DNA from: an uncultured virus (IMG/VR IMGVR_UViG_3300042364_000900) | Taxonomy: Duplodnaviria; Heunggongvirae; Uroviricota; Caudoviricetes | IMG/VR virus record: IMGVR_UViG_3300042364_000900 | Length of the DNA stretch: 64,000 bases | Reading direction: 5' to 3' (one strand) | Shown here: one piece after another, positions 1 through 64,000 of the stretch | How the letters are laid out: the number at the start of each line of letters is the position of its first letter | Position numbering within the stretch: the first letter of the stretch is position 1 | The notes under the pieces: generated by a model | Told to the model about the DNA's origin: nothing | The model's input: only the letters and a program-made list of their open reading frames with translations | Database searches by the model: none | Position numbers and translations under genes: made by a program

Positions 1-1167
1 CTCTGCGTCTATCGAGGCTCGTTCCAAACCCCGTGCCCATGCCTCGTTGACCTGAGCTGCATTTACATCTCGATCTTCGGTATGACCGCAATGCTGGCAG
101 ACATGAAGACGCTCAGAAAGCCCTTTGGGAGTGAGTTCCCAACACTTCACACAACGCTGCGTCGGCTTGAGTTCACGAGTGGGAGATTCCACATAGAACC
201 CGCCTGCTTCTCGTTCCTTGTACGCCAACATCTGACCAATCATGCCAAAGCCAACTTCCAGAATTGAGCGGTTCAGCCCAGTCTTCTGAGCTTTTCGCTT
301 GCTCCCCTTTTTGGCTTTGCGGGTCATGCCCTTCACATTCAACTGCTCGCCTCCAACCAGGCTGTTACCGCTGACAATGTTGGAGGTTGTCTTGTGCATC
401 CAATCTTCTCGCTGACGAGTCACTTGGCGCTGTCGCTTTGACACCACCTGGCGCTGTTTCTTCCACCTACGAGAAGCTTTGATTTTCTGCTGATGGTTGG
501 GTGAGCGCTTTCGTCTCAACTGCTTGGACGCTGCCTTGACCTGCCGCTGTCCTGTTTTGATGAACTCAGGTTTAGCAATCTTCTCGCCTGTCGAGAGGGT
601 GATGGCATCTTTACACCCCAAATCGATTCCAATCACTCCTGGCCCGGTTTCCCGCATCGGCTCACAGTTCACGGTGATAGACGCAAACCACTGGCCATTG
701 CGGTAGAGAATCGTGCAAGTGCTTGGCACTCCCCAAGTTCTCGCCTGTCCTCTCATCTGCATTCGGCCCAGATTACTCAGTGTCAAATGACCACAGCCAC
801 CATCGGTTTCAACCTTCCAACCAGATTTAGCCGGATACGTCCAACCAGAGTAGTGGCGGATGGATTTGAATTTTGGGTAGCCACCCAGCCCATTGAAAAA
901 ACGTTGGAAGGCAAAGTCAACCCGTTTGAGAGTCGCTTGCAGTGCCTGGGAACCCAACACTTCGTACTCAGGCCAGACCTGCTTGAACGCTGGCAGGCTG
1001 TTTTGCTGTTCTAGATAATCAACGGAATGCCCATACTTCTGGTACTGCGTTTTGCGGTTGTAGAGTGCGGCGTTGTACAAGTCCTTGTGCATCCGCCGCC
1101 ACTCATGAAGCTGTCGCTCCTGAGTGGCAGTTGGATACAGTCGGAATGTGACACGCCGAATCGCCAC
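1..1167 (-). CDS. tnpB: IS200/IS605 family RNA-guided endonuclease TnpB (3' end runs off the window)
   Basis: Manual translation from GTG at 1167: VAIRRVTFRLYPT..., RuvC motifs IGIDLG / GGEQLNV / DRDVNAA, Zn finger CVKC...CQHC. Absent from the ORF track because there is no stop in the window. Confidence 0.93.
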   Translation of the reverse strand, partial: MAIRRVTFRLYPTATQERQLHEWRRMHKDLYNAALYNRKTQYQKYGHSVDYLEQQNSLPAFKQVWPEYEVLGSQALQATLKRVDFAFQRFFNGLGGYPKFKSIRHYSGWTYPAKSGWKVETDGGCGHLTLSNLGRMQMRGQARTWGVPSTCTILYRNGQWFASITVNCEPMRETGPGVIGIDLGCKDAITLSTGEKIAKPEFIKTGQRQVKAASKQLRRKRSPNHQQKIKASRRWKKQRQVVSKRQRQVTRQREDWMHKTTSNIVSGNSLVGGEQLNVKGMTRKAKKGSKRKAQKTGLNRSILEVGFGMIGQMLAYKEREAGGFYVESPTRELKPTQRCVKCWELTPKGLSERLHVCQHCGHTEDRDVNAAQVNEAWARGLERASIDAE

Positions 1168-1227
1168 TGGTCTTCACCTCACTGCTTGCGTGTACAATCA
1201 GCATAGCACAACTCAGCTTGAATCGAA

Positions 1228-1650
1228 ATGAGTGTAAAACAATTCAGAAAAGCTTCTCATGCTGTCTTTAGCATTCACTTGCACATCGTTTTTGTGACGA
1301 AGTACAGGCGCAAGGTTTTGACCCAAAAGATGCTGGAAGCAATGAAGCCTGTGTTTGAAAGAGTTCTCGAAGCCAATCAGAGTATGCTGACCGAGTTCAA
1401 TGGTGAATCCGACCATGTTCACCTGCTGATTGACCTGCATCCTGACAACAATATTTCAGACCTGGTTGCCTCGTTGAAATCAGCATCAAGCCGAGTAGTG
1501 CGGCAGGAGTTCAAAGCAGAAATTGACAAGGTTTATTCGGGGAAAGCGAAACTGTGGCATGACTCAAAGTGCATTGTTTCTTGTGGCGGTGCCCCACTTG
1601 AGATTGTCAAGGAGTATGTGCGGAGTCAGTCAGGAGGGCGAGAGTCTTGA
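1228..1650 (+). CDS. tnpA: IS200/IS605 Y1 (HUH) transposase TnpA
   Basis: HIVFVTKYRR, HUH motif DHVHLL, LKSASSR, catalytic Tyr helix VKEYVRSQ. Confidence 0.95.
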   Translation: MSVKQFRKASHAVFSIHLHIVFVTKYRRKVLTQKMLEAMKPVFERVLEANQSMLTEFNGESDHVHLLIDLHPDNNISDLVASLKSASSRVVRQEFKAEIDKVYSGKAKLWHDSKCIVSCGGAPLEIVKEYVRSQSGGRES

Positions 1651-1680
1651 TGGGCAATGCCGCTCTGCTCCATTGCCGCG

Positions 1681-2163
1681 CTATCCATCCCCACCGCATC
1701 GGCGGCTGGGGAATTCCGCGAATTGGTTAAATCCTTCCAGATGGAGCCAAATCACCTCCTGGAGCGGCGGCTCCAGAGTGTCGATAGCCTCATACAGTTC
1801 ACTTATCGCGTTGGGCTGAGCGCGACCTTCGATGATGTCCGCCAGGGTAGCGACTTCCCCGATACCAACACGGACATCCAACCGTAGAACCGTTTCAGGT
1901 CGCTTACCACGGGGAGGACGGATCAGGGGAATCCGATCCCGCAGGTAGTGCTGAATTTCCCCCCGAATATACGGGATCGCAAACGAACTGAACGCATTTC
2001 CCAGCTCCGGTCTAAACCGTCGGACAGCCTTCATTAGGCCAATACAGCCAACCTGCTTAAGATCATCCAGTTCAGCAGATTGGCAGAAATCGAGCGCAAC
2101 CATCCGGACTAACCCTAGGTTTGCCAGTACCACCTGTTGTTCCGCCCTAGTGAGCGCCCGCAT
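1681..2163 (-). pseudogene. Phage sigma-70 family (SigF/SigB-like) sigma factor, region 4 truncated by IS insertion
   Basis: Region 2 DDLKQVGCIGLMKAVRRF...FSSFAIPYIRGEIQHYLRD. Region 4 starts (LEPPLQEVIWLHLEGF) and then reads into the IS end sequence before the HTH. Confidence 0.85.
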
Positions 2164-2711
2164 TACTGGCCACCCAGTAGATTAAGTTGCTCTGACCCAC
2201 GCTTCGCTGCCGCCAACCGCTTCCGCAGAGCTGCGGTCGCTTTCTTGTGGCATGGTGTACAGAGGGTGCGGAGATTATCGAGACCACACTCACCGCCACC
2301 TTCCGCCACCGGAATAATGTGATCTGCCTGCCAAAACCTGCCCGATTGCGGAGAGTACCCGTCCAGGGAAAACCCCTCTTGATTTAGGCGGGCTATCGCT
2401 TCCTTATAGGATTTCCAGTCGCTTTTCCGCTGGAGTTCTCGGACTTCTCGGTAGAGGGCCTCACAGTCCCGGCCACACTCAGTACAGATACCTTTGTCAC
2501 GCTGCTGCACCACTGCCCGTAGGTAGCCTGGATCAGACCGCAGCCTCCATTCGTGGACGCAATTGTCTGAGAAAAAAGTTCGCCTGGGGGGTGATACTTC
2601 CATCCCGCACCCACAGCGACAAATCAGCCGACCGTTGGGACCGCGTGGGTAGCGATCGCTCCGGTGGCTGATGAATCCGGCCTTAGGGGTAGTGCGGTTT
2701 TTGGATGGCAT
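2163..2711 (-). CDS. HNH endonuclease
   Basis: CTECG...WQADHIIPVAEGGGECGLDNLRTLCTPCH. Start placed at ATG 2711, 3 nt after the upstream stop (track start 2744). Confidence 0.88.
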   Translation of the reverse strand: MPSKNRTTPKAGFISHRSDRYPRGPNGRLICRCGCGMEVSPPRRTFFSDNCVHEWRLRSDPGYLRAVVQQRDKGICTECGRDCEALYREVRELQRKSDWKSYKEAIARLNQEGFSLDGYSPQSGRFWQADHIIPVAEGGGECGLDNLRTLCTPCHKKATAALRKRLAAAKRGSEQLNLLGGQ

Positions 2712-2713
2712 GA

Positions 2714-3256
2714 CTATTGGGCAACAGGTAAGTTTGACCCCCATCCCCGCTGACGAGCGATCATCAACGCCAAAGAGATGTTGACTGAATCAGCAAAGTC
2801 CAGCAGGGAGACATCCGGGACTTCGTAACCGTTTTGCGCCAGGGCCTCCACCAGAACCATCCGGGATGCTTCCGTGAGGCGACGATTACCCACGGGGCAT
2901 TCCCATTCGAGCACCTGGGCGTGGCCACTCTGGAACAGGTATTGGGCGATCTCCATGACGACGGTTCCATTGTTTCGCGCAACGGTTACGAGTTCCCCGG
3001 TTTCGCAGAATCGCAGCCAGCGATCGAGCGATTCTTGATCGCGCCAGAACCGAATAGGCTCTGGCTGGCGGTTGACAAAATTGACCGGGAGTCTAGAATC
3101 TCGATACCAATTTATATTTCGATCGTAATCCCCAATCATCCTTTCAAACACTTCCTTGAATTCAATCTGCACCGTGATGGCGATCAGGGGGGCGGCAGGA
3201 GCGGCTTGATTAACCTGCTGAATCTCCTGTTTCAGTTGGGCCAATAGATCCGACAT
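2714..3256 (-). CDS. hypothetical protein
   Basis: 180-aa ORF in a tightly packed minus-strand operon. Confidence 0.7.
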   Translation of the reverse strand: MSDLLAQLKQEIQQVNQAAPAAPLIAITVQIEFKEVFERMIGDYDRNINWYRDSRLPVNFVNRQPEPIRFWRDQESLDRWLRFCETGELVTVARNNGTVVMEIAQYLFQSGHAQVLEWECPVGNRRLTEASRMVLVEALAQNGYEVPDVSLLDFADSVNISLALMIARQRGWGSNLPVAQ

Positions 3257-3276
3257 AGTGAATCCTCTGTGTAACG

Positions 3277-3798
3277 TTACCCGTCAACATCAAGCGTTTC
3301 GACTCCCCGGACTTGCCGGAACTCGTCCATCAGCATCTCAACCACCTCCGTCTCCTGTTGGAGTTCCTCCAACAGGAATCCCGCCAAAACAGCCTCTGCC
3401 TCAACCCCAAACGCTGCATCCACCAGGAAACTGGCCTGCTTTCGCGCTTCGTCAGGGGTAACGCGATTCCCGCCCCCCAGGTTGATCGTGACGCTGGGGA
3501 TTTTGGCAGCGTCACGCTTAAGCCGCAGCATCACGACAAGCTGCCCCGCCTGGTGGAGCGAAAATCCCAATCTCTGGGTTGCCCATCGGATTATGCAGGA
3601 GTCAATTTCAGCAGCGGCGATCGACTGCAATACAGCCTCAGCATGTTCCCGTGCCTGTTGGGGCGTCAGCAACGCCCGCTGGCCACCCCACTGCATCTGA
3701 ACAGCCGGTTCCATCGTGCGGGACGGCACGATGGAACCGACCCAAATGGTGTTGTCCCCTGACTTCCCGAACTCTTTATTGCGTGATTTCTTACCCAT
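3277..3798 (-). CDS. hypothetical protein with internal duplication
   Basis: 173 aa, overlaps the upstream stop. Two similar halves (LTPQQAREHA..L..AAAEID / VTPDEARKQA..L..AFGVEAE). Confidence 0.7.
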   Translation of the reverse strand: MGKKSRNKEFGKSGDNTIWVGSIVPSRTMEPAVQMQWGGQRALLTPQQAREHAEAVLQSIAAAEIDSCIIRWATQRLGFSLHQAGQLVVMLRLKRDAAKIPSVTINLGGGNRVTPDEARKQASFLVDAAFGVEAEAVLAGFLLEELQQETEVVEMLMDEFRQVRGVETLDVDG

Positions 3799-4546
3799 AG
3801 GTCGCAGCCTCCAGCTCGTTAAATGCTTCGCGAAGTCGTTTTTTAGACGTTGCCTCTAGATCCAGCCACTCTCGCGGGATACTCCAGCGCACAAAGCGGT
3901 TCTGGAGTGGGTCAAAAACCCGTCGCAGTGGCACAAAATACCTGATCAGTGGTCGCTCCTCTTGCAGTCGATCGCTTGAGTGGCGGCTCTTTCGGTCGGA
4001 CACGACCACCTGGCTGAACGCAAAGTTTGATGCCTGATACACGATCCCCTTGTGGCCCCAGTCATAATCGGCATACGAGATGAGTAGCCGCAGGTTGTAC
4101 GGGAGATGTGGGAACGGGGGGGGATGATGTTCGAGCCAATCCTGGTTGACCCGTTTCACAATCTGGGCGATCGCGCATGACGCGACACACAGGGAGTGCT
4201 CATTCCCATTGCTGTCGATAATGGTCTTGTTTTGAAATGCTGGGTCAATCCAGAGGCGGCTGATCAGCAATATCTGCCACTGGGTGGGGAGTCCGGGGTA
4301 GCCGAACAGCCCCTTTGCCTTGGTGAAATGCGGCAGCGCCAGGATTACAACGCCGATGACTTGCCCATCCGTCGCGTGGATCGAATAGCTAAATGGGCAC
4401 GCCAGACTGCTGACGGGCGTATGAAGGTAATGGAATCTCTGAATCCAATCGTTTGCCCAGCGTAGATCGCAACGCTCGACGTAGAAAGCTGTCGAGTGTT
4501 GCTCGTGCCAGGAAATCGGCAATTGGAAGAATAGTGGAGATGCCAT
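3791..4546 (-). CDS. Mom-like (GNAT-fold) DNA adenine modification protein
   Basis: ANDWIQRFHYLH, ISRLWID, ASCAIA, LISYAD..GHKGIVYQASNF match the Mu Mom family pattern. Confidence 0.72.
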   Translation of the reverse strand: MASPLFFQLPISWHEQHSTAFYVERCDLRWANDWIQRFHYLHTPVSSLACPFSYSIHATDGQVIGVVILALPHFTKAKGLFGYPGLPTQWQILLISRLWIDPAFQNKTIIDSNGNEHSLCVASCAIAQIVKRVNQDWLEHHPPPFPHLPYNLRLLISYADYDWGHKGIVYQASNFAFSQVVVSDRKSRHSSDRLQEERPLIRYFVPLRRVFDPLQNRFVRWSIPREWLDLEATSKKRLREAFNELEAATYG

Positions 4547-4549
4547 GCC

Positions 4550-5338
4550 TCACTCCATATCGAAGGCAACCGCGTAGATAGCTTCTTCGTACTGATGATC
4601 ACCGGAGACGAAATAGAAGCGATCGCGATACCGAATCACCCCCGGCAATCCACCATCTGGGTCCCTCGGGACCAGAACGTTAGAGAAGGAAGTGCCAGCA
4701 AGATTTGTCAGGCGAACGAGATCGCCACTTGAAATATCGTCCACACTTAAGAATGTGGACTCCAGGTATTCAACGGCGTCAATCTCCTGGTACTGCGCCG
4801 AAACGCTGAAGAAAATCCGCTTTCGCCAGACCAGCGTTGGGGGCGGCTGGAGGGTTGGCAACACCCCAACGTTTAACTGAACACCGCCCAACGTCTGAAT
4901 CACGCAGCATCGGAGACGACCGATATCCCGGACGATCGGCAGCACAATATTGCCGGAGGGTTTAGGCGTCGCTACACAGTCCAACCGCATAGCCTGAATA
5001 GTCTCGACTGGCTCATCATTCAGGATCAGATGTGCATTAACGTGGACCTCAACCCCGACAGCATCGGCGCACTGTTGGGCGATCGACTGAATCATTCCCT
5101 CCATGTCCCGAATGACGACCGCACCAGAATGGGGACACTTCTGTCCCCCGACAAAGGAATCAATCAACTCCTTCAGGCTGTAAACCTCCAGGTGCTTGGC
5201 GGCGGGTCGGTAGTGAATCCGAATAAAGCTGCCGGATCGAGGGTTCTTGCTCACGGGACAGCAGCTTGGCAATTGCAATTCGTGCTCTTGTTGCGTCGCT
5301 ACCGCTGGGTAGTGGTTCGGCATTGTATTGAGCATCAT
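4550..5338 (-). CDS. QueF-like T-fold protein with an extra C-terminal domain
   Basis: LPSCCPVSKNP...IRIHYRP...LEVYSLKELIDSF resembles the QueF motif CPxTxxPD...IxYxP...ExKSLKxYxxSF. Confidence 0.6.
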   Translation of the reverse strand: MMLNTMPNHYPAVATQQEHELQLPSCCPVSKNPRSGSFIRIHYRPAAKHLEVYSLKELIDSFVGGQKCPHSGAVVIRDMEGMIQSIAQQCADAVGVEVHVNAHLILNDEPVETIQAMRLDCVATPKPSGNIVLPIVRDIGRLRCCVIQTLGGVQLNVGVLPTLQPPPTLVWRKRIFFSVSAQYQEIDAVEYLESTFLSVDDISSGDLVRLTNLAGTSFSNVLVPRDPDGGLPGVIRYRDRFYFVSGDHQYEEAIYAVAFDME

Positions 5339-5853
5339 TACGCGGTCTCCCGTTCTAATGTTTTTCGATCCCCCGGAACCCCGAAGAATGGTTGTTCTGG
5401 TTGAGCAATCTCAGCCCGAAACTCTTCAAACTGAGTCATGATCCGACGGTAAACCTGCGGGCTGACATGTTCGCCCACAATGTCTTCCAGGAACTTGACC
5501 AGTTGCTCGCCAACGTCAAGACTCTGCTCCAGTTGCTCGATCTGCGTCCTGAGGCGAGCGATTTTCTTCTCGTAGTGATCAGCTGGTTGCTTGTCGAGTC
5601 CAGGGGTTTGGCTACGTCGAACCAGTTCCTGTTTTGTTCTGCTGATCAAACAGGAGATACGAGCATATTCACGCTGGAGTGAATCAAGATCAGAATTTTG
5701 CTTCTGAGGCCGTCTCCGCAAGTTGTGTAGCCTCTGGAATATCCTGGTCGCTTTGATAGACGCCCTATATTTCAGGTCGCGCAATTCATCAAACGCCAGA
5801 TTCTTGAAGACGATTGGTTTGTCAGTATCTGGGTCGAGGTATTGAGTCTTCAT
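5338..5853 (-). CDS. hypothetical coiled-coil protein
   Basis: Heptad-rich ORF. Start placed at MKTQY to avoid overlap with the upstream gene. Confidence 0.65.
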   Translation of the reverse strand: MKTQYLDPDTDKPIVFKNLAFDELRDLKYRASIKATRIFQRLHNLRRRPQKQNSDLDSLQREYARISCLISRTKQELVRRSQTPGLDKQPADHYEKKIARLRTQIEQLEQSLDVGEQLVKFLEDIVGEHVSPQVYRRIMTQFEEFRAEIAQPEQPFFGVPGDRKTLERETA

Positions 5854-5891
5854 CTGTAGACCGGGCAATCGCCCGGGGGTTGATTTACAGG

Positions 5892-6308
5892 TTATGGCAG
5901 CAGCTTCAGTTGACCTGGGCATTCTGCTTCTGGCGGCGATTCTGGCGCTGGCCACTGTGCCGCCAGGTCCTTGCCGATGTCTTCAGCGTCCCGAATCCCT
6001 TCAGCCCGGTAGCGCTCCAGAGCCATGAAAATCGAGTCGATTTGTTCTGGGTCAATGGGGCGATCGCGGTCATGGCCAATCTCATCCAGGTAAAGCCCCA
6101 AGACATCAACCAACCCGCCGATCATCTCGCCGTAACATTCCAGCGCCGCCCGCCAGATCGCTTGCTCTGGAGAAACAACATCATCGATCACGACAGCGAA
6201 TGTTTCTTCTTCAGGGCGCATCTGATGTTCCACTGGAACACCCTTTCCTCTCTCGACCTGCACGGCCCTCACGGCACCGTTTTTTGCACGAAAAACCACA
6301 CAGTCCAT
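5892..6308 (-). CDS. hypothetical protein
   Basis: 138-aa acidic ORF with an upstream GGAG RBS. Confidence 0.7.
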   Translation of the reverse strand: MDCVVFRAKNGAVRAVQVERGKGVPVEHQMRPEEETFAVVIDDVVSPEQAIWRAALECYGEMIGGLVDVLGLYLDEIGHDRDRPIDPEQIDSIFMALERYRAEGIRDAEDIGKDLAAQWPAPESPPEAECPGQLKLLP

Positions 6309-6317
6309 GACGACTCC

Positions 6318-8114
6318 TTAACTCGCTAACGATTCAAAAACTGCTCGACCAATCATTTCTGCCACTGGAGGCGTGACAGCATTGCCCGCCTGTTTGAACT
6401 GCTCCTCCTGGGTGCCCAGGAGGATGTAATCAACCGGGAATCCCATCAGCCATTTCGCCTCGTGGGCCTGGAGCATCCGGTACCCACATTCCTCCACCAA
6501 GGCATTCCAGTTCGGTTCCACCAGACAATGCCCTTGGGTGGTTCGCATCGTTGGGGATGGCTGCGACACCTCAGCAGCTCCCCCGTTGCCGTTGTAGTTA
6601 CACAGGAACGGATCTGGCGTTGACTCAACCACCCCAAACTGGTTGTTGGTGGCGATCGTCCAGGCAGGTTCATCACAGGACTGCACCGCATCCCGGCCCC
6701 CGTGATAGGCCGCGAGGAACGGAACCGTCGTGATCGCATTCCCGCGCCAGGTCGTCTGGGTGGGGGCGGGCAAATCAATCGAAACAGAGCGCTCACGACC
6801 TTCTTCAAAATGACCGTTCTGCACCATGAACGCCGGAGGTTCAATTAGCGACAGATTCCGCCCAGTCGTCACGGTGGCGGAAGGATCTTGAATATCGGTC
6901 GGAAGCGTATTGGCTCGCGCCACATCCAGGAAGGCACCTGGTTGCAACAGCGACATCTGGGGGCCGCCCGACAACACTGTATGGGTTGGTTCATCAACAC
7001 TGGTGGGCACGTTCCAGGTACGCCCTGCATCAATGAAGGGCTGAGCGATATACAGCTTGGCCGAAGTGGTTTGGGTAGGACTCGGTTCATCTACTGAAGG
7101 CACCCGGTCATACTGTGGGTCTGTGCTGTAGCCTCGGTGGACAAAAAACGGCGGCATCGCGATCGCCATCTCCCGCTTGGTTGTCTGGGTCGGCATCGGC
7201 GAATCAGTCGTGTAGACCCGTCCAGGTTCACTCCAGTGACCCTGATGCACCAAATACGGCACCACAAGCCGCTCCAGCCCTACTCTAATGCGCCGCAGCG
7301 TGTTTTCTGACAGCGGCCTCAATCCTCTGGCAGCGCGATCGCCAATCCGCACCGTCGGGATGCTCCAGTCAATTGCTTCGCGTGCAGGCCGTCGATACGG
7401 AACGACCTCAACGCCGCATTGAGGACAAACGTAGATGTACTGGTTTCGTTTGCCATATTTTCCCCGACGCTTCATAGGGTTTTTCCATGCCTGGACAGCA
7501 AAAATCTCGCCATGCTCACGACATCGGGCAGGAGGACAAAAGTTCAAGTTCGGGGCACGGTTGCCTTTCCGCCAGAAGACGATATAGATACGATCGCGGC
7601 TCTGGGGAACTCCTGCAAACATGGAGTTGAAATAAATCTCCTGGTGGTTGTACCCCAGCTTGTCCATCGCGGCCAGCCAGTTATCGTATAGCTCCCAGTC
7701 CAGTGCAAATTCAACGACGTTTTCGACCATTACGGCTTCGTAGCGGTGGTACTCGGCAAAATCCACCACCTGCCACGCAGTCATCCGGCTACGTTCTGCT
7801 GCTGGGTCAGGTTGCTTCTGATCTAGCAGCAGATTGAGTTGGTTTCGATTTTTTCGCTTACGCCCACCTGAGGGCGAATGATGCGTACAAGAAGGTGAAA
7901 ACCATGCCACCGTGGTGCGGGGGAAATTGAATGGTCTTTCCTGGTGCAAATCCACGCAACTGTGATCCACCTCGGGATGGTTGGTATTGTGGGTTTCGAT
8001 CGCCCTAGCCCAATGGTTAGCCGCATGAGTCACCTCAATGCCTGCGGCCTTTAAGCCTGTTGTGCTGCCACCAGCGCCACAGAAGTTATCAATACAGGTA
8101 ATTCCGCTAATCAT
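6318..8114 (-). CDS. dcm: DNA cytosine-C5 methyltransferase, phage type with a repeat-expanded variable region
   Basis: Motif I DNFCGAGG, IV SPSC, VI VENV, VIII QSRDR, IX RML..HEA..MGFP, X GNAV. Start at MISG. Confidence 0.93.
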   Translation of the reverse strand: MISGITCIDNFCGAGGSTTGLKAAGIEVTHAANHWARAIETHNTNHPEVDHSCVDLHQERPFNFPRTTVAWFSPSCTHHSPSGGRKRKNRNQLNLLLDQKQPDPAAERSRMTAWQVVDFAEYHRYEAVMVENVVEFALDWELYDNWLAAMDKLGYNHQEIYFNSMFAGVPQSRDRIYIVFWRKGNRAPNLNFCPPARCREHGEIFAVQAWKNPMKRRGKYGKRNQYIYVCPQCGVEVVPYRRPAREAIDWSIPTVRIGDRAARGLRPLSENTLRRIRVGLERLVVPYLVHQGHWSEPGRVYTTDSPMPTQTTKREMAIAMPPFFVHRGYSTDPQYDRVPSVDEPSPTQTTSAKLYIAQPFIDAGRTWNVPTSVDEPTHTVLSGGPQMSLLQPGAFLDVARANTLPTDIQDPSATVTTGRNLSLIEPPAFMVQNGHFEEGRERSVSIDLPAPTQTTWRGNAITTVPFLAAYHGGRDAVQSCDEPAWTIATNNQFGVVESTPDPFLCNYNGNGGAAEVSQPSPTMRTTQGHCLVEPNWNALVEECGYRMLQAHEAKWLMGFPVDYILLGTQEEQFKQAGNAVTPPVAEMIGRAVFESLAS

Positions 8115-8502
8115 TTCTACCCCTAAAATCTGAGCATTTGTGCCAGCCCTCTGGGCCATCAGGATGAACAGCACAGTGCAGCGCGATCGCATCATCGCGG
8201 TTTAGATATCGGCATTTTCGACAGACAGGAGCTACCTGTCGGATTTTTTTGAGAACCCAGGCGAAGAAGCAGGCCAACGAGATAACTCCTGCCGCCGCGA
8301 TCGCCAGTAGGCACACAACAGACTGGAACTGAGAGACAATCTCAACCACAACATCGCTGAACAGCATTGAGGACAAAATGCGGAGCGCCCAGTAACAGAC
8401 ACAAATCAGCAGCGCCATGAGGCAGCAAAAGAACAAGACAACACCCTGTTCCATCCACATTTTCAAGAGAGCGATTAAACGAGGTTGATTTTTGTACATC
8501 AA
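8107..8502 (-). CDS. membrane protein with C-terminal Cys/His-rich (DUF6464-like) domain
   Basis: Two hydrophobic segments, then CRKCRY...CAVHPDGP...CSDF. Confidence 0.7.
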   Translation of the reverse strand: MMYKNQPRLIALLKMWMEQGVVLFFCCLMALLICVCYWALRILSSMLFSDVVVEIVSQFQSVVCLLAIAAAGVISLACFFAWVLKKIRQVAPVCRKCRYLNRDDAIALHCAVHPDGPEGWHKCSDFRGRND

Positions 8503-8515
8503 TCAGACTCCTGGG

Positions 8516-8812
8516 TTACCTAAGTCTCCGGAACAACGCGAATGGCGATCGCGTACCCCGGTGATAATCAGCAATTCGCCGGAGGCAGCGCAGCAGTAAA
8601 ACGTCCAGGACAGCCCCGACAAACGAGGCGATCAACAACCAAAACGCTGTATAGGGCAATTCGGTTGGCACTTGCGTCGATGGAGCCATGAGCAAAAGCA
8701 CCCAACAAAAAGTCAACACCGCCAGCAGGGCGAACATGACCCGCCAGAATATACACGTCAGGCAATGTGCCAGGACCAACAGCCTGATGATTAAGAGCGA
8801 AGGTTTCCGCAT
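8516..8812 (-). CDS. small membrane protein
   Basis: 2-3 hydrophobic segments. ATG at 8812 abuts the upstream stop. Confidence 0.55.
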   Translation of the reverse strand: MRKPSLLIIRLLVLAHCLTCIFWRVMFALLAVLTFCWVLLLMAPSTQVPTELPYTAFWLLIASFVGAVLDVLLLRCLRRIADYHRGTRSPFALFRRLR

Positions 8813-8813
8813 A

Positions 8814-9458
8814 TTAAAAGTCCGTCCCGTCCCAAGGTTCTTCGGCAGGAGACTGGCCCAGCGCTTCCGCCAGGGTCTCTCCTTTTGCAAATTCGTGATT
8901 AGGTTGTCCCGGCAGCACGCGCCGGAGCCGCCCGTCGTATCCCATCCGGCAGCCAACCTGCTCTAGCCCCTCAACCAGACTGCCACGCCACTCCAACGGG
9001 CTTTCTTTGCTGGATACAGGGTTCAGGCCCAATCCCCCAAAAACCCGTCTGAGGCGATGAAGTGAATCGTATGCCGCATTCCGGGTACTGGCCTGTCCTA
9101 ACCAATCTTCTACAGTGCAGAACGTTTCTGCCGCGACCAACAGGGCAAACCGCAGAATTTCTATATCGTCGAGCTGGGCGATCGCCTCTTGGGCAGCCGC
9201 CATCCCTTGGAGCTTTGGGACACCATACTGGAGCCGCAAAGCTACTTGAACGCGCCAATCATCCTGGAGCTGTCTCACCCTGGCGGCATCAACACTCGGT
9301 AGGTGTGTCGTAACCGCAATAGCCCCTTGAGATAGCTTATGTCGGTATAGATCTATGGCGATCGCCGCATCTTCCGCCTGGACATAGACAGCATCGCCTT
9401 GGCACCAGTAACCACCGTTGCCATGTTGCTGTTGGATCTGCTCGTAAGGGTCTAACAT
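8814..9458 (-). CDS. hypothetical protein
   Basis: ORF in operon; start MLDPY overlaps the upstream stop. Confidence 0.65.
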   Translation of the reverse strand: MLDPYEQIQQQHGNGGYWCQGDAVYVQAEDAAIAIDLYRHKLSQGAIAVTTHLPSVDAARVRQLQDDWRVQVALRLQYGVPKLQGMAAAQEAIAQLDDIEILRFALLVAAETFCTVEDWLGQASTRNAAYDSLHRLRRVFGGLGLNPVSSKESPLEWRGSLVEGLEQVGCRMGYDGRLRRVLPGQPNHEFAKGETLAEALGQSPAEEPWDGTDF

Positions 9459-9922
9459 GATTCCTCGCGCGGGAGTGACAGGATGCAAGCAATGATGTCG
9501 GAACTGTCGATCCACGCCTGAACATTCGTCCAGTGGCGGGCATCAGCAGAACGACAAATCTGAATGGGTTGACCCATCTCCATCGTGATGCCGGGACATA
9601 AAGCATTCAGTTCTGGAGATTCTCGAAACATCACAACCCCAGGCCCTTGTGGTGCCCTTAGCGCCTGGTAGCCCTGCAGAATCGTTTCTTGAACGAATGG
9701 TTCTATTTGTTCTCCGTAAGGGTCATTCCGCAGGAATTTGATCGTGACGATCGCTACCTCAGGAGAAACATCAATCTGGATGGTGTGACGAGTGCCACTC
9801 CCCTGGCAAAACTCATCCAGGTAATCCTGGAGTTCTAGACCATAGTCCCGAATAAATCGCTTGCCACGACGTGATACATCCAGGCTGCGGTTGATTGCAT
9901 CATTCGCCTGTGCCTGTGTCAC
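9452..9922 (-). CDS. hypothetical protein
   Basis: GTGA start/stop overlap with the upstream gene. Confidence 0.7.
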   Translation of the reverse strand: MTQAQANDAINRSLDVSRRGKRFIRDYGLELQDYLDEFCQGSGTRHTIQIDVSPEVAIVTIKFLRNDPYGEQIEPFVQETILQGYQALRAPQGPGVVMFRESPELNALCPGITMEMGQPIQICRSADARHWTNVQAWIDSSDIIACILSLPREESC

Positions 9923-11088
9923 GACAGAGCCTCCAGTCGATCGTTCACCACCCAGGAACCGTTTTGCACGGGAGACATGACAATCCGGATCTCCGGTTCC
10001 AGAACTTTACGCTCACACTTCAGGGCAATCTGGATGCCGTGTAGGTGCGCGATGGTCTCGCGGATCTTTCGGTCAATCTGGTCACGCTGTTGCTCCAGAT
10101 CTTCAAGTTGACCAATAATCGCCTGTTCCCGCCGCCGCAGAGCCGCTACAACAATGTCGCGATCGTTCATCACGGTAGTCTCCTGCATTGGTTTAACGAC
10201 TGGTTGCTGGAGTTCTTCAACTTGTCGGCGTAACCGCTCAACCTCAGCCACCAGGTCAGGGGTCGGAGCTGGCGGGACAGGGAATGAAATCGGATCAGCC
10301 AGTGGCTGATCCGAGGCGATCGCCTCGGATGCCGAAACATTTTTCGGCAGGGCATCTGATGGCTCTTTAACCGTTTCAATCCCTTTAGATTTGAGGCTAG
10401 CCTCCTCAATCTCCCGCCGGATATGAGGCCGTGACTCAAACCACTTAGTATTGATGCCAATTTTCTTGATGACATCCGTGAAAGAGAACTGACGGCCTTT
10501 CAGTTCCCATTCGACCAACAGGTCAGTGATCTCAGCCTTGATTTCGTCTTCTTTGCGGTGTGGCATATCGGTATTTCGGTAGAGTTGAGTCGTGGACAGG
10601 TCTTCAATGGGTGAACGAACCTTTTGCTCTGGTGTCCATGTGGCCACCGTGGGATCCTTCTGGGTCGTGCAATGAGCATGGACAGCCCTGACGACATCGC
10701 TGGGTTGCAGCGCCGACTCGGGCAACGGCAATGGCCTGGACCAATGAACGTGACTTGCCAAATAGACACGGATTGGAGTCGCTGCGGTTGTACGGTCCTG
10801 GGCTTCGCGATATTCATCTGTATCTGGGTTCATTTCCATAAACTGGTTTCGAACCTTTGAAGACGCCTCAAAACGATCACAACAGACCACCAGGTCAGGG
10901 CAGTTCAGAATCAACTTCAGGGCGATCTCTTTCCAGCCAGACCTGAAAGTATAGGAAGTCTTGCCACCTCGACGCTCCCGTGGCTTGAGGCCATTCAGTG
11001 CAGATGCAATGTCCCGCAGGTACATCCCTGGTTGTCGCTGCACCATTAACTTAATGGCATTGATGTCGATATTGAATTTACTCGGCAT
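9919..11088 (-). CDS. hypothetical DNA-binding protein (HTH-like segment plus C-terminal coiled coil)
   Basis: FSFTDVIKKIGINTKWF HTH-like segment; coiled coil near the C-terminus. Confidence 0.65.
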   Translation of the reverse strand: MPSKFNIDINAIKLMVQRQPGMYLRDIASALNGLKPRERRGGKTSYTFRSGWKEIALKLILNCPDLVVCCDRFEASSKVRNQFMEMNPDTDEYREAQDRTTAATPIRVYLASHVHWSRPLPLPESALQPSDVVRAVHAHCTTQKDPTVATWTPEQKVRSPIEDLSTTQLYRNTDMPHRKEDEIKAEITDLLVEWELKGRQFSFTDVIKKIGINTKWFESRPHIRREIEEASLKSKGIETVKEPSDALPKNVSASEAIASDQPLADPISFPVPPAPTPDLVAEVERLRRQVEELQQPVVKPMQETTVMNDRDIVVAALRRREQAIIGQLEDLEQQRDQIDRKIRETIAHLHGIQIALKCERKVLEPEIRIVMSPVQNGSWVVNDRLEALS

Positions 11089-12142
11089 AGGTCGCCCCCC
11101 TGAACGCGAGCATTTCGGTCACGACTTGACGAGCATCGCCACTGGCCGCAATACTGCGCGTTACCCCAACCTCCCGGATACTAAATCCCCGTTCCTGGTA
11201 CAACTTAACGATCCGGGGTGTCGCCAAATTGCTGGCAAACACAGCACCAGGATGTAGTGCCAGAAAGTCAGCGAGCCGCACCTGATCCGTCCAGGTAAAT
11301 GACTCAAAATACCCGGTGAATCCGTTGCCAGTAGACTGAAACTCATCACCAAAAAGTGAGAGCTGATCATCATCCTCCACAACCGAGTCATAGGGAGGGT
11401 CGGCGTAAACAATATCGGTCGGTTCCAACGGTACCGTCGCAAAATCCTGGCTTGAAAGCTCCCAGTCCGCAGCAATTTGGTGCCACTGAGCAAACGACTC
11501 AAGATATTTGATCTTGTCGTATCGGCCAAACGGAACGTTAAATCCCGTTTTCCGGGAAAACCGAATCAGGCCGTTGAAGCCCGTCCGGTTCATGTAGTAC
11601 AACAGCATCGCGGCCTCCAGGGTGTTGTGCTGCCCACCCTGGAGCAATTCGTTAAATCGATGTCGGCGCTGGTAATAGATCGCCTCATCGTGAATAAACA
11701 GATTCATAAACGCCCCGGTAGAACAATCCGGTTCCCATCCCCGCTGCACCCACTGGTGCAGATTCATAACGTGGGGGTTGCGATCGTTGATCAGGACCCG
11801 ACGGGGTTGTGCTCCATACGGAACCTCGGCACTGCCGGTGAACAAATCCACTAGGCGCGAGTTAGGTCGTTCTGCACAGAAAGCAGCGATCTCCGGCACA
11901 AACCAGGTCTTACGGCCTGCGTACTTCAGATAACTGGAGAGGTTTGTGGTGCGATCTCGCTTGCTTCCGCCCATGCTCTCAATCCTTGGTGTTCCACCAG
12001 GTACACATACCTCGTGCTTTTTTGCTCGACCTGAAGCACTTTGCAGATGCACCCCTGCGGGATAACTTGATAGTCTTGTTGGTTCCGCACCATCTGGCGC
12101 GTAGCAACGATAGTGCCCGGTTGGGCGATCGGTAATGTGCAT
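11078..12142 (-). CDS. dam: Dam-family DNA adenine-N6 methyltransferase
   Basis: LKYAGRK, DLFTGS, YMNRTGFNGL.R, FNVPFG, YADPPY. The true start may be internal (about 11974). Confidence 0.93.
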   Translation of the reverse strand: MHITDRPTGHYRCYAPDGAEPTRLSSYPAGVHLQSASGRAKKHEVCVPGGTPRIESMGGSKRDRTTNLSSYLKYAGRKTWFVPEIAAFCAERPNSRLVDLFTGSAEVPYGAQPRRVLINDRNPHVMNLHQWVQRGWEPDCSTGAFMNLFIHDEAIYYQRRHRFNELLQGGQHNTLEAAMLLYYMNRTGFNGLIRFSRKTGFNVPFGRYDKIKYLESFAQWHQIAADWELSSQDFATVPLEPTDIVYADPPYDSVVEDDDQLSLFGDEFQSTGNGFTGYFESFTWTDQVRLADFLALHPGAVFASNLATPRIVKLYQERGFSIREVGVTRSIAASGDARQVVTEMLAFRGATYAE

Positions 12143-12181
12143 GACTTCATGAGAATCCCTTGAAAATCGGCATAGATCGAC

Positions 12182-12739
12182 CTACGAAACTTTCTGTCCC
12201 TGGCGTTCCACCTCCTGTTGGGCGATCGCTGACAAATCCAGGCCAACAGCACCACAGATCAACGCCAGCACCTGCAGGAACCGCACCATTGAGTTGAAAA
12301 GCTGCACCCGCGCTTCATTGCGGGATTCATCCGAAATCCCCAGAATCGTAAATTCGTAGACTCGGTACGTGATCTCCCCAGCGCCGGTGCAGAGCCACAA
12401 CAAGTACGTAGTCCGAGTCTGTGGGGGAGCGAAATTGATAACTTGTTGCTGATAGAACAGAAACTCCAGCGCAATGTCCCGGTATCGCACCGCTGATGGC
12501 AGCCCTTCTCGCGCAACGTCGTGCAGACTGATATCGGATTGACCCCCCAGAAGCACTAGATTCGCCAGGATTTGCCCTACGTAAAATCTGCAACGCTCTT
12601 GGAAAACATCTACAGGAGCTGAAAAATCAGTCCCGACCAACTCTCCAACGCAATGCGTCAGGGCAAGGCCAATTTGGGCGATCGCCTTAGGTACTCTTGC
12701 CTTTGTGATCGCCCGCGCGAAACTATTGACTGTCTGCAT
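12182..12739 (-). CDS. tandem MazG-like (all-alpha NTP-PPase fold) protein, degenerate
   Basis: Two units of L...GE....L..L......L..(V/I)A; the usual acidic metal ligands are mostly absent. Confidence 0.4.
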   Translation of the reverse strand: MQTVNSFARAITKARVPKAIAQIGLALTHCVGELVGTDFSAPVDVFQERCRFYVGQILANLVLLGGQSDISLHDVAREGLPSAVRYRDIALEFLFYQQQVINFAPPQTRTTYLLWLCTGAGEITYRVYEFTILGISDESRNEARVQLFNSMVRFLQVLALICGAVGLDLSAIAQQEVERQGQKVS

Positions 12740-12923
12740 AGCGAACCTCCTGCAACTTCTGTTTCACCATCCGCTCGACCTCAATGGCAATCTCCTGCAC
12801 ATCAGCATTCTTCAATGCCGGAATCCGCAGCACGAGAAACTGTTGCAGTTCAACCGTCCAATCAGCTTGTTGAAAAGGTGCAAGCCGCCCCTCCCGATTC
12901 AAATAGTCATAATCCCCAACCAT
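12723..12923 (-). CDS. hypothetical protein
   Basis: 66 aa, upstream GGGGG RBS, overlaps the next start. Confidence 0.6.
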   Translation of the reverse strand: MVGDYDYLNREGRLAPFQQADWTVELQQFLVLRIPALKNADVQEIAIEVERMVKQKLQEVRYADSQ

Positions 12924-12958
12924 CCGAACCCCCTTTTTTGAAATCTCCAGAACCAGAA

Positions 12959-13912
12959 TTAGATCGCTCCTGCAGGAGGTTCAGCGATCAAGTCTTGAGC
13001 GGCAATCCCGTATAGCCAGCCTGGGTAATATTGGTTCAGCCAGCACAGTACCCTGTCGGCAAGGGTAGGGGCCTGAAACTGGTTAATCACCCGTGGAAGC
13101 TCCACTCCCTCCTTTTCGAGGTAGGCCCCAATAGCCGCTATGACTAATCGGTTCGTGATATTGGTCTGCGAGCGTATCGCCCGAATAAGTTCACTCGGAA
13201 CCTCAACGAAGCCCTCAGGTACATCACCCAGGCGATATCGGATTGCCATTTCTACCCCCCTGCAAGCCTTTTCATCAACAGGCTCCAGGAATCGCTCATT
13301 GGAAATTTGGATTGCTCCATCAAACCAATGAACTACTGGGTAACGGGTCTGAACTGGGGGGCGCTCATCAAGGCGTACAACCCATCCAACCCGGTGGTTT
13401 CTCCGCTCGTACACCACCAACGGAAGTTGGCAAGTTGTCAGGAATTGCCTGTAGCCAACCTGTGGAATACCGTTGCCCCAATATGCATCAGTTTCAAGCA
13501 ATACATGACGATCGACCAATCGAGTAATCGCCATCTTGACTCGTTGATACCCCACAGCCTGGTTGGTCTGTTCCCTCAGAATTCTGTAAATCTGTTTTGG
13601 TGGAAGGCTTGGGACGCCAGGTTTCAGCACACTCAAGACTAGGTCTTCGTAAACCTGGTTCACATCATCCTGCTCAAACACAGGGATCTGTTGGGTCGCT
13701 CCGTAGCGACCAGTGCCCTTTTTAGTGATGTTGCGGATTTGTCGAGACTGAAATTCGACAACACTCCCGCGCTGTTTCGGTACTCCAAATACTTCCTGCG
13801 GTCGCAGATGCTTCCCGTCAAAAACGGGAATGACATCCCCAGGACTAAGGGCTGAAACCTGCTTTGTGACAGGCTGAAGCCCGAGCTTCTGTAAAGATTT
13901 GAAGTCTTGCAT
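12959..13912 (-). CDS. hypothetical protein
   Basis: 317-aa ORF in operon. Confidence 0.7.
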   Translation of the reverse strand: MQDFKSLQKLGLQPVTKQVSALSPGDVIPVFDGKHLRPQEVFGVPKQRGSVVEFQSRQIRNITKKGTGRYGATQQIPVFEQDDVNQVYEDLVLSVLKPGVPSLPPKQIYRILREQTNQAVGYQRVKMAITRLVDRHVLLETDAYWGNGIPQVGYRQFLTTCQLPLVVYERRNHRVGWVVRLDERPPVQTRYPVVHWFDGAIQISNERFLEPVDEKACRGVEMAIRYRLGDVPEGFVEVPSELIRAIRSQTNITNRLVIAAIGAYLEKEGVELPRVINQFQAPTLADRVLCWLNQYYPGWLYGIAAQDLIAEPPAGAI

Positions 13913-13915
13913 GAG

Positions 13916-14680
13916 TTACTGTTGGTTGAGTTCCTTCACATAAGCGATCGCATCTTGTTGAGCTGCCTCAATCTCGGCAGCATCAGCATTGATCGGGACA
14001 CTAATTTTCTTGATAGCGGCCCCTCGTTTCAGCCCCGTCCCGTCTTTGCGTTGCTCCCACCGGAACACCACAAACGAAAACTGTCCATAAGGGAATGCAC
14101 CGCAAGGGTAGTTTTGTCGGGTATCGTGCAGGTCGTACTGACCCGCCTGCTTCCCAGTCGCGTCAGTCGTCCGGGAAGATTTGGTTCCGGCTGCGATCGC
14201 CACCTCTCGGTCGATTTGGTGGGTCAGGGCTTTGATTTGGCGGGTCAATTCTTGCACCCGTTGGTAGCGTCGGTACGCAGCTTCGTATTCTCCCAGTTGA
14301 TTGGGGGGGATCGCAGTGCGCCGTTTTTTGCCGCTCTGGTAAGTGACAGCAAAGGCATAACCTTTCGCACCACTCTCGGTCGTGCAGTTACCGCAGACTT
14401 TCCCAGTGGCTTTCTTTGTCGGGAAGATTTCGGGCTTGCATTGCAACTGCCAGCCTGATGCAGCAACTTCCTCGCGCTGGCGCTCCAGGTCAGCGAGTTC
14501 CTGTTTGAGGCTCTCGACCTTAGACAGCAAAAGTGGTTGCGACTCTGATTTAACCAGTCGCAACCGCGATGACGAATACTGCTGGGGTGATCGCCCCTGG
14601 CTAGACTTTGGTTCCGATGTATCGACAGAAACCAAAGCAGAATTGTTTGCAAAGCACAATTTGTGCGCTACAATGCTCAT
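13916..14680 (-). CDS. hypothetical protein, first gene after an intergenic control region
   Basis: 254-aa ORF, AGGTG RBS, coiled-coil segments. Confidence 0.7.
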   Translation of the reverse strand: MSIVAHKLCFANNSALVSVDTSEPKSSQGRSPQQYSSSRLRLVKSESQPLLLSKVESLKQELADLERQREEVAASGWQLQCKPEIFPTKKATGKVCGNCTTESGAKGYAFAVTYQSGKKRRTAIPPNQLGEYEAAYRRYQRVQELTRQIKALTHQIDREVAIAAGTKSSRTTDATGKQAGQYDLHDTRQNYPCGAFPYGQFSFVVFRWEQRKDGTGLKRGAAIKKISVPINADAAEIEAAQQDAIAYVKELNQQ

Positions 14681-14797
14681 AAGACACCTGTATTTTTTGC
14701 CAAGAGGAGCGTTGCTACCGCTCCTCTTTTGGTTTTTCCGTCCGTTTTTATATTAAAACACTAAACATCTACATTTTCCTCACCCCCAGAACCAAAG

Positions 14798-14849
14798 TTT
14801 AAGATCCCGACATAAAACCCAACTAAGCTTTTTATATCCTGATATAAAA
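14798..14849. promoter_or_regulatory. pair of palindromic operator-like sites (TTTTATATC-N2-GATATAAAA)
   Basis: Perfect copy at 14830-14849 and a 16/20 copy at 14798-14817. The same motif occurs at 17744, 37632 and 37721. Confidence 0.7.
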
Positions 14850-14918
14850 CACCGGGTTTCGCAAGGGTGCCGATGTACTGATTTTTCTATTTTGGAGGAT
14901 CGCGAAAGGGCGATCGCT

Positions 14919-15593
14919 TCAGGACTGCCCAAACTTTTGCTGGAGCAGGTTGCTGGCAGGAGTCATCGGCGAGATGTCGTCGCTCGGGGGTTCGATATGG
15001 CTTAGCATCCTGCCGACAGACTTGCAGTTGTCGCTCTCTTGAGTGCCCGCTTCAGTCGCCCTATGCATTTCGCGGCGGTTCTGCAACCGGATCTCTGGCG
15101 GCAGATCGTCAGCCGAAAAGATCTGGTCAGGCAACAAGAATCGGGAACTCAAGTGGTTTGGTTGGGGGGCGATCGTCTGTTGGGCTAGCTTCTCCCACCC
15201 GGTGATACCTTGTATCCATGTGTTGAATCCCATCTGGGCAAATTTGGTCAGGCTGAAGATTGCGCCCTTTTTCCCCTTGCTGGCGTAATGAGCAATTACT
15301 GCAACGCAAAGTTCTGACTTGTAAACCATCAGGTTTCCAGGATCAACCCCATCGACAGTTTTTTCATTTCTCCAGTCAACCAGGACAAAACTCTGTTGCA
15401 CGACTTCTTGAAGTCCTTCAATCCCGGTTTCGAATTGTTTTCTGATCAGCCTGCTGACAGTGGTCTGATCAACGCCGCAAAGTTTTGCCAATCCCGACAA
15501 GCTTAAGCCTGACTCACCAGTCGCTTTGTCGGTGAAGAACAAAACGCCATCTTGCTCAAAGGTCAGTAGTTCAATCGACATCGCTATCTCCAT
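14919..15593 (-). CDS. phage antirepressor-like / KilA-N-like DNA-binding protein
   Basis: TGESGLSLSGLAKLCGVDQTTVSRL HTH and FAQMGFNTWIQGITGW, a pattern typical of cyanobacterial prophage regulators. Confidence 0.55.
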   Translation of the reverse strand: MEIAMSIELLTFEQDGVLFFTDKATGESGLSLSGLAKLCGVDQTTVSRLIRKQFETGIEGLQEVVQQSFVLVDWRNEKTVDGVDPGNLMVYKSELCVAVIAHYASKGKKGAIFSLTKFAQMGFNTWIQGITGWEKLAQQTIAPQPNHLSSRFLLPDQIFSADDLPPEIRLQNRREMHRATEAGTQESDNCKSVGRMLSHIEPPSDDISPMTPASNLLQQKFGQS

Positions 15594-15697
15594 TTACGCA
15601 GAAGGTCGAGAATCAATCAGGGCAAAGCTTTGGATACGTTTTCGCCTTTAAAGACGCAGAAGGGGGGAGGGTTAGGGCACCCGTCCCTGTGGAAAAC

Positions 15698-17461
15698 TTA
15701 TGAAGTTGCTACTACAAGCCTGTCGTCACGGATCTCCACCTCCCCGGTTTGGTACCGCGACCAGCGTTCCACCGCATCAAAGTCCCCTTGGTCGTAGAGC
15801 TGTTGGTAATACCGCAGCTCGGTATAGAGTTCGGGGTCTTGTTGCTCAGCATTGAGTTGCGCCAAGCGCTCCAACGGATATTCTTTGGCGATCGCCCGCC
15901 AGTCTTCCCACGCCTCTGACCCCGATCGCCGCACCCCAATGCTATTTTGCGGCAGGCCCGTGATAGTGGGGTCAGAGGAACTGAACTGCTGAATCACCCC
16001 TGATTCCATCGCGGGCTTAAACCACTCCAGGAAGGTTTTGGTGGTATCGCCGGTGATTGACCCATCCACCCGAAGTCGCTTATGAGCGATCACCACCTGC
16101 CAGCGGCTCTCCAGATACCGCTCAAATCGTGAGATGGGTTCCCCTACCTTTGCCCGCTTTTTCTCCAGGTAGTAGGGCGTAGCCTCGACGATGCAGGCCA
16201 ATTTCTCTTCATCCCGCACCTGGGCATTCCAGACAGCCTGAGCTTCCTGCTCGTCGCCAAACGGTACATCCAGTTCCGCACACACCTGAAAGTACTGGTC
16301 TCGAATCTCCCGATACTGTTGCGGGTGCAAGAGGGATGGTTTGTCGATCAAATCCAGTCCTGATTCGCGTCTTGCTGCCCGTTCTTCCAGCCATTTATGC
16401 AGCTTCGGGGCATATCTGTCGGGCTGCTTACTCCAGACGGTCTGGAGAGCCTCCTGGTGGTCTCTGAAGATTTCCTCAGCCGAGACCCCCGCCTCACGTT
16501 GCCGCCTGTATTCCTCAGCGGCCTCCTTCGGATATGTGTGCTTGGGGTGAGCCTTGTACAGAGCCTGGAAGTCCGCCTTCATGTCTTTGTCGCCCTTGAA
16601 GCAACTCAGGTACTTCGGCTCATTCGCTGCGGGCTTCTTCTTTTTCTTTCCCTGAGATTTTTCCGGCGAAACCTGATCCTCTCCCGATCCTTTTGGCTCA
16701 ACATGGGCAACTTCTGGGCCAGGGTTTGTGTGGGTAGAACCTTCTGCTACCTGGTTCGGTTCCGAACTTCCGATCGCTCCTGCATCCCCAGAAGAACTCA
16801 CGCGCTGACGAATGGCATCCGCGTCAGCGGTGCCATTCGTTGAAAAGAAAGTCTCAGACTCTAAGAAAGTATTATTTAGATCTTGGTTTAAATAAATATC
16901 TCTATATAAGGACGATCCGATCAACTTGATCGGATCACTTTTTTTGCTTTCATCGGATTCAATTTTGATTCGATCATTTTGATCGGATCTATTTGAGATG
17001 AACTCATTTTGATCGGATCTTTTTGATCGGATCACTTTGGCTACTTCTTCGGTTCGGGCTTTACGACTGAGGTTTGGGGTGTCGTTGGCTGAATCAATGT
17101 CCTCAATCAGCTTCAATGCCTCGTAGTCGATCGAGTGCCATTTCCTCCGATTCTGCTTGCCAGCGCTGAAGCGGGCAAGCAGCAGCAGCTGCATTTCCTC
17201 CAGGGTTTCAAAGACCCTGGAGATGGTCGGGAGGCTCCAGAATGGGAATTGCTTTTGCCATTCCTGTTCCGTGAGGCTGACCCACCAGCGGGAATCCCGG
17301 AAATAGCGGCTTTGCATCTCTGGGTCGCAGATTGCGGCTTCCTGTTGGTTGGCCAAGCGGTAGTGGACTTGTTGGAGGGCGATCGCCTCGTCAAGGCCGA
17401 TCCGTATCGCCAGTTCCGGCAGGACTAACAGCGGCTTTGTCGGGATCAAAAGCCAGGACAT
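15698..17461 (-). CDS. phage replication initiator (replisome organizer, N-terminal winged helix)
   Basis: PELAIRIGLDEAIALQQVHY...W...EWQKQFPFWSLPTISRVFETLE, followed by a low-complexity linker that coincides with DNA iterons. Confidence 0.8.
   Translation of the reverse strand: MSWLLIPTKPLLVLPELAIRIGLDEAIALQQVHYRLANQQEAAICDPEMQSRYFRDSRWWVSLTEQEWQKQFPFWSLPTISRVFETLEEMQLLLLARFSAGKQNRRKWHSIDYEALKLIEDIDSANDTPNLSRKARTEEVAKVIRSKRSDQNEFISNRSDQNDRIKIESDESKKSDPIKLIGSSLYRDIYLNQDLNNTFLESETFFSTNGTADADAIRQRVSSSGDAGAIGSSEPNQVAEGSTHTNPGPEVAHVEPKGSGEDQVSPEKSQGKKKKKPAANEPKYLSCFKGDKDMKADFQALYKAHPKHTYPKEAAEEYRRQREAGVSAEEIFRDHQEALQTVWSKQPDRYAPKLHKWLEERAARRESGLDLIDKPSLLHPQQYREIRDQYFQVCAELDVPFGDEQEAQAVWNAQVRDEEKLACIVEATPYYLEKKRAKVGEPISRFERYLESRWQVVIAHKRLRVDGSITGDTTKTFLEWFKPAMESGVIQQFSSSDPTITGLPQNSIGVRRSGSEAWEDWRAIAKEYPLERLAQLNAEQQDPELYTELRYYQQLYDQGDFDAVERWSRYQTGEVEIRDDRLVVATS
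16861..17036. repeat. putative replication origin: iterons plus AT-rich tract inside the initiator gene
   Basis: TTGATCGGATC at 16926, 16979, 17009 and 17023, an inverted copy at 16914, AT-rich 16861-16910. Confidence 0.8.
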
Positions 17462-17553
17462 GGGAAGGTCCTCCGGATTAAGTTTTCAAAATATTGGGGA
17501 GAATACCGCCCACAATGGCGGTTTCGAGAACTATAGCGGTTTTCATTCGCATA

Positions 17554-17613
17554 AGGTACGGGGGGCAGGGGTGGAACCCCTGCGTGGGGGCACCGCCCCC
17601 ACCCCCCGTACCT
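17554..17613. repeat. GC-rich Y-shaped (three-stem) REP-like element
   Basis: Outer stem AGGTACGGGGGG/CCCCCCGTACCT enclosing hairpins GCAGGGG-TGGAA-CCCCTGC and GTGGGGGC-ACC-GCCCCCAC. Confidence 0.7.
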
Positions 17614-17743
17614 CACCAATACGAGAAGTGCAATATGTGGCATTATGGTTTCTAGGTAGTAACGCTAGAAGCGCTCAGGACTCCAATTCCTGGGTGCTTC
17701 GTCGTTTTGGGCGACTTTTGGAGCGATCGTCTCAAAAAGAGAT

Positions 17744-17763
17744 TGTAATATTAAAATATAAAA
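17744..17763. promoter_or_regulatory. degenerate copy of the palindromic operator between the divergent rep and 17917 genes
   Basis: TGTAATATTAAAATATAAAA, 17/20 to the reverse complement of the 37721 site. Confidence 0.45.
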
Positions 17764-17781
17764 TTTGCGAACAAAGTCGAA

Positions 17782-17830
17782 TTAACAAAATAGCGGAATT
17801 CCCCATCCCTCTACAGGGTGGGGTAGTTCA
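17782..17830 (+). mobile_element. minimal IS605-derived single-hairpin element (PATE-like)
   Basis: TTAAC..ATAGCGGAATTCCCCATCCCTCTACAGGGTGGGG is near-identical to 24702-24743 and similar to the IS end near 1700. Confidence 0.7.
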
Positions 17831-17916
17831 TCAATTGCGGAATTCCCTCCAGCTCCGGGGGAGTGTAACGTGCGGCTATTTTTAGATGCTAAGATGTCAA
17901 AAAAGGAGTTATCGGC

Positions 17917-18720
17917 ATGGTTGCACGCAAGGGCAAGGGGGGGAACTCCTCACGGATCGAAATCAGTATCTTTGCTCAAGCGTGGAAAGACACCGTAGAG
18001 CAGTTTGACATAGTAATTTCATCCCTAGTTGCAATAACCTGGGATCTGCGGTGGTTGGGCCAGGAGGAGGACGCGATTCGGCCGGAACGCCGCCTCAAAA
18101 TGACGCCTTCCCAAGTGACAAAAATTAAGGATGGCCTCTCCGATGCGCAGGGAAGGTCACTGGAAGCACTGGCGCTGGCCTTGTACAAATACTCGAAACA
18201 GCATGACAATAGTGCATCATTTGATTTTTACTGCGATCGCCTTTTGGCCTTGTTAAAGGAGCGAGCCGAGGATATCGGGCGAAATGAGGTTTCATCGGCC
18301 AGAATGGAGCGTTTTACAAACATTGCTTCTCCCCGGAAGGGACGTAAGCCATGTCGAAAGAAAGAGACAGAACTAGCTTTGGCAGAGGCCAAAGCTAGTT
18401 CTGTCCGCGAGTTGGTTGAGGACGAAATGAGGGAGCGTGGCCTTGACCCAGATCATGATCATGATCGAGACCGATTTTTGCAAAGCCTGAAGGCTTTGCG
18501 GATCACATTTACGAAACAGGATTTGGCGATCGCGCTATCTGGTAATCGCGTCGAAGATGTATTGTTGGGCCGAATGGCCAATTTTTTATTTAAGGATCGA
18601 TATGTTGGCATCCTGTGGACAATGGATGAACTGCAGGAGATTCAGGACAGCTACAACGCTTCTACTGCTTTTGTGATGCAGAGCCGACAGGGTTCTCCAA
18701 AAAGTCTATCCAGGCGATAA
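17917..18720 (+). CDS. hypothetical protein, candidate repressor divergent from rep
   Basis: GGAG RBS; MTPSQVTKIKDG.S....RSLEALA resembles an XRE-type HTH; position is that of an immunity gene. Confidence 0.55.
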   Translation: MVARKGKGGNSSRIEISIFAQAWKDTVEQFDIVISSLVAITWDLRWLGQEEDAIRPERRLKMTPSQVTKIKDGLSDAQGRSLEALALALYKYSKQHDNSASFDFYCDRLLALLKERAEDIGRNEVSSARMERFTNIASPRKGRKPCRKKETELALAEAKASSVRELVEDEMRERGLDPDHDHDRDRFLQSLKALRITFTKQDLAIALSGNRVEDVLLGRMANFLFKDRYVGILWTMDELQEIQDSYNASTAFVMQSRQGSPKSLSRR

Positions 18721-19373
18721 ATGTCGGCGCAAAGCCGTGCTTTCGCGCCTCGTACTAGGGTGCCCTTTTGGAATTGGCCTAGATATGCTGTGTACTCAAT
18801 GTTTGGGATAAATAGTCCTGTGTTGCCTGGTCGCCACTCCAGGGAATGATAAATTTTGTCTAGGTCACTAGATCTAGAGCATTCCCCGTTTATGTACTGG
18901 AGCCACGAATCTCCATTTGGTGACCAGAGCGGCGTTATGTCAAAGCCTGCCCAGCGACTGGCCGGAACATTGCATAATCTCGTGACGTTTGGCCCTGCCT
19001 GAATCACGACATTGTCTTGGAGCCGCACAACTGCATACCCGTGGGCAGAGTCGATCGCCATGTGCAGGAGGCTGATCTCCCGCAGATCTTGAACTTGTTT
19101 ACTGGGAGCAACCTTGATGGTAAAACGCAGATGCCCCCCAGTTAGGGTAATCACTTCTATGCCGTGCTGTTCGGCATACTTCCTTATAACTTTTTGATTG
19201 CCCCATAGATAATCGGCAATCTCCGGGGTCGTGGAAATGTCGAAGATTCTGTAATCAGACCTATTGGTTTGGGCGATCACAGCCCCAGTAGGATCAAAAA
19301 AACGACACTGCGTTAGTAAATCGTTTTTTTGATCTAAATTTTCAATAACTTTTTTCCAAAATTGAAATATCAT
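18651..19373 (-). CDS. hypothetical protein, possible PAS-like domain
   Basis: YAVVRLQDNVVIQAGPNVTRLCNVPASRWAGFDITPLW resembles a PAS core. Confidence 0.5.
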   Translation of the reverse strand: MIFQFWKKVIENLDQKNDLLTQCRFFDPTGAVIAQTNRSDYRIFDISTTPEIADYLWGNQKVIRKYAEQHGIEVITLTGGHLRFTIKVAPSKQVQDLREISLLHMAIDSAHGYAVVRLQDNVVIQAGPNVTRLCNVPASRWAGFDITPLWSPNGDSWLQYINGECSRSSDLDKIYHSLEWRPGNTGLFIPNIEYTAYLGQFQKGTLVRGAKARLCADIYRLDRLFGEPCRLCITKAVEAL

Positions 19374-19491
19374 TTTTTCCCTTAAGTCTTACTGAGATGG
19401 TACTATTTTGATAAGATTTAAGTAACTGATTAAATCGCGGAAAGCCGTATCTCAGCGGATACGTGTTTTTACGTAGAATTGGAACAAAACT

Positions 19492-20421
19492 ATGGCTAAA
19501 TCTACTGGTTTTCAGATTCCACCGGAAGCGGATGCTTCCATCGCCGATACAACCGCAATCGGGATTGATGCACTGGAGATCGAGGAAGTGTGTCTGGCGG
19601 AATTGAATAACACGTTGCCAATTGGCATCTTTCTGGATGGTGAACGGCTAACGTCATTCACATTAAAGCCTTATAAAACCAAATACGATCGGGTCTTAGG
19701 AGAAATCCTGGGACGCCCAAAAATAACAATCTTGTCGGCACTACAGCAATTTTTACCCCTAATGATTGAGACTATTGGGGGTATTCCATTGGCCGATCTT
19801 GCACAAAAACTCTCGACTTCACCAGCTCGACTTTTCGGTGGGATGTACTTAGGGGACGCATTGTCGATCGTGGTATCGATCCGGATGGCAGCGCAAGGCC
19901 CCCACATAAAAATGTCCGCTACCTGTCCCTCCTGCGGGACAGAAAATGAAGATAAGGGCACGATAGCGGAACCATATCATGATCTGTCTGGCCTGCCGAT
20001 TAAAAAAATTGTTCATCTTTCCAGTGACCCCGTTGTTGAGGTTCGACTCAAAGATGGCCTTGAAGTAGGTAAAGAAAAATTATTCCGTATCTTGATGCAG
20101 CCACTTAAGTTGCATCAGTTTGAGGCGATCGCCAAGCCAGGAGCTGGTGCGATGGATGTTTTGATGCTGTATGAGATGGTAGTGGGATTGCCGGAGTCTG
20201 AATACTACGGCAAGGCAAAAGGGCGCGTTTTTTCAGATGATCTGTACGACGAATTAACCATGGCGGATCAACAAATCCTGGTAAAGGCAATTGAAAGGCT
20301 GCAGATTGTTCCCAAAATGGAAGCTGAAATGGTGTGCATAGGGTGTGGGCACAAATGGGATGCGGGATTGCCATGGGGGAATCTTCGGCGATTTTTATTT
20401 GTCCCTCCTGAATCCACCTGA
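19492..20421 (+). CDS. tail/baseplate assembly chaperone (T4 gp26-like), two-fold internal repeat with CxxC motifs
   Basis: MYLGDALSIVVSIR...G..I.....CPSCG...DLSGL, second unit ending CIGCG. Confidence 0.6.
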   Translation: MAKSTGFQIPPEADASIADTTAIGIDALEIEEVCLAELNNTLPIGIFLDGERLTSFTLKPYKTKYDRVLGEILGRPKITILSALQQFLPLMIETIGGIPLADLAQKLSTSPARLFGGMYLGDALSIVVSIRMAAQGPHIKMSATCPSCGTENEDKGTIAEPYHDLSGLPIKKIVHLSSDPVVEVRLKDGLEVGKEKLFRILMQPLKLHQFEAIAKPGAGAMDVLMLYEMVVGLPESEYYGKAKGRVFSDDLYDELTMADQQILVKAIERLQIVPKMEAEMVCIGCGHKWDAGLPWGNLRRFLFVPPEST

Positions 20422-20602
20422 TCCAGAATACTTGGATGATGTGGCGGCTTTCTTGTCTTTGGGGGAGATAGCACCGTTTAAGGATGCGTCACGGATTGAC
20501 GAATTAACCCCAAGAGAACGCAATTTTTGGGTTTCCAAACTAAGCGCAACCTATCAAAAGCAGCGAGAGGAGTATGAACGTAGTCGAAGCCGCCGCCGTT
20601 AA
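20345..20602 (+). CDS. small tail chaperone-associated ORF (start uncertain, possibly reached by frameshift)
   Basis: IDELTPRERNFWVSKL...QREEYE is typical of the small ORFs that follow tail chaperones. Confidence 0.55.
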   Translation: MGTNGMRDCHGGIFGDFYLSLLNPPDPEYLDDVAAFLSLGEIAPFKDASRIDELTPRERNFWVSKLSATYQKQREEYERSRSRRR

Positions 20603-21005
20603 TAGAAAAACAGTCCGCCCCCTTGCGCCCCCTTGGTTGCAATCATTTGTACCGCTTATCAAGGATTTGCTACAAAAAACTGCAGATCGCAAATACCAAG
20701 CTGAAGGGGTCGTAATGTTTGATGCAACTGACCTATCGAAGGCAAATTGGAGTGAAAGCAGCACGATGCGGTGCGAGATATCTCTTGCAACGCGCACGCG
20801 ATTATACAAAGCGCAAGAGCGACGCGGAAATTACAATCTGGATGTTGCCCTTGACAAGGCGATGGGTATTTTGCAGGAGAAGGGGAGCTATGTTTTAAAT
20901 ATATTGCATCGCGAACACAAAGCATCTGCCCACATTACTTTGGTCATCAAGGATGGCGAGGTACGGGGAGTTAAGTACGGATTTTCCGAACCCATTCGTC
21001 GATAG
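20574..21005 (+). CDS. hypothetical protein
   Basis: GAGGAG RBS, 143 aa. Confidence 0.65.
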   Translation: MNVVEAAAVNRKTVRPLAPPWLQSFVPLIKDLLQKTADRKYQAEGVVMFDATDLSKANWSESSTMRCEISLATRTRLYKAQERRGNYNLDVALDKAMGILQEKGSYVLNILHREHKASAHITLVIKDGEVRGVKYGFSEPIRR

Positions 21006-21009
21006 CGCT

Positions 21010-21048
21010 TTGACACTCCCCACCGCATAGGCGGATGGGGTATTCCGC
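21010..21048 (-). mobile_element. IS605-type right-end hairpin remnant
   Basis: Minus strand CCCCATCCGCCTATGCGGTGGGGAGTGTCAA, identical to 49806-49836. Confidence 0.7.
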
Positions 21049-21113
21049 AAAGGGAAGAGAAAGCATCGCCGACAATGTATCGACCTGCTAAACGGCGTTG
21101 AGGCTGTTCTCCT

Positions 21114-22043
21114 CTATTCTGCTTGATTTTTGCCCAAAACAGACTCAATCTCAGTGAGCAGCGCTTCTACTCGCTCCCGTCTTTTTGGATCTCCCAGAAC
21201 TGTTTTTAGTTCGCGCTCAACCCGCTTAATCCGTCCAAGTATTTGGCGATCACTTTTCGGGGTGGGTGTGACTGCGTCTATTCGGCGACGGATTTCGCGG
21301 ATTGATAGGTTTTGGGAAATTGCGTCTCCTAGGATTTGTTGCCGCTGGCTAACATTTTTAATACGCCCAATTGCCCTTGCTTTGGTATATTCAATTCGTC
21401 CGTCACGAATGACCTGCAAAATGTCATTCGGCAGTTTCAGGATCGGGAGCCAGTTGGTGCGGAATGACTCTGGAGTTATGCCGATTCCTTGGAGGGTTGC
21501 CTCAATCGTTTGCCATTGGTTTGATCGGGTAACGTTACCCGATTGCTCAGGTGATTTACGCTCGCTGGCAGCACGATTCAATAGCGCCACTACTGCCTGC
21601 GGCGTATCCTGTACTTTGCGTGCCAGCAGCCGCAGCACCGCATCTGTTTTGTCCACTAGGTTCAGGTCTTCCCGCAGCACAAACTGCGTAATGGCGTAGC
21701 TCTCAACCTCTTGATCTGACATCTCCCGCACCTCTACTGCCATGTCGGGGATGCCCAATTCCTTGGCGATCGTCCACCGCAGCAATCCATCTATGATCTC
21801 GTACTTGTTTTGCCCGATAGGGCGTGCAAGTCCCGTTTCCAGGATGCCGTTTTTCTGGATCGAAGCTTTTCTTTGCTGGTATTTTTCCTGCGACCAAGAC
21901 CTCCGTGGATTCAACCCAGGAACCATCTGGGCGATCGCCACCCGACGGATAACCTTGTCGGGGGATTGCTCTGTATCTGTAGTGGCTGGAGGCTTACGCT
22001 GGTGTACAGATCGCTGCTTGGGTTCTGGAGTTTTTGAAGACAT
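21114..22043 (-). CDS. parB: ParB/Spo0J family partition protein
   Basis: NPRR, SIQKNGILE, YEIIDGLLRW, REDLNLVD, HTH region. The GxxR CTP motif reads GLLR. Confidence 0.88.
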   Translation of the reverse strand: MSSKTPEPKQRSVHQRKPPATTDTEQSPDKVIRRVAIAQMVPGLNPRRSWSQEKYQQRKASIQKNGILETGLARPIGQNKYEIIDGLLRWTIAKELGIPDMAVEVREMSDQEVESYAITQFVLREDLNLVDKTDAVLRLLARKVQDTPQAVVALLNRAASERKSPEQSGNVTRSNQWQTIEATLQGIGITPESFRTNWLPILKLPNDILQVIRDGRIEYTKARAIGRIKNVSQRQQILGDAISQNLSIREIRRRIDAVTPTPKSDRQILGRIKRVERELKTVLGDPKRRERVEALLTEIESVLGKNQAE

Positions 22044-22105
22044 GGGAAAGCACCGGAAAAAAATGCCTTCGCCAAGAAACCTCGCCGGAGGCTTTTCTTA
22101 GTCTA

Positions 22106-22381
22106 TCAGGCATTAGGGTGCCGAGAAAAAGTTTGATCCGTTACGGCTGGCAGCTTTACCGCCATGCCAACCTGTAGATCCTGGATTCTGGCAATCCGGT
22201 TTGCAGTAAGGAATGCGCGATAGCTCAGGGGATTGGCTTGATTTTCTTGCAAGAATCGAGTCAGCGGCTGACCATTGTACACGATAGTTCTAGGTGGATC
22301 TGGCTGCAACGAGTAGCCGTACCACGCAACTGGCGTGTTTACATTTGATTGAATTCGGCTGGACAGAGATGCGATCGACAT
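22106..22381 (-). CDS. LysM-like / gpX-like baseplate protein
   Basis: YRAFLTANRI..IQDLQVGMAVKLP; coupled to the spike gene. Confidence 0.55.
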   Translation of the reverse strand: MSIASLSSRIQSNVNTPVAWYGYSLQPDPPRTIVYNGQPLTRFLQENQANPLSYRAFLTANRIARIQDLQVGMAVKLPAVTDQTFSRHPNA

Positions 22382-24672
22382 CAGGGAGCCTCCAGTGCCG
22401 TAATACGAGCGGTTAACAAATTTAAGCGTTCTTCCATATCTACGAACCTTGATACATTTACCCCATCAATAAAAACGCCGTCGGTCGATATGCGGATCTG
22501 ATGCACAACTTCCTGGGTAGAATCTAGCGCCTCAATAAAAACAGTATTATCTTTGACCACTACCCTGGCCAGCTCATCGCGCCACTCCATTGACTCTTCA
22601 TTGTGGTAACCGCCTGCGCCACGAAAGCTGCTGATCGATATGCCGTTTTGCGGATGTAGTAATAATCCAGATGTATTACCAAAATCCTGAAGTGCCCTCA
22701 GGGCGATCGCCCCCTGCGAGAAAATGCCACCCCCCAATGATCCGAAGCTAAATCGACCAAATGGTGTTCGGATGCCAGCCCCGCCAGTGCCTGCAAAAAT
22801 TTCATTAATCCCGCTAGGTGACAGTAGGGTGGCGGACAGTTCTGTAATACGAGCGGTTGCACCCACATCTCCCAGGTGGGTTTCCATCTGGACATAATCA
22901 GGCGTTGCTCGAATACGTGATCCGGCGACAGTCGGGACTGCATTGATCAACTGATTTACGCTGGACAACCCAGATTTAATCAATGGAGTTATCTGTTGCT
23001 CCAGCAGGCCACTGGCTACCTGCAATGTCTGGATGTCATTTAATCCTTGATCTACAAAATTTGGCAATACCTTTTGCAATGCAGATCGGGCATCGTTGCT
23101 TGCCGTTCCCGCCTGGATAGCCGTAGCGAACTCGGTCACCACATTGATCGCCCGAAATCCATCCTCTACCCCAGCTATCTTTTGCTTTGCCTCTTGCGCA
23201 AGCCCGGTCACCACCTCCCCCAGCAATCTTTCGATTGATTGATCAACGCTGCTGGCTCCTTCGATAATGTTGCGCAGCATCGAATCAGGTAAAAATTTGC
23301 CAATGGCATCAGGCAGTAAGTTCTTAACTTGACTGACAACCAGCAACAGCGCCTCTTCCACCAAGTCATTGGGGATCACTGCCCGTGCAACTGACTGGAA
23401 TGCATCTAATGCATTCAATAGATCGCCTAAAACCGTATGGATGTTTAGCCCTACGATGTTTTGGACTTCGCTAAACCCTCCAGGTGCGATCGCTCCCAAA
23501 ATTACCTGCAATTGCTGATCTGGCTGCCCCTTCAATCCATCCAATACTGGCTCAAATAAATCAACCGAAAATTTCTTCTTTAATTCTCCCGGCAATATAG
23601 CCGCAACTTGCTGGGCAATCGTTATCCCGCTGGCCTGTGGAACAATCAACGGCAATACAGCAGAAATTATCCCGTTGATCCCTGCCATCGCACCTATTTG
23701 CGGCATCAACGATCGACCCAGTTGGTCAACCGAAAAATCATTGCTTAACTGTTCAATTGCTTTTCCTCCCTCCTCTATGTTGATTGCCATCGCCTCAAGT
23801 TCAGCAAAAATTGCCACAGCGCTATTCAAAAAAGCTAATGGTTCACTGCCGCCAGCCTGAGCGATTGATTGCAGTTCTTCCAGTACTTCTTGGGCCCGCC
23901 CCAATACTCCCCCCAGATTCGATCGAATTGATGCCCCTAATTGCCCAATGTTGTTTAGCGGTCCCTCAAGTAACCCCTTATCTTCATTCAACTGCAGACT
24001 CGCCCTTTGGCTGGATTGCAGTACAACCTCTCCTGTCTCTCGCAAAATGGCGATCGCTCCCGCCCTTGATTGCTGTGAAACTTCCCCGCGATCGCTGATC
24101 CGCATATGCGAAAAATTGTTTTCCAGTCGTACATCGCCATTGCGTTGAATCTGAATTCGCCCTTGATCCAGCGTCTGCACCATAAAGTTGCCGTTGCCCG
24201 AAATCGATTGCATCACACCATTGGGCCGCGTCATAACCGCGCTATTATCCCGATCATCAAAGATCTCAATCGTTTCATTCGGGGTAACGCTTCCATAGGT
24301 ACCATCTGCACGGTTTAGATCCGGGTGTGGGCGATCTACCCGTGAAGGAACGCTGCCTAACACAACAAATTGACGCGGATCGCCAAACAAACACGCCATC
24401 ACAACCTGAGATCCGACCTGTATAAAACTATGGCTACCACCAGTCGATGAATTCACAACAAATGACTCAATAACTGGAATCCAGCCATCATCTCCATTTG
24501 GCAAATTTACATTCGCTTCAATCAATGGACATTCCACTTGGACTCGACCAAGTTTCTCCGGATCATCTACATTCGTCACAACCCCAGGGATTAAACCAAA
24601 CAAGAAACCTTCCTGTAGCGCAGTAGATCGCGCCTCCGCAAACGTTGGTCGAACAAGTCTATCAATTGACAT
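22381..24672 (-). CDS. baseplate spike (gpV/gp5/VgrG OB-fold) with large helical insertion
   Basis: GVVTNVDDPEKLGRVQV...W.....G...VGSQV......GDP...VVLG, then beta-helix-like repeats. Start at MSIDRL; the track's longer N-terminus comes from an IS hairpin. Confidence 0.85.
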   Translation of the reverse strand: MSIDRLVRPTFAEARSTALQEGFLFGLIPGVVTNVDDPEKLGRVQVECPLIEANVNLPNGDDGWIPVIESFVVNSSTGGSHSFIQVGSQVVMACLFGDPRQFVVLGSVPSRVDRPHPDLNRADGTYGSVTPNETIEIFDDRDNSAVMTRPNGVMQSISGNGNFMVQTLDQGRIQIQRNGDVRLENNFSHMRISDRGEVSQQSRAGAIAILRETGEVVLQSSQRASLQLNEDKGLLEGPLNNIGQLGASIRSNLGGVLGRAQEVLEELQSIAQAGGSEPLAFLNSAVAIFAELEAMAINIEEGGKAIEQLSNDFSVDQLGRSLMPQIGAMAGINGIISAVLPLIVPQASGITIAQQVAAILPGELKKKFSVDLFEPVLDGLKGQPDQQLQVILGAIAPGGFSEVQNIVGLNIHTVLGDLLNALDAFQSVARAVIPNDLVEEALLLVVSQVKNLLPDAIGKFLPDSMLRNIIEGASSVDQSIERLLGEVVTGLAQEAKQKIAGVEDGFRAINVVTEFATAIQAGTASNDARSALQKVLPNFVDQGLNDIQTLQVASGLLEQQITPLIKSGLSSVNQLINAVPTVAGSRIRATPDYVQMETHLGDVGATARITELSATLLSPSGINEIFAGTGGAGIRTPFGRFSFGSLGGGIFSQGAIALRALQDFGNTSGLLLHPQNGISISSFRGAGGYHNEESMEWRDELARVVVKDNTVFIEALDSTQEVVHQIRISTDGVFIDGVNVSRFVDMEERLNLLTARITALEAP

Positions 24673-24701
24673 ATGCGCCTCAGATCCTCTTTCCAGGATA
24701 C

Positions 24702-24812
24702 TTAACGGAATAGCGGAATTCCCCATCCCTCTACAGGGTGGGGAGGATGTCAACTAAACTAGCGAGATTCCCCACCGTGTAGACGGATGGGGAATCTCGC
24801 TAGTTTAGTTGA
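24702..24812. mobile_element. IS605-derived mini-element followed by a palindrome with 25-bp arms
   Basis: 24702-24753 ends GGGGAGGATGTCAA. 24750-24812 has perfect arms TCAACTAAACTAGCGAGATTCCCCA. Confidence 0.75.
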
Positions 24813-25196
24813 TAATCTGCGGCATCAACTGCGGCACGGCTATGTGCAGCATATTCTCAGCGAATTGACTGCACTGTTACGCTATGCATCGACTCCAGCC
24901 TCCGCCAAACCAAAGTTGCAGCAGGTGCAGAACTATCTCAAAATTCATCTGAACCACCTTCAGTACCGACAGTTCAAACAGATGGGGCTGCCGATTGGCT
25001 CAGGCATGGTGGAGAGCGCCTGCAAGTGGTTGATTACTCAACGATTTAAGGGGGTTGGGATGCGGTGGAGTGAACCTGGCTTTGATCATCTGCTCCATCT
25101 CCGGGTCGCTTGGGTCAACCAGCGCTTTGACCATCTATTTGGTGACGACCCACTATCACCTACCCTCTACTCCCCCAACCAATAGATACGCCCCCC
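24813..25196 (+). pseudogene. ISKra4/ISLre2-like DDE transposase C-terminal fragment with terminal repeat
   Basis: YRQFKQMGLPIGSGMVESACK...RFKGVGMRWS; 5' truncated at the palindrome. Confidence 0.85.
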
Positions 25197-25232
25197 TCAA
25201 ACTCCCCGTTTCGGTCAACCTCGGGAAGTTGA

Positions 25233-26669
25233 TCAATAGCGCCATCTGGCGCGAGGCCCGAGATCAATATGGACGAAGGCACCAGGGGCGATTGCGACGC
25301 CACCGTTCCAGGAATCGGCGAGCTCTGCGTGAATTTGAGACATATTATTGGGATGATAGAAATCCACTGCATGGCCGCGCAGATGCTCTGATTTCGGAGC
25401 GCCGCCAACATTTCTATTTGAGGCTGGATCACGGTACCAAGAATTGATCTGGAAAGCGCGATTATTGTTGTGGCGACGGCTGAGATCGTCCATCACGAAA
25501 GCGATACGAGCGATCGCCTGCATGATGGAGTTGCTTTCTGGGATGCGGGTGCCATTTTTGGTAGCGTCGGCCCAAGTGTAGAGGCTTCCGGGGTATATGG
25601 GATCGTTTAATTTGATTTGCCCCCATTCTGGTACGTCAATGATGCCAGTCGGGTGGTTAGGAGCTGGCCCTGGCGTAACAACGGTGGCTGCGATGGTTGT
25701 TTTGTCGGCGGGGTTCCACCCTTGTACAGTAATACTGCCGAATGCGCTCTGCAATTGGAGTGGTGTTTTTTTAATGATTCTGGGGGTAGCAATGGCAAGG
25801 CTTGGGTTTTGCCTAAAATCAAGGATTACCCCGCTGGACGATGCAGATCCAGGTGAAACTTGTTCTACGGTATTGCCGCGTGCCACTACTACATCGCCTT
25901 GGAGCACGGCAGTTTGCATGGCAGACTGAATAGATCCCTGATTAATCCGCACTGAACCTGCGGCGTTTAGGCCAGTAGTGGATGCATTGCTGAACCGTAG
26001 TTGTTGATCCTGTGCAACAAACTGGGATGCTGGCGGAAAAGTGGGGTTTCCGCCAGTCGCTGTAGCGACTGTTTGCTGCAATAGTCGGGTCAATTCGCTA
26101 AATCCCGGCAATAATCCAATCACACCTTGTGTGATTGGATTTTGAACGACTGATTGAAGTGGGTTAACAATTGTTGGGGCTGCAGGCTGTTGACCTTTTG
26201 GTTGTTTGTTGAGCTGTACCAGCGATATGCTTGGTGCAGTTTTTGCGTTTTGGATAGATGCGCCGGTTTGTTGTAGTGGCGCTGCATTATCAATTATTTC
26301 AATTTCGGTGCCACTAGGCAACACCCGTCCAACATAGTAAATTTTCCCCATCAAAACATTCTGTCTCACGCCCCCAACATAACCAATCTCAATCTCAACA
26401 GACTCCTGCTGTTCAATTACAGGCCGAATTGAATCATCTGGATCATTCACAACAATCCGAGCACCGCTGAATTGATAAGTGCTCAGCCTGATGTACGGAT
26501 TCCCCAGAATCTCGCCCCTCAGGCTACTAAATTCCAGCACCCCCACCTTAACCTTCAGATACGCTTTATAGCGATCACTTGGCTGTCTAGGCTGTGCTGG
26601 CGGTTGACTCGCTCCAACGCCAGATAAATTACCTGGCGTTGGATCTGGACGGATTGGGCTAGATTGCAT
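25233..26669 (-). CDS. baseplate hub-like (gpD/gp27-like) N-terminal part fused to a peptidase M15-family domain
   Basis: N-terminal VEIEIGY......G.I... hub-like strands. C-terminal INSWYR...N..VGGA..SEHL.G.AVD...FVHID. Confidence 0.75.
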   Translation of the reverse strand: MQSSPIRPDPTPGNLSGVGASQPPAQPRQPSDRYKAYLKVKVGVLEFSSLRGEILGNPYIRLSTYQFSGARIVVNDPDDSIRPVIEQQESVEIEIGYVGGVRQNVLMGKIYYVGRVLPSGTEIEIIDNAAPLQQTGASIQNAKTAPSISLVQLNKQPKGQQPAAPTIVNPLQSVVQNPITQGVIGLLPGFSELTRLLQQTVATATGGNPTFPPASQFVAQDQQLRFSNASTTGLNAAGSVRINQGSIQSAMQTAVLQGDVVVARGNTVEQVSPGSASSSGVILDFRQNPSLAIATPRIIKKTPLQLQSAFGSITVQGWNPADKTTIAATVVTPGPAPNHPTGIIDVPEWGQIKLNDPIYPGSLYTWADATKNGTRIPESNSIMQAIARIAFVMDDLSRRHNNNRAFQINSWYRDPASNRNVGGAPKSEHLRGHAVDFYHPNNMSQIHAELADSWNGGVAIAPGAFVHIDLGPRARWRY

Positions 26670-26687
26670 GGCGCTGCACCAGAAAAG

Positions 26688-27074
26688 CTACCCCGCCGAG
26701 GGCTTTGAAAATGCTACAAAATTTTGCGGACTCCGTAGGGCGATCGCCACCTGTGCCGGGATTCCAAACTGCCCTATCCGATTATCAACCCTTTCCCACA
26801 CGGTTGGGCGATCTAATGGCACCTGAGAGGCGATCGCTGGATTTTTGCCGTACAGCACGATACCCTGCCACCCATGTTCCAGCAGGGTATCGTGCTCCCA
26901 CAGGCTTTCTCCATCCGTGTAAACCCCCTCGGTCAAATCCCCCGACGGAACATCGCGCAATCCCCACCGCCACTTCACCAGCGTATACTGCGCAACCCTG
27001 GCAAACCCCAATACCCTAAACTCAATCTCCTCAGGCACCGGCGCAGGACTAATAAAAAAGTGTGGCTTAAGCAT
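26688..27074 (-). CDS. hypothetical phage protein
   Basis: 128 aa, GGAG RBS, within the baseplate block. Confidence 0.65.
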   Translation of the reverse strand: MLKPHFFISPAPVPEEIEFRVLGFARVAQYTLVKWRWGLRDVPSGDLTEGVYTDGESLWEHDTLLEHGWQGIVLYGKNPAIASQVPLDRPTVWERVDNRIGQFGIPAQVAIALRSPQNFVAFSKPSAG

Positions 27075-27090
27075 GACTTCTCCCTTTCAT

Positions 27091-27495
27091 CTAAACCTCC
27101 GAGATACCCCATCCGCCTACGCGGTGGGGAGGGATAGGAGCGGCAATTGAGGGGTTCGATACCCCGATATTGCCAAGTACAGGCGTACCAAAGTAAAATG
27201 AGAAACATGAGATGCCCAAAACCAAAGCGTCTCGAAGCACCTTGACAACCAGGGTTAGGGGGTTCTTGCCAGGAATGCTTGGCAAGGTAAAAACTCTGAG
27301 CACCAAGTAACTGAGATTCTTCTCTCCGTACCGTGGGACACACGGGATCGGGACTCTGAAATGGGTCAAAAAGTCTGTGGACATGATGTAAGACGGGAAC
27401 ATGGCTTGTCTGTGTACGCAAACGTGGATGAAGCAGAAACCTAAATCGTGAGGTTTGGGAATCCCCATCCCTCTATAGGGTGGGGAGGATGTCAA
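27091..27495 (+). mobile_element. non-autonomous IS605-family element (about 405 bp) retaining a tnpB 3' end / omegaRNA-like region
   Basis: Left-end hairpins at 27091-27174, ACCGTGGGACACACGGGA...GTAAGAC...GGATGAAGCAGAAAC, right-end hairpin and TCAA at 27495. Confidence 0.75.
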
Positions 27496-27534
27496 ATAAA
27501 CTACCCCATCCCTCTACAGGGTGGGGTAGTTTAT
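27496..27534. repeat. IS605-end-derived palindrome
   Basis: ATAAACTACCCCA-TCCCTCTACAGGG-TGGGGTAGTTTAT. Confidence 0.7.
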
Positions 27535-27811
27535 AAAAGGTCAGACTCGCTTTAACGGCTTTGATGACAAGATTCTATCCCTCTATGCCAGGGGGATGAG
27601 TACCCGTGACATTGCAGATCAACTGCAAGACCTCTACGGGGTTGAGGTGTCGGCTGGGTTGATCTCGAACGTCACCGAGGCTGTGGAGGAAGAGCGCAAA
27701 GCGTGGCAGAATCGAGCGCTGGACTCGCTCTATCCCATCGTCTATTTCGATGCCATTGTGGTCAAAGTTCGACAAGATGGACGGGTTATCAACAAGGCGA
27801 TTCACCTGGCG
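27535..27811 (+). pseudogene. IS256 family transposase internal fragment
   Basis: [18 protein letters not shown]...[10 protein letters not shown]...[24 protein letters not shown]. Confidence 0.9.
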
Positions 27812-27880
27812 CGTGGGGAAGATACATTGCACTGCCTGTATTTTAGCGCGATCGCTCCTTCTAAGTATTTTGGAGGAAGA

Positions 27881-29341
27881 TCAGCGAAATGGGACTGCTG
27901 GCCCCCCATTGCCAGACACTGGGGGACGTGGCTGAATCGTGACGAATGGGTCAATTGGTTCGCCGTTGCGGCGGATTTCGAAATGCAGATGATTGCCAAA
28001 TGAGTGGCCTGTGTTGCCCATTTCCCCTAAATCCTGATTTTGCTCTACCTTTGTTCCTGGCGCGATGCTGTCCGCCACCTTCGACAAGTGAGCGTATCGG
28101 GTTTCATCGCCATTGGGGTGTTGAATAAAAACTCGATTGCCGTAGCCGCCTCCACAGTTTACGTCCCCCACTTGGCAATTACGAACCACGTCTTTCACGA
28201 TGCCATCGGCAGACGCGACAATTCTACGGTTGGAACCTGCCAGATCGATTCCCTTGTGGTTTGACCCGGTCGATGCCCTCCAGCCCATCCGTGAGATGCA
28301 GGCATTCCCGACGCAGGGATTGGCGTATTGCGTTGGCTGGGAGGTGACCGTAGGACGCGGCATCGGTGCAATGCCTTGATCTGGATTATTTAAAAATATC
28401 TGTGGCGGAGGAGTATTTGGATCTGGTTTGTATCCGTACAGTTCTGCCTGGATGCCGCCTGGTGATAGTGGATAGAAAATAATTTCATCGCAGGTATAAG
28501 TTCCGTCTAGATCTGTTGCGATGCCTTTTACTTCAAATGTTTTTTGGGCATCTAAATTCAGGATGGACGGGTCTGCGTAGACATTTAGTAAACAACGAAT
28601 TTCGTGAGATCTCAGGTTGTCGAGTGCGTGAAGGCCGAGTGCGTAGGAGAGTGCATCGCCTTGGGATTGTGGGTTGTGGATGCCCGCAATAGTTCTGGCG
28701 GATCCAGATCCAGGGTCAATGCAGCCAAGGCCAGCTCCTTGATTGATCGGCATTGCACCGATTGCGGATGGATCAATGCCTCGATCGAATAATTTAAGGC
28801 AGCGATCGACGGATGCCGAAAATTTGTCGAACCCGTTAAGTCCGCCATTGACAGCTTGACGCACGCCGCGCCAATCACCACGTTCTGCCGACCGTTGTGG
28901 ATTGTTGCCGGTTGCGCCTTTCCAGTACCACATAAAGATTCGGGCAGCGGTGGCTGGCTCCAGCGCCATATCTGGGTTAGCGGTGAGGCCCGGTATGTTG
29001 AGATCGCGTTCAGCCTTCCGGTAGTTACTTTCCCAAGTAAGTTGCACATAGCCCCTACCGAACCAGGGCGAATATGGAGCGGTTGTGCCGCCAATTTCAC
29101 GCACCGGGGCAAAACGTGGCAGTGTTTCTACATGGATTGTTGACATTATTGCGATCAACTGATTTCGGCTGGTTAGACCAGCCTCTGCCATCGCCCGCAG
29201 GATAAAGGGCAGGTTTCGTTCTAGTGTCCTACGTTCTGCATCTGGGAACGCCTGTAGCATCAAATCGACAGGCGGATATATTTGGCTCCCGGGAACCGGG
29301 ATCACGTCTGTTGATCGTTGTGGCGATATAGGGGTATTCAA
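27881..29341 (-). CDS. tail-associated lysin: GH19-like glycosidase + hub C-terminal-like domain + M23 peptidase
   Basis: HVET...[11 protein letters not shown]...VNGGLNG; middle [16 protein letters not shown]...YGN......H......YAHL...GNTGHS.G.HLHFEIR. Confidence 0.85.
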
Positions 29342-30543
29342 GTTCGGATTGGGTCAACCACTAAAGTGGACTGCACCTCTAGGAGATGCCATGGTTTAAT
29401 ATCGAGTTCTGCGATCGCTTGATCTGTGGTGGCGTGCTTTAGAGATATCTCCGGCACTCCGAAAATACCATTCTGTTTCTCACACGCGATCGCCACGGTT
29501 TGGTCAAAATTTTGATCTCCCCATTTCCCGTGTGGAGGGTTAACGGTTGTTGAGATAGCGGTAGCGACAAGGTTGAAAACGTCAGCGTTGGATAGATCTG
29601 GGCGTACCCGTGGTCGCAGGACGCCGTCAACTGGGATTACTTCGGCTGGTAACACTCGGATCTGGCGATTGCGCAATACACGTTCATCCAGGATTGCATC
29701 CACCGCCGAAGTCACCGCTGGGGGATATACCGCGACACTGACGAGACTTCCGAAGTAACCATTGACCCCAGGGTTTACCCCGACCATTACGTTAACAGCT
29801 TCAGCGCCCGCCAGCTTGGCTGCATAGTGATAATCCTGTGCCGCTACGCATCGCAGCCCTGTTTTGAAATTTTCACGGGTTCGCATAACTGCCTGGATCA
29901 ATGTTTCGGGTGGTCGCCCTGGATTGACAACTACCCCATCATTAAAAGCTGTCTCCACGAATGGCAGCGATCGCGGCAATACTGTAAATTCTCGAATCCG
30001 CACACTGGCAAGACTATTGACTTGGTTAAGTCGGCACGGCACCGTAACGAAATGGATACCCTCCTGCTCCGGTTGCCCGATCGACGCGACTCCTTGAGCT
30101 GTTTTGCTGGTGATGCTATAGCAAGACAAATTCGGGTTGAATTGGCTCCGAATCTCCACGTTCAGCGGAATTGTCATCGGAATATTGGCAGCGATCGCAT
30201 CCGGGGTACGGCGGAACACAACGTTGATGACTGGGTATTCGGCGGTCGATAGCGTGGTGCCAAGCATCCTGAGGATCAATATCCACAATCGATCTGGCAC
30301 ATGATTTAATTCCTGTGCCAACACATCTTGATGGAATGCGATCGCAGATGCCAATAGGGCATGGCCTGTTGTTGGGTCACGCGAGCTGAATGGCGACTCT
30401 TGCCCTGTTGGCAATGGCTGGGCAAGTCGATCCATTAATGCAGCGTATTGCTGTGCCACATCAATGTTGTATAGCGCGGGAGCTTGAATCAGATCAGGCT
30501 CTGCGTCCAAAAAAACGCTCAGATCAAAGTGTTGATCATACAT
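29338..30543 (-). CDS. baseplate J / gp6-like wedge protein
   Basis: ELNHVPD...LRMLG, TIP....I, GRPPETL.....R......RCVAAQDY. Confidence 0.8.
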   Translation of the reverse strand: MYDQHFDLSVFLDAEPDLIQAPALYNIDVAQQYAALMDRLAQPLPTGQESPFSSRDPTTGHALLASAIAFHQDVLAQELNHVPDRLWILILRMLGTTLSTAEYPVINVVFRRTPDAIAANIPMTIPLNVEIRSQFNPNLSCYSITSKTAQGVASIGQPEQEGIHFVTVPCRLNQVNSLASVRIREFTVLPRSLPFVETAFNDGVVVNPGRPPETLIQAVMRTRENFKTGLRCVAAQDYHYAAKLAGAEAVNVMVGVNPGVNGYFGSLVSVAVYPPAVTSAVDAILDERVLRNRQIRVLPAEVIPVDGVLRPRVRPDLSNADVFNLVATAISTTVNPPHGKWGDQNFDQTVAIACEKQNGIFGVPEISLKHATTDQAIAELDIKPWHLLEVQSTLVVDPIRT

Positions 30544-30548
30544 TGCAG

Positions 30549-31010
30549 TTACCGACTGAGGCGGAACCTTTCGCCGTTGATTTGAATTGAGTCCAAAAAA
30601 TCATCTATCCCTTGACTCCAGATGGCACCTTGATATTGGTAATAGCCAAAGGTAAGGAAATTGGTATCTGGTTGAGACTTTGGGATAAACCGAATAACGG
30701 TAGAAATAGAATTTCGTTCTTCGGCAATTGTATCAACCCGCAGGCTCTGGATGCCTGTTACCCATTTGGCAATTTCTTGCTCAGCCTGCCATGCCCAGTA
30801 ATTTGGTGCGTAGCCAGACAATGGTTCAAAAATCTCCAGGGACATCCCCATGTCCGGGTGGAGTGGATTTTCGCCACGTCGTAGCAAGCAAATTGTCAGG
30901 ATATCATGAGTGATTTTTTTGGTTCCGCTCACAATATTCAATCCTGCTACACCTGGATCCCATAAGGTCCAGGCTTGGCCAACGTAGGGATATAAATTGA
31001 GTCCAACCAT
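30549..31010 (-). CDS. gpW/gp25-like baseplate wedge (sheath initiator)
   Basis: I..DIL......RGE.P.HPD.G......FEP. Confidence 0.75.
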   Translation of the reverse strand: MVGLNLYPYVGQAWTLWDPGVAGLNIVSGTKKITHDILTICLLRRGENPLHPDMGMSLEIFEPLSGYAPNYWAWQAEQEIAKWVTGIQSLRVDTIAEERNSISTVIRFIPKSQPDTNFLTFGYYQYQGAIWSQGIDDFLDSIQINGERFRLSR

Positions 31011-31042
31011 TTTAGGCTATCAACAGTAAATTCTGAATACCC

Positions 31043-33247
31043 TCAAAAGATAGGGCGAATGTATGGGCGAACCGTAACTGGCTCAAAATTGTAGTTTTCG
31101 ATAATAACACCATTTTTGTATAGCGTCCCCACCCGCACCCCTGGGATATTTTCTAAAATCCCGGCAGTATAGTTGGCTGGATCGATCAACAGTTCGTTTT
31201 GTGGCTGTACAATCACATCTCCCATTGCAATCCGATCAACTCTATCCAAAACCATCGTGTTGTTACTTAAATTCACAGATTGAATGATCACTTCAGCCCG
31301 ATCTGCGTATTCCGGTGATACAACAAAAGCGCGGGTCTCTGTAAAAGATAAGACTGATCCCCCTACCTTTATCGTCCTAGTCGCAGGCGTAACCTCAGTA
31401 ATTGTCTGTTGCTCAACTGGATCATACGGAAACCGAACCGATACAAATGATGGCCAATCGACATTGCCATATGCCAGGTAATGACCCTCCAAAATGCCAG
31501 CTACAGAATCCAGCGTAATGTTTACATTGCGGCTATTTGGAATCGTGGCGATCGCCTCAATAGTGCAACGGGCGATTACCACTGCACCACTGCCAACAAC
31601 TCCATTGCCCCATCCACCACCGGGCACCCCCAGCGGCACTGCTGTGGCGAATCCTGAAAAGCCAAGAATAGATACTGGTTGCAAATTTATGTAGCCCTGG
31701 CCAGACTCAACCGTTACGACCCTGCTGTTGCGATTTACCGACAGGATACCGTAATTTGCGATCGGGCGATTCATGCCAGGAATTGTCACGGGGTTTAGCT
31801 GGATCAATGGTTGATGAGAAGAGATAAGCGACGGCTGGACTGCTGGATTATTGAATAGGTCAGCGGCCTCTTGTTGAAGAGTTTCTCCAATCGAAACTTC
31901 CCCATCCAACAACATTGAGTCCATCACGACAATGGTTCGAAGGGCACGCACCCCCTCTGATGTTGCATTCAGGGCAACATTGCTACTGGAGATGTAGTTT
32001 ACCAATGAAGTGCGCGCTACCAAGATATTATTAACTGCGATCCGCAATGTGGCAGATTCTTCGGCAACCTGCACCCAGATTTTTACATCCTTGGCAGGCA
32101 ATGGATCCGGCAGTGTTACAATTGCTGTGCCTGCCTGTACAGTCAACTTACTTTGATTGATCGAAAGACGGAAATTGCCTGATTCTAGAAGGTTGCCGTC
32201 CCCCCGCCACAACTTTAAATCAACAAATACTGCAAATGTTTTGAGACCATTGATTGGACTGTTTCGCCACCGCAAAATATCCCCAGATCGGATATTCATT
32301 GTATCTCGTTGATAGATCATGGAGGTGCGAAAAGGTAGTGGTTCCACCTGCACTCCACCCCAGTCCATAACCGCAGATCGCTCACAATAAACTTCAAGTT
32401 CAACAGACTGTAGAGCTGGTCTTTCGATATTTAATCTTGTTGAAACTGTTGCGCCATCAAGGATTAAGTTTGTTGCCTCTAGGGTCAACGTTACGCTTCC
32501 GCCAGTCGCCGACGCTGTATTGTCGGTGATGCTATAGTAGACGGTTTCAGCCATCGCCTCAAACTGCGCCCGACCACCAACCAGATCCCCAGCTTGAACT
32601 GTATAGTTTGGGATCGCTACCGTGACGGTTGTGGTGGTGACAGCACTCACGACGTATCCACCATCATGGACAACATTCGGTGGCAATGTGGGCTGACGTC
32701 CCTGCGTTACAAAACTGGCTTCAAGGAATCGATAACGCCCCGTAAAATTATTTAAAAACGATAGGCTAACGGATGGCGATCCCACCACCCCCCCGGTTAT
32801 CCTCATTACGTCCAACGGGGCAAACTGCCCTGCGACCAGTCGCAGCAGTCCTGACATTGTGTAGGCTTGACCCGCTGGTAGCTGCATTGAATATCTCAGC
32901 ACCTGGGTATTCCCTGTCCCTGGTATCCACACGACCCTGTCGGCTAGATAGCTGCCGTCTGGCCCCTTTGCCTCGTCAGGTTGCACCACGATATTTGAAC
33001 CCTTGATCCAGAGAGGATTTAACAGGTTCATATTATGAAAAACAAAATTTTGGCCGATTGGTTCCAGGTGAATCGAGCTATCTTCTGGGTAAAAAGCTGG
33101 AGCATAAGCATTGACTGGATACAATTGCACCGATCCATCAATCTCTTGCTCCAATAACATCGACCCGGATCGACTAAAATTTACATCCCGCCCTTGCACC
33201 AAATCGTAGATGCTACTATCGATCGCAAAAATATCACGCCGTACCAT
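31043..33247 (-). CDS. virion structural protein with carbohydrate-binding/LamG-like regions (tail fibre or spike)
   Basis: FSRSGS, QNFV..N...W, WGGVQVE....TS.I; beta-rich. Confidence 0.6.
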   Translation of the reverse strand: MVRRDIFAIDSSIYDLVQGRDVNFSRSGSMLLEQEIDGSVQLYPVNAYAPAFYPEDSSIHLEPIGQNFVFHNMNLLNPLWIKGSNIVVQPDEAKGPDGSYLADRVVWIPGTGNTQVLRYSMQLPAGQAYTMSGLLRLVAGQFAPLDVMRITGGVVGSPSVSLSFLNNFTGRYRFLEASFVTQGRQPTLPPNVVHDGGYVVSAVTTTTVTVAIPNYTVQAGDLVGGRAQFEAMAETVYYSITDNTASATGGSVTLTLEATNLILDGATVSTRLNIERPALQSVELEVYCERSAVMDWGGVQVEPLPFRTSMIYQRDTMNIRSGDILRWRNSPINGLKTFAVFVDLKLWRGDGNLLESGNFRLSINQSKLTVQAGTAIVTLPDPLPAKDVKIWVQVAEESATLRIAVNNILVARTSLVNYISSSNVALNATSEGVRALRTIVVMDSMLLDGEVSIGETLQQEAADLFNNPAVQPSLISSHQPLIQLNPVTIPGMNRPIANYGILSVNRNSRVVTVESGQGYINLQPVSILGFSGFATAVPLGVPGGGWGNGVVGSGAVVIARCTIEAIATIPNSRNVNITLDSVAGILEGHYLAYGNVDWPSFVSVRFPYDPVEQQTITEVTPATRTIKVGGSVLSFTETRAFVVSPEYADRAEVIIQSVNLSNNTMVLDRVDRIAMGDVIVQPQNELLIDPANYTAGILENIPGVRVGTLYKNGVIIENYNFEPVTVRPYIRPIF

Positions 33248-34037
33248 CTACTGCGCCTCCAAGGGTATTGCGACGACCCTGCTGTTGAACAACAAATTTG
33301 TTCGGCTCAATAATCTGAGCTGCCATCAACAGCACTTCATTTTGCTGCTCTGGCGATAACCCAGACAATATTTGCAACATATTTACCTTTGCCTGATCTA
33401 TCGTAATCCCGTGCCGCAGCTCGACCTCTCGTTGGAGCAACAGGGATCGTTCAGATGTATCCAAGTGCGCGATCGCATTGGCGACCGTTACGGGTAAGCC
33501 GTTTTGTGCGGCCCACACTTCTGCCGCCACCATCCAGGCGGTTGCCTCCAGTGCTGCGGGAGGTGTAAATTCTGCCTGGATTTCTTCAAATCCTTTACCA
33601 AGCAGATCATCTTGATGTGCCGCAGAGATTCGACTATGTTCCTTTTTACAGATTTCCAGTTCAAATAATGCATCGCGGATCAACGGCTCTGACCGCTTTA
33701 GATCCAGTTCTAAATCCTCTATCTCTTGCTTCACTCTCTGTGCTCGAGTGGCAATCAATCCGCCTAACCATAGAAAGTGGTTTAGCCATTTGATGTGCTG
33801 CCTCAGGCTATTTAATTTTGCCTGCGTACCTCGTTGCAGCCGTTGGTTGTGGAGTAGATCAGCCTCTTTTGCCTGGATTTCAACCTCCGCTTGCCGGAGA
33901 CCTAAAAACCAGTGAATGCGTTCCATCTGCCCAATAATAAATCGAGTGCCCCAAAGCCCATTGGGGCTATAGTGTGCAATTGGCATTGATGCTGTCGCAC
34001 TAAACTGCATCAGAGATCTACGAAAATCCTGCACCAT
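33234..34037 (-). CDS. coiled-coil protein, possible fibre-associated chaperone
   Basis: Long heptad region; coupled to its neighbours. Confidence 0.55.
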   Translation of the reverse strand: MVQDFRRSLMQFSATASMPIAHYSPNGLWGTRFIIGQMERIHWFLGLRQAEVEIQAKEADLLHNQRLQRGTQAKLNSLRQHIKWLNHFLWLGGLIATRAQRVKQEIEDLELDLKRSEPLIRDALFELEICKKEHSRISAAHQDDLLGKGFEEIQAEFTPPAALEATAWMVAAEVWAAQNGLPVTVANAIAHLDTSERSLLLQREVELRHGITIDQAKVNMLQILSGLSPEQQNEVLLMAAQIIEPNKFVVQQQGRRNTLGGAVDGTA

Positions 34038-35268
34038 AATCCGAAACTGCTCCCATATCTGATTGCTGCTGTGATAGCTGTGCGGCTATCCTGCGATTTG
34101 GCTCCGGGACAATCCCGTAATCTACCCTGTCAATTGTACGGGTTCCAACCGGCTGGGTTGAGTGACCCCCTAAAGTGTATCCTCCATAGTGATCGCCTGT
34201 CCCAACAGCGCAGGTACGAGATTCTGTCAACTTTGCCGCCAGTATTGCAGGTGTCTCGGTTGCGAATGAAAACTTTGTGATCAGATCGCTATGGTAAACC
34301 CCGTTGATGTGGCCAGTATTGTGGCCACCCGTCAAAAATGCTTTTGTTTTATTGCCGAACGCAGCATGGACAAGGTGAAAATTGCTTTGAGTGATGGTTG
34401 TGCCGAGCATTGCTATCAGCTCAGGGATTGTTGGAAAGTAAATCCTCTCAATAGTATTGAGAGGAACATCATTTACGCTATTAGCGCCACCACTATATAT
34501 GTATCCATAGGATGCACTACAAAGACCATTGTGCGGAGAGATCCGTCTGGCCGACAGAAAGTCAGCCACGTATGCTACCACTATCGGGGGACCAAACGAA
34601 ACACGTTGCAGATGACGTGTCGCAACTCGCCAGTTGCCACCACCACCTACAACTAGCCCCTTGCTTCGATCCTGTATCCCACCGGTCGCACCGATCCTTG
34701 GTTGCACCATGCTGGTGCCAGAACGCGCTGCTGTTTTGGATGCATATCGATACACATCAATGATGACACTCCCGTTTACCCCGCTGCAGAACAAGCCTTG
34801 CTCCTGGTTCCCAACAGTTGCGGTATACACTTTGTTCTCAGATAATCGCGTCGTTAATGCCTCAATCGCCTGATTGCTATAGGTCAATTGATCCAGGCGG
34901 TCAAAGCCAGACGTTAAATTGTAACCACCTCCAAAAACCCCCACTGTCCCGGTTGTGCTGGGCTGCACCATCGGGGCGGTCGGTTGCACCACATTTGTAG
35001 GCGGTGTCAGTGGCGGCGGATCAACTGGCGCGGGCGGCGCGGGCGGCGGCACAAATCTACCTACTGAAAGAATTGGCATCAACCCAGGGACTGCCCACAA
35101 CCTCAAATTCTGCACCCCAACTGTCTGCTGTCCATTAATCCGCCGCGTATTCGCCTGCTGCCTAGCGGTGGCGATCGCCTCAGCATTTAGCCGCCTCACC
35201 GCATCTGCCAGGTCATCGCGCACCTGCACATCAAAATCATTTGGAAATAGCAGTGGATTAACCATCAC
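34018..35268 (-). CDS. Kelch-like beta-propeller protein with Pro-rich linker (putative receptor-binding protein)
   Basis: Six or more repeats of the form G...GG......I....(F/Y)......L...L...R. Confidence 0.65.
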   Translation of the reverse strand: MMVNPLLFPNDFDVQVRDDLADAVRRLNAEAIATARQQANTRRINGQQTVGVQNLRLWAVPGLMPILSVGRFVPPPAPPAPVDPPPLTPPTNVVQPTAPMVQPSTTGTVGVFGGGYNLTSGFDRLDQLTYSNQAIEALTTRLSENKVYTATVGNQEQGLFCSGVNGSVIIDVYRYASKTAARSGTSMVQPRIGATGGIQDRSKGLVVGGGGNWRVATRHLQRVSFGPPIVVAYVADFLSARRISPHNGLCSASYGYIYSGGANSVNDVPLNTIERIYFPTIPELIAMLGTTITQSNFHLVHAAFGNKTKAFLTGGHNTGHINGVYHSDLITKFSFATETPAILAAKLTESRTCAVGTGDHYGGYTLGGHSTQPVGTRTIDRVDYGIVPEPNRRIAAQLSQQQSDMGAVSDYGAGFS

Positions 35269-37451
35269 GTTCTAAATAAATCAATTGCAGTACCCTGGTC
35301 GCTGTCAGCCACACAATTCTCGCCACCCCTCGTATTTCGCACCATCACCACTATTCGACGATCGCCATTCGATTGTTGGGCCACGAACGAAACAACAATC
35401 TGAAATTCTGCATTATTCTGTAGGATTGGGCCACGGAAACCGATCATTTGCCCATTTGCCAGTAGCCGAATCGATAATGATCGAGGTTGTGGATTTTGCG
35501 CCGCCTGCGCCGACAAAATTTGTCCAGGCATCGGCAGCGCCAGTCCAGAACCGGAAATTAATGGCAATTGCCGCAGCGTAACAGGCCCTGGGTACGGCTC
35601 ACCCGCTAGTTGCACCGGTGCATTTAGCCGAAAGGCTGGTACTCCACCTGATACGATAGGCAGATGCATTGCAATCGGCGATAGCCGAGTTTCTGCATCT
35701 CCTTGAAATACAGATCCACCTCCCCCTTGGGTATGGATAAAACATAATGGCCTAGACACGATCGTCGCGCCATTGATCCATTCCACTTCACTGGTTCCTT
35801 GGTAATCAGGAACAAGCATCATGAATTGCCAGACATCTACTGGGGCAGGGGCTTCATATATCAACGCATTGAATGTGGTGCTTGGCGTCACCCCGGTAAC
35901 GATCGGACGATCAATGCGTCCAGGTCGTCCCTGGATAAATGCAAAATTGCCACGCGCATCATCTGGAATCACCAGAATGCCTGCACTGCTGGACGTAACG
36001 GAAACCTTTTTTAGAATGTAGTGCAATGCGGCTCGCTCAGGCCCAAACACTCCGATATAGGTACCGTTACCAGCAGGTTCCGTGTATTCTGTCAAATCAT
36101 TAGATGCCGCATCCCGCAGGTTGCCAGCCGATAGCTGAATGCTGTTGCGCCACCAATTCAAAACTTGTCGGAACGGAATTGAGAAGCCGCTGCCCGCCGG
36201 GTAAAAAATCCCTGGCGAGCAATAAACCCGTTGCCCCGGCAAAATGCTGCTATTCGCATCACCCTCCCACACCAACGCGTTGGGGCTGCCGAGCTGGCGA
36301 AACGTGCCACGTTCCGACTGCTCTATTCCGTCTTGCGAATAGATCCGATGATCCAGTCGATTGGCTGAAAAAAAACTTCCCTGGATCGGGCTATTGAGCG
36401 ATACCGTGATCAATGCTCGGCCAAAGCCATTATCTGTCGCCGCATCAATCCGGATCGCTGCCCGTTTTTCGATAATCGCTTGATTGCTAAATGAAACACG
36501 TTGCCCATTGGCGATGCAGGCCGTTCCATTCGGAGCTCCTGCGCCCACTCCCGGAAAACTTGAATTTCCGCCATTCGGGCCGGCACTCAGGTTTTGTACC
36601 GCATAGTCAAACCCCTTACCACCACCAGCACTACCTGAAAAAATTTCCCGCATCCTTCTCAGGTGCAATGATTCCAGATCCTCATCCCGCCCGGATGGCC
36701 CAGTCAACAATAAATTAAACTGTGGATTCAGGCCAGCCTCACCAGTCGGCCCGTGGATATATCCAAAATTGTTGTGTCGCTGTGCTCGTCGCACCGCAAC
36801 CAGTTCCAGAATATTTACACTATCCCGGAAAATTTTGTATCCGTATGCACCCAGGTTTGGATCTCGTCCATAAACCCGATACTCGCCCAACTGAAACCCA
36901 ATTCCCGATGTATCGGGAATTGTTAAAACATCAGTAGATGGCAACGCATTTAAAAAATTAGCGACCCCGATCTCTGTCGCAGACCACACCACTACCCAGA
37001 ATGCGCGCATCCGCCGCGTATTCTCTTTGGTCGTTGTCGCAATCTCTTCCCCATCCTCGGTATAGTCAAATGTGTACTGCCCCAATACCGGATCCTGGAC
37101 TTCCCCAACCTCGCTAACAAACGTAACAATATACAACCGATCTGTGCGCAGCAAACTCTGGCCACTATCAGCGATCGCCGGAACCGTTACGCTGGTATCA
37201 ATCTGCAACACCCCTGGGTAGCCCGGGACGATCGCCTGCCCTCCCGAAATATTTATCTGTCGGGTTCCGGATATGGAAAAACCAGGATGTTTTAACCACC
37301 CTGGTTTTTGGCTTGACGCAGCCAAGCTTCTTGAAATTTTGCTCGCCAGCGAGAGTTCGTCAGCTGTCGGCACCCTCGGATCGTGCTCCGACATCGGTGC
37401 GACAAAAATTACTCCTACATCATTCTCTCGCTGATCTAAAGGACCTGCCAT
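35265..37451 (-). CDS. large virion/baseplate structural protein
   Basis: 728 aa, beta-rich, RTDRLYIV..V.EV motif; first gene of the minus-strand tail block. Confidence 0.5.
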   Translation of the reverse strand: MAGPLDQRENDVGVIFVAPMSEHDPRVPTADELSLASKISRSLAASSQKPGWLKHPGFSISGTRQINISGGQAIVPGYPGVLQIDTSVTVPAIADSGQSLLRTDRLYIVTFVSEVGEVQDPVLGQYTFDYTEDGEEIATTTKENTRRMRAFWVVVWSATEIGVANFLNALPSTDVLTIPDTSGIGFQLGEYRVYGRDPNLGAYGYKIFRDSVNILELVAVRRAQRHNNFGYIHGPTGEAGLNPQFNLLLTGPSGRDEDLESLHLRRMREIFSGSAGGGKGFDYAVQNLSAGPNGGNSSFPGVGAGAPNGTACIANGQRVSFSNQAIIEKRAAIRIDAATDNGFGRALITVSLNSPIQGSFFSANRLDHRIYSQDGIEQSERGTFRQLGSPNALVWEGDANSSILPGQRVYCSPGIFYPAGSGFSIPFRQVLNWWRNSIQLSAGNLRDAASNDLTEYTEPAGNGTYIGVFGPERAALHYILKKVSVTSSSAGILVIPDDARGNFAFIQGRPGRIDRPIVTGVTPSTTFNALIYEAPAPVDVWQFMMLVPDYQGTSEVEWINGATIVSRPLCFIHTQGGGGSVFQGDAETRLSPIAMHLPIVSGGVPAFRLNAPVQLAGEPYPGPVTLRQLPLISGSGLALPMPGQILSAQAAQNPQPRSLSIRLLANGQMIGFRGPILQNNAEFQIVVSFVAQQSNGDRRIVVMVRNTRGGENCVADSDQGTAIDLFRT

Positions 37452-37548
37452 CTTGGTTCTCTATAGCTAGGTCCCCGCTAAGAGATACCTTAATTTACCA
37501 TGTTACCCCATTGCTAGCATCGGTGATCGCCTGTCCGCAGCCCCTATT

Positions 37549-37607
37549 ATCTAAACCTCCGAGATACCCCGCCGTGTGGACGGACGGGGTATCTCGGAGG
37601 TTTAGAT
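37549..37607. repeat. IS605 left-end-derived palindrome with 23-bp arms
   Basis: The arm ATCTAAACCTCCGAGATACCCC is identical to 27089-27110. Confidence 0.75.
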
Positions 37608-37631
37608 GAATCTGCCCCTCTGTCACTTTGG

Positions 37632-37740
37632 TTTTATATCCTGATATAAAATTGTCACAAGTGAGCTAGAAGCGCAACCCCAGCTAGAAGCGCAACCCCA
37701 GATCGCCCGATTCTCGAAAATTTTATATTTTGATATAAAA
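37632..37740. promoter_or_regulatory. two palindromic operator-like sites flanking an 18-bp tandem repeat in the divergent tail promoter region
   Basis: TTTTATATCCTGATATAAAA at 37632, TTTTATATTTTGATATAAAA at 37721, AGCTAGAAGCGCAACCCC x2 at 37664-37699. Confidence 0.7.
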
Positions 37741-37824
37741 CCATTGGGGTTTCTATTGCCCCCACAAAAGACCTAAAATGTCCCCAAAGGGATAGGCTTT
37801 AGCGAGCACTCCAGGCGCGGTGGA

Positions 37825-40800
37825 GTGCTCGTTTTGGCTGAATCAGAGCGTTACGGCTTATTTGCATCCTTCCGGTTTGATGCCGGAACCCAGGATTTTG
37901 CCGCGATGAACCGGGTGGTTGCCGGGTTGCGCGGTATTGAGGAGGCTGCCCGGACAACTGAGCAATCACTTCAATCAGCCCGGTTGGGGCAGGAGGTGCG
38001 GCGGCAGATGCGTTCTGCTGCGGGATCTACCGCGACGCTGGAGAGACCTCTCAAAACCCTGCGGCAGGAATTTAGGGCACTTCGGGCAGAGTCTCGGAAT
38101 ATTGATTTTGGGGAGTTGGGGGACACCCGGCAGTTTAAGGCCGCGACCCAACAGGTGCATCAATACGTGGATGCGCTGGAATCTTTGGGTAACCAGATTG
38201 AGCACAACACATCGTTGGAGCGTGAGTTTGCCGCTGTAGTGAAGCGCCAGCAGCGGATCGCTCAAGAGCGAATCGATATGGCGGAGCAACAGCGGAAAGC
38301 AGCTGTTGCTGCCCAACGGCTCGCGGGTGCCCAGGCGGTTCAGCAGATCGGGCAAGCAGTGGCGGCTCCCTTGGGGGCAATGGGGCGCGACAGTATCAAG
38401 ATCCTGTCGGACTTCAATGATCAGATGGCTCAGGTTAAGGCCGTGAGCGACATGACCGCCCGAGAACTCGAAACCGTTCGGAACCGGGCGAAAGAGTTGG
38501 GGGCCAGCACGCGGTTCAGTGCATCGGAGGCAGCATCAGGGTTTGTGCTGCTGGCGCAGGCCGGATATGAAGTAGAAGATCAGCTGCGGGCGATCGACGG
38601 CACCCTCAACCTGGCGTCTGCCGGAAATCTGGATCTTGCGCGAGCCACTGAAATTACAGTCAGCACGCTGGGGCAGTTCCAACTGGAAGCAGATAAAGCC
38701 TCCCACGCGGCCAACGTCCTGGCGATGGCGGCGGCGATGGGGCAGCTCGACGTTTCTGATATTGGGGAATCCCTGAAGTACGCCGGTGTCAGTGCGAAGC
38801 GGGCGGGGTTATCGCTGGAGCAGACCGCCTCCATGCTGGCGCTGCTGTCCGAGGGTGGCCTCAAGGGTGAGATGGCCGGATCGGCGCTGGGGCAAATGTT
38901 GGATGGACTGGTCGCGCCTGCCAGCACTGGCGCGGCTGCCCTGGCGAACTTGGGGGTCCAGACCACCGATGCAACCGGAAAGTTGCTGCCCTACGAAAAG
39001 ATTCTTGGCAGAACCATCGAAGCGCTGTCCAAAGTGTCGGACGAATCGGAACGGGCATCAATCCAAAACAAAATCTTTGGGGTCGTGGGCGGGAGAGCCG
39101 CTGGAATCCTGACGCCGCGCTACGAAAGAATTGCCAAGGCGACAGCCGAGATCGGGAAGTCTGCTGACGCGGGGGTCGGAGCCGCGATCAAACAGTCCCG
39201 CATCATGGAAGACACCCTTGGGGGGTCATTCCGCAACTTCAGTTCCGCAATGGAAGGGCTGAAGATCTCCCTGGTGGAACCGCTGGAGCCGATCATCAGG
39301 GCGATCATCGATACGGGTTCCGCTGTCGCAAGTTTCTTTGCGGGTCTGCCAGGGCCAATCCGGGGGGTCATCAGTGTCGGGATGGGGCTGACGTTTGTTC
39401 TGGCTGGCCTGTCGGCGGCGATCGCCACCGTTGGGATTGCGGCGTTCGGGATGCAGCAGGCGGCTGCCACGTCTTCGGTGGGGTTGCTGGCCCTCAGGAG
39501 TAGCGCGATTCCCCTGACGGGATTTTTCCAGACCGCAATGGGGGCATTTTCCGCGAGTGGATTGGCTGGTCTGCGGCGGTTCGCTGCGGATCTGACTTTA
39601 TTGCCTGGTCCACTCGGCCAGGTGATGGTCCTGATCCGAGGTGTCGGGATGGCGATCGCGACGACTCCGTTCGGAATGGCGATCGCCGGGTTTGCTGCCC
39701 TGCTGGCGCTGGCGGAAGTCCTGACCCCAGGGTTTGACCTGTTGGGCACAACCATAACGTTGCTGGTCGCGCCATTCCGTATCCTCGGGGGTCTGGCGAG
39801 TGGGGTTCTCCAGGGATTTGGTGCCGCCATCGACGAAATTTCCGGCCAGAGGCTCAGTCCAGTTGCCCAGGAATTTGCTGAATTTGCCAAAGGATTGATC
39901 GATCAAATCGATTCCCTGGAGATGTCGGCTAATTCGCTGGGGCAATCCATCGGGAAAGCGATCGCCAAGGGCCTTGCTCCGCTGTTCACCGTTCAGGCCG
40001 CGATATCCAGAGCGATTTTCTCGATTTGGCGCGGTACCATCACGGCGATTACCCATGCGTTTGATCCATTGCTGCGGTTTGCTCGATGGGTCGGGAATAT
40101 GCTGGTCAGCTCTCTGGCCGAAAACTCCCCTGGCCCTACCGCGCAGATCCGGCAGCGTTGGGACGAGACGGTGCAGCATGTCCAGGATGTCATGGGGCAA
40201 CTGGTTGGGACAGCGCAACAGGTTGGTCAAGCGGTGTGGCAGGCATTCAGTTGGGTTGCCGAGGGTGTTGCACGTCTGTTTCGGGAAGTCTTTGGCCACT
40301 TGCTGGTCAGTCGATTGGTCAAGCAAACAGATGTCTTGGGGGTCCGGATCCATAACCGGGTCTTTGGGCTTTTGAACGATATCCTGACGCTCCCGGTGGA
40401 GCTAGGTAGTCCGGCGACCATGTTTTTTGACGGCCTATTGGCTCGCCTGACCGTCGTGGAAGAGGTATTGGTGGCGATCGCTCCGGCTATGCGGATTGCC
40501 CTGACCGGGATAATTCCCGTAACGCTTCAGTCGCAGATCGTTGATCTAAACAACTCGCTCCTTAACTACATCCGAAGCCTTGGGGGAGTCGAAGGGGTTG
40601 TCATGCGTTCAGTTGGGTCGTTTGATCTACTCCTGAAGGTTGCGTCGTTTTTGTTCAAGGCGATGGCGCGATACCCCGGCCTAATGGCTGGGTTGCGCCA
40701 GGGCTTGACGGTGCTCGGCAGATTTGCTGGTTTGGCGGGACTGATTTTATCGCTTGCCGATTCCTTAAGGACGCTCTCGTTTTTGGCCCAAGGACTCCAG

Positions 40801-43800
40801 CGTGTCCTTGCGAACATGGGGGTTCCGTCCGGATGGCTCGATCCGGTGATCACGGGGCTAAACCAGACTATCCAGGCGGTCCAGAATGCCCGACAGGCAT
40901 TCGTTGGATTTGCCCGCAGTATTCTGTATGGCGATTGGGGTTCTGCGGCGCAACAGTTCAGTTCCGCCTGGACTGATTCGATTGCGCTGGTTCAGCGGAT
41001 GCTTGGCAGCCCGCTCCTGGCGGATCTACAAGTGTTCTCACCAGGGTCGATGAAATCGGTTCTGGACGATCAAAAAACTTGGATAAATTCGCTTCAGGCG
41101 GATGTGTCGCTGGCGATCGCGAATCCAATCGTGTTGTTGGCGGCGGGCATCAAGGCCGGGAAGTCACTGGGGAAAGCGATCACCACTGGTTTGGTCAAGC
41201 AGATCGATGGGGTGGCCAAGAAATTTGTTTCTGACTTCTCCACTAAGTTAAATGCAACGTCTGGGGCAGCGCTGTCAGTTGCCCTCCTGAGTCTGTTTTT
41301 CGCTCCGGCAGGCATCCCCCGGTTGATTGCGGGGTTTGCACCGGCTCTAGTGGTTGCCCTGACGAACAGCGGTGTGCTGCAGAAAGTTCAGGCATGGATA
41401 GTTAAAGGGTTCGGCGGTCTGCTGGAGAGGGTAGATCAGGCTTTCGGGCGACAGGAATGGCTCCATCGATTGGGAGAAGCGTTCGGCCTGCTTGATGTAA
41501 TCGCCAAGGGCACCGGTACCGTGATCGATACCCTGGCGAAGAGTATGTCGGTGCGGTTGGGAGCGGCGATCGCGATTGTGTCGCCAACCGTACAGTCATT
41601 GATCAATAGCCTCAAGGAGATCTATCAAATCGGTGGCGTCCCGGCAGTCCTGCAGAACCTCCAGGTGATTACTCGGCCCTTGGCGCTGGCGCTTCAGCAA
41701 ATTGCCTCATCGATCCAGCAGATGGGGACTGCCCTGGCTGGCCTTGCGGCTACATCTCCGCTGTTCCGGCAATTAATGGCAAGCGTCGGGACAGCAGCTA
41801 ATCTCCTGATGCGGATCCCGCTGGTAGAGCAGCTTGGGGCATTTGCTGTATCGATGGGGTTAGGTAGGCGATTGATGGGGATGGGGCAGTCTGCTGTTTC
41901 GACCGCGCAGCAAGGCGGCAAGGTTGCGATTAATGGAATGCAACAGGTGATCCAGTTGATGCTCTGGATCGGGCAGGGGGTCTATCAAATCGCGGAACCT
42001 GGGGGTACCTCCCTCAAGAAAGTGCCGAGTTTGCTGAGCCGCATCCTGGGGGTTGCGTCCAAGATCCTGAATCCTCTCCCGGCACTGGTGGGGTTAAGCG
42101 GAAAAGCAACCGATGCAGGTGGGATTCCACGGATCACCCCGGTCGATATTTTGTCCCAGTTCCTGCCGGAATTTCTGATTCCCGCGACCGAAAAGGCGAT
42201 CGCCGGGACAAAAGTCAGGAAGATTCTGGCAGCTCGACAACCGGGGTTTGAGGAATTTGATCCATTCAAGCAACGGGAACTGGTTGGACGGTACGTTGAG
42301 CGATTATCGAATCCGCTGGGGCTGATCAATACCCCGCTGTTTGGTCCGGTCGTGATGGCCAGCATCGAGCTGGTCGGCGGTAGCCTATTGGGCCTGATCG
42401 CTACCATCGGGTTGGCAGCGGGTGCCCTCTATGTCTTTAAGCCAGAATTAGCCAAACCGCTGGCCGGATTTTTCCAGGTCCTAGCCAAGGGGGTCGTCGG
42501 GTTAGCCTTTGTCCTGGTGCAGTTGGGCCATTCAAGCCGGGATGCTGCTGATTCGATCGATGTCCTGGGGCTAAAGCTGAAGGCTCCAGGGTGGGCGATC
42601 GCCACCAGCAAGGCCCTGAATGCCATGATTCGGGCTGTCGGGGCCGTCGCGGTTGCGTTTACCCAGGTGGTTGATTTTGCCTTGGGGATTGTCCCGACCC
42701 TCATCCGCTCCACTCTGTTGCTGGTCCCGATTGCCTTCATCGGGATAACGAAGCTCATGCTCCAGGCGATCCAGGGGGTACTGCGCCGCGTCCGCGACGA
42801 TACCAAGCGCCTGGGTGACGCGATTGTCGCGGGGGTACGGCAGGGTGATTGGTCGCAGCTCGGCAGCATCCTGAAGGAAGCGTTCATGAATGCCCTGAAC
42901 GTGACGCTAATCCCGATCGCCCGGTTAGTTAAGTACATCGCGTGGGATTTGATCATCTCGCCAATCGCTTCTGCTGTTTGGTGGGGCCTCACGACTGTCG
43001 GGAATGCGATCGGCAGCGTGCTGCTCCACCCAATTCGCACCATCAATTTCCTGGTGAACGCCATCAAAGCTATCGGGGTCGCGGTTGCGTCGATCCGGCT
43101 GGTGGGCTTGCTCCAGGCATTCACGAGGGTCAGCACCGTCGTTTATGAGTTCGAGTCAGCGGTTGGCACCACCGGGGTAGCGATCGCCGCCATCGCTACA
43201 GTTGCTTCGGTTGCACTTGACCCCATCATTGCCCTGGTGATGGGGGCGGTGGTGGCGATCGGGGTGTTGGTCCAGAGTTACCGCGACAACTTCAGTGTGC
43301 TGACTGCGGTGATCAACGGCCTCCAGTGGGCGATTAGTTCCCTGCAGGAACGCATGGCGACCCTAGTCCAGGTCTTCGCCACCCCGATCAAGCCGCTTGA
43401 TTGGTTGTTCAGCCCCATTGCCAACTTCCTGTCGGGTGCAGGTGATAAGTTTGTCCAGTGGTTCCCAACCATCCTGGCGGCATTCGTTGGGTTGCAGGTG
43501 GCTCGTAAGGGTCTGGTTGGTGGATTCGTATCGGCATTCTCGATCATCGCGAAAGCTATCCTGTCGGTTGTCTCGGCTATCTCGCAGGCGATCACCGGGA
43601 TGATCCGGCTGGGTGGAAAAACTCGGGAGTTCAGCCAGACTCTTGAGGGTGAGGTGATGATTGAGCAAGCCCGCAGGGTAGGGCGTCGGGCAGGGCAGCG
43701 GTTTGGTCTGTTCCAAAGTAACGAACCCCAGGCAATCCAGGCGGAGCGAGATCAGCAGTTTTTGGAGAAATCGGCGATCGTCCGGTTCAGAAAATCGGTC

Positions 43801-46800
43801 CAGCAGACTTTGAAAAAAACGGGTGGCTCCCTTGAGTCAATTTCGGAAGAGGTGCTCCAGCAACTCGCGGCAAAATCCCGCCTCGACACATCTGGCGTCC
43901 CAGGGGTTGTGCCGCTGCGGGAACTGGCGGCACGGGATAGCGGCCAGTTGGAAGAGATCCGAGACCTCTATCAGCAAAACATCGACAACCTCAAGACCGC
44001 CGACATGCGTGCCCAGACCGTTACGCTTGTGTCGGACAAGGTTGAGGCGTCGAACGTGGTGTCGATCACCCGTGGGACCACCCGAAAGCTTTCAACTCCA
44101 GAGGATGTCTCGTCGCTGCGGTTTGGCGCAGCAGAACTCCGGGCATTGGCGAATATGCCGGGTGGTGAGAGGCTCCGGTCGGGAGCAGGGCTATCACAGG
44201 AAGCCAGCAGGTTAGAAACAACCCTTGGGGAGGCAGCCAAGCGGCTCGAAGATATCCCTCTCTCGGTACTGAAGAATCTGGCACAGGCCGTTGGGGTCTA
44301 CCAACCTCGAACCAGCCGCGACGAAGATTACCGCTTCCTCAATACCTACAAGGATCAACTCGATAAACAGGGATTGCCAGGTGTCCAGAAGCAACTCCTG
44401 ATGCTCCAGATCCTGGCCAGGACTGACCAGATCCCAACCCCACAGGAGCTTACCAAAGGGATCGTGAGCGCGGAGGAGGCCCTGAAGGCAATCCACGGGG
44501 CACTGGAGCACCTGTACCGTGCCGCCAATGTCAAAGGCGAGGGTCAGGCGGATGCATTCAACCAGATGGCGATCGATACCTTGAGGGGGCAACTTCCGTT
44601 CCTAACGAACCAGGATGTCGCCAACGTTATCTCGCTCCTGGACAAAAACCCGAATCCAGACCGCATCATGATGGCGTTGCAGCAGGTCCTGGACACTCAG
44701 GTTGATCTGTTCCTGCAGGACAGCCCAATCTTCACGCCGGTGCAAGAAGCAGCCCAGAAGATGGAACAGGTGATCCAAACGACCGCCACCGAGGCGATCG
44801 CCCAGATGCCGAAGGGTGGGCTGTGGGCAGGGTTAGGTAAGCGATTGAAGGTCGCGGTCCATGATTTTATGGATAGCGACAGGGTTAGATCCTTTATCGA
44901 AAACCGGCAGGAGCAGAAACAGCAACGGCAAATCGCCGCCATGACGGAACAGCGGCGCATGAGGGTTGCGGCAATCCAGCGAAATTCTGGGGCATCGAAC
45001 CAGCTGGACTTCCTCCGGCGCATCGGGGCGATTCAAGACCCCACCACCCAGATACTGGAGCAACGGCAACGACCAGTCCCGTCAGCGCCATCGTCTCTAC
45101 CGCCTGCTCCGCCACCACCGCGCGAGTACCCGATGCTGCCGGATCCGTGGGAAGAAACCGAAGCTGAGCGCTTCTTCAAGGGCCTCGCGAGATTCACGCG
45201 ATCGCTTCGACGGCAGATTCCTGAGGTTTCGGAGCAAACGGTTGAATTCTTCCGAACCATCAACCGCGACGGCGAGCGATCGCTGGAGCGGGTCAATGTT
45301 GTGCCGCTGTACCGCAGGATGTTAATGGGGGCGGCAGGGGGCGCGCGTCAGGCTCTGAACCAGGCCGCAACCCTCTTCGATCGGCGTGCTGGCATTAAGC
45401 CCCCGGAGATTTTGCAAAAGCCATCAGGAGAAAGCCCCCGTATCGCTGGATTATTGCCTGCTGCCCGTGAACCTGTAGCGCCAAGTCAACCTGGTGGCAA
45501 TATTCAAAATCCTTTCAAGGAAATTGAGCGCGGCATTTGGATGTTTGGAACATTTTACTCTACCGACAAGATTAAGTCGGCATGGAAGCGTACCAGTGAT
45601 GTGATTCAGAACGGTATCTGGCCCCGATTGGTAAATTCCGCCAAGCAAGTCGGGCGAAAAATCCTGTCGTATATCGCCGAGAACTCACCCGGTCCCACGG
45701 CGCAAATCCGGCAGCGCTATCACGAAACTGCCGATTCAGTTGTGGCGGATATGCACCACATGGAAGCTGCTGCTGCCCGGACTGGTCAGAAGATTAAGCA
45801 CTCGCTGGTCGGTGGAGTCGGTAGGGCCGGGGTTGCTATTTTCGGGGCGCTAAGCGCTACCGGGTTCGCCACCCAATCGATCGCATCTTCACTCTCGACC
45901 CTGGGGATCCTGGACGAATCGACGAGTGATGCGCTGTTCAAATTCACAGAGCTATTCTCTATCGTGGGGGCAGTCGGGAGTCTGGCGGCTCCATTGTTCG
46001 GGGCGGTAGCGGCGACGTTAGGGGCACTTATCCCGATCATCACGACCGTCGGGGGGGCGATCGCAACGTTCCTGATTGGACCCATTGGGTTGGCGAGTGG
46101 CGCGATAATCGGATCCCTCCTGCTGATCAATGAAGCAACGAAGCGGCTGTTCGGCATCGACTTCATCGCACCTGTCGTCGGTCGTGTCATGATGATGGCG
46201 AACGCCATCAGACAACCGCTCGATTGGGCCGCCAACTGGATTGAAGCTCGCTGGCAACAGTTCCGCGATCGCTTTGCCCCGATCCTCGCCCCCATTGTTG
46301 AGCCAGCCCTGGAGGTAGCGCAACAGCTGATCAATGCCCTGAACCACAACCCGACCGAGGTAATCCCGCTGGCATGGGAGGAAGCGGTTCAGCGGATTAT
46401 TGGATGGATTTCGCAACTACCGGGAATCGGCGAGTGGGCCGCGAAACAGCTCAACAAGGTGATGCAACCTGGAGGAGTCTTGTCTCGCTGGGGCGCAACG
46501 GTGAAGCGCTGGTTCAGCGACCTGAAACAATCTCCCGATGGTGCCGTGATTGCCCCGACCAAGAAAGAACTTCCTCCGCTCCCGCCCCCCCCGAAGGTGA
46601 CAGCAGCGGAACAATGGGGCGACATGATGACGGCGCTACAGCGCAGTGGTGATCCATCTCAGGTCTTGACCCCTGGGTTGGATCAGGCAACTTACGGGTT
46701 CCAGTTCTTGCTGAAATCGGCACGACAGTTCGGTGAAGAATCCGGTGCTGCATTGAAGCGGCTCGACTTTGGGGCGCTCACCGGATCAGCCAAAGCGTTT

Positions 46801-49200
46801 GGCGATCGCTTCCTCATGGCCGCCAGCATCGTGGGTCAGGGCTTCGGCAGCATGACAATGGGGGCGTTGGCGTTTGGGGTAACTTCCCTCCTGAGCCTCG
46901 GCCCCGTAATCCTGACGCTGGGGGGCATCGGGTTGGCGGCCCTGGCGGTCGCGACCAACTTCCTGGGGTTACGCACCATTGTGGTGGGGGCAATTCGGGC
47001 GATCGTCGGGATTGTCCAGATCCTTGCCACAACCCTGAAGGGGGTGGTTCAGATCACTGCGGGTCTCACGAGAGTGCTGGCGGGTGCCCTCGCGATGCTG
47101 GGGGGCAACTTCGAGATGATCCATCACGGGATTGCCCAGGTGATCCAGGGGGTCAACACGATTTCGTTCGGGTTGGGTCAGGGTTTGCGAAATCTCATCG
47201 GGGGAGCCGTCCAGATGCTCCGGGGTGCATTCCAGGGATTGGGGCAGGTGGCACGCTTTACCCTGGGGGCAATCCAGCGGTCTGGAGCGTTGATCGCAAC
47301 GACATTCCGGCAGATCATTCAGTTGACCAAAGGGGTTGGCAATGCTCTCCTGAATGCCCTGACGCAGCCCCAGAAAGCTTGGAACCGATTTGTAGGGACA
47401 CTCCAGCAAGCCAAAAATGTCATCAGCAGGATCGCACAGTCCCCCCGGATTGCTGCCGATACTGTTGGGCTGGGGGCCAAAGGTAAGGCCCCCAGAATCC
47501 CGGAGAGCTACCAGATGGCTGAGTTCGATGATCGGCTCCGCAGTATCCCGTTTGTGGGGAATTATCTGGCGAATCAACAGGCCAACAACCCCGAACGTTT
47601 CAATGCACTGTCGGATGCGTTCGCCGGACTGACCGGGGTTTTGTCGGCACTATCCCCGGCGCTCGCGGCCCCATTGATGCTGTTCAGCGGATTGCTCGAT
47701 AGCGTCGTGATGCTGGCGACCTCAATCCCGATCCTTAAACCGATGATCCTTGGGTTTGCCGCCACCCTCAAGGGTATGGGGACTGCCGCCGGGTTCGCCG
47801 CCACCATGAACACGGCCCTGACGACTGCTCAAACTTTCTTGACGGGTGCCCTGACGATCGGGATGGGGGCCGCTAAAGCCTTCTGGGCTGCTATCAGCGG
47901 CCCACTCCTCCCGGTTGTCGTGGCGATCGGCCTGATTGTCGCGGGAGTCTGGGCGTTACTCCAGGCGTTCAATGTATTCGGCAGGATCGGCCAGCTCATC
48001 GGCGGAATCGTCCAGTCATTCCGGGAAGCTTGGGGCATTATTGACCGGGCATTCCGAGACGCGTTTGGCGGCATTATGATCGCGCTTAATCAACTCGGTG
48101 ATGCGATCGCGTCACCGTTTGAACCGCTGCTCCAGCTATTTGGCGCATCGGGCGGCGCTGGCCTCGCGGGCCTAATCAGCGGGACATTCCGGATAGCCCT
48201 TAACCCGATCCTCCTGGTAGCCCAAGGGATTGGGTTGGTGGTGCGGCTAATCGGTGCCGTTGTCGCCGGTGTGATCCAGGCGGGCGCATACATCACCCGG
48301 AAGCTGTTGTCACCGGTGGCGATCGCGCTCGAATGGATTATCGGTGCATTCCGGGACACCTTCGGGTTCATTGGGGAAACCCTCATGGAGGTAGGGAACT
48401 CCCTGGCGGAACCATTCGAACCGCTCCTCAATATGTTTGGAACCAGCGGCGCGGGCGGGCTGGTGGATCTGCTGGGCCGTGGAATTTCGATGCTCCTATC
48501 CCCCCTGGAGATCCTGGGGTTTGCGGTCTCGATGGTGGTGCGGCTCTTTGGAGTCGTCCTGGTGGGGGCAATCCGGCTGGTCGGGACAGTCCTGAAGCCA
48601 ATCATCTCCGTTATCCTGACGCCATTCCGGGTGATCGCAACCGTAATCCAGGGGGTTGTATGGCTGCTCCAGCAGATCCCAGCCCTCATGAGCGTGATTG
48701 CGAACGGCCTCTTGAGTGTTGTGCCCGAACCACTCCGCTGGTTGGTTGAATCCGCTCAAAAGATCACAGGGAATGGTCCCGCCGCTACGGGACCGACACC
48801 CCAGCGGTTTAGCACAGGTGGTCTCGTCACCGGGCCGTCCGGTGGCGACGTTATCCCCGCGCTCCTATCAAACCGGGAATTCGTCGTTAACCAGAACGCA
48901 ACCCGCCAGAACCTCGGGTTCCTTGAGGCGATTAATGCAGGGGTCCCGGCAGAGAAAGCCCTGGGCCTCATGCAGATCGCACCTCCCCCAATTGTCCGGC
49001 CTTCCGCCCAGGCGATCGCAGCCCCCGCCGATGCAACTCAACCCATTAGCGTTCAGGTCAACCTGACGTTCACGGGCAACATCATGGTGTCGGGCAACTC
49101 CGGGGAGGAAGTCGCATCTGAAATGATGCAACATCTCGAACCAAAGCTACAGATCGCCATCAGGGAAGCACTCCGCGATATGGTTGAACGGATGCGCTGA
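37825..49200 (+). CDS. phage tail tape measure protein (TP901 family core), 3791 aa
   Basis: FNDQMAQVKAV...AKELGASTRFSASEAA...LAQAG...LNLASAG...GLKGEMAGSAL, then long amphipathic repeats. The start may be TTG 37834 given GGAG spacing. Confidence 0.95.
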   Translation: MLVLAESERYGLFASFRFDAGTQDFAAMNRVVAGLRGIEEAARTTEQSLQSARLGQEVRRQMRSAAGSTATLERPLKTLRQEFRALRAESRNIDFGELGDTRQFKAATQQVHQYVDALESLGNQIEHNTSLEREFAAVVKRQQRIAQERIDMAEQQRKAAVAAQRLAGAQAVQQIGQAVAAPLGAMGRDSIKILSDFNDQMAQVKAVSDMTARELETVRNRAKELGASTRFSASEAASGFVLLAQAGYEVEDQLRAIDGTLNLASAGNLDLARATEITVSTLGQFQLEADKASHAANVLAMAAAMGQLDVSDIGESLKYAGVSAKRAGLSLEQTASMLALLSEGGLKGEMAGSALGQMLDGLVAPASTGAAALANLGVQTTDATGKLLPYEKILGRTIEALSKVSDESERASIQNKIFGVVGGRAAGILTPRYERIAKATAEIGKSADAGVGAAIKQSRIMEDTLGGSFRNFSSAMEGLKISLVEPLEPIIRAIIDTGSAVASFFAGLPGPIRGVISVGMGLTFVLAGLSAAIATVGIAAFGMQQAAATSSVGLLALRSSAIPLTGFFQTAMGAFSASGLAGLRRFAADLTLLPGPLGQVMVLIRGVGMAIATTPFGMAIAGFAALLALAEVLTPGFDLLGTTITLLVAPFRILGGLASGVLQGFGAAIDEISGQRLSPVAQEFAEFAKGLIDQIDSLEMSANSLGQSIGKAIAKGLAPLFTVQAAISRAIFSIWRGTITAITHAFDPLLRFARWVGNMLVSSLAENSPGPTAQIRQRWDETVQHVQDVMGQLVGTAQQVGQAVWQAFSWVAEGVARLFREVFGHLLVSRLVKQTDVLGVRIHNRVFGLLNDILTLPVELGSPATMFFDGLLARLTVVEEVLVAIAPAMRIALTGIIPVTLQSQIVDLNNSLLNYIRSLGGVEGVVMRSVGSFDLLLKVASFLFKAMARYPGLMAGLRQGLTVLGRFAGLAGLILSLADSLRTLSFLAQGLQRVLANMGVPSGWLDPVITGLNQTIQAVQNARQAFVGFARSILYGDWGSAAQQFSSAWTDSIALVQRMLGSPLLADLQVFSPGSMKSVLDDQKTWINSLQADVSLAIANPIVLLAAGIKAGKSLGKAITTGLVKQIDGVAKKFVSDFSTKLNATSGAALSVALLSLFFAPAGIPRLIAGFAPALVVALTNSGVLQKVQAWIVKGFGGLLERVDQAFGRQEWLHRLGEAFGLLDVIAKGTGTVIDTLAKSMSVRLGAAIAIVSPTVQSLINSLKEIYQIGGVPAVLQNLQVITRPLALALQQIASSIQQMGTALAGLAATSPLFRQLMASVGTAANLLMRIPLVEQLGAFAVSMGLGRRLMGMGQSAVSTAQQGGKVAINGMQQVIQLMLWIGQGVYQIAEPGGTSLKKVPSLLSRILGVASKILNPLPALVGLSGKATDAGGIPRITPVDILSQFLPEFLIPATEKAIAGTKVRKILAARQPGFEEFDPFKQRELVGRYVERLSNPLGLINTPLFGPVVMASIELVGGSLLGLIATIGLAAGALYVFKPELAKPLAGFFQVLAKGVVGLAFVLVQLGHSSRDAADSIDVLGLKLKAPGWAIATSKALNAMIRAVGAVAVAFTQVVDFALGIVPTLIRSTLLLVPIAFIGITKLMLQAIQGVLRRVRDDTKRLGDAIVAGVRQGDWSQLGSILKEAFMNALNVTLIPIARLVKYIAWDLIISPIASAVWWGLTTVGNAIGSVLLHPIRTINFLVNAIKAIGVAVASIRLVGLLQAFTRVSTVVYEFESAVGTTGVAIAAIATVASVALDPIIALVMGAVVAIGVLVQSYRDNFSVLTAVINGLQWAISSLQERMATLVQVFATPIKPLDWLFSPIANFLSGAGDKFVQWFPTILAAFVGLQVARKGLVGGFVSAFSIIAKAILSVVSAISQAITGMIRLGGKTREFSQTLEGEVMIEQARRVGRRAGQRFGLFQSNEPQAIQAERDQQFLEKSAIVRFRKSVQQTLKKTGGSLESISEEVLQQLAAKSRLDTSGVPGVVPLRELAARDSGQLEEIRDLYQQNIDNLKTADMRAQTVTLVSDKVEASNVVSITRGTTRKLSTPEDVSSLRFGAAELRALANMPGGERLRSGAGLSQEASRLETTLGEAAKRLEDIPLSVLKNLAQAVGVYQPRTSRDEDYRFLNTYKDQLDKQGLPGVQKQLLMLQILARTDQIPTPQELTKGIVSAEEALKAIHGALEHLYRAANVKGEGQADAFNQMAIDTLRGQLPFLTNQDVANVISLLDKNPNPDRIMMALQQVLDTQVDLFLQDSPIFTPVQEAAQKMEQVIQTTATEAIAQMPKGGLWAGLGKRLKVAVHDFMDSDRVRSFIENRQEQKQQRQIAAMTEQRRMRVAAIQRNSGASNQLDFLRRIGAIQDPTTQILEQRQRPVPSAPSSLPPAPPPPREYPMLPDPWEETEAERFFKGLARFTRSLRRQIPEVSEQTVEFFRTINRDGERSLERVNVVPLYRRMLMGAAGGARQALNQAATLFDRRAGIKPPEILQKPSGESPRIAGLLPAAREPVAPSQPGGNIQNPFKEIERGIWMFGTFYSTDKIKSAWKRTSDVIQNGIWPRLVNSAKQVGRKILSYIAENSPGPTAQIRQRYHETADSVVADMHHMEAAAARTGQKIKHSLVGGVGRAGVAIFGALSATGFATQSIASSLSTLGILDESTSDALFKFTELFSIVGAVGSLAAPLFGAVAATLGALIPIITTVGGAIATFLIGPIGLASGAIIGSLLLINEATKRLFGIDFIAPVVGRVMMMANAIRQPLDWAANWIEARWQQFRDRFAPILAPIVEPALEVAQQLINALNHNPTEVIPLAWEEAVQRIIGWISQLPGIGEWAAKQLNKVMQPGGVLSRWGATVKRWFSDLKQSPDGAVIAPTKKELPPLPPPPKVTAAEQWGDMMTALQRSGDPSQVLTPGLDQATYGFQFLLKSARQFGEESGAALKRLDFGALTGSAKAFGDRFLMAASIVGQGFGSMTMGALAFGVTSLLSLGPVILTLGGIGLAALAVATNFLGLRTIVVGAIRAIVGIVQILATTLKGVVQITAGLTRVLAGALAMLGGNFEMIHHGIAQVIQGVNTISFGLGQGLRNLIGGAVQMLRGAFQGLGQVARFTLGAIQRSGALIATTFRQIIQLTKGVGNALLNALTQPQKAWNRFVGTLQQAKNVISRIAQSPRIAADTVGLGAKGKAPRIPESYQMAEFDDRLRSIPFVGNYLANQQANNPERFNALSDAFAGLTGVLSALSPALAAPLMLFSGLLDSVVMLATSIPILKPMILGFAATLKGMGTAAGFAATMNTALTTAQTFLTGALTIGMGAAKAFWAAISGPLLPVVVAIGLIVAGVWALLQAFNVFGRIGQLIGGIVQSFREAWGIIDRAFRDAFGGIMIALNQLGDAIASPFEPLLQLFGASGGAGLAGLISGTFRIALNPILLVAQGIGLVVRLIGAVVAGVIQAGAYITRKLLSPVAIALEWIIGAFRDTFGFIGETLMEVGNSLAEPFEPLLNMFGTSGAGGLVDLLGRGISMLLSPLEILGFAVSMVVRLFGVVLVGAIRLVGTVLKPIISVILTPFRVIATVIQGVVWLLQQIPALMSVIANGLLSVVPEPLRWLVESAQKITGNGPAATGPTPQRFSTGGLVTGPSGGDVIPALLSNREFVVNQNATRQNLGFLEAINAGVPAEKALGLMQIAPPPIVRPSAQAIAAPADATQPISVQVNLTFTGNIMVSGNSGEEVASEMMQHLEPKLQIAIREALRDMVERMR

Positions 49201-49672
49201 CATCCTCCCCACGGCTAGAAGCCGGGGGGTTCCTGAACTGCCGTTGCCCTTTCGAGTTGCCCCTACTGAGGTCTTACACGCCATGTCCGATCCGAGCTTA
49301 CTAGAATATCCCTTGACATCTAGGTGCCCACTTCTGGATCGCTTTCCAGGCATCAATTCCCGTGTGCCCCACGGTACTCAAAGTTCTGTTTGGTTTTCGC
49401 AGTCGTTTGATCTGCTTAGCTGTTTAGAGCGTGTTCGCTACCGCTTTGCTGTTCTATTTTCCAGGCAGTCGTGTGGCACTGTTCCAGCCATATTTGTCGG
49501 GCACGTCCTGGCGGCATTTCAACCTGAAGCAACGCAATCTTAGCAGTTTTGGGTTGACCCCGACAAATAGTTGTCCGTTTCGGCTAATCGCTCCAACGGA
49601 CTTGAGAGGGGATGCTAAATCCCCATGTCTGAAGCCAGGGGCATTGCATCCCCTCTCAATCTCTCCCCTTCG
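49197..49672 (-). mobile_element. non-autonomous IS605-family element (476 bp) with omegaRNA-like right end, inserted 3' of TTAC
   Basis: Minus strand: TTAC, left-end hairpin (49602-49659), ...GAGTACCGTGGGGCACACGGGAATTGATGCCTGG..., right-end hairpin, GGATGTCAG. Confidence 0.82.
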
Positions 49673-49707
49673 GTAAGCCCTATAGACGCGATCGCATCCT
49701 GATGCTA

Positions 49708-49759
49708 AATAGTGATTACACCCCAGAATCCACAATGCTTCTGGGGTGTAATCACTATT
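49708..49759. repeat. inverted repeat with 21-bp arms
   Basis: AATAGTGATTACACCCCAGAA / TTCTGGGGTGTAATCACTATT. Confidence 0.7.
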
Positions 49760-49805
49760 ATTAATTGACGGCAATATATTGGTTTAATATAATTATATTA
49801 AGGCT

Positions 49806-50010
49806 TTGACACTCCCCACCGCATAGGCGGATGGGGATTCTTTAATCTACGAACCGACTTGCATGGGTGCAAGTAATCAAGGTTTCAAACCAGCCAGAGC
49901 ATTCCTGGCTGGTTTGAAACCTTGATTACTTGCGTCCAGAGCCGCGATGATCGGGCGGCTGATGGTTGCGAGTGCCAGAAGCCTGAGTGCGGCGTGGCCC
50001 GCCCTCGACG
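49806..50010 (-). mobile_element. IS605 right-end / omegaRNA-like remnant containing a palindrome with 29-bp arms (49869-49933)
   Basis: Minus strand AGGGCGGGCCACGCC...GCTTCTGG (tnpB tail-like) ... AAAGAATCCCC-hairpin-GTGTCAA. Confidence 0.6.
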
Positions 50011-50098
50011 GGGGGATCTTCGCTCTGGTTGCGAACAATGGGAGTCGGATCGGCGACGGGTGGAAGGTCAACGGGTTGAACAAAAAAGAAAAATGGCA

Positions 50099-50323
50099 TT
50101 AGAAGGGTGCTCCATGTAACTGCATCATTCGGCGGCTGTACGCCTCCTTTGCGATCTCGTGGAACCCTTCCTCAACATCCCGCTCCAGGCTCAACGGAAG
50201 GCTTAGTTTGGCGCAAACACGCCCATAAGCTACCGCGTCACCCCTGCAATTGATTTTTTCAGACTCGTTCAACGGTGTATCCGCCAAGCGTTCACGGTAT
50301 TTTTTTGAGTGGGTAAGTTGCAT
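50099..50323 (-). CDS. small hypothetical protein
   Basis: MQLTHSKKYRERL..., 74 aa. Confidence 0.5.
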   Translation of the reverse strand: MQLTHSKKYRERLADTPLNESEKINCRGDAVAYGRVCAKLSLPLSLERDVEEGFHEIAKEAYSRRMMQLHGAPF

Positions 50324-50439
50324 AATCAATGTGGACTCTTAGAAGGGTTCCAATCACCCCCACTGCGACGGCCTCGGAAACTGGCGCAGTGGGGGTTTTG
50401 GTTTGCGGTTAACCTCCACCGCAAGGGGCGATCGGAGTG

Positions 50440-50646
50440 CTACGAGAAATCAGACAGATCGGCCACCAGCCCCAAGGATTGCGCCGCCTCAATCAACCCC
50501 TCTTGAGAAGCAACCAGTACCGACACACCAGAATCCTTGATCGCCTGAGCCGCGATCGTCACATCCTCGAAATCAGCACCCGCAGACGGAAGATTCAGCG
50601 CTTCCGCGATCGTGCCGTCTTGAGTCCAAATGGTCGTAATAGCCAC
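50440..50646 (-). CDS. small acidic hypothetical protein
   Basis: 68 aa, GAGG RBS, 10 D/E versus 1 K. Confidence 0.65.
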   Translation of the reverse strand: MAITTIWTQDGTIAEALNLPSAGADFEDVTIAAQAIKDSGVSVLVASQEGLIEAAQSLGLVADLSDFS

Positions 50647-50698
50647 AACTTTTCCTCGCTCGATTTACCTTGGTTTGGGGCCGCCCCGTGCGCACCGA

Positions 50699-50851
50699 TT
50701 ACTCGGCGTCAAACTCGGCCAGAACCTCGTCGAGGACTTCCAGCGCCGCCAGGTAGCGGGCGCTGAATTCCTCGCGCTCCTCGTCGGTTTGGTACTGAGC
50801 ACCAATCGACTCGGCGGAAGCAAACAGAGCGGACAGGGTGGAATCGGACAT
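50699..50851 (-). CDS. small highly acidic protein (50 aa, below the ORF-track cutoff)
   Basis: GGAGG RBS; MSDSTLSALFASAESIGAQYQTDEEREEFSARYLAALEVLDEVLAEFDAE, 13 D/E versus 2 R. Confidence 0.7.
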   Translation of the reverse strand: MSDSTLSALFASAESIGAQYQTDEEREEFSARYLAALEVLDEVLAEFDAE

Positions 50852-50995
50852 GGGGTGAACCTCCAAAAAAACAACTCAACAAAACGTCCTTTCGGACTGG
50901 GATGAGTTATCTCAACAGACGGGCCTTTGTCCTCAGTCCCGGAACCCACTCCGGCGGGGAGCCTTTTTAAGGGGAGGCGCACCCCGCATGAATCT

Positions 50996-51067
50996 AAATT
51001 AACTTATTACGTTAAACCCGTCAAGAGAAAAGTTAAACTTGACTCGAAGCACTGAAAACATTAGTAT
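50996..51067. promoter_or_regulatory. back-to-back sigma70-type promoters with an inverted-repeat operator
   Basis: Leftward TTGACG-17-TAATTT (51024-50996); rightward TTGACT-17-TAGTAT (51039-51067); TTAAC-N7-GTTAA at 50999-51015. Confidence 0.7.
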
Positions 51068-51110
51068 AGACCTGTGGCACTCTACACAAGACAATCAAGG
51101 AGGTAATTCA

Positions 51111-51356
51111 GTGGTTCAAGCAGTCGTGGAAGTAATTCGCACAATCAAGGTATCTGCGCCCGAACTGGGCAAGCGCATTCGAGAGGCAAGAAAAGCCGAC
51201 GGGCGATCGGTCACCCAAATTGCTGCTGCTGCTGGGATGTCCGTCCAGAATTGGTATCGAATTGAGGACGAAAAGCAGGCATTACCAGAAGATACGCTCA
51301 GGCTAATTGAGAAGGTGTTGAGCGTTGATTTTGGCGTGAGTTTTCCGGGCCAATAA
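51111..51356 (+). CDS. XRE-family HTH transcriptional regulator
   Basis: GGAGG RBS before GTG; LGKRIREARK...SVTQIAAAAGMSVQNWYRIE. Confidence 0.88.
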   Translation: MVQAVVEVIRTIKVSAPELGKRIREARKADGRSVTQIAAAAGMSVQNWYRIEDEKQALPEDTLRLIEKVLSVDFGVSFPGQ

Positions 51357-51584
51357 AAAACGATCGCCCCCTCTCAAGACAACCACAGAACCTTGCTGCA
51401 CCAGTTTCTCGAACGCCACCCGATCGCCCGCACTAACCATCTGCACTGCCTTATCTAATGCAGCCTCAGAGGTAGCGGCGATCGCCCCTTCCACCGTGAA
51501 ATACTGCCCCGTTGGCAGCTCACTCTCAGGACGCGCTTCTACCTTCGGCTTTTGCTTCGGCCCCATTATTCCGATCTCGGTCAA
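51303..51584 (-). CDS. hypothetical protein or gene fragment downstream of the CRISPR mini-array
   Basis: Protein-like sequence, but weak start and 3' overlap with the HTH gene. Confidence 0.35.
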   Translation of the reverse strand: MTEIGIMGPKQKPKVEARPESELPTGQYFTVEGAIAATSEAALDKAVQMVSAGDRVAFEKLVQQGSVVVLRGGDRFLLARKTHAKINAQHLLN

Positions 51585-51624
51585 CTCTGCTCAGCCGTGT
51601 AGTGAGCGTGCCGAGCTGTTCGGG

Positions 51625-51776
51625 CGACTCACCCCTATGTGCGTGGGGAAGGCTGATGTAGCGCACTACTTCGATGGTGGAAGCGTAGACTCACCCCTAT
51701 GTGCGTGGGGAAGGCTAGTGAGATCATCTCACTTACCTCAGTCAAAGCGACTCACCCCTATGTGCGTGGGGAAGGC
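51625..51776 (-). CRISPR. orphan CRISPR mini-array, 3 repeats and 2 spacers, type I-E-like
   Basis: 29-nt repeat GCCTTCCCCACGCACATAGGGGTGAGTCG (minus strand; 28 nt identical in all three) at 51625, 51687 and 51748; unique spacers of 33 and 32 nt; CCCC..GGGG hairpin. Confidence 0.9.
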
Positions 51777-51935
51777 ACATTGCCCTGCCAGCATCAAAGC
51801 CTGATTGCCCCTACCTAAGTCTCGAAACCTGGGAACTATAAGGCAACAGGATAGCGATCGCTCCCGAATCTACACTATTGTAAAGAAAATAGCCAAGACC
51901 CCAGCGGGTTACAGAACACGAGAGAGCTGGGGCCA

Positions 51936-52787
51936 ATGGCTCGCACCCAAAGATTAAACCAACTGCAGGAAAACTTCTGCAACGAATACCTGGAAGACTT
52001 TGACGATCTGGAAGCAGTCCGTCGAGCAGGGTATCGATACAACAGCGATGCGGATCTAAACCGGATTGCGGGGGGGTTGCTAAGGAATCCTACGGTTCAG
52101 CAGCGGATTGCTGAATTACAACTTGAGCGAGCGCCCCTGACCGAGATGCAGAAGCGGGCCGCTCGCTACTTTGTTGTGGGGGGGTGTACCCAGACAGAAG
52201 CGTGCCGCAAGGCTGGGTATAAGGGCAATGATGCGACCCTTTGGGTTACGGCTTCGCGCCTCTTCAGTCGCCCAATGTTCAAACGGTATCTGGTGCGGCT
52301 CAACCGGATGTTGATTGAACGCTACATGGTCGATCACGACTGGGTATTTGAGCGGGCGAAGGAATGGATTGATTCCAGCAATGTCCAGATCACTGACGTG
52401 GCGGTGTTTCGGAATGGTCGAATCGACAGCATCAAGGATCTGTCGAAGTTGCCGCCCCACGTCGTCCGGGGCATCAAAAAGATTCGCCAAACCGAAACAA
52501 CCATCGGGGAAGATGGCACCCGGATCGAATACGAGATTGAGATGCGCGGCCCCGAACGCGCCGCCTTGGCGCTGATCGCCCGCCACATTGGGTTTGGAAA
52601 CGACTACAACGCTGCCCTCAATACACTTCACCGCTACGGCTACGAGGTGAAGGAACTGCCAGACGGCACCCTTGAGGGACGCCCATTTGATGCACCGCTG
52701 CCAGACAACGATCCATCCGAGGGATTCGATTTTGATGGCCTTGAGGTGCTCCCGCTGGTTGAGCTGGATCAGGAGTCTGATGCCTGA
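51936..52787 (+). CDS. terS: terminase small subunit with duplicated N-terminal HTH
   Basis: LNQLQENFCNEYL......AVRRAGY...LLRNPTVQQRI, then a second unit LTEMQKR...TEACRKAGY...SRLFSRP. Confidence 0.85.
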   Translation: MARTQRLNQLQENFCNEYLEDFDDLEAVRRAGYRYNSDADLNRIAGGLLRNPTVQQRIAELQLERAPLTEMQKRAARYFVVGGCTQTEACRKAGYKGNDATLWVTASRLFSRPMFKRYLVRLNRMLIERYMVDHDWVFERAKEWIDSSNVQITDVAVFRNGRIDSIKDLSKLPPHVVRGIKKIRQTETTIGEDGTRIEYEIEMRGPERAALALIARHIGFGNDYNAALNTLHRYGYEVKELPDGTLEGRPFDAPLPDNDPSEGFDFDGLEVLPLVELDQESDA

Positions 52788-54832
52788 TGTACGCGCTCGA
52801 TAGCGATCACCAACGCCGCTACCCCAGGAAGACCCGCCAGACCCGACGACGGCAGCAGGAAATCACCGCCCAGGAGCGCCGCCTTGATTTCTCGGCCCAA
52901 CAGGCACTGGAACGGCAGAGCGGAATAGATCTCTGGTATCGCCTCGGAGGCGATATGTTTCTCCAGTGGGCCAAGAGCCATTACCGCCGCAGCAACGGCG
53001 AGCCACTCCACTGGATTGAACCAACCCAGGAAGAGTTTTACCTCGTGATGGGGAACCCCTGGATTGAATTCCTGGTGGTCGAGAAGCCCTCGCAGGTTGG
53101 ATTCACCGAGTCCCTCATCGCGATGCTGGGGTTCATCCTGGCGGAAGTTAAGATTCCGTGCGGCCAGGGCTTCGAGGCAGAACGCAAGCTCCGGGAACTG
53201 GTGCCCAGGATTCAGTCCACATTCGATTTCATTGATCGGATCCAGGCAGTCCGGCGATCGCGCCGTGCCGCAACGGGTCGGAAGGATGTGGATCACAAGG
53301 AACGGAAAATGACGGTCGGGGGCGTGGAGTGTACGTTCTGGTACGCCAGCACCACCACCAAAAACAAGCAGGAACGACAAGCATCCAGTACGCTGTCGAG
53401 CTTCCCGGCCTGGTACCAGGGGGCAGACGAAATCGAACTGTACCCAGAGGGCGTCATTGATGTCGCCAAAAAACGGATGGCCGCGAGCACGCTCCAAACA
53501 AAACCCTTCAGGGTTGGGAGTACTCCCGGCCACGAGGGCGGTATCGTCGATTCACTGGTCCGCAGTTCACTCTACTTTTTCCAGTGGCGTGTCAGGTGTC
53601 CGGCCTGCGGGGAATCACAATTTCTGGATGGATTCGGCAACCTGCTGCAACCTGTCGCGCAGGAGCTGGATGACGGCACCGTTGAGGAACGGTATGTGGA
53701 TGTGACGGGCCGCCCTCTGAAATGGTTCTGCTACGACGACAGCACCCGGCGACTCAGCATCGATACTTCTTACATTGGATGCCAGCACTGCGGAGCCGAA
53801 CTACCCGAAGCGGCGATCGAATCCATCCCGCAGGGTGGAACTGGCGAATTCGTTTGCGTCAACACTGGTGCAAAACTCCGGGATGTGTGCCGCGACCTGA
53901 CACTCCGGCAGGAACCGCTCCATGATTCGGTGGCGTTGCGGCTCCCCCGGCTCGCATCCAAACTGTTCAATCCTGCCGAAACAATCCGGGATCTGATGAC
54001 CTCCCGGAACACTGCTGACGCGATCCAACAGGGCCTGGGCCGAGCCATCACGATCGGGGTCGGGAAAATCTCGCTGCCGCGCCTCCAGCGATCCAGCGGG
54101 TTGGCGTTGCCAGACTGGTGTCAGAGCCGCGCTCCAGATCTGGTTGTCCTGGGGGGTGACCAGGGCAGTGCATTCAACTATGCGGTTCGAACCGAATGGT
54201 ATCTCCCGCCAGATGAGCCAGATCCAGAAGTCCGCTGGCTCGGTGCCCATGTGGTTCTGAGTTGGTGGGGCCATGTCTACGGGTTCGACGGGGTAGAGGA
54301 TGAGATCGCCCGCCACGGCATTGATCTGGTGGGATTCGACGGTGAGCCGGAGAAACAGTTGGCTGCTGCATTCGCCCGGAAGCATCCCGCCCAGGCATTC
54401 TGGTACCAGAAGCCTGTGACTGATAAGGGTACGACCTGCTACCGATCCGGCGATCGCAAAGGCGCGACATTCCTGTTCGATCAGGTGCAGCTCAAGGGCG
54501 AAACATTCCGCCGCACTGAACGGAATATCCAGGATGAGCAAGTCCCGATCTATGCGCTCCACCGCACCTTCGGGTTAGATGCGGTGCGCGATCGCATCTA
54601 CCGGGGGCAGCTCCACATGCCGGAAGGGATGCAGTACGACCCGCGCGATGAAGAAAACCTGTTCCTCCACCTGTTGGCGAGCGAACGCCGTACCGATGGA
54701 ATCTGGAGCCAGACCCCTGGTATCCCGGATCACTACCACCATGCCTTGTGCTTCGCCGAGATGGCGGTTCTGGCTGCATTCTACGAACCCAGGCCCAAAC
54801 GGTTGGCGTTCGGCTCTTTCAAGCGAGGTTGA
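52787..54832 (+). CDS. terL: terminase large subunit (lambda gpA-like)
   Basis: VVEKPSQVGFTE (Walker A variant), GADEIE (Walker B), GSTP, CPACG, nuclease GGDQG...DHYHHA. Confidence 0.9.
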   Translation: MYALDSDHQRRYPRKTRQTRRRQQEITAQERRLDFSAQQALERQSGIDLWYRLGGDMFLQWAKSHYRRSNGEPLHWIEPTQEEFYLVMGNPWIEFLVVEKPSQVGFTESLIAMLGFILAEVKIPCGQGFEAERKLRELVPRIQSTFDFIDRIQAVRRSRRAATGRKDVDHKERKMTVGGVECTFWYASTTTKNKQERQASSTLSSFPAWYQGADEIELYPEGVIDVAKKRMAASTLQTKPFRVGSTPGHEGGIVDSLVRSSLYFFQWRVRCPACGESQFLDGFGNLLQPVAQELDDGTVEERYVDVTGRPLKWFCYDDSTRRLSIDTSYIGCQHCGAELPEAAIESIPQGGTGEFVCVNTGAKLRDVCRDLTLRQEPLHDSVALRLPRLASKLFNPAETIRDLMTSRNTADAIQQGLGRAITIGVGKISLPRLQRSSGLALPDWCQSRAPDLVVLGGDQGSAFNYAVRTEWYLPPDEPDPEVRWLGAHVVLSWWGHVYGFDGVEDEIARHGIDLVGFDGEPEKQLAAAFARKHPAQAFWYQKPVTDKGTTCYRSGDRKGATFLFDQVQLKGETFRRTERNIQDEQVPIYALHRTFGLDAVRDRIYRGQLHMPEGMQYDPRDEENLFLHLLASERRTDGIWSQTPGIPDHYHHALCFAEMAVLAAFYEPRPKRLAFGSFKRG

Positions 54833-55566
54833 TGATGCAGATGATCCAATGGGCAGGGGAATCGATTCATTGGGGAACCCCACCCCGGAGCGATCGCCCC
54901 AAATTCCTGTTCCCGCTGGTGGAAGAATCCGTCCTGGAGGTTGCGTTTTCGGATTCACCGCTCCGGAAACTCCCGAAGGCCGCCGCGATCGCCTGCACGA
55001 GCCGGTTGGCCCAGCGGGCATTGATCGAGCTGCACTGCCCCGAACTAAATCCCTGGTGGGAGCCGTGGCGGTTCCGCGCCGCTGTCGTGAAGGCTCCAGC
55101 CAGTACCCAGAATGAAGGGGTCCGGTTCTTTACCCAGCGGATCGAAATGGTGGATCTGCTGGAACGTTATGCCCCAGGGTTTGCCCATGCTGGCGTAGTG
55201 GAACAGTTCCTCAATGGCGATGCTTACGAGATCGACGGCGTTGTATTCGGCCCCGACCATTTCTATTTTTTCAATGCCCTGCGGCAGACCTGGGCAGGTG
55301 ATGCGATCGCCCACTATGGCGGGGTGGATGATCACGGCATCACGACCCAGCTCCGGCGCGTCGCTCAACAGGTCGTCCAAGCAGTAGGGTTACGCGATTG
55401 CCCATTCTGCTGTGAGTTCCGATTGATCGGTAACCTCTGGAAACTCGTGGAAGTGCAGGCTCGCATCGGCGAAGATCGTCGGGAGTACCGGGAACTGCTG
55501 TGCAGGGGAGATGCGATCGCCGTGGCGGAACGGTGGTCGCATGAGTATCTGGAATCTGCGCTGTAG
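54832..55566 (+). CDS. ATP-grasp domain protein
   Basis: VVKAP.S....GV, VVEQFLNG..YEIDG, CCEFR....KLVEVQARIG; TGATG overlap with terL. Confidence 0.8.
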   Translation: MMQMIQWAGESIHWGTPPRSDRPKFLFPLVEESVLEVAFSDSPLRKLPKAAAIACTSRLAQRALIELHCPELNPWWEPWRFRAAVVKAPASTQNEGVRFFTQRIEMVDLLERYAPGFAHAGVVEQFLNGDAYEIDGVVFGPDHFYFFNALRQTWAGDAIAHYGGVDDHGITTQLRRVAQQVVQAVGLRDCPFCCEFRLIGNLWKLVEVQARIGEDRREYRELLCRGDAIAVAERWSHEYLESAL

Positions 55567-55684
55567 GGAGCGATCGCCCACATCAGTTACGAAAGTCAGG
55601 CCAAATGTGCGGTATGGTTACGGGGCTTAGGCCCCCGCGAAAAAATCGCCTGCACTTGGCTCAAGCACAGGCAGGATAAGGGGT

Positions 55685-56521
55685 TTACGGTCGCGAAGGG
55701 ATGCGATCGCTATGTGATTTCGAGAGAAGTGGTGATTGACCAAGGCATCGATATGCCTCCACCTCTTGCTCGGCTTCATTCATCGCCCGATCCCGGATCT
55801 CCTCTGGTGAAACCACCAGAACTTTCCCTCGGTATCTTCCGAGATCCTGGAGCAGCCAGAAAACGCTCCAACACTTTCGGATGACGATGGTCTTGCCGTC
55901 CACCTGTTCCAGCTCGTCGCCCTCATGGGGTGTGTAGCGGAATCCAGGCTGGATCTGAAGCTGAACTGGGATTGAGTCCAGTCCATGAACCCGCCATTCC
56001 CCAGTAGAGCGGGAAACTGCCGTGATGTGATCGAGCCGGATGGTTCGGTTGTGCCGCAGAGCCTCTGGCTCACCTGAGTCGATCTCCCCTTCTATCCATA
56101 CCCGAAGCTGCGGACGGCCACCCGAAGGCGTCCAGAAATCTCCGTAGTGGCAGTTGTAAACATTGCCGCTGGCGCTGGTGACGGCAAACGACGATCGCTC
56201 CTGAATGAGCTTGTAGAGATCGCTCACTACGTCCCTGGCTACCACTTTCGACCAGAAAGTGGAATCTACCCCGGTTGAGAGGCGAATCCACTCAGATAGC
56301 TGACTTGCCGCCTGAAGGTTGTTCAGGCTCAACAAGCACGTCACCCCCTCCAATAAGGCACTTGTCTGCTCTGCGGTTGGGGCAAACGTATTGATTTCGC
56401 CATTAGCGATCATCTGGCAGAACTTACTTGGATCCAGTCCGTATGACTGGGCGATCGCAGCAAATCGCTGAAACTGATCCTCCCCGTCGGCAAAGCTGAT
56501 TTGTTTTCCAATCCGCGCCAT
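55685..56521 (-). CDS. WYL-domain transcriptional regulator (RHH-like N-terminus, WYL, WCX)
   Basis: HNRTIRLDHI, FWLLQDLGRY....VVSPEEIR; cyanobacterial Sll7009-like architecture. Confidence 0.82.
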   Translation of the reverse strand: MARIGKQISFADGEDQFQRFAAIAQSYGLDPSKFCQMIANGEINTFAPTAEQTSALLEGVTCLLSLNNLQAASQLSEWIRLSTGVDSTFWSKVVARDVVSDLYKLIQERSSFAVTSASGNVYNCHYGDFWTPSGGRPQLRVWIEGEIDSGEPEALRHNRTIRLDHITAVSRSTGEWRVHGLDSIPVQLQIQPGFRYTPHEGDELEQVDGKTIVIRKCWSVFWLLQDLGRYRGKVLVVSPEEIRDRAMNEAEQEVEAYRCLGQSPLLSKSHSDRIPSRP

Positions 56522-56563
56522 ATCCTTCCCTTTGCTCCTGTGTCTACAACTGTAAAACTTGTG

Positions 56564-56592
56564 TTGACAAAAAGCAAGTCATTCCCTACAGT
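56564..56592 (+). promoter_or_regulatory. sigma70-type promoter for the operon divergent from WYL
   Basis: TTGACA-17-TACAGT, flanked by related motifs CTACAACTGTAAAAC and CTACAGTAAAC. Confidence 0.7.
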
Positions 56593-56632
56593 AAACACAG
56601 AAGCTAATTTTGTGGTCACAGAGGGAACCGAA

Positions 56633-57301
56633 ATGACACCGAGGGAGCAGCTCAAGCGCGAAATCATTGAATACCTGATGGAGTCTGGAGCGATTAATCG
56701 GGCCAACCCTGACAAGGTAAAGATTGCTAAGGCTCTCAAGGTGATCAAGGATGCGGCTCACGAGTGGCTTGCCCCCGATGAGGTAAGGAAAAGTCCTCGT
56801 GAGTTTCCTGCTGAGTGGATCAACTACCTCGGTTGGCTCAAGTTGAATCAGGTTGAGCTGGGCGATCGCTTCTACTTCTGCATCGCAAACTCTTTTGCTC
56901 CCCGCCACTATCAGACGGTGGTGGGTTTTGTGCTGAGGCTAGAGGTGATTATTGATGCCGAGATTGATGCGGTTATCGGACAACAAGATAAAGCTGAGTC
57001 GGCGCTGGAACATCAGCGCTCGGCGATTTTTAGGGATGACTACGAGTACGCCGACGTACCCGGTGAAGTAATCGTTTATTTAGACAGGATCGAGGTCCAA
57101 GCGTTTGGATTCCGCGAGGGATTCAAAGAGCTGTTGCCCGCAGGTGGCAAATATCAAGGGAAGGGGACGGGCTGCTGGTGCTATCCCCGAAATGAAAAGT
57201 TTGAAGCAGTTTTCTGTCAGGCCAGAAACGGTCTGTATCACGGAATGCCTGTGCTCTACGCCGATGGCGTTGAAAACCCTTATGGTATCGTCGCCGCTTA
57301 G
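56633..57301 (+). CDS. hypothetical protein
   Basis: GAGGG RBS before ATG 56633. Confidence 0.7.
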   Translation: MTPREQLKREIIEYLMESGAINRANPDKVKIAKALKVIKDAAHEWLAPDEVRKSPREFPAEWINYLGWLKLNQVELGDRFYFCIANSFAPRHYQTVVGFVLRLEVIIDAEIDAVIGQQDKAESALEHQRSAIFRDDYEYADVPGEVIVYLDRIEVQAFGFREGFKELLPAGGKYQGKGTGCWCYPRNEKFEAVFCQARNGLYHGMPVLYADGVENPYGIVAA

Positions 57302-57313
57302 GAGATCATCACT

Positions 57314-57679
57314 ATGACAAGGATGGAATTGGCAGCGGCGATCGCCGCTGCTGTGGACTGCGCAGCAAATGTCTGGCAGTCCTCTGATGGCAAGATAGTT
57401 CGGGTTTACCTGTCCCACCGGGGGAAGAAATACGGGTTCGTCACCGTTGCCCTGAGTGGCATCGAATTTGCGCTGACCAGCTATGCCAATAACGCCTACG
57501 GATCTGCCATTCGTACCACCGCAAATGGCGTGACTATCGACGAACCGGAGCAGATTGCTCCAAGCGTTCGACGATTGACCGCCTCAGAGGCGGATTCGAT
57601 CGCCCGCCAACCTAGAACGATTCACAATTCCGATGATGGTGAGTGGCATTTTGGTGCCGCCGATGAAGAAAGTTTTTAG
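57314..57679 (+). CDS. hypothetical protein
   Basis: AGGAG RBS, 121 aa. Confidence 0.72.
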   Translation: MTRMELAAAIAAAVDCAANVWQSSDGKIVRVYLSHRGKKYGFVTVALSGIEFALTSYANNAYGSAIRTTANGVTIDEPEQIAPSVRRLTASEADSIARQPRTIHNSDDGEWHFGAADEESF

Positions 57680-57691
57680 CAGGAGTAGCTC

Positions 57692-58351
57692 ATGTCAGGA
57701 ATTGATTTTTCAGGATTGTCAGATGAGCAGCTTCTACAACTGCTGACGGAAGCGATGGCCGAGGCGATGAACCGGGGTGAGGTAGTGCGCCTAGCAGCGC
57801 AAGATGCCGTGCTTTCTACAGAGGAGAAGCTCCAAATTCAGCAGCGAGTGGCCGCTCAATACGCAGAGCGAAAGCTGCAGGAGGAGCGGCAGAGGGTAGA
57901 GCGTGAGGCCGAAGAAAAGCACAAGGCCAAAGAACTCAAGCAGCAAGCCGAGAAGACCGAAACACTCTGGTCAGCTCGTGCTGCGATCGTTGCCGCCATC
58001 CGTCAATGGGGCTACGACGGGGATTTTGAGATAAATATTTGGTCCAGCGGAGCAGATCGACGGGTTTACTTCCAGAAGACTGTATCCAGCGGTCGCCGTG
58101 GCTTTACAGCGGAGTGGAAATTCTGCCTGTATGTAACGGGCAATAATTACCAGGCTCCCGGTGCATTTATCGGTGAAGGTGCCAATTGCTGGTTTGACGA
58201 CAAGCAGGAATTGCTCCAAGCGTTTCTGCTTGAAGTCGCAAACGCATGGAAGGGCGACATGAAGATGTCTTCCGATACGGGAACCGCAGAGCCATCTGAG
58301 AAGTGGCTGAAGAAATACCTGGCAGTCCTCAATGGAGGAGTCTCAAAATGA
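57692..58351 (+). CDS. hypothetical protein (coiled coil plus globular domain)
   Basis: AGGAG RBS, 219 aa. Confidence 0.72.
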   Translation: MSGIDFSGLSDEQLLQLLTEAMAEAMNRGEVVRLAAQDAVLSTEEKLQIQQRVAAQYAERKLQEERQRVEREAEEKHKAKELKQQAEKTETLWSARAAIVAAIRQWGYDGDFEINIWSSGADRRVYFQKTVSSGRRGFTAEWKFCLYVTGNNYQAPGAFIGEGANCWFDDKQELLQAFLLEVANAWKGDMKMSSDTGTAEPSEKWLKKYLAVLNGGVSK

Positions 58352-58941
58352 ATCTCACCAATCCCTTCGCCTCTGTTATAGCCCAAGCCGCTCAGCAGGA
58401 AGGGGACACAGAAACCCTGAAGCAATATGCCCAGCGGCTAAATCCGAAGAAGGCTTCTGGTTCCCTCCTCCTTCTCGACATTTCCGGCTCCATGTCGGAA
58501 ACGATTGAGAACGGCATTCGCAAAATCGATATCCTGCGGCAGGCACTGAACCGTCCCCTGCACCCAGGGGAGCAGGCGATCGCATTCAATAGCGCCTGGT
58601 ACCCACTCCTGAGCCTCCAGGCGATTCCTGAACCCAGCGGCAGTACCGCACTGCACTACGCTATACAGGAGGTCGCCACAACCTACAAGCCGGCTACTAC
58701 CCTGGTGGTCTGCGACGGTAGACCGGATTCTCCAGAGCAGGCGCTGGAGGCGATCAGAAAACTGAGCGGCGTGATCAATACGCTCTACATCGGGCCGGAT
58801 AATGATCAGGCGGCCATCGACTTTATGCGGAAATTGGCACGGGCGGGATGCGGTCGCGCTCACTGTTGCGATCTGCGACGGAATGCCGCGCCACAACTCA
58901 GTAGTGCGATCGCTGGCTTACTTCCTCCGAGCCAAGCGTAG
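58348..58941 (+). CDS. von Willebrand factor A (vWA) domain protein
   Basis: MIDAS LLLLDISGSM, GSTAL, VVCDG.P; GGAGGAG RBS and ATGA overlap. Confidence 0.88.
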   Translation: MNLTNPFASVIAQAAQQEGDTETLKQYAQRLNPKKASGSLLLLDISGSMSETIENGIRKIDILRQALNRPLHPGEQAIAFNSAWYPLLSLQAIPEPSGSTALHYAIQEVATTYKPATTLVVCDGRPDSPEQALEAIRKLSGVINTLYIGPDNDQAAIDFMRKLARAGCGRAHCCDLRRNAAPQLSSAIAGLLPPSQA

Positions 58942-58972
58942 GCGAGAAAAGGGGTTTACGCGCACCGCGCCA

Positions 58973-59512
58973 TCAATATGGAATTTCCGTCTCTTCCCAG
59001 TCGCCGCATTCATCACCAGCGGGACCGTAAGGGTGCATCCCGCAGACCAACAGGATGTCGTTGTGGGTATGGCCATGATGGTGTTTGCATCCAAGGCATA
59101 TCGGGTTGGTGGCAGCAACTGGTTTATCCACCATGAAGGTCGTGATCGTCCAGTTGTCTTCCTGTTCCTTAACGGCAGATCCTGCCCTTGGGATTACCCG
59201 GAGGGTGACTTGATCCAGGTGCTTCCTTTCCCCAAGTTTGTACCCTTCGACCTGGCCCCAGATTGTGCGATCGCCATCCCGCAATATCCTGCCTGGTTGG
59301 ATGCTCCAGTTTTGACCCTGGTGAAATCTGATCCGAATGAGCATTGCTCCCGACATCGCATTGACTTCATGCCAATCCAGTACAAAGTTTGCTGACCACA
59401 GAACCGGGCCATCCCGATCGAACTCCATAATCAATCCAGGGGACCAATTCGTGTAACTGTAGGGTCCTGTCGGGCCTTGCAAATTTATTGAGGCAAATCT
59501 CCAGCATTGCAT
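58973..59512 (-). CDS. hypothetical protein with C-terminal DUF6464-like Cys/His domain
   Basis: CLGCKHHHG...LVCGMHPYGP..DECGDW; start uncertain. Confidence 0.65.
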   Translation of the reverse strand: MQCWRFASINLQGPTGPYSYTNWSPGLIMEFDRDGPVLWSANFVLDWHEVNAMSGAMLIRIRFHQGQNWSIQPGRILRDGDRTIWGQVEGYKLGERKHLDQVTLRVIPRAGSAVKEQEDNWTITTFMVDKPVAATNPICLGCKHHHGHTHNDILLVCGMHPYGPAGDECGDWEETEIPY

Positions 59513-59589
59513 AAGGGCGATCGCTCATGTGCCAATTCAGTTTAGTTGACGAATCGGCACAATTAACCAATCTCGATTTGTCAACTAAT

Positions 59590-59615
59590 AAAAAAGCCAC
59601 CCCCGTAGGAGCGGC
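59590..59615 (-). terminator. intrinsic terminator downstream of the radical SAM operon
   Basis: Minus strand GCCGCTCC-TACG-GGGGTGGC-TTTTTT. Confidence 0.7.
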
Positions 59616-59734
59616 GAACGGTGTTCCCAGTTGATCTGCCCGCTGGGGCTTTCCCAAAGGATGCCCAGTGAATGAAGGGGCGATCAATCAGGTCGTGAAA
59701 TCTGTGGCGGGACGATGGAATTTCCCAGAATTTA

Positions 59735-60619
59735 TTAAAGGCGACGAGCGATCGCCGCTTCATGAACCGATTCAGGGGTAGAGCTTGCCACGTTCGAGAT
59801 TCGCAACAGCTCGTTTACCATCGCGATCGCCTCAGTTTTGGTTACCCGAGGCGACAGTTTCAACCCATCCCGGAGATACCACTCCTTTGGAGAGAGAAGC
59901 GATAGGCCAGCATCAGTGACCCGATCGCGCCATCCATCCTCTGGTAGCACTTCGTCAATACCGTGTCCCTCGTACAACAGCTTACTGGAATCAGGCATCC
60001 AGTCCCTCATTGTTTCGGAATTATAGCGCAGGCCCTTGATGCAAACCTCCTGATACCCCAACTCACACAGTCGTGGCAGAAACGACAAATCTGAAACACC
60101 GGAGATGTAGGGATGGCACATAGGTAGGCATCTTACGCTGAACTCCTGTGCCAACTCCAGAGTGCGGAGATGCACTCGACTAGGAACACGCTCGACTGGC
60201 GGTTTGTTGCCAGTGATGGTGACAACCAGGAACAGGTTTGGGATTTGAGCCAGTTCCTGCATCAGATCTCGGTTGATGCTCCACTTGGTCACGACTGTCA
60301 GTAATTTGGCCTCTAAGTGAGTACTGTGAACCCATTCCCAAAAGAACGGGAGTAACTGTGGCATCATGCCATCTGTTACGGCGGTCCAACCAGCAAAGTC
60401 GCCTCGAAACAAACGCCAGGGAGTTGCTTTGAAACGCTGTTGAGTCTCCTGATCTTCCGTAATCCAGGGCGGTACATTCATGAAGGTGCAAGCTTTGTTG
60501 ATGCCCAACAGGCCGCGTGACCAGGCAGCGGTACGGTTGGCGTCCAGTTCGGTGACGTGGCAGTACCGACAGGCAACCGGACAGGCGGGCTTGCCTACTT
60601 CAAACCGAAATTCGCCCAT
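59735..60619 (-). CDS. radical SAM enzyme (spore-photoproduct-lyase-like fold)
   Basis: CPVACRYC (CX3CX2C), VVTK, VTITG, HPYISGVSD. Confidence 0.85.
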   Translation of the reverse strand: MGEFRFEVGKPACPVACRYCHVTELDANRTAAWSRGLLGINKACTFMNVPPWITEDQETQQRFKATPWRLFRGDFAGWTAVTDGMMPQLLPFFWEWVHSTHLEAKLLTVVTKWSINRDLMQELAQIPNLFLVVTITGNKPPVERVPSRVHLRTLELAQEFSVRCLPMCHPYISGVSDLSFLPRLCELGYQEVCIKGLRYNSETMRDWMPDSSKLLYEGHGIDEVLPEDGWRDRVTDAGLSLLSPKEWYLRDGLKLSPRVTKTEAIAMVNELLRISNVASSTPESVHEAAIARRL

Positions 60620-61172
60620 GCCGTGCCAGCTCCTTCAGTATTGCTAAGGTTACATCCTGCTGGGGTTGTTCTGCGTCAACCTCAACAAGGTGATTCAATT
60701 CCTGCCAGTTCGCCCTGTAGCCAATGTTCTGCAATAGCTCAGGCAGTCGCGATCGCTCCATTTCCATCCGGGACTTCCATTTCTCCAGGGAGTCGCCTGC
60801 GCGATCGCGGTCTACGACACGGCGCTGACTCTCTTGCTCTGAAATCTTCAGATGCACAAAAAAATTGAGAAAGCCGTCCCATGAAATGGAGTCTTTCTGA
60901 ATTCGATCACGGGGGAAGCCATCCACGATGCATCCCCCTTGCTTGGGGACAGAATCGTAAAATAGCGCGATTGCTACGTCCGGTGACAAAGGCTCCCAGT
61001 TGGATCTTTTATGTACTTCACGAATGCAATCTGCCAGTTGCCCCTCTCCATTTTTGGCAAGTTCACGGGCGCGATCGCCCAGACTTATGTGGGGAACATT
61101 CAGTATCTTGCTGAGTGCTTCCCCTTGAGTCCCCTTGCCTGCGCCAGGTAATCCCAGTAAAAAGATTCTCAT
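60600..61172 (-). CDS. nucleoside monophosphate kinase (adenylate kinase family, short LID)
   Basis: GLPGAGKGTQ P-loop, HISLGD..RE, IVDGFPR. Confidence 0.9.
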   Translation of the reverse strand: MRIFLLGLPGAGKGTQGEALSKILNVPHISLGDRARELAKNGEGQLADCIREVHKRSNWEPLSPDVAIALFYDSVPKQGGCIVDGFPRDRIQKDSISWDGFLNFFVHLKISEQESQRRVVDRDRAGDSLEKWKSRMEMERSRLPELLQNIGYRANWQELNHLVEVDAEQPQQDVTLAILKELARHGRISV

Positions 61173-61408
61173 GATTGAGCCAACCTAACGTTGCTGTACT
61201 GTGGGTCTCCGGTTACTTCCAGCCATAACCAGTCTGGTAGAACCGGAATGTCCGCCAGCTTAATTTCAGCGATCACCAGTCCATCGTGATTACCCTCAAA
61301 CTTATCGACAGTCCACAGTTGATCGCCTACTTTGATCTCGTGCCGGACTTTGCTGAGTCGATACATTGCTGTCTGTTGAAGGTCGATCGCATCGGCAATC
61401 GGAATCTC

Positions 61409-62848
61409 TTGACTTCTCCCCCGCATGAATGACGGGGGATTCCCAAGTGATGCTACGCAACGGGCTGAAGCCGCGTTGCTTCGCTTTTCCCTTGAGCTGT
61501 CACCCACAACTTAATGCGGGTGGGGGCAGTCAAAGACCCCCTACCAACTCCGCTCAGACTAAATCCAAGCATCGTCGCTACTTTACGCAGAATGTTGGCA
61601 GCGCCATTACAATCCGCGTTGATATACCAATTCTGAGCAGTCCTGAACAACCCCCGCTTCGTTCGCTTCCCAGATGACTTCCAGCTATCAGGTTTTTCAC
61701 CGAATGTCGGCAAAAAGTCATCATCCACAAACGACGCTTGAGAGGTATACGACTCCTCAGTTTCAACAAACTCTATCCCATGCTGCTCTGCTAACTGAGC
61801 AATGCGCTCTTTCAGCTTTGCAGTTGGGATCTGCACAAACTTCTGATTGGTCTTCTTGCCCAGGTTGGAGCCGTCCTTTTGCCGCTGGTTCCAGCCAAAT
61901 ACAATTCGTCCAATCCGGTTTTTGATGCAATGGTCAACGACAATCCGCGCTGCCTTGTTCACCGCGTCGCGCATCTGACGATTGCGTTTCTCGGTGAGTT
62001 GAGCAAGTCGTTTCGACCAAAAGTCCTGTGACTTGCCCTCTTTCAGCGAGGCAATCTGTTTGTTGTGCCAGCGGTTCAGCGATTTGAGGTGCAGTCCATC
62101 CACAATGAAGCTGGTTCCCACATTGCTGACGCAGGTGAGCCAATTATTCAGTCCCGAATCAATCCCCAGCACCCGCATCGGGTCTACATCAACTTGGACG
62201 GGTTTCAGGCGATAGACAAACTCAGTGTAGAAACACCCGTTGCGCGGCAGAATCCGTAGTTCTTTAATGTCCTCAAATTTGAGGTTAGAGGGCATTGGAA
62301 CGGTGAACGAATCAATCTGGAACCACGTCTTCACCAACTGCCCCAGCGGAACCCGGATCATCCCATCAATCAGTTTCAGCGCTTGTTTGGGATAGCTGAC
62401 TACTGCCAACCCTCCCTTCTTCCGGTAGTCGGGCAATTTGGGCTTCTCTGCCAACTCTCCGTCCCGCCACAGCTTTGACAATGCTCGATACGACTTGAAT
62501 GACTCGTAGACTGAGCGAAGAACTTGTTGTGCAGCTTGGGAATAGAGAACTTGGAAGTGCTTACTGGATTTGTACTCAGCATCCAGGGTGAATTTGCCAA
62601 TCCACCGCCCGGTCTTGAAATGCAGTTGACGGGCATAGTAGATGCCCTGATTAGTCAGCTTGTTCGCCTCAGAGCAGATAAACTCCACCACCGCCCTGAG
62701 TTCGTTGTTGGGGTTAAGTAAAACTTGCTGGCATCCAAACATAAGACAATTGTACCAACTATTTCATCTCACTGGGGGCTAAAGCCCCTTGAGTTGACTG
62801 TATCCCCTCGCTGAAGCGGAGGGGCTTTAGTCTGCCCACATCGCCTCA
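61409..62848 (-). mobile_element. tnpB-only (IS1341-type) IS200/IS605 element, 1440 bp, inserted 3' of TTAC and ending TCAA
   Basis: Hairpins at 62804-62824 and 61418-61438; removal restores the CYTH frame and the F-D-Y-E-I-P motif. Confidence 0.9.
61453..62742 (-). CDS. tnpB: TnpB, Zn-finger-less subfamily
   Basis: LGIDSGLNN, IVFGWN (no canonical RuvC-II Glu), TEESYTS, INADCNGAANI. Confidence 0.92.
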   Translation of the reverse strand: MFGCQQVLLNPNNELRAVVEFICSEANKLTNQGIYYARQLHFKTGRWIGKFTLDAEYKSSKHFQVLYSQAAQQVLRSVYESFKSYRALSKLWRDGELAEKPKLPDYRKKGGLAVVSYPKQALKLIDGMIRVPLGQLVKTWFQIDSFTVPMPSNLKFEDIKELRILPRNGCFYTEFVYRLKPVQVDVDPMRVLGIDSGLNNWLTCVSNVGTSFIVDGLHLKSLNRWHNKQIASLKEGKSQDFWSKRLAQLTEKRNRQMRDAVNKAARIVVDHCIKNRIGRIVFGWNQRQKDGSNLGKKTNQKFVQIPTAKLKERIAQLAEQHGIEFVETEESYTSQASFVDDDFLPTFGEKPDSWKSSGKRTKRGLFRTAQNWYINADCNGAANILRKVATMLGFSLSGVGRGSLTAPTRIKLWVTAQGKSEATRLQPVA

Positions 62849-63050
62849 GTAATCAAAGACCTGGCGAACGCCATTAACCCGATTACTAAGCACCGAAAGA
62901 TACCCAATCTCTGGAGTCAGGGAACTAACGCGAACCCGGATTTCGGGTTCGATCGATAGGTACGCCTGAGTGATATTTCTAGTTCGCTCCGGGATAGCAA
63001 AAAGCAACCAGTAATCGCTCTTGACTAAAAACTTTCGCTCAATATCCTGT

Positions 63051-64000
63051 TTAGGCATTGATGTGCTCCAGTTGCAAAATGCGACTCGGGCTCATCCCGA
63101 CAGTTACTTGAAACTCTGGCGGCAATACATCCTCAAACATTGAAAGGAAGCAGTAGGAGCATTTCAGGCACTTTTTGGCGGGAATGTACTCACTCCACAC
63201 CATCCAAGAGTTCACGCCGTACAACACTCCTTCGCCATTGCCATCAGGCATTGAAAAGCGGGGATGGAGCCGCACGTTGCTATTTTCACCAGGGGGAATT
63301 GTGGGATCTGTTGCCAGCATTCCACCTGTCAGGAAGCGCGCTAACGACATCTCGCCCCAGGACGGAACACTGCCGTCCCATGCCCGAACGTTAATGTAGG
63401 GTGCTCCCATGTCGGGAGTCTTGGGGCAGTTGGTGCAACATAGGGTGCATTGCGATCGCACCTCCACGCCGCACCGCTGATACCGTTCCGAGGCGGTATG
63501 CACTTCAACCTGAAAGCCGAGATAGCGAAGCAATTCTACACTATCGGCGACCGGCTGGATGAACTGAGCGGCACCTGCACAGGAGTCTTTCAGGGAACAG
63601 CGATCGCACCCAACGAATTTAGGCGCAACGTAGTACGGGTTGAGGCTGCGGGGCTTGCCTGACAATGCCGCTACTGCACATTGGGTTCGAGTCCAGTAGG
63701 GAATACCCAGATCTTCCGCAAGTTGCACCATTTGCTCTGCTGTTATCTGCGGCGTCAACTTTAGGGTTCGCATCCAGTTTTGTGCATCTGGAGCGGGAAT
63801 ATTTTGCAACCCCGCATCGTTAACGACGCGATTGTCACCACGGAATCCAGAAGAAATGATCGCATGGCAACCGGCGTTCACCGAGCGTTCAAACATTTCC
63901 CGAATTAGCTCAGGAGAATCGTTGACTGTGTGGATAATGGGGCGGATGTAAGCAATCGCTTTTGCGCCAGCCTCACGCGCAACCGCTAGTGTGCGGTTGC
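63051..64000 (-). CDS. probable radical SAM enzyme (SPL-like) with Cys-rich C-terminal extension; 5' part outside the window
   Basis: Frame open to the window edge: AYIRPIIHTVND...AGCHAIISSGFR. Cys clusters CDRCSLKDSC, CTLCCTNC, CLKCSYC. The CX3CX2C motif is not visible here. Confidence 0.6.
   Translation of the reverse strand, partial: NRTLAVAREAGAKAIAYIRPIIHTVNDSPELIREMFERSVNAGCHAIISSGFRGDNRVVNDAGLQNIPAPDAQNWMRTLKLTPQITAEQMVQLAEDLGIPYWTRTQCAVAALSGKPRSLNPYYVAPKFVGCDRCSLKDSCAGAAQFIQPVADSVELLRYLGFQVEVHTASERYQRCGVEVRSQCTLCCTNCPKTPDMGAPYINVRAWDGSVPSWGEMSLARFLTGGMLATDPTIPPGENSNVRLHPRFSMPDGNGEGVLYGVNSWMVWSEYIPAKKCLKCSYCFLSMFEDVLPPEFQVTVGMSPSRILQLEHINA

Follow-up and report, generated by a model that had tools for sequence, protein, structure and literature searches.

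IS608 uses TTAC as its target and TCAA as its right-end cleavage site. PATE-like non-autonomous IS200/IS605 elements carrying omegaRNAs were described in Geobacillus stearothermophilus, and the excerpted text of that report already sets out the concept of PATEs with trans-acting omegaRNAs and the cleavage of vacant sites by TnpB in this family (PMC10055086). A family member has also been described in a phage. The freshwater cyanophage PA-SR01 has an IS200/IS605 tnpB, which the available portion of the article judges to be a recent transfer from cyanobacteria (PMC10286775).

The window analyzed here is the whole 64,000-nucleotide stretch from an uncultured virus (IMG/VR IMGVR_UViG_3300042364_000900). 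A 476-bp mini-element of the IS200/IS605 type is located at the 3' end of its tape-measure gene (Table 1). Like the G. stearothermophilus PATEs, as they are presented in the excerpted text (PMC10055086), it has no protein gene, keeps conserved hairpins at its left end (LE) and its right end (RE), has its LE next to the transposon-adjacent motif (TAM), is present in multiple copies and carries an omegaRNA module at the RE, and it would need both TnpB and TnpA in trans. It differs from the PATEs in that text by lying in a phage-like contig and on a stop codon. The element of PA-SR01 belongs to the same family and is also in a cyanophage genome, but in the portion of the article available it has a full tnpB ORF, whereas the mini-element is ORF-less and overlaps the stop codon of a structural gene (PMC10286775). 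The mini-element also resembles elements of the IS608/ISDra2 type. It inserts 3' of TTAC without duplication, its RE ends in TCAR, and a change in the cleavage site goes with a change in the tetranucleotide 5' of the RE hairpin. Unlike these elements, it has neither tnpA nor tnpB of its own, and its RE tail reads GGATGTCAG against the family consensus GAGTGTCAA.

Table 1 Features of the tape-measure locus and of the second element in the window.
Feature	Position	Strand	Description
Tape-measure ORF	37825..49200	+	3791 aa; PF10145 PhageMin_Tail, E 7.5e-44; stop supplied by the mini-element
Would-be guide	49177..49196	-	CGCATCCGTTCAACCATATC, the 20 nt that follow the RE on its 3' side; antisense to the final tape-measure codons; assigned only by position and known omegaRNA architecture (PMC10055086)
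CTGA	49197..49200	+	Complementary to TCAG at the RE terminus; its C is the third base of Arg codon CGC and its TGA the current stop
OmegaRNA-like module	49197..49385	-	5' hairpin, long-range stem and terminal RE hairpin; ends GGATGTCAG
Mini-element	49197..49672	-	476-bp non-autonomous IS200/IS605-type (PATE/mini-IS); LE, internal non-coding DNA, omegaRNA-like module and RE
Mini-element LE	49560..49672	-	Nested hairpins; begins CGAAGGGGAGAG immediately 3' of TTAC
Target/TAM TTAC	49673..49676	-	Reads GTAA on +; the TAA within it would be the original tape-measure stop
tnpB-only element	61409-62848	-	TTAC adjoins the LE (62849-62852 is gtaa on +); RE hairpin, then GTCAA

The complete explanation is that an ORF-less PATE-type mini-IS on the minus strand, derived from a tnpB-only IS200/IS605 element, arrived by the insertion route, stop swap and source set out below, and that it retains functional potential. 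This explanation as a whole is very likely correct. The mini-IS605 with a TTAC target that the initial annotation had proposed was confirmed: the ORFs within the mini-element fall into no Pfam family, and TTAC flanks it. Both ends are subterminal imperfect hairpins, and there are no terminal inverted repeats. The inner LE hairpin, CCCCTGGCTTCAGACATGGGG, is similar to the RE hairpin, and element positions 14-71 hold an internal inverted match within the mini-element. GAAC, located 5' of the RE hairpin, pairs with the TCAG end. In a comparison of 56 distinct REs, of which three were unscored by the pattern of the script and one was mis-scored, GAAC was present in 3/3 other TCAG members and GAAT in 49 TCAA members. 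TTAC is also found 5' of the LE in many full-length family members.

The cyanobacterial genome G001 contains one full copy of the mini-element (98% identity over 1-476) and many partial copies. The LE start is identical across seven of these copies and is preceded by TTAC in 6/7 and by TTCC in 1/7. Nine of ten right ends read ...GGATGTCAG (GTCAG) and the tenth reads GGATGTGAG (GTGAG). After all ten, the sequence is unrelated, with g, t, c, t, g, a, c, a, a and a as the first bases. Because independent copies share these ends while their flanks differ, the ends of the mini-element are fixed to a single base. The junctions in the window and in G001 both show insertion 3' of a fixed tetranucleotide without target duplication.

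Metagenome contigs gave the same picture. Contig depth rises from about 20 to 37-142 across 49197-49676, and loose contig ends with foreign flanks were found at 49197 (two contigs in run X3, six in run X4) and at 49676/49678. The sequence common to the metagenome copies extends to 49676. In runs X5 and X6, the mini-element is present and the phage flanks are absent. Copies in G001 that are 98-99% identical are joined to at least nine different RE flanks and seven LE flanks, and four metagenome runs add other flanks. This indicates recent transposition; the mini-element is young and was mobile until recently. Its source was probably an Elainellaceae-like cyanobacterial host, from which it would have been acquired recently. 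The tape-measure DNA is absent from G001, G002 and G004, and no record in the phage collection was similar to the mini-element by blastn in distant mode. The sharing of the mini-element offers a host link for an uncultured phage, and the locus is a clean, base-resolved case of an omegaRNA-only mini-transposon that moved between cyanobacterium-like and phage-like genomes.

The gene at the insertion site has a PhageMin_Tail domain, a very long ORF and a phage structural context. Genes for the small and large terminase subunits are located downstream, and endolysin-like and baseplate-spike-like genes are nearby. On the plus strand, the sequence at 49192-49200 reads ...gaacggATG CGC TGA, followed by the mini-element and then by GTAA at 49673-76. 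This reading and the G001 boundaries verify that CTGA is the right end of the element and supplies the stop, as the initial annotation had stated. That annotation had also deduced an unchanged M-R-stop with CGG as the earlier codon, and CGG is indeed the Arg codon in the relatives. All five tape-measure relatives, found in metagenome contigs at 49-63% identity, end ...RDMVERMR* with ATG CGG TGA. Since they share that end, the C-terminus of the protein is unchanged and CGG is the ancestral Arg codon. The relatives do end in ATG CGG, though with TGA, and no empty-site allele or joint across the site was found among the metagenome contigs. A search with the tape-measure C-terminus for a close sibling phage in genome contigs and viral contigs returned none, and the metagenome contigs gave only the 49-63% relatives. 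The pre-insertion sequence is therefore reconstructed rather than observed.

In the reconstruction, the mini-element would have inserted by single-strand "peel-and-paste" immediately 3' of a minus-strand TTAC, the complement of the G-TAA that ended the tape-measure gene. The end ...ATG CG|G TAA would then have become ...ATG CG|C TGA, with the Arg, the stop position and the protein all kept. The swap is silent because the RE ends in TCAG, whose complement is CTGA, and TTAC reads GTAA on the other strand. It follows automatically from the end sequences and is expected from the known insertion mode of the family.

A chimeric contig, in which a join across the repeat would have brought together a tape-measure end and a terminase region that do not belong side by side, is very improbable. 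The contigs of runs X3 and X4 do break inside the mini-element and none spans it, which leaves the assembly of the window and the equal flank depth as the grounds for linking the two junctions. Each junction is covered by contigs, however (47500-49234 on one side; 49630-49832 overlapping 49807-51500 on the other), the flank depths are equal in two runs from different studies (20.5/21.4 and 19/20.8), and phage genes lie on both flanks. Even in a chimeric contig, the junction of RE and tape-measure gene and the TTAC rule would lead to an unchanged reconstruction, from CGG-TAA to CGC-TGA.

The landing on a stop codon was compared with the targets available. The window contains 286 TTAC sites, of which 32 are outside gene-like ORFs, and eight other genes in it end in G-TAA. 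On these counts, roughly one tolerable target in five overlaps a stop codon. The landing is thus not more than expected by chance. The swap recurs in 2/32 other family members, in which long opposite-strand ORFs end on the RE TGA. One, in another cyanobacterium, has 339 codons and class-I aminoacyl-tRNA synthetase motifs and ends CTT TGA; the other has 236 codons and ends GTT TGA. This is recurrence only and not enrichment, since the other two frames give 1/32 and 2/32 at a threshold of at least 80 codons against the 2/32 observed. The literature search on IS605/TTAC insertion at stop codons, judged by titles and the start of abstracts, returned no paper on point. Gene ends of the form NNG-TAA would be safe landing sites, which is most likely what has allowed this copy to last in a phage-like genome with dense coding. 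The end sequences of the family would thus make gene ends safe, with the aminoacyl-tRNA synthetase-like gene as a parallel.

The RE half of the mini-element was compared with tnpB 3' ends. The frame-0 translation, ...LSTVGHTGIDAW..., resembles TnpB C-termini, ...GLSTVGHTGTYAWGD..., and a 20-nt motif of the mini-element is found in 23 foreign loci at 8-45 codons, mostly about 37, upstream of the stop in TnpB ORFs of 336-461 aa. Both results bear out the tnpB-3'-end-like remnant of the initial annotation. The conserved 5' hairpin of the module, CCGUG/CACGG, falls within relic codons that read STVGHTG. R1, a covariance model for the tnpB-3'-end/right-end RNA, was derived solely from other genomes, with 30 RE regions as its seed. 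It matches 49385-49197 over model positions 1-136 with 49.2 bits (E 8e-12), a score that is in part circular because the seed was gathered with the 20-nt motif, which came from the window. The match ends exactly at 49197, the right-end boundary, in agreement with the proposed omegaRNA-like module. At 189 nt against about 136 model positions, the module is about 50 nt above the family norm. In the R1 seed of 30 sequences, 11/20 pairs are compensatory. Among 15 R1 matches, in an alignment fitted to the model, 95.1% of the cells are paired, compared with 30-51% after the partners are slid, and double changes occur in 14/20 pairs. On this modelling, the module is structurally intact and reaches the RE boundary. 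In the Rfam search, no family reached the gathering score in the window, and at E<=10 the region 49000-50000 gave only chance hairpin-like miRNA/sRNA matches. The tRNA scan of the window found none.

Several results would suit an inert fossil, immobile and passively carried without a functional RNA. No sigma-70-like promoter was found on the minus strand within the mini-element, the single-sequence fold is unexceptional, its stability being no better than that of shuffles (z -0.96), and transposase fragments and solo hairpins are strewn through the window. A look for expression turned up no RNA data set among 24 sequencing runs. This reading is nevertheless unlikely. The near-identical copies with many flanks point to recent transposition; the mini-element still has both hairpins, follows the TTAC rule and matches GAAC to TCAG; and ORF-less relatives in several genera have kept the RNA pairing through double changes. 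That the mini-element retained its potential is the preferred reading, and activity of its RNA is a speculative possibility that falls short of an even chance.

The initial annotation had also proposed a TnpB acting in trans. The concept itself is in print, but neither resident TnpB looks cognate. The right end of the TnpB at 61453-62742 shares only the terminal hairpin with R1 (13.5 bits, E 0.043). The TnpB at 1-1167 has its 3' end outside the window, and a full-length homologue with 78% identity gave no R1 match at E<=1 in its 3' end. A matching tnpB 3' end was found only in G001, where three copies match the mini-element without a difference over the final 38 nt of the right end. The omegaRNA body of the mini-element differs from that of these tnpB copies, and the mini-element shares only its terminal ~38 nt with them. 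For the transposition itself, mobilization by a Y1 (HUH) TnpA would be expected by analogy with the IS200/IS605 family. A Y1_Tnp gene is present at 1222-1647 (E 5.7e-35), and the adjacent hairpin at 1689-1711 is of another sequence class.

Given transcription of the RNA and a cognate TnpB, the 3' flank, CGCATCCGTTCAACC..., would guide the cutting of a TTAC-flanked empty site, and such cutting would favor retention or re-copying of the mini-element, an effect already known from the family. Homing or superinfection exclusion on this basis is speculation. This reading holds that the mini-element is a dedicated, cost-free device whose omegaRNA, with a trans TnpB, cuts IS-free sibling alleles, so that the IS allele is copied or the rival is destroyed. 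The guide and TAM geometry is right, the reconstructed empty site being TTAC followed by the flank, the module appears intact, and the G001 tnpB 3' ends share the RE terminus; vacant-site cleavage and trans-acting omegaRNA PATEs are documented for the family in the excerpted text of PMC10055086. A dedicated device is nonetheless quite improbable. At this site the tape-measure relatives have TCAC in place of TTAC, and they mismatch the guide at several positions; therefore no natural target population was seen. A cognate TnpB is not evident in the window, about one in five tolerable TTAC sites is expected to give a landing on a stop, and the mini-element is a generic multi-copy cyanobacterial repeat with many unrelated flanks, the window copy showing no phage specialization.

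The preferred reading, a young mini-IS with a silent insertion, can be extended. TTAC/TCAR-type ends would be a built-in "stop-codon swap" that gives IS200/IS605 elements and omegaRNA-only derivatives harmless harbors at NNG-TAA ends, even in essential genes and packed phage genomes, and here a host TnpB would use the harbored omegaRNA to cut IS-free alleles in co-infection, and the insertion would thereby spread in the phage population. This extension is improbable as a whole. Were the RNA to work with a host TnpB, guide RNAs carried by phages could skew inheritance between phages that co-infect. The biology as observed is already known for IS200/IS605 elements, and guide-RNA mini-elements with a trans TnpB are already described.

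The tnpB-only element of the window was considered as the parent of the mini-element by deletion. This was rejected, as the two have no blastn similarity. The C-terminus of its TnpB is without the STVGHTG motif. The gtaa next to its LE confirms the further claim of the initial annotation that this element uses the same TTAC target.

The tape-measure gene ends in a stop codon supplied by the mini-element, a 476-bp ORF-less IS200/IS605-type element lying antisense to the gene. The 3' end of the gene (49186-49200, +) reads GAA CGG ATG CGC TGA, and the C of CGC is the last base of the mini-element. This observation, already made in the initial annotation, is correct and well resolved. The region around 37825-49200 is phage-like. 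Terminase subunits are found at 51936 (small) and 52787 (large), endolysin-like peptidases and a baseplate-spike-like protein lie near the tape-measure ORF, and the other genes include a replication initiator, a ParB-like protein, methyltransferases and a sigma factor. The window originates from a lake-water metagenome. The tape-measure ORF is very long for a tailed phage, and its C-terminal region contains many repeated hydrophobic segments.

The boundaries of the mini-element are real to the base. The cyanobacterial genome G001 contains one full copy with 98% identity over 1-476 and many partial copies at contig ends. At the left end (LE), TTAC precedes six of seven G001 junctions and TTCC precedes one. 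At the right end (RE), unrelated sequence follows all ten G001 junctions, with the first bases g, t, c, t, g, a, c, a, a and a; the terminus is ...GGATGTCAG in nine cases and ...GGATGTGAG in the tenth. These ten junctions, together with the GAAC/TCAG family rule, fix the RE boundary after TCAG. Among 56 distinct REs of the wider family, 49 combine GAAT 5' of the hairpin with terminal TCAA, by a tetranucleotide scoring whose pattern missed three and mis-scored one. GAAC is present in all three wider-family REs with TCAG, and the mini-element likewise carries GAAC and TCAG. In the metagenome runs X3 and X4, contig depth rises from ~20 to 37-142 across 49197-49676, and differently flanked contigs stop at 49197 (two in X3, six in X4) and at 49676/49678. 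The mini-element is also present without the phage flanks in runs X5 and X6. The G001 junctions and the metagenome contigs indicate that the mini-element is a recently active multi-copy repeat, and its limits are exactly those first annotated, as the independent metagenome runs also show. The mini-element points to a host link with an Elainellaceae-like genome, G001, which contains locus L007.

Table. Coordinates of the tape-measure gene, the mini-elements, the R1 matches and related features in the window.
Feature	Position	Strand	Details
tnpB (second)	1-1167	-	3' end beyond window edge
Y1 transposase gene	1222-1647	divergent from tnpB 1-1167	PF01797, E 5.7e-35
CCCCAnC(6-12)GGTGGGG hairpin copies	1689, 17801, 21018, 24721, 24770, 27107, 27463, 27504, 49814		
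Second ORF-less mini-element	27100-27495	+	omegaRNA-like module; RE terminus GGATGTCAA
R1 match, second mini-element	27320-27495	+	47.1 bits
Tape-measure ORF	37825-49200	+	3791 aa; PhageMin_Tail PF10145, E 7.5e-44
Mini-element	49672-49197	-	476 bases; read 5' to 3' on minus strand
TTAC	49673-76	-	directly 5' of LE; GTAA on + strand
Mini-element LE	starts CGAAGGGGAGAG	-	nested hairpins
Mini-element interior	between LE and RE	-	non-coding
Mini-element RE	terminates ...GGAACCCCCCGGCTTCTAGCCGTGGGGAGGATGTCAG	-	read from sequence
Flank 3' of RE	CGCATCCGTTCAACC...	-	antisense to final tape-measure codons
R1 match, mini-element	49385-49197	-	49.2 bits, E 8e-12; full model, stops exactly at RE boundary
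R1 match	49923-49806	-	21.6 bits, E 2.7e-4
R1 match	61464-61409	-	13.5 bits, E 0.043; terminal hairpin only

The pre-insertion site was reconstructed by the family rule that elements insert 3' of TTAC without duplicating the target, rather than observed, because no close-sibling empty allele was found in genome, viral and metagenome contigs or in G001, G002 and G004. In this reconstruction, ATG CG|G TAA before the insertion became ATG CG|C TGA after it, and the empty-site junction is predicted to read ...GAACGGATGCG followed directly by GTAAGCCC.... The five tape-measure relatives, which come from other metagenomes and share 49-63% identity, all end in ...RDMVERMR*, encoded by ATG CGG TGA at the terminus. 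The window therefore retains the ancestral C-terminus, and the Arg codon was ancestrally CGG. The reconstruction is supported by these relatives, in its CGG codon and its unchanged C-terminus, and by the RE boundary fixed after TCAG. No single contig spans the mini-element in X3 or X4; the reconstruction survives a possible repeat mis-join because TTAC is obligatory at the LE of any copy of the mini-element.

The stop swap does not exceed chance. Once the antisense TTAC of a G-TAA stop has received such an element, the outcome is deterministic: GTAA becomes CTGA, or TTGA in TCAA members, with the frame kept. Of the 286 TTAC sites in the window, only 32 lie outside the 58 gene-like ORFs. Eight genes besides the tape-measure gene end in G-TAA; stop-overlapping sites therefore make up roughly a fifth of the tolerable ones. 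A long opposite-strand ORF terminates on the RE TGA in 2/32 other family members with readable flanks, and the control frames gave ORFs of at least 80 codons in 1/32 and 2/32. Stop landing among the family members is therefore recurrence, not enrichment. At L045:2625-3644 (-) in Scytonema tolypothrichoides, a 339-codon ORF with class-I aminoacyl-tRNA-synthetase signature motifs ends in CTT TGA, the RE of a full-length tnpB element contributing its final T and TGA. Here the silent stop swap recurs at a housekeeping gene, which we take, judging by motifs alone, to be tryptophanyl-tRNA synthetase-like. At L061:1028-1738, a 236-codon ORF ending in GTT TGA shows the same swap. A literature search on stop-codon landing of this transposon type found nothing relevant. 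The silent stop replacement follows neatly from the terminal sequences of the element, rather than from a demonstrated special adaptation. A general point that seems worth retaining is that genes ending in NNG-TAA offer this type of transposon a safe harbour.

The right part of the mini-element is omegaRNA-like, resembling the guide RNA of TnpB. Its frame 0 translation contains ...RTLSTVGHTGIDAWKAI..., and the 20-nt STVGHTG-coding stretch GTACCGTGGGRCACACGGGA is also found in the second mini-element, at 27327 (+). Genome contigs were scanned with this stretch, with one degenerate position, and at least 121 matching stretches were found. The matches listed are mostly cyanobacterial, the others being from Chloroflexia, Selenomonas, Erysipelotrichaceae, Meiothermus/Calidithermus, Treponema and others. 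Among the matches listed (L001-L121), GTACCGTGGGRCACACGGGA is identical across phyla, and it serves both as the STVGHTG codons in TnpB and as an invariant hairpin of the omegaRNA. As judged from sequence, this identity would reflect either a dual constraint of unusual strength or a recent transfer of wide reach. In 23 of the loci listed, a TnpB ORF of 336-461 aa with the RuvC-III-like end ...DRD.NAA.NIL..GL.TVGHTG... contains the motif in frame, at a distance of 8-45 codons (mostly ~37) from its stop. The upstream frame is short in many other listed loci, which are therefore ORF-less or decayed copies.

Thirty distinct foreign segments, from the motif through the RE, were aligned to build the covariance model R1, whose seed-fetching motif originated from the window itself. 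The consensus fold has four helices, namely an invariant 5' hairpin, a long-range stem, an inner stem and the RE hairpin, and compensatory changes are present in 11/20 pairs. For 15 R1 hits from six genomes and the window, most of them ORF-less minis, 95.1% of cells are paired in an alignment fitted to R1, with double changes in 14/20 pairs, versus only 30-51% paired in the slid-partner control. The mini-element's own fold is no more stable than shuffles (z -0.96).

The mechanism inferred in the initial annotation is published biology of the IS200/IS605 family. The occurrence of IS200/IS605 tnpB in a freshwater cyanophage is on record and is described as rare (PMC10286775). Distant-mode blastn of a phage collection gave no record resembling the mini-element. 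A homing or superinfection-exclusion role is possible and unsupported. A resident TnpB had been proposed to act in trans, and no cognate nuclease is evident within the window. The tnpB-only element 61409-62848 does use the TTAC target, as confirmed from its sequence. Its nucleotide sequence has no blastn similarity to the mini-element, its TnpB lacks the STVGHTG end, and its R1 match is confined to the last hairpin. The tnpB at 1-1167 lies back to back with the Y1 gene, so an autonomous-type IS200/IS605 element is present in the window. Its full-length, 78%-identical G001 homologue differs at the 3' end and gives no R1 match at E<=1. At least four further tnpB 3' ends (...NAAWNILEKGLRLAGMSTVGHTGMNASG...) are found in G001, in gene copies truncated by contig ends; they have an omegaRNA of canonical length, scoring 66.7 bits where it is complete. 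The final 38 nt are 100% identical to those of the mini-element in three of these copies and 92% identical in the remaining one, and their omegaRNA body is unlike that of the mini-element. One transposase likely recognises both the mini-element and these tnpB copies.

The window holds nine copies of the hairpin CCCCAnC(6-12)GGTGGGG versus 0.05 expected by shuffling, a REP-like scatter of IS200/IS605 end hairpins across the phage-like region. The hairpin CCCCAGCCGCCGATGCGGTGGGG lies at 1689-1711, in the IS200/IS605 region 1-1720. A sigma-factor ORF (1681-2163, -) with a region-2 match only runs through this hairpin to its stop, and may have been truncated by the IS200/IS605 insertion. The second mini-element has near-identical G001 copies (L007, L163-L165), and its left part is similar to the 1650-1720 hairpin region. 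It is directly followed by a Mutator/IS256-type transposase piece (27530-28000, +; PF00872, E 5.3e-28, profile 97-188 only). At 24800-25190 (within 24763-25190, +), a transposase-like frame is seen by eye, with no Pfam match. The stretch between the spike-like and endolysin-like genes is a mobile-DNA graveyard.

A degenerate RE/omegaRNA remnant (49806-49923, -) lies ~130 bp past the mini-element, so the spacer downstream of the tape-measure gene was hit at least twice. The remnant hairpin (49803/07-49836) is repeated elsewhere in metagenomes with loose ends on both sides. The spacer also contains two long near-perfect hairpins (49711-49760 and 49866-49930), for which Rfam gave only chance miRNA-like matches, and a strong promoter-like site, TTGACG-17-TATAAT (49765-49793, +). 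A 112-codon ORF (61169-61507, -) begins within the RE of the 61409-62848 element, extends into flanking DNA and overlaps an adenylate-kinase-like gene (60600-61172) at its start. This ORF may represent read-out from the element; alternatively, the insertion may have displaced a gene start.

Follow-up and report, generated by a model that had tools for sequence, protein, structure and literature searches.

A candidate repressor-controlled accessory cassette with two small acidic genes and a portable XRE-family regulator in a cyanobacterial phage-like element

Between the tape-measure gene and the terminase genes of a cyanobacterial tailed phage or phage-plasmid lies an island whose core, as it stands, is an ordinary repressor-controlled accessory cassette. 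Two adjacent genes for strongly acidic mini-proteins, ORF A and ORF B, lie divergent from the gene of a small XRE-family helix-turn-helix (HTH) regulator; two promoters stand back to back between them, a palindrome overlaps the leftward one, this control region is conserved in a relative, and the HTH gene is spread as a module over other mobile elements. The architecture that a sequence-only reading of this DNA had claimed is real, and better supported than that reader could know. Regarding function, we tentatively favor a portable, repressor-gated cassette in which the HTH protein shuts the leftward promoter and the products of A and B act on host proteins. An anti-defence function of A and B in the broad sense is a minority hypothesis, unlikely although by no means negligible, and an anti-CRISPR function specifically is highly improbable. 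The features of the island are collected in Table 1.

Table 1. Features of the island and its flanks, with positions counted from the first letter of the window.
Feature	Position	Strand	Remarks
Hairpin-repeat cluster, IS200/IS605-end-like or MITE-like	49548..49940		Left flank of the island; context
ORF C, 74 aa, neutral	50099..50323	-	Doubtful gene
12-bp hairpin between B and C	50356..50396		T-run TTTTGGTTTG after the hairpin on the plus strand only
ORF B, 68 aa, net charge -9.5, GTG start	50440..50646	-	GAGGA Shine-Dalgarno 6 nt before the GTG
ORF A, 50 aa, net charge -11.5	50699..50851	-	GGAGG Shine-Dalgarno ~7 nt upstream of the ATG
Structured 5' leader of ORF A, ~138 nt	50852..50989	-	Transcription start placed from the -10 position
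Leftward promoter candidate, TTGACG (51024-51019), 17-nt spacer, TAATTT (51001-50996)	50996..51024	-	8/12
Putative operator palindrome TTAAC-N7-GTTAA, TTAACTTATTACGTTAA	50999..51015		Overlaps the leftward promoter
Third half-site GTTAAAC	51032..51038		Abuts the rightward -35; partly kept in L008 (CTTAAAC)
Rightward promoter of the HTH gene, TTGACT-17-TAGTAT	51039..51067	+	Called by the promoter scan, 9/12
XRE-family HTH regulator, 81 aa, GTG start, AAGGAGG Shine-Dalgarno, monocistronic	51111..51356	+	Divergent from A and B
ORF E, 87 aa (93 aa from the TTG at 51584)	51303..51566	-	Codon score 0.22, coding-like; context, outside the cassette
CRISPR-like mini-array, three 28-nt direct repeats, two unique spacers of 34 and 33 nt	51626..51776		Context

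The window, i.e., the whole stretch of 64,000 nt analysed here, stems from a cyanobacterial tailed-phage or phage-plasmid-like element with its origin in lake-water metagenomes. GCGATCGC is abundant in it, and its proteins are carried by a contig of 145,483 bases. Apart from a tape-measure protein of 3,791 aa (phrog_1533, 1.6e-85), the window encodes a baseplate or hub-like protein, endolysin-type peptidases, ParB, a DnaD-like replication protein, methyltransferases, and a sigma factor. The stop codon of the tape-measure gene (49200) and the start codon of terS (51936) delimit the island, and terS (Terminase_2, 2.1e-23) is followed by a GpA-type terL. This terL shares 41% identity over 95% of its length with the terL of the Nostoc sp. 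C052 plasmid pC052_F and has no match at E<=1e-5 among cultured phage records; on these comparisons, the element is classed as a cyanobacterial tailed phage or phage-plasmid. A scan of viral contigs with terL gave no match, and the single weak match of the corresponding terS scan (L001) was left unused.

Two independent lake samples from 2024 carry the island without a single letter changed, and the metagenome contigs reveal no variation over it. They break at the hairpin-repeat cluster on its left flank, with other flanks beyond. BLAST of the island found no match in phages and, in plasmids, only a 37-nt repeat match, and the terL locus of the Nostoc relative bears no similarity to A, B, C, E, or the HTH gene. 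ORF E, which is convergent with the HTH gene and overlaps it by 54 nt, has no family match in Pfam, PHROGs, NCBIfam, or PADLOC and no relatives in the viral contigs. Searches for tRNAs found none, TRF reported no tandem repeat, and Rfam returned only sub-threshold, miRNA-like matches for the hairpins.

Both acidic ORFs are real genes. The counts given in the sequence-only reading are exact: ORF A contains 13 D/E and two K+R (both R), and ORF B contains ten D/E and one K. With respect to negative charge density they rank first and second among the 75 coding-like ORFs (>=45 aa) in the window, and chance is an unlikely source of two such extremes lying next to each other. Coding potential was judged by a codon log-odds score, expressed per codon and trained on 20 long ORFs of the window, which averages 0.23 (sd 0.10) in genes and -0.11 in off-frame windows, with a 95th percentile of 0.08 in the latter. 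In their own frames, A and B score 0.33 and 0.38, respectively. ORF A has three metagenomic homologues of 52-54 aa with 79-81% identity, and 35 of its 50 columns are invariant. For ORF B, an exhaustive HMMER search gave two distant homologues, P0007, which has 108 aa, 58% identity, and an insert duplicated internally, and P0008 (62 aa, 64% identity), while the word-index search of 5.8 billion clusters retrieved only the window's own B. Homologues of both are very few in this collection. The AF2 model of A is a two-helix hairpin (helices 2-18 and 23-49) with a pLDDT of 88.7, and the single-sequence AF2 model of B is a small alpha/beta fold of the order strand-helix-helix-strand-helix with a pLDDT of 77.9. 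It is the combination of Shine-Dalgarno sites, codon scores above the gene mean, homologues, and the confident fold of A that establishes the two as genes.

These genes represent two tiny protein families, real but unnamed. Neither protein has a match in Pfam, PHROGs, NCBIfam, or PADLOC, or a PDB sequence match of note, and fold searches gave nothing significant for B (Foldseek PDB, VIA wide, BFVD) or for A (Foldseek PDB). Neither the A nor the B alignment found a match in metagenome scans, nor did B in a scan of viral contigs. A complex prediction for A and the HTH protein yielded no call (score 0.01). Four candidates from the scans with the A alignment (L002-L005) were dropped as chance YQTDEERE-like matches inside unrelated large ORFs.

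The third member of the proposed operon fared differently. The 74-aa ORF that the sequence-only reading had listed beside A and B does exist, as ORF C, but it is probably neither a gene nor part of the operon. Its codon score of 0.06 falls below the 95th percentile of off-frame windows and its Shine-Dalgarno site is weak; the word-index search found no homologue beyond the window's own copy, Pfam, PHROGs, NCBIfam, and PADLOC hold no match, and the atlas model reaches a pLDDT of 0.49. Furthermore, the 111 nt separating it from B are strongly structured on the minus strand (-45.1 kcal/mol, z -3.3).

The divergent gene encodes a protein with clear XRE-family affiliation, as had been claimed, and has a promoter of its own. 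Pfam assigns it to HTH_31 (5.8e-9, 36.6 bits with a cut-off of 27) and HTH_3 (7.3e-6, 26.4 bits with a cut-off of 23), and its PHROG matches are transcriptional regulators and repressors. The leftward promoter is the less certain of the pair. The scan called none in this direction, as the best candidate lies below its threshold and has a weak -10 box (3/6). "Near-consensus", the term used before, overstates a candidate with eight of twelve matching positions, which nonetheless is conserved in the viral contig L008 (see below). The inverted repeat reported to overlap this promoter does so. It covers 14 nt of the spacer and 3 nt of the -10 box and occurs a single time in 64 kb, against 0.03 expected occurrences; the pattern was present in 3 of 100 shuffles. 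On the other side, the predicted leader of A folds with -55.4 kcal/mol (z -2.5), a stability equaled in 1 of 200 shuffles, and in this fold a 5' anti-SD stretch pairs with the Shine-Dalgarno region of A.

Comparison with related loci strengthens this picture of the control region. A scan of viral contigs with the HTH protein yielded four relatives, L008, L009, L010, and L011, with 85%, 71%, 48%, and 39% identity, respectively. In tblastx, L008 and the window have only the HTH gene and the control region in common. Within a conserved alignment block of approximately 58 nt, both arms of the palindrome are identical and one change lies inside N7; the leftward promoter reads TTGACG-17-TAATCT, as compared to the -10 box TAATTT in the window, and the rightward promoter reads TTGACG-17-TACTAT. 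The leader and the cargo of L008, ORFs of 71 aa and 49 aa that lack a Pfam match, are unrelated to those of the window. Exact operator arms are common to this one other locus only, and a search with the operator pattern likewise returned only the contig of L008. In L013, the site is ATAAC-N7-GTTAT, i.e., the 5-N7-5 layout is kept and the change is symmetric in both arms.

At a larger scale, tblastn revealed members of the HTH family on 9 Nodularia phage records (42-44% identity) and on 36 plasmid records. Going by the leading word of the organism name, cyanobacterial genera account for at least 32 of these plasmid records and Cupriavidus for two, while two are not listed. Eleven of the 13 loci examined have a divergent gene directly upstream of the HTH gene, the exceptions being L014 and L018. 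Upstream of nine HTH genes of the family, 11 copies of the hexamer ACGTTA/TAACGT fall within 1,350 nt, compared to 37 copies in the remaining 125,728 nt, which is a 28-fold enrichment; at least one copy is present at five of the nine loci, and a leftward CTTGAC[AG] box at seven. Taken together, the comparative evidence supports a divergent promoter with an ACGTTA-type operator throughout the family. Judged from these sequences, the HTH gene and its bidirectional promoter form a portable module that recurs on plasmids and phages of cyanobacteria and comes with a candidate operator motif.

The cargo opposite to the regulator varies widely. L013 carries a GIY-YIG nuclease and a 370-aa HTH protein, L015 DUF3768 and small hypotheticals, L016 DUF3850, L010 a Mu-like early operon with DUF2811 and GemA, L011 a 176-aa XRE protein, and L017 and L019-L021 hypotheticals of 99 to ~390 aa. 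The HTH gene of L008 adjoins a Rha regulator and that of L014 adjoins HicAB, while the homologue in L009 comes second in an operon with two HTH genes and follows a GIY-YIG domain within one fused protein. An inspection of the HTH neighbors had been proposed as a check by association. Over the 13 loci, it revealed heterogeneous cargo that for the most part lacks annotation and is not generally acidic, with no anti-defence annotation among the divergent genes. Since the cargo of the same HTH family is so heterogeneous, the identity of the regulator says little about the role of its cargo, and guilt by association gives no functional call for A and B.

On this basis, the reading that we tentatively prefer can be put in terms of a mechanism. 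Once the element has entered a naive cell, the leftward promoter would fire and the products of ORF A and ORF B would be made. The HTH protein, probably as a dimer, would bind the 17-bp palindrome over the spacer and the -10 box, and as it accumulates the leftward promoter would be turned off; the further half-site might allow an HTH contact at its own promoter. The structured leader may act as a second brake by sequestering the ribosome-binding site of A. Such a burst-then-repress logic would resemble that of Aca-controlled acr operons in a divergent layout, with ORF C probably outside the operon. The two proteins would most likely inhibit host nucleic-acid-binding proteins stoichiometrically or act as decoys for them, serving either host takeover or anti-defence.

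Other explanations were weighed against this repressor-gated cassette. The island could be a lysogeny or maintenance switch with the HTH protein as a Cro/CI-like repressor and A and B as early regulators, for instance an acidic anti-repressor sequestering the HTH protein. More distant relatives do sit in classical switch positions, as exemplified by the divergent XRE protein of L011, the GemA-containing early region of L010, and the Rha neighbor of L008, and the best NCBIfam match of the regulator is to RstR-type phage repressors (6e-4, well below the cut-off). However, the leftward operon encodes no second DNA-binding protein, and the regulator itself is devoid of a C-terminal oligomerisation or peptidase domain. 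The module is, moreover, common to unrelated elements and many plasmids, unlike an element-specific immunity region. We regard such a switch as improbable.

Some other service to host or element, e.g., superinfection exclusion, a toxin-antitoxin-like pair, or a degenerate nuclease fragment with B as a PIN-like remnant, is judged a little less probable again. It draws on a lead from the language-model neighbors of B in the protein atlas, which include short-protein clusters named PIN domain-containing or with PF01850 in 13% of their members (score 0.91-0.92), on the HicAB and GIY-YIG nuclease genes adjoining HTH relatives (L014; L013, L009), and on a PADLOC match of the regulator to CapH-type defence regulators (4e-6), which reflects generic XRE similarity. 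For B itself, this is opposed by the missing Pfam match, by a best structural Z of 3.1 with no PIN domain among the rows listed, and by the absence of an N-terminal PIN half upstream of B in any frame. Neither A nor B matches a family in Pfam, PADLOC, or NCBIfam, and both proteins are acidic, unlike typical toxins.

A further rival is a true anti-CRISPR locus. In such a locus, A and/or B would inhibit a host CRISPR-Cas system, the HTH protein would be an Aca, and the neighboring mini-array would cooperate with them, e.g., as an RNA decoy. The distance of 270 bp stated for the array is accurate: its three repeats begin ~270 nt past the HTH stop codon, and it ends 160 nt before the start codon of terS. 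CRISPR-like repeats thus lie less than 1 kb from A and B, and small acidic products, a promoter with a putative operator, and a conserved regulator with variable cargo likewise speak for this reading. The Acr/Aca-like character that had been suggested for the island holds for the divergent HTH gene, the palindrome on the promoter, and the small acidic cargo, but not for membership among acr-aca loci, to which layout and the missing Acr or Aca homology are opposed. New Acrs typically come without homologues, so that lacking homology does not exclude an Acr function.

A phage mini-array with spacers would depend on host Cas proteins of its type; therefore an Acr against that type would be self-defeating, and a phage with its own array using host Cas would presumably not gain from inhibiting the same system. 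The Racr study keeps mini-arrays apart from solitary repeats. In our searches, the spacers have no other match within the window, and the repeat has no Rfam CRISPR-DR family at E<=1 and, as a 25-nt query, no exact match in the viral contigs. A terminase recognition site also fits the array, given its position 160 nt upstream of terS and its phasing of 61-62 nt; phased repeats upstream of terS were not found in the Nostoc relative. The HTH gene is divergent, whereas according to PMC8633003 and PMC9410906 most known acr genes lie upstream of aca, often in one operon. Finally, no solved Aca protein is among the 14 PDB matches (E<=1) of the regulator, and neither A nor B matches an Acr family in Pfam or PHROGs. 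All considered, a true anti-CRISPR locus is very unlikely.

Least probable of all, A and B could be ORFs in decay or devoid of function, lying in a junk-rich stretch where late operons meet, as IS/MITE-like repeats and ~900 nt devoid of convincing genes flank the island and homologues are so scarce among the 5.8 billion clusters, but strong codon scores, good Shine-Dalgarno sites, intact homologues at 58-81% identity, and the letter-identical island in two lake samples stand against it.

If the repressor-gated cassette indeed gates anti-defence proteins, its significance would extend beyond this island. Few counter-defence genes of cyanobacterial phages came up in our literature search, and a widespread regulator would be a handle for finding more. 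The boldest form of this idea, in which A and B are new anti-defence proteins of the DNA-mimic type from a freshwater cyanobacterial phage and the divergent XRE regulator of ~80 aa with its ACGTTA-type palindromes is a cyanobacterial functional analogue of Aca, appears improbable to us. If it were true, the regulator could anchor guilt-by-association searches for counter-defence genes, since it is widespread in plasmid records (36, mostly cyanobacterial) and Nodularia phage records (nine).

Among known systems, Ocr, ArdA, AcrIF2, AcrIIA4, and Ugi are acidic DNA-mimic inhibitors, and A and B, as proteins from a phage, share with them a small size and a very high negative charge density. No sequence or fold similarity to them was found for A or B in Pfam, PHROGs, PDB sequences, and the fold searches, and A is a simple two-helix hairpin; DNA mimicry by A and B is suggested by composition only. 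The lambdoid switches of the Cro/CI type are similar to the locus in their XRE-fold regulator, a 17-bp site of two-fold symmetry, and back-to-back divergent promoters. They differ in that the window has one DNA-binding protein and one full palindrome rather than a tripartite operator, and its leftward genes encode acidic mini-proteins, not a second repressor. Virus-borne mini-CRISPR arrays and RNA anti-CRISPRs (PMC6858448, PMC10651486) resemble the array of the window in being short, cas-less, and carried by a viral element, with small candidate anti-defence genes within 1 kb; here, the position and phasing of the array also fit a terminase site.

A further parallel is given by the Aca-regulated acr operons (Aca1-Aca14). 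According to PMC13551039, the acr promoter has inverted repeats to which Aca proteins bind. Both systems combine a small HTH repressor and an inverted-repeat operator on the promoter, each putative in the window, with a small, fast-evolving cargo on mobile elements, and in both the cargo is exchanged next to a conserved regulator, as seen in L008 and in the varying divergent gene of 11 of the 13 loci. In contrast to Aca, the HTH gene of the window is divergent, with its own promoter and Shine-Dalgarno site, and is not the last gene of a cargo operon, and the cargo of its family includes large proteins and nucleases. Pfam, PHROGs, NCBIfam, and PDB give no Acr, Aca, or anti-restriction homology for cargo or regulator, the latter matching generic XRE proteins only. 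Because the operon layout differs and solved Aca proteins are absent from the PDB matches of the regulator, we do not class the locus as acr-aca; by analogy, its regulatory logic is Aca-like.

Two of the other loci carrying relatives of the HTH gene, the XRE-type regulator divergent from the small acidic ORF A and ORF B, link this family with GIY-YIG nucleases. In L009 (4698-5240), the HTH follows the nuclease domain in a fusion, and in L013 (2058-2654) the nuclease is the divergent neighbour of the HTH gene. In the Nostoc phage-plasmid relative L007, one gene (18481-18795), about 8 kb from terL, bears the annotation CRISPR-associated Csx3. ORF B represents the minimal form of its family, as compared to the 108-aa metagenomic homologue P0007, where an insert of approximately 40 residues, composed of two similar segments (YAADV...PEHT, twice), separates both conserved blocks.

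In the predicted fold of the ORF A leader (50852-50989, minus strand), the 5' stretch GGGGUGCGCCUCC is paired with the Shine-Dalgarno region GGAGGUUCACCCC, a pairing by which translation may be controlled. The leader in L008, another locus with a relative of the HTH gene, is unlike that of ORF A.

Across the doubtful gene ORF C, the best promoter match of the region 49765-50405 is directed rightward (TTGACG-17-TATAAT, 11/12, at 49765-49793), and a hairpin at 50356-50396 followed by a T-run would terminate transcription of the plus strand. Together, these elements could delimit a plus-strand RNA of about 600 nt antisense to ORF C. A 51-aa ORF on the plus strand (49947-50102) scores 0.195 in the codon model built from the window's long ORFs.

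Three hairpin repeats, with arms of 14, 21 and 34 bp, occupy 49548-49940. A 34-nt unit (49803-49836) is found again at 21007, and copies that are partial and weaker occur at 27107, 1688, 24769 and 27459; the unit matches DNA of the Nostoc plasmid pC052_F immediately 3' of a tnpB gene. Pieces of 49548-49940 were also found in metagenome contigs with different flanks. The stretch looks like debris of IS200/IS605 ends or MITE-like elements.

Downstream of terL, no portal gene was recognised in 54748-61172, a region that may constitute an accessory or defence-like island.

Features downstream of terL
Feature	Position	Location
WYL/WCX-type regulator	55685-56521	downstream of terL
VWA-domain protein	58303-58941	downstream of terL
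Adenylate-kinase-like AAA protein	60600-61172	downstream of terL
TnpB gene	61453-62742	after the adenylate-kinase-like AAA protein gene

ORF E (51303-51584, minus strand) encodes a basic protein of 87-93 aa, and its codon score, 0.22, is gene-like. Read along the minus strand, it comes directly after the mini-array, and it shares 54 nt with the 3' end of the HTH gene; neither family matches nor viral relatives were found for it. The array itself (51626-51776) consists of three repeats phased at 61-62 nt and ends 160 nt upstream of terS. Instead of, or besides, being a CRISPR mini-array, it could serve as a recognition site of the terminase small subunit, of the pac or cos type.

Follow-up and report, generated by a model that had tools for sequence, protein, structure and literature searches.

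A cas-less CRISPR mini-array of the type I-E repeat family beside the terminase genes of a cyanobacterial phage-like element

A short run of direct repeats lies between the tape-measure gene and the terminase genes of a phage-like element from a filamentous cyanobacterium of lakes, and it raises two questions, namely, whether the repeats form a genuine CRISPR array and, if so, whether such an array could be at work in the lineage that hosts the element. An earlier note on this DNA, made from the nucleotide letters without database searches, had described three 29-nt hairpin repeats with spacers of 33 and 32 nt, an orphan array resembling those of type I-E. Throughout, the window denotes the whole stretch of DNA that was analysed (64 kb).

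A repeat search within the window recovered three direct copies (51624-51653, 51686-51715 and 51747-51776), with start-to-start distances of 62 and 61 nt. The first and third copies match over all 30 nt, and the second deviates at the first two plus-strand bases only; when the repeat is defined as 29 nt long (Table 1), 28 nt are identical in all three copies and the 29th base is G, T and G, respectively. The coordinates and lengths of the repeats and spacers are the same as those in the earlier note. For a 25-nt core of the repeat, the window contains these three occurrences and no others at up to 3 mismatches, and the core was absent from 100 of 100 dinucleotide-preserving shuffles. The two spacers are mutually unrelated, and each is unique in the window. 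With three repeats and two spacers on a phage-like element that carries no cas genes, the locus has the architecture of a mini-array; a Racr, i.e. a solitary repeat unit, was rejected given that there are three repeats and two spacers, with no further copy in the window. Spacer A holds a perfect 8+1+8 palindrome (17 bp, 51717-51733), of which there is no second copy in the window. No Rfam family reached the gathering score anywhere in the window, and two microRNA matches (Rfam, 51500-51950, E ≤ 10) were dismissed as chance matches caused by this palindrome.

Table 1 Features of the array, the accessory island and the neighboring genes, in window coordinates.
Feature	Coordinates	Strand	Remarks
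Tape-measure protein gene	37825-49200		3791 aa
Dispersed repeat, MITE-like	49200-49676		477 nt; inserted just past the tape-measure gene
Accessory island	49201-51890		about 2.7 kb; from the tape-measure stop to the conserved stretch upstream of terS; missing from L001
Xre-type HTH regulator	51039-51356	+	Pfam HTH_31, HTH_3; PHROG transcriptional regulators; convergent with the 93-aa ORF
93-aa ORF	51303-51584	-	87 aa if started at the ATG at 51566; next to the array on its downstream side, same strand
Repeat 3, leader-distal	51625-51653	-	no degeneration
Spacer B	51654-51686	-	33 nt
Repeat 2	51687-51715	-	28 nt as in the other copies, 29th base T not G
Spacer A	51716-51747	-	32 nt, 38.7% GC
Repeat 1, leader-proximal	51748-51776	-	29 nt, 29th base G; orientation via homology
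Putative leader	51777-51935	-	159-nt intergenic region up to the terS start; 50.9% GC
terS, terminase small subunit	51936-52787	+	Pfam Terminase_2, 2.1e-23; phrog_51
terL, GpA-type terminase large subunit	52787-54832	+	Pfam GpA_ATPase; 41 homologues
Protospacer	57758-57797		40/40 match by the 40-nt spacer of the 59-repeat array of G008 (L044 2986-3025)

When the 153-nt array was compared with 72,556 plasmid records in a permissive BLAST search, five records were matched, three of them through two periodic pieces spanning 95% of the query. Two of these three were inspected, and both contain unannotated arrays directly adjoining type I-E cas genes: in Klebsiella pneumoniae plasmid NZ_CP079158.1, a full cas3-casA-casB-cas6e-cas7e-cas5e-cas1e-cas2e operon lies beside the matching array, and in Enterobacter asburiae plasmid NZ_CP074179.1, the I-E operon is split by an IS21 element and cas7e is not annotated. 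The arrays of both plasmids have a 61-nt period, and the arrays of Cyanobacteriota genomes that encode Cse1 consist of 29-nt repeats with 61-nt periods. In an ungapped script comparison with reference repeats (2000 shuffles), the window repeat matched the I-E repeat of the Cyanobacteriota genome G158 at 23 of 29 positions with a shift of 0 (0 of 2000 shuffles), the Klebsiella/Enterobacter repeat at 22 of 27 (0 of 2000), the repeats of G098 and G019 at 19 of 29 each (0 of 2000 in either case) and that of G086 at 17 of 29 (4 of 2000). Four cyanobacterial repeats of other types (three from G008 and one from L001) gave 11-13 matches, a level reached by 671-1746 of the 2000 shuffles, that is, by chance. 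Thus, the in-register identity to I-E repeats, along with the same boundaries, places the window repeat in the I-E repeat family, and the array is a genuine CRISPR array; the I-E-like assignment proposed earlier is supported by repeat homology, length and period alike. The exact repeat core itself had no match in genome_contigs, viral_contigs or metagenome_contigs, and a two-core pattern had none in metagenome_contigs and viral_contigs.

Authentic I-E arrays (NZ_CP079158.1, NZ_CP074179.1, G158, G086, G098 and G019, the last visible to its first repeat only, with the contig ending 71 nt past cas2e) likewise have a 29-nt repeat and a 61-nt period, and share 17-23 of 29 positions with the window repeat in register. 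However, these arrays have 12 to 57 or more repeats, adjoining cas genes and a hairpin with a 7-bp stem and a 4-nt loop, whereas the window array has 3 repeats, lacks cas genes and has a broken stem. In the orientation of the query, the cas operon of the Klebsiella locus, and hence its array, runs on the minus strand; the minus strand is therefore taken to be the one that encodes the crRNAs of the window array, with the leader side extending from 51777 up and facing terS. In type I-E adaptation, the 29th base of the repeat arrives with the spacer, so that the G/T/G variation at this position fits real acquisition by Cas1-Cas2e.

The main departure from the family is in the hairpin. On the crRNA strand, a stem of 7 bp closed by a 4-nt loop is formed by all five reference I-E repeats (5/5), with energies of -11.7 to -15.1 kcal/mol. 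This canonical Cas6e-type stem-loop does not form in the window repeat: the minimum-energy fold of its crRNA strand has a 9-nt loop and an energy of -7.3 kcal/mol (z = -0.10 vs. shuffles). At two positions of its 3' arm, the G of the references is replaced by A, a C-to-T change when read on the plus strand; the stem keeps its three basal G-C pairs, and two of the upper pairs become C.A oppositions, which may still be tolerable to a Cas6e. The plus strand forms a hairpin with a 6-bp stem, a 4-nt loop and two G.U pairs, also at -7.3 kcal/mol, with a geometry that is wrong for an I-E crRNA, only 5 nt following the stem. The description of the repeats as hairpins thus did not hold, in that each strand folds at -7.3 kcal/mol with z about 0 compared to shuffles, and the canonical I-E stem-loop cannot form on the crRNA strand. 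Both hairpin-weakening transitions are common to all three repeats; because all copies carry both changes, the variant repeat appears to be older than the two spacer insertions, the alternative being later homogenisation.

The spacers gave no lead to a target. With up to 3 mismatches allowed, neither of them recurs in the window, in agreement with the earlier inspection by eye. No spacer match was found in viral_contigs (exact full-length or exact 22-nt parts), in 401 sampled Cyanobacteriota (up to 3 mismatches) or in five host-like genomes; matches in phage and plasmid records did not go beyond 23-25 nt at E ≥ 2, and those in the fetched loci, including 7 related terL loci, were chance matches of at most 15 nt. 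Against the I-E loci of G086, G098, G158 and the two plasmids (blastn-short), the matches were at most 11 nt long. Thus, the search for spacer targets that the earlier note had called for found none in the viral, phage, plasmid or Cyanobacteriota sequences searched. These missing protospacer matches are uninformative.

The window is rich in HIP1, with 85 GCGATCGC sites in 64 kb, and is therefore assigned to a cyanobacterial element. Its gene content is phage-like (Pfam, PHROG), including a baseplate hub, two peptidoglycan hydrolases, a replication initiator and ParB, and it further encodes two DNA methyltransferases and a Mom-like protein. As the earlier note had it, the array adjoins terS and terL on this element, and no cas gene accompanies it: class-1 cas genes were found neither among 66 ORFs scanned with Pfam nor among 45 ORFs scanned with PADLOC, and the only Cas12f-like matches in the window are two IS605-type TnpB genes (1-1167 and 61453-62742). 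The element had also been called temperate, a description that finds no support among the 66 ORFs scanned, none of which matched an integrase family.

The best named homologue of TerL is from Thermoleptolyngbya sichuanensis (75% identity), and a Logan contig encodes a TerL with 95% identity, from a closer relative of the element. A TerL search of viral_contigs found no relative, and a TerL profile scan of genome_contigs yielded 7 loci, of which L001, from a Cyanobacteriota MAG, is the closest related element (TerL 76% identical), aligning to the window (blastn) in the tape-measure gene and in terS-terL. In L001, about 75 nt separate the tape-measure stop from the terS start; the window region from 49201 to about 51890 is therefore regarded as an accessory island. 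Apart from the array, the HTH regulator gene and the 477-nt repeat, the island holds other short repeats and hairpins and three small minus-strand ORFs (76, 68 and 55 aa). In the 5 related loci with sequence ahead of terL, that stretch held no repeats, and a degenerate repeat pattern had 0 matches in the 7 loci; L001 carries a cas-less array of another family, with 14 repeats of 35-36 nt. A 6-kb region of the window had no match in phage records, and a single 37-nt match fell in a TnpB-annotated stretch of a Nostoc plasmid.

On the leader side, the region between the array and terS is not AT-rich (50.9% GC vs. 53.5% for the window). It holds several TAnnnT hexamers, and a promoter scan found no sigma-70 consensus promoter on its minus strand, which is weak evidence, as many promoters of cyanobacteria have no -35 box. 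L001 shares with this region only some 45 nt, those that immediately precede terS, and the region shows no similarity to the leader of G019 or Klebsiella or to the 3' end of cas2, nor is there a Cas2e remnant beside the array. Of the leader proposed earlier, the position facing terS stands, on the orientation derived from homology, and its 159 nt are at the same time the upstream region of terS. On the other side of the array, the 93-aa ORF belongs to no Pfam, PHROG or PADLOC family, and its homology is weak only, with 10 proteins at E ≤ 1e-3, including itself, the matches lying in repeated domains of giant proteins. If the array were read from the leader side, it would be co-transcribed with the 87-aa form of this ORF.

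Two lines of evidence point to the host lineage. Genome G008 contains the 477-nt repeat 16 times, with 98-99% identity in the best copies, and G009 has 14 matches, at 78-96% identity; both genomes belong to the order of G001. In addition, a spacer of a G008 array matches the element over its full length (Table 1), and the G008 lineage has therefore met the element and, of the genomes available, represents its host best. CRISPR systems are present in these genomes, with six Cas1 matches in G008 and four in G009, and G008 has at least three arrays with 34-36-nt repeats, in three repeat families unrelated to the window repeat. In neither genome did we find Cse1 (PF09481), Cas6e (PF08798), Cas7e (PF09344) or Cas2e (PF09707), both being fragmented, MAG-grade assemblies of related strains rather than the lysogen itself, and CRISPR-Cas content varies between strains. 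With up to 3 mismatches allowed, the window repeat was absent from G008, G009 and G001, and a search of 57 genomes of the order gave just two single matches, the level of the control pattern. A positive case, G019, exists in the same order, with Cse1, Cas7e and Cas2e on one contig; Cse1 scored above the curated cut-off in 1 of these 57 genomes and in 3 of the 401 sampled Cyanobacteriota. Hence an I-E-bearing lysogen is less likely given G008, but possible, since an I-E operon does exist in the order. The earlier note had named a host without a compatible I-E system as what would refute its reading, and had proposed a comparison of the repeat with host arrays; on both counts, the outcome is unfavorable, with none of the four I-E proteins and no similar repeat in G008 and G009, fragmented relatives of the host as these are.

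In the metagenome contigs, the array does not vary. Contigs from a run of 2020 and a run of 2024 agree at every position of 49807-53200, array included, which is weak evidence of stasis, as these runs may themselves be sources of the window. Contigs of 4 sequencing runs showed no array variant, no joints and no indels; metagenome contigs break at 49197-49836, where the depth is raised, and one run has the 477-nt repeat without the phage.

With no cas genes of its own, the array could act only via the I-E Cascade and Cas6e of a host. We infer that it was built by type I-E Cas1-Cas2 adaptation machinery, which would have added two spacers to one template repeat; such an origin would account for a 28-nt sequence that is identical in all three repeats, for the period of 61/62 nt and for the variation of the 29th base. 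The array would then have been captured into the cyanobacterial phage-like element with the 2.7-kb accessory island. Transcription, if any, would start in the 159-nt intergenic region between the array and terS, on the minus strand, and cleavage by Cas6e would then free two crRNAs, each about 61 nt long and carrying GUGAGUCG as its 5' handle. As for its present state, the reading that we favor, tentatively and with a little less than even confidence, is that the array is idle in the sampled host lineage, as a passenger or a relic. Idleness appears most likely because the lineage seems to be devoid of I-E proteins and because the two transitions remove the canonical hairpin. Against it stand the identity of the three repeats and the intact distal repeat, which fit selective maintenance as well as a recent origin, and the cas-less array of another family in L001, which hints that arrays may be selected cargo in this phage group.

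In the converse reading, the array is functional: Cas6e of I-E lysogens would process its crRNAs, and Cascade-Cas3 would be guided against competing phages or plasmids, resulting in superinfection exclusion. The full-length spacers of 32/33 nt in an exact I-E geometry, the mutually identical repeats, the location in an accessory island beside structural and packaging genes, the presence of I-E in the same order (G019) and the second orphan array, in L001, are all in its favor, as are the precedents of viral mini-arrays with 1-2 spacers (PMC11656645) and of the transcribed cas-less array of cyanophage N-1 (PMC4916379). Nevertheless, G008 and G009 lack the four I-E signature proteins and any similar repeat, the repeats have lost the canonical Cas6e hairpin, the collections scanned contain no array with the identical repeat, neither spacer matched a protospacer among the related loci, viral_contigs, phage and plasmid records or Cyanobacteriota searched, and the leader is not AT-rich and shows no consensus minus-strand promoter, so that we consider a functional array rather unlikely, if a serious candidate. 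The inter-phage competition or hijacking of host Cas proteins envisaged in the earlier note is weighed against by the lack of I-E in G008 and G009, the rarity of I-E and the lost hairpin.

The weakened stem in every copy of the repeat could instead suggest an RNA directed against the I-E systems of hosts, either a Racr-like decoy that ties up Cas6e or Cascade subunits, or a repressor of cas promoters resembling Cracr arrays. Phage Cracr arrays with two or three spacers that act against I-E have been described, and a repeat defect impaired processing there (10.1101/2024.10.29.618823); the window array also sits among small ORFs without assigned function and an HTH gene. Yet its spacers have the full length of 32-33 nt, compared to 21-24 nt in the Salmonella CracrIE array, they match the I-E loci of G086, G098, G158 and the two plasmids over at most 11 nt, Racrs, as portrayed in PMC11656645, are solitary repeat units rather than a spaced array, and the sampled likely hosts have no I-E system to inhibit, all of which makes an anti-CRISPR RNA distinctly improbable. 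Doubtful to a slightly greater degree is a broader proposal, under which this cyanophage lineage routinely carries cas-less arrays of differing families beside its packaging genes, the I-E copy being deliberately disabled for processing and serving as an RNA decoy or regulator against rare host I-E systems and not as a source of guides; such a processing-resistant molecule is suggested because the transitions are fixed in all three repeats and a hairpin of canonical style is found on the antisense strand only. Finally, a role outside CRISPR is conceivable, with the repeats serving as binding sites for the terminase or a regulator, as a structured plus-strand 5' leader of terS, or as a minus-strand leader of the 93-aa ORF: only 159 nt separate the array from the downstream terS of a GpA-type terminase, its hairpin is kept on the plus strand only, and spacer A holds the 17-bp perfect palindrome. 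But in-register homology to I-E repeats combined with a 61/62-nt period is too specific for convergence, L001 packages with homologous terS and terL and has no such repeats upstream of terS, and the palindrome has no other copy in the window; accordingly, this role appears highly improbable. An idle array remains our preferred reading.

Arrays without cas genes are already known from phages, including two cyanophages. The viral mini-arrays described in PMC11656645 (Saccharolobus portogloboviruses SPV1 and SPV2, and prophages) resemble the window array in having 1-2 spacers and no cas genes, in being viral or proviral and in needing a host effector. They differ in that their repeats are identical to those of host arrays and most of their spacers match related viruses, whereas neither was found for the window array in the sequences searched. 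The array of Nostoc cyanophage N-1 (Chenard et al. 2016, PMC4916379) is likewise cas-less, comes from a phage of filamentous freshwater cyanobacteria and has spacers for which there is no database match; unlike the three 29-nt I-E-family repeats of the window, its five repeats are 37 bp long, belong to the cyanobacterial DR5 (I-D) family and are similar to those of the host, and the N-1 array is transcribed during infection. For cyanophage vB_AphaS-CL131 (PMC6293099), as for the window, the repeat is described as unmatched by the systems of the known host; however, CL131 has 36-nt repeats, 10 spacers and an adjoining TnpB/V-U2-like gene, whereas the TnpB genes of the window lie about 10 and about 50 kb from the array.

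The CracrIE of Salmonella enterica Se29 (Liu et al., bioRxiv 10.1101/2024.10.29.618823) is also a cas-less I-E-type array with three repeat-like and two spacer-like units and a repeat defect in the Cas6e hairpin. CracrIE is prophage-borne, and its spacer-like parts, of 24 and 21 nt, match cas promoters through CreR elements of the host; in contrast, the window spacers are 32-33 nt long and have no promoter match in the I-E loci compared. The same preprint lists 219 Cracr candidates, which might hold closer parallels to the window array. What is unusual here is the I-E family of the array in a cyanobacterial phage, its mismatch with the CRISPR repertoire of the probable host, and the fixation of hairpin-weakening changes in all copies.

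I-E signature genes are found in only about 1 in 100 of the Cyanobacteriota genomes sampled, which makes an I-E array unusual on a phage that infects filamentous cyanobacteria. The repeat offers a natural test of the tolerance of Cas6e to stem damage. An active array would mark a hidden host population that bears I-E, and a contest between phages in lake cyanobacteria; an idle one would be a record of past residence in an I-E host and would show phages moving arrays between lineages.

The very long tape-measure protein of the element (window 37825-49200, + strand; 3791 aa) is encoded upstream of terS and terL on the same strand. This order, i.e. tape-measure gene, then terS, then terL, is unusual; it recurs in L001, the closest related element, a locus of the Cyanobacteriota MAG G001, where the tape-measure protein is longer than 3000 aa and runs off the start of the locus.

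Two repeats, the longer of them a dispersed repeat, lie between the tape-measure gene and terS, in the accessory island that is absent from L001, and metagenome contigs break at both. The longer one was matched 16 times in G008, at best with 98-99% identity, and 14 times in G009; both are genomes of the same order as G001. The shorter one is likewise present in these two genomes, and a Nostoc plasmid carries it within a region with a TnpB annotation. In their arrangement, the three small ORFs of the island and the Xre-type HTH gene resemble a small regulated cassette and are a candidate for a toxin-antitoxin or anti-defence function. Within the 93-aa ORF next to the CRISPR mini-array, three 14-nt repeats centred on HIP1, a short motif abundant in the window, are spaced at 60 and 58 nt (51361-51492); these probably reflect simply the density of HIP1.

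Repeats, transposable elements and island genes in the window
Feature	Window position	Strand	Remark
IS200/IS605 unit	1-1650		TnpB 1-1167 (-); TnpA Y1 transposase 1228-1650 (+)
Mutator-family transposase fragment	27596-28003		within tail and lysis region
Dispersed repeat, 477 nt	49200-49676		MITE-like; directly after tape-measure stop codon
Second repeat, ~40 nt	49802-49848
Three small ORFs (76, 68 and 55 aa)	50099-50866	-	no family matched
Xre-type HTH gene	51039-51356	+	divergent from the small ORFs
Second TnpB	61453-62742		opposite end from IS200/IS605 unit

A CRISPR-like array lacking cas genes was observed in L001 as well (14429-15406; G001:C79:23727-24699), 2.4 kb downstream of terL. Its 35-nt repeat, which includes a HIP1 site, is present in 14 exact copies, and the spacers are about 35 nt long; no cas family was matched by the 12 ORFs that were scanned within 10 kb downstream of the L001 terL, and G001 contains no further copies of this repeat. 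As the L001 genes downstream of terL are not those of the window, the array may lie either inside or outside the phage.

The 224-aa protein encoded 36 kb from the mini-array (window 14919-15593, - strand) matches the PADLOC profile PDLC01151 (E 3.8e-30), described as a protein with two HTH domains in which fusion of the C-terminal domain to Cas6 is frequent; judging from this match, it may be a phage-encoded CRISPR-linked regulator.

G008, the lineage of which is the best available stand-in for the host, has a 59-repeat array (36-nt repeat) in which one 40-nt spacer matches window positions 57758-57797, within a 219-aa ORF (57692-58351), at 40 of 40 nucleotides. This match is direct evidence of CRISPR targeting of the element by a related cyanobacterium, and also that the region to the right of terL is part of the mobile element.

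Follow-up and report, generated by a model that had tools for sequence, protein, structure and literature searches.

What do the overlapping minus-strand genes at the end of this phage sequence make, and are they inherited as a unit? The window analyzed, a 64-kb stretch of DNA, is a tailed-phage genome: it encodes the small and large terminase (51936-54832), a baseplate protein, and a tape-measure protein of 3791 aa, which bears out the phage-borne setting given in a preliminary description of the locus. It also shows a HIP1 signature of the cyanobacterial type. The phage carries DNA-modification genes of the Mom-like, Dcm, and Dam types and encodes a ParB, a hint that its lifestyle may be temperate or plasmid-like. 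According to the ORF calls, the order along the minus strand is gene B, an N-terminal and a C-terminal piece of a CYTH gene, a kinase, and gene A. The four genes and their stop/start overlaps described earlier were recovered at 63051/63058, 61169/61172, and 60600/60619, as was the downstream terminator-like hairpin (59590..59615, minus strand; 8 pairs, 6 of them G-C), which runs from 59615 to 59596, is followed by TTTTTT, and lies ~120 nt past the stop codon of A. Terminator-like sites in the region were not above the level in shuffled sequences (5 found compared to a shuffle mean of 4.8).

Gene A (59735..60619, minus strand) encodes a 294-aa protein predicted to be a canonical radical SAM protein that cleaves SAM. 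Several features point to this. First, the motif CPVACRYC at residues 13-20 places a CX3CX2C (Cys13, Cys17, and Cys20) near the N terminus, the third cysteine being preceded by an aromatic residue, so that the operon does contain the CX3CX2C radical SAM enzyme claimed for it. Second, C13, C17, Y19, and C20 are invariant in an alignment of 28 sequences; a C-terminal RRL is likewise invariant in A. Third, A has a radical-SAM fold, a partial TIM barrel, with NifB and PFL-AE among its top structural matches. Pfam PF04055 gave no match to the window's A at E values up to 0.1, and a precomputed PF04055 match was found for 8 of 120 A homologues among the matches listed. The names given to relatives are SPL-like: the JGI label "DNA repair photolyase" was attached to 5 of the 120 homologues, again among the matches listed, and the Atlas neighbours are SPL-family clusters. 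None of the SPL/COG1533-type HMMs (SplB, Rv2578c, and PA0069 families) was significant for the window's A or B, and we know of no counterpart in SPL of the B subunit or of the C-terminal RRL of A.

Gene B is represented in the window by its 3′ 315 codons (63051..64000, minus strand; ORF 63051..63998, open at the window end). The full-length protein of the same genome, P0286, is 407 aa long, and its last 315 aa are identical to the window fragment; the start of B should therefore lie ~274 nt beyond the window. An hhalign comparison of A with B aligned 107 columns with a probability of 94% and an E value of 1.3e-7, identifying B as a paralogue of A. B had been described as a second radical SAM enzyme, which does not hold for an enzyme of the standard kind. 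There is no cysteine in the first 135 residues of P0286, and the canonical N-terminal CX3CX2C is therefore missing from the upstream protein, an outcome that the preliminary description itself had named as counting against its reading. Where this motif is expected, on the loop that follows the first strand of the barrel, the sequence reads LPVSINNLADP, and the only CX3CX2C-compatible string in P0286, CTLCCTNC at residues 276-283, lies inside the tail and has no aromatic residue. The match between the barrel of B and radical SAM enzymes is confined to the part downstream of the enzymes' cluster loop, and a weak PF04055 match was found in 2 of 14 B homologues. The Cys-rich tail itself was confirmed, with 11 invariant cysteines in the C-terminal half, including CX2CX5C, CX2CCX2C, and CX2CX2C. 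B is a radical SAM barrel paralogue of A with an auxiliary-cluster-like tail. In such a pair, A would hold the SAM-cleaving [4Fe-4S] cluster in its CX3CX2C loop, and B would have lost the loop, kept the barrel, and added a ~200-residue domain whose 11 invariant cysteines leave room for 2 or 3 auxiliary Fe-S clusters. This architecture is unusual: one subunit is canonical, and its paralogue lacks the SAM-cluster loop but carries a Cys-rich domain.

Further analysis of related loci showed that the conserved core is B plus A, and that CYTH is a local add-on. The 45 related loci fetched, from phages and CPR bacteria, fell into 31 non-redundant groups, and B adjoins A in 29 of them; in the other two, the contigs are only 1781 and 1141 nt long and stop short of where B would lie. 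The slot between the two genes is variable and may be empty or hold a cupin, a kinase, a cupin and a kinase, or CYTH and a kinase. Where nothing separates B from A, as in L005 and L006, the genes overlap by 4 nt. On the A tree, the B subtype is clustered: 3 changes were counted, compared to ~8 in shuffles, and none of 500 shuffles was as low. However, this co-inheritance is imperfect, and at least two switches of B subtype are forced on the A tree. The pair is highly conserved, at ~50% identity between phage and CPR relatives, and is rare, with 9 loci among the scanned GTDB species-representative genomes. CYTH was found in none of the 45 loci, and in 6 of the 31 groups its slot holds a cupin unrelated to it. 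Thus, of the operon reading, the B/A core with a linked kinase stands, but the conserved four-gene cassette does not. Searches of Pfam, NCBIfam, PADLOC, and PHROGs with A and B found no family covering either, which leaves the cassette unnamed and agrees with the earlier statement that the combination is not a named system.

A substrate is suggested by the kinase (60600..61172, minus strand; 190 aa), which belongs to the adenylate-kinase family of NMP kinases. It passes Pfam ADK PF00406 (52.9 bits compared to a cutoff of 26.8; E 5.7e-14), and its best solved relatives are adenylate kinases (E 4e-13), followed by UMP/CMP kinases (~1e-8 to 1e-7). All NCBIfam adk models scored below their cutoffs; the best gave 63.4 bits against 168, and the housekeeping adk equivalog identity was rejected. 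The proposed functional link between radical SAM protein and NMP kinase gained support from two sources: 10 of the 31 groups have the kinase between B and A, and fusions exist, in-frame kinase-A proteins in one lineage (P0061 and P0068) and a cupin-kinase protein in L004. Because the kinase has been inserted repeatedly between B and A and was fused to A in one lineage, a free nucleotide is the probable substrate, and a nucleotide-level role for the cassette may reasonably be inferred. With the kinase in a minority of groups, and with no desulfurase or cupin found within the window's 64 kb, this link rests on a minority of the loci and the fusions. Elsewhere, 19 of the 31 groups have a SufS-like cysteine desulfurase with the pair, and the accessories include two cupins, in 6 of the 31 groups each. 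The reading that we favor, at about an even chance (roughly 0.5), is that B and A are the two subunits of one radical SAM enzyme whose substrate is a free nucleotide, with kinase, desulfurase, and CYTH as accessories. The kinase would supply the substrate as NDP or act on the product by phosphorylating it; the desulfurase would load or rebuild the clusters and possibly serve as a sulfur source; and CYTH would hydrolyze a triphosphate, which could be the product or a competing normal NTP. The product may be used in modified phage nucleic acid or as a toxic analogue. The fusions and accessories narrow the candidate substrates to a short list, and a new nucleotide product would be relevant to the modification of phage DNA, to nucleotide antimetabolites, and to the recruitment of auxiliary clusters by radical SAM enzymes.

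The same neighborhood can be read without nucleotides, the substrate being a cofactor, a peptide, or an Fe-S assembly and the kinase and CYTH being passengers in a variable slot. The changing contents of that slot and the absence of the kinase from 21 of the 31 groups fit such a reading, a desulfurase suits Fe-S supply as well as sulfur chemistry, and NifB and PFL-AE are among the structural matches of A. However, the in-frame kinase-A fusion and the overlapping stop and start codons in the window argue for a shared pathway, and the recognizable accessories, cupins aside, namely, the ADK-type kinase and CYTH, have phosphorylated nucleotides or triphosphates as their substrates. We therefore consider this reading very improbable.

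Another reading is that the pair acts on DNA instead, in SPL-like repair or post-replicative modification. As described for phage M6 (PMC8989533), gp51-54 comprise an SPL-like radical SAM isomerase whose neighbors are a PLP enzyme and a P-loop kinase, and SPL itself and M6 gp53, both SPL-like radical SAM enzymes, act on DNA and not on free nucleotides. The likeness in gene content to this phage cluster, the JGI and Atlas assignments, the Mom-like, Dcm, and Dam genes of the window phage, and the UDG or Fpg genes that loci L004 and L043 carry close to the pair all favor this possibility. The details of the clusters differ, however. The HMUDK_HMUD1, HMUDK_hel, ADDT, and PALP models match M6 genes but are absent from the window and the related loci; the cassette has ADK and Aminotran_5 instead. 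Neither a 5-hmdU DNA kinase (PF18748/PF18723) nor an amino acid:DNA transferase (PF18724) was found among the scanned window ORFs or the related-locus neighbors, and an M6/ViI-type thymidine hypermodification cluster was rejected on these grounds. M6 gp53 aligned with A or with B at an hhalign probability of only 4 to 5%, and the adenylate-kinase architecture of the NMP kinase points to free nucleotides. Action on DNA thus seems unlikely.

Pairings of radical SAM enzymes with nucleotide kinases yield antiviral chain terminators, in the case of viperins, and thionucleoside antibiotics. The A/B cassette is a further, uncurated family pair beside these systems. The precedent of prokaryotic viperins (pVip), which have associated nucleotide kinases and include pVip-kinase fusions, suggests that the pair may make or destroy a nucleotide-derived signal or toxin, either a viperin-like chain terminator in prophage defense or, with the pair as an anti-defense enzyme, a host signal to be removed. 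Consistent with this, the kinase weakly matched the PADLOC pVip-kinase model (E 1.2e-4), the ParB of the window may reflect a temperate or plasmid-like phage, and loci in CPR bacteria and phages have Csx3-like small proteins (Pfam Cas_csx3, E 1e-5 to 4e-9), SpoT-type HD_4 hydrolases, and a ~250-aa family of no assigned function near the pair. However, these last three neighbors were all missing from the window, and no PADLOC family, pVip included, matched A or B at E values up to 1, for which reason a pVip identity was rejected. To our knowledge, viperin has neither a second subunit nor an auxiliary-cluster domain, whereas the A/B pair would have a second subunit and an auxiliary-cluster domain, and the JGI names and Atlas neighbors are SPL-like, not viperin-like. 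A role in conflict is accordingly rather doubtful.

For the favored reading, action on a free nucleotide, a likeness in gene content is seen in thionucleoside synthesis. As described in PMC12691670, thmABC of a Photorhabdus cluster combines a radical SAM enzyme, a nucleoside kinase, and a nucleoside triphosphatase to make 4′-thiothymidine, and AbmM donates sulfur from its own Fe-S cluster in albomycin synthesis; thmABC and AbmM/AbmG thus share with the cassette a radical SAM protein, a nucleoside or nucleotide kinase, and a nucleoside triphosphatase. There are three differences. First, the cassette kinase is of the ADK type and not the AbmG/dCK type, and its triphosphatase is a CYTH protein. 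Second, the radical SAM enzyme of the cassette is a paralogous pair of two proteins. Third, thmABC and the albomycin genes belong to antibiotic gene clusters, whereas the A/B cassette is found in phage and CPR genomes. A cluster that serves as sulfur donor, as the same source reports for albomycin, would explain a dedicated desulfurase beside the A/B pair. We therefore mention, as a speculation with the odds against it, a split enzyme in which a SAM-cleaving A works with a sacrificial, multicluster sulfur donor B, fed by a dedicated SufS-like desulfurase and an NMP kinase, to give a nucleotide with a thio substitution or another ring modification, for use by phages and CPR bacteria in nucleic acid or as a weapon. 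If true, noncanonical nucleotides would have a further, new route of synthesis, and the radical SAM enzymes a new architecture.

The remaining gene, CYTH, is split in the window. Its 5′ piece (62849..63058, minus strand; 70 codons; ORF 62846..63058) aligns to residues 1-70 of CYTH proteins of ~155 aa, and its 3′ piece (61169..61408, minus strand; 79 codons and a stop, within ORF 61169..61507) aligns to residues 80-150 of the 153 of NeuTTM 2fbl (E 0.012). Pfam searches with the separate pieces gave no match. However, a profile of 14 relatives matched both (E 1.3e-11 for the 5′ piece and 2.4e-27 for the 3′ piece), supporting the CYTH identity given earlier, and PF01928 was present in 9 of 10 relatives tested, two long fusion proteins being among the ten. 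After removal of the insertion sequence, the protein is 149 aa long. It resembles the NeuTTM-type inorganic triphosphatase (2fbl/3typ) in size, in the alignment of its C-terminal half, and in keeping the EXEXK region as DIERK, but differs in that its gene is split and that positions near-invariant in the 14 relatives are changed (E4 to D, K53 to L, E63 to V, E65 to D, and AExEL to AEIKL). These substitutions mean that its activity may be altered; the CYTH protein is real but divergent. A divergent triphosphatase of this kind appears to have been recruited between B and the kinase in the window's phage lineage; in the window genome it is knocked out by an insertion sequence with TnpB. The element, of the IS200/IS605 family (61409..62848, minus strand; 1440 bp), carries only TnpB (ORF 61453-62742; NF040570, 173 bits compared to a cutoff of 100; also Pfam OrfB_IS605) and inactivates CYTH, which is dispensable in the window genome. 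It sits 3′ of TTAC (62852-62849), a target typical of this family and the point at which the 5′ piece of CYTH stops. Its boundaries were set by alignment to intact CYTH and to an IS-free lake-metagenome contig, ~92% identical, which joins 61407 to 62850; other copies of the IS have their loose ends at 61409 and 62852.

The ORF listing of the window places, all on the minus strand, gene B (63051 to 63998, open at the window end), a 70-codon ORF with the N-terminal piece of the CYTH triphosphate-tunnel gene (62846 to 63058), a TnpB gene (61453 to 62742), the ORF holding the C-terminal CYTH piece (61169 to 61507), an adenylate kinase (ADK)-type kinase gene (60600 to 61172), and gene A (59735 to 60619). 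The listing bears out the stop/start overlaps that the preliminary description had reported for these genes. A hairpin followed by a T-run lies 3′ of A on the same strand (59615 to 59590), a type of site whose count in the region is not above that in shuffled sequences. Just past this terminator is a 179-aa ORF (58973 to 59512, minus strand) with a His/Cys-rich stretch, CLGCKHHHGHTHND...CGMHPYGPAGDEC, and no Pfam match.

Scans with an alignment of A yielded 45 loci: 9 from species-representative genomes, 9 viral, and 27 metagenomic. Several of these duplicate one another because two collections include the same DNA, and collapsing the A segments at 97% identity gave 31 groups. The most constant neighbor was B, which lay within 6 kb of A in 29 of the 31 groups and nearly always directly upstream of it; the two groups without it are contigs of 1,781 and 1,141 nt that end before B. 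Other neighbors were a SufS-like class-V aminotransferase (19/31 groups), an ADK-type kinase (10/31), a 148-aa cupin upstream of B (6/31), and a ∼127-aa cupin that has an HxH...E...H motif and lies between B and the kinase (6/31). Fusions join the kinase to A in the homologues P0061 and P0068 and to the smaller of these cupins in locus L004. A profile built from 14 CYTH relatives had no match anywhere in the 45 loci. The four genes, described in the preliminary description as one operon, are not a conserved system: the core consists of B and A only, the tie between the kinase and the radical SAM genes is real, and the idea of a nucleotide modification pathway survives in a reduced form.

Two subtypes of B, ∼30% identical to one another, were found. 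On the A tree the subtypes cluster and need 3 changes, compared to ∼8 in shuffles; because at least two switches are forced, coinheritance of A and B is strong but not absolute. The named genome hosts are CPR bacteria (Saccharibacteria, Paceibacterota, Moraniibacteriota, and Patescibacteria), one "Gammaproteobacteria" MAG, and two unclassified MAGs. The closest relative with a name is a Leptolyngbyaceae MAG, in which the locus tags of A and B are 13685 and 13700; this numbering suggests two intervening genes, as in the window. In the viral loci, a portal gene adjoins the radical SAM pair. Directly 3′ of A in these loci (L011:10985-14818 and relatives) is a ∼1,270-aa protein, a fusion of phage portal, InPase (inorganic pyrophosphatase-like), and LPD1 domains. 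Accessory families also occur near the pair in CPR and phage relatives (L003, L004/L024, L005/L028, L009, L029, and L035; L011 to L014/L019). These include small Csx3-like proteins (Pfam Cas_csx3, E values of 1e-5 to 4e-9), an unknown ∼250-aa family (6 nonredundant loci), SpoT-type HD_4 hydrolases (3 loci), and TrmB-type regulators (6 loci), a neighborhood that may represent an island for nucleotide signaling or conflict. All four families, as well as the 148-aa cupin, are absent from the window.

The 294-aa protein encoded by A had no match in Pfam, NCBIfam, PADLOC, or PHROGs. At an E value of ≤0.001, 167 homologues were found, and the 120 listed are 48 to 75% identical over nearly the full length. 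Among these 120, five are named "DNA repair photolyase" (JGI) and one "radical SAM protein" (NCBI), and 8 have a precomputed PF04055 match. Residues C13, C17, Y19, and C20 and the C-terminal RR are invariant in an alignment of 28 sequences. In the ESM Atlas, A falls among clusters that are 56 to 86% viral, followed by SPL-family clusters, and comparison with BFVD returned generic phage radical SAM proteins only. No relative was found by a single-protein scan of genome contigs, nor was there a tblastn match in plasmids or GenBank phages, and sequence profile searches of the PDB with A and B gave nothing meaningful.

The window contains the last 315 codons of B. The complete protein of this genome, P0286, is 407 aa long and has a C terminus identical to the window fragment. 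It has no Cys in its first 135 residues, and the position of A's cluster loop is taken by LPVSINNLADP. Eleven Cys are invariant across 14 B homologues, and in P0286 the strings that hold them include CDRCSLKDSC (CX2CX5C), CTLCCTNC, and CLKCSYC. Profile-profile alignment of A and B revealed a common barrel core (probability of 94%, E value of 1.3e-7, 107 columns). In the predicted model of B (pLDDT of 82), residues ∼10 to 200 match radical SAM barrels, and the aligned parts of those targets start past their cluster loops. A Foldseek search with B gave nothing beyond generic TIM barrels and a few radical SAM entries, and PF04055 was matched weakly by 2 of the 14 homologues. The Cys-free N terminus, the invariant Cys set, and the common barrel core thus identify B as a paralogue of A in which the SAM-cluster loop was lost and a cysteine-rich domain acquired. 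B does not qualify as another standard radical SAM enzyme, and it fails the CX3CX2C criterion by which the preliminary description proposed to judge the upstream protein.

The kinase passes the Pfam ADK threshold and is far under every NCBIfam adk cutoff. Its best relatives of solved structure are adenylate kinases, followed by UMP/CMP kinases. It is an ADK-fold NMP kinase distinct from the host housekeeping Adk.

The two CYTH pieces by themselves had no Pfam match. The C-terminal piece has 1,811 relatives at an E value of ≤0.001, with PF01928 present in 9 of 10 tested, and the 14-relative profile matches both window pieces (E values of 2.4e-27 and 1.3e-11). Compared to intact proteins, the end of the N-terminal piece (...VFDY) directly abuts the start of the C-terminal piece (EIPIADA...). 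The break is 3′ of TTAC (62852 to 62849) and the reading frame picks up at 61408; thus, the insert is a TnpB-only insertion sequence (IS) of 1,440 bp at 61409 to 62848 on the minus strand. An independent lake metagenome run, X6, confirms this: one of its contigs (542 nt, ∼92% alike) connects 61407 with 62850 and extends into the 3′ end of B. Further contigs of this run span A, the kinase, and B at ∼90 to 93% identity. A close relative thus carries these four genes without a break in CYTH. In three runs, the IS is covered at greater depth and with sequence variants, which shows that it is multicopy in these communities. The CYTH sequence is also divergent: the EXEXK motif reads DIERK, and four more positions that are near-invariant in relatives are changed. 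CYTH entered a variable slot recently, in a lineage-specific recruitment, and is nonfunctional in the window genome. The cupin occupying this slot in relatives was considered as CYTH kin and ruled out (hhalign probability of 0.1%).

A further search for CYTH homologues returned only 6 proteins. One protein, P0362, encoded on a 1,252-nt ENA contig, is a 186-aa ORF with an N-terminal ABC-ATPase fragment in frame with a CYTH C-terminal half 82% identical to that of the window. Either CYTH was rearranged a second time in a relative, or the contig is an assembly chimera. A second, different IS200/IS605 element lies at 1 to 1650 (TnpB, 1 to 1167, minus strand; IS200-type TnpA, 1228 to 1650, plus strand) and has no DNA similarity to the IS in CYTH. 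Its TnpA could mobilize TnpB-only elements in trans.

Next, the genes were compared with known systems. Neither A nor B matched the prokaryotic viperins of PADLOC. In the thymidine hypermodification pathway of phage M6, as presented in PMC8989533, the radical SAM protein is gp53, which aligned with A and with B at hhalign probabilities of only 4 to 5% each. The kinase, transferase, and PLP enzyme of M6 fall in the Pfam families HMUDK, ADDT, and PALP, none of which occurs in the window or the loci. The closest gene logic is that of thmABC of Photorhabdus, where, according to PMC12691670, 4′-thiothymidine is produced by a radical SAM enzyme together with a kinase and a triphosphatase that act on nucleosides; the likeness lies in the kinds of genes. 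The same paper cites AbmM as an enzyme whose own Fe-S cluster is the sulfur donor. AbmM ranked 36th among the structural matches of A. No description of this gene combination was found in the open PMC and bioRxiv literature. The reading that best fits is a two-subunit radical SAM enzyme that has a free nucleotide as its substrate or product and is served by a variable set of helpers. Sulfur chemistry is an attractive possibility, given the SufS-like desulfurase (the class-V aminotransferase of the related loci) and the many Cys in B.

The window is a tailed-phage genome with small and large terminases, a 3,791-aa tape-measure protein, a baseplate protein, M15 and M23 peptidases, and ParB. The large terminase had no match among phages, a 40-base pattern from the window end had none among viral or metagenome contigs, and no tRNA or Rfam family was found in the window. 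Its DNA is also present in lake-water metagenome runs, and the contig of run X2 reaches ∼12.8 kb past position 64000. The cyanobacterial HIP1 octamer GCGATCGC occurs 85 times compared to ∼2 expected, including within cassette genes. The 1,440-bp IS has no copy, which is not significant because only ∼2 would be expected there at the window density. The tape-measure-like protein is a single, unusually long ORF (37825 to 49200, plus strand) with a PhageMin_Tail domain at residues 220 to 419 only, in a stretch of higher G+C content (0.56 to 0.60 versus ∼0.52). From there to the small terminase gene, ∼2.7 kb (49200 to 51936) contain no ORF of ≥120 aa, tRNA, or Rfam match. Between lysis-type peptidase genes is a Mutator-family transposase fragment (27596 to 28003, plus strand; profile positions 115 to 188 of 379). 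Finally, the phage invests in DNA modification outside the cassette, with minus-strand genes for a Mom-family protein (3791 to 4546; partial match, E value of 4e-12), a 625-aa Dcm-type C5-cytosine methylase (6318 to 8195), and a Dam-type methylase (11078 to 12142).
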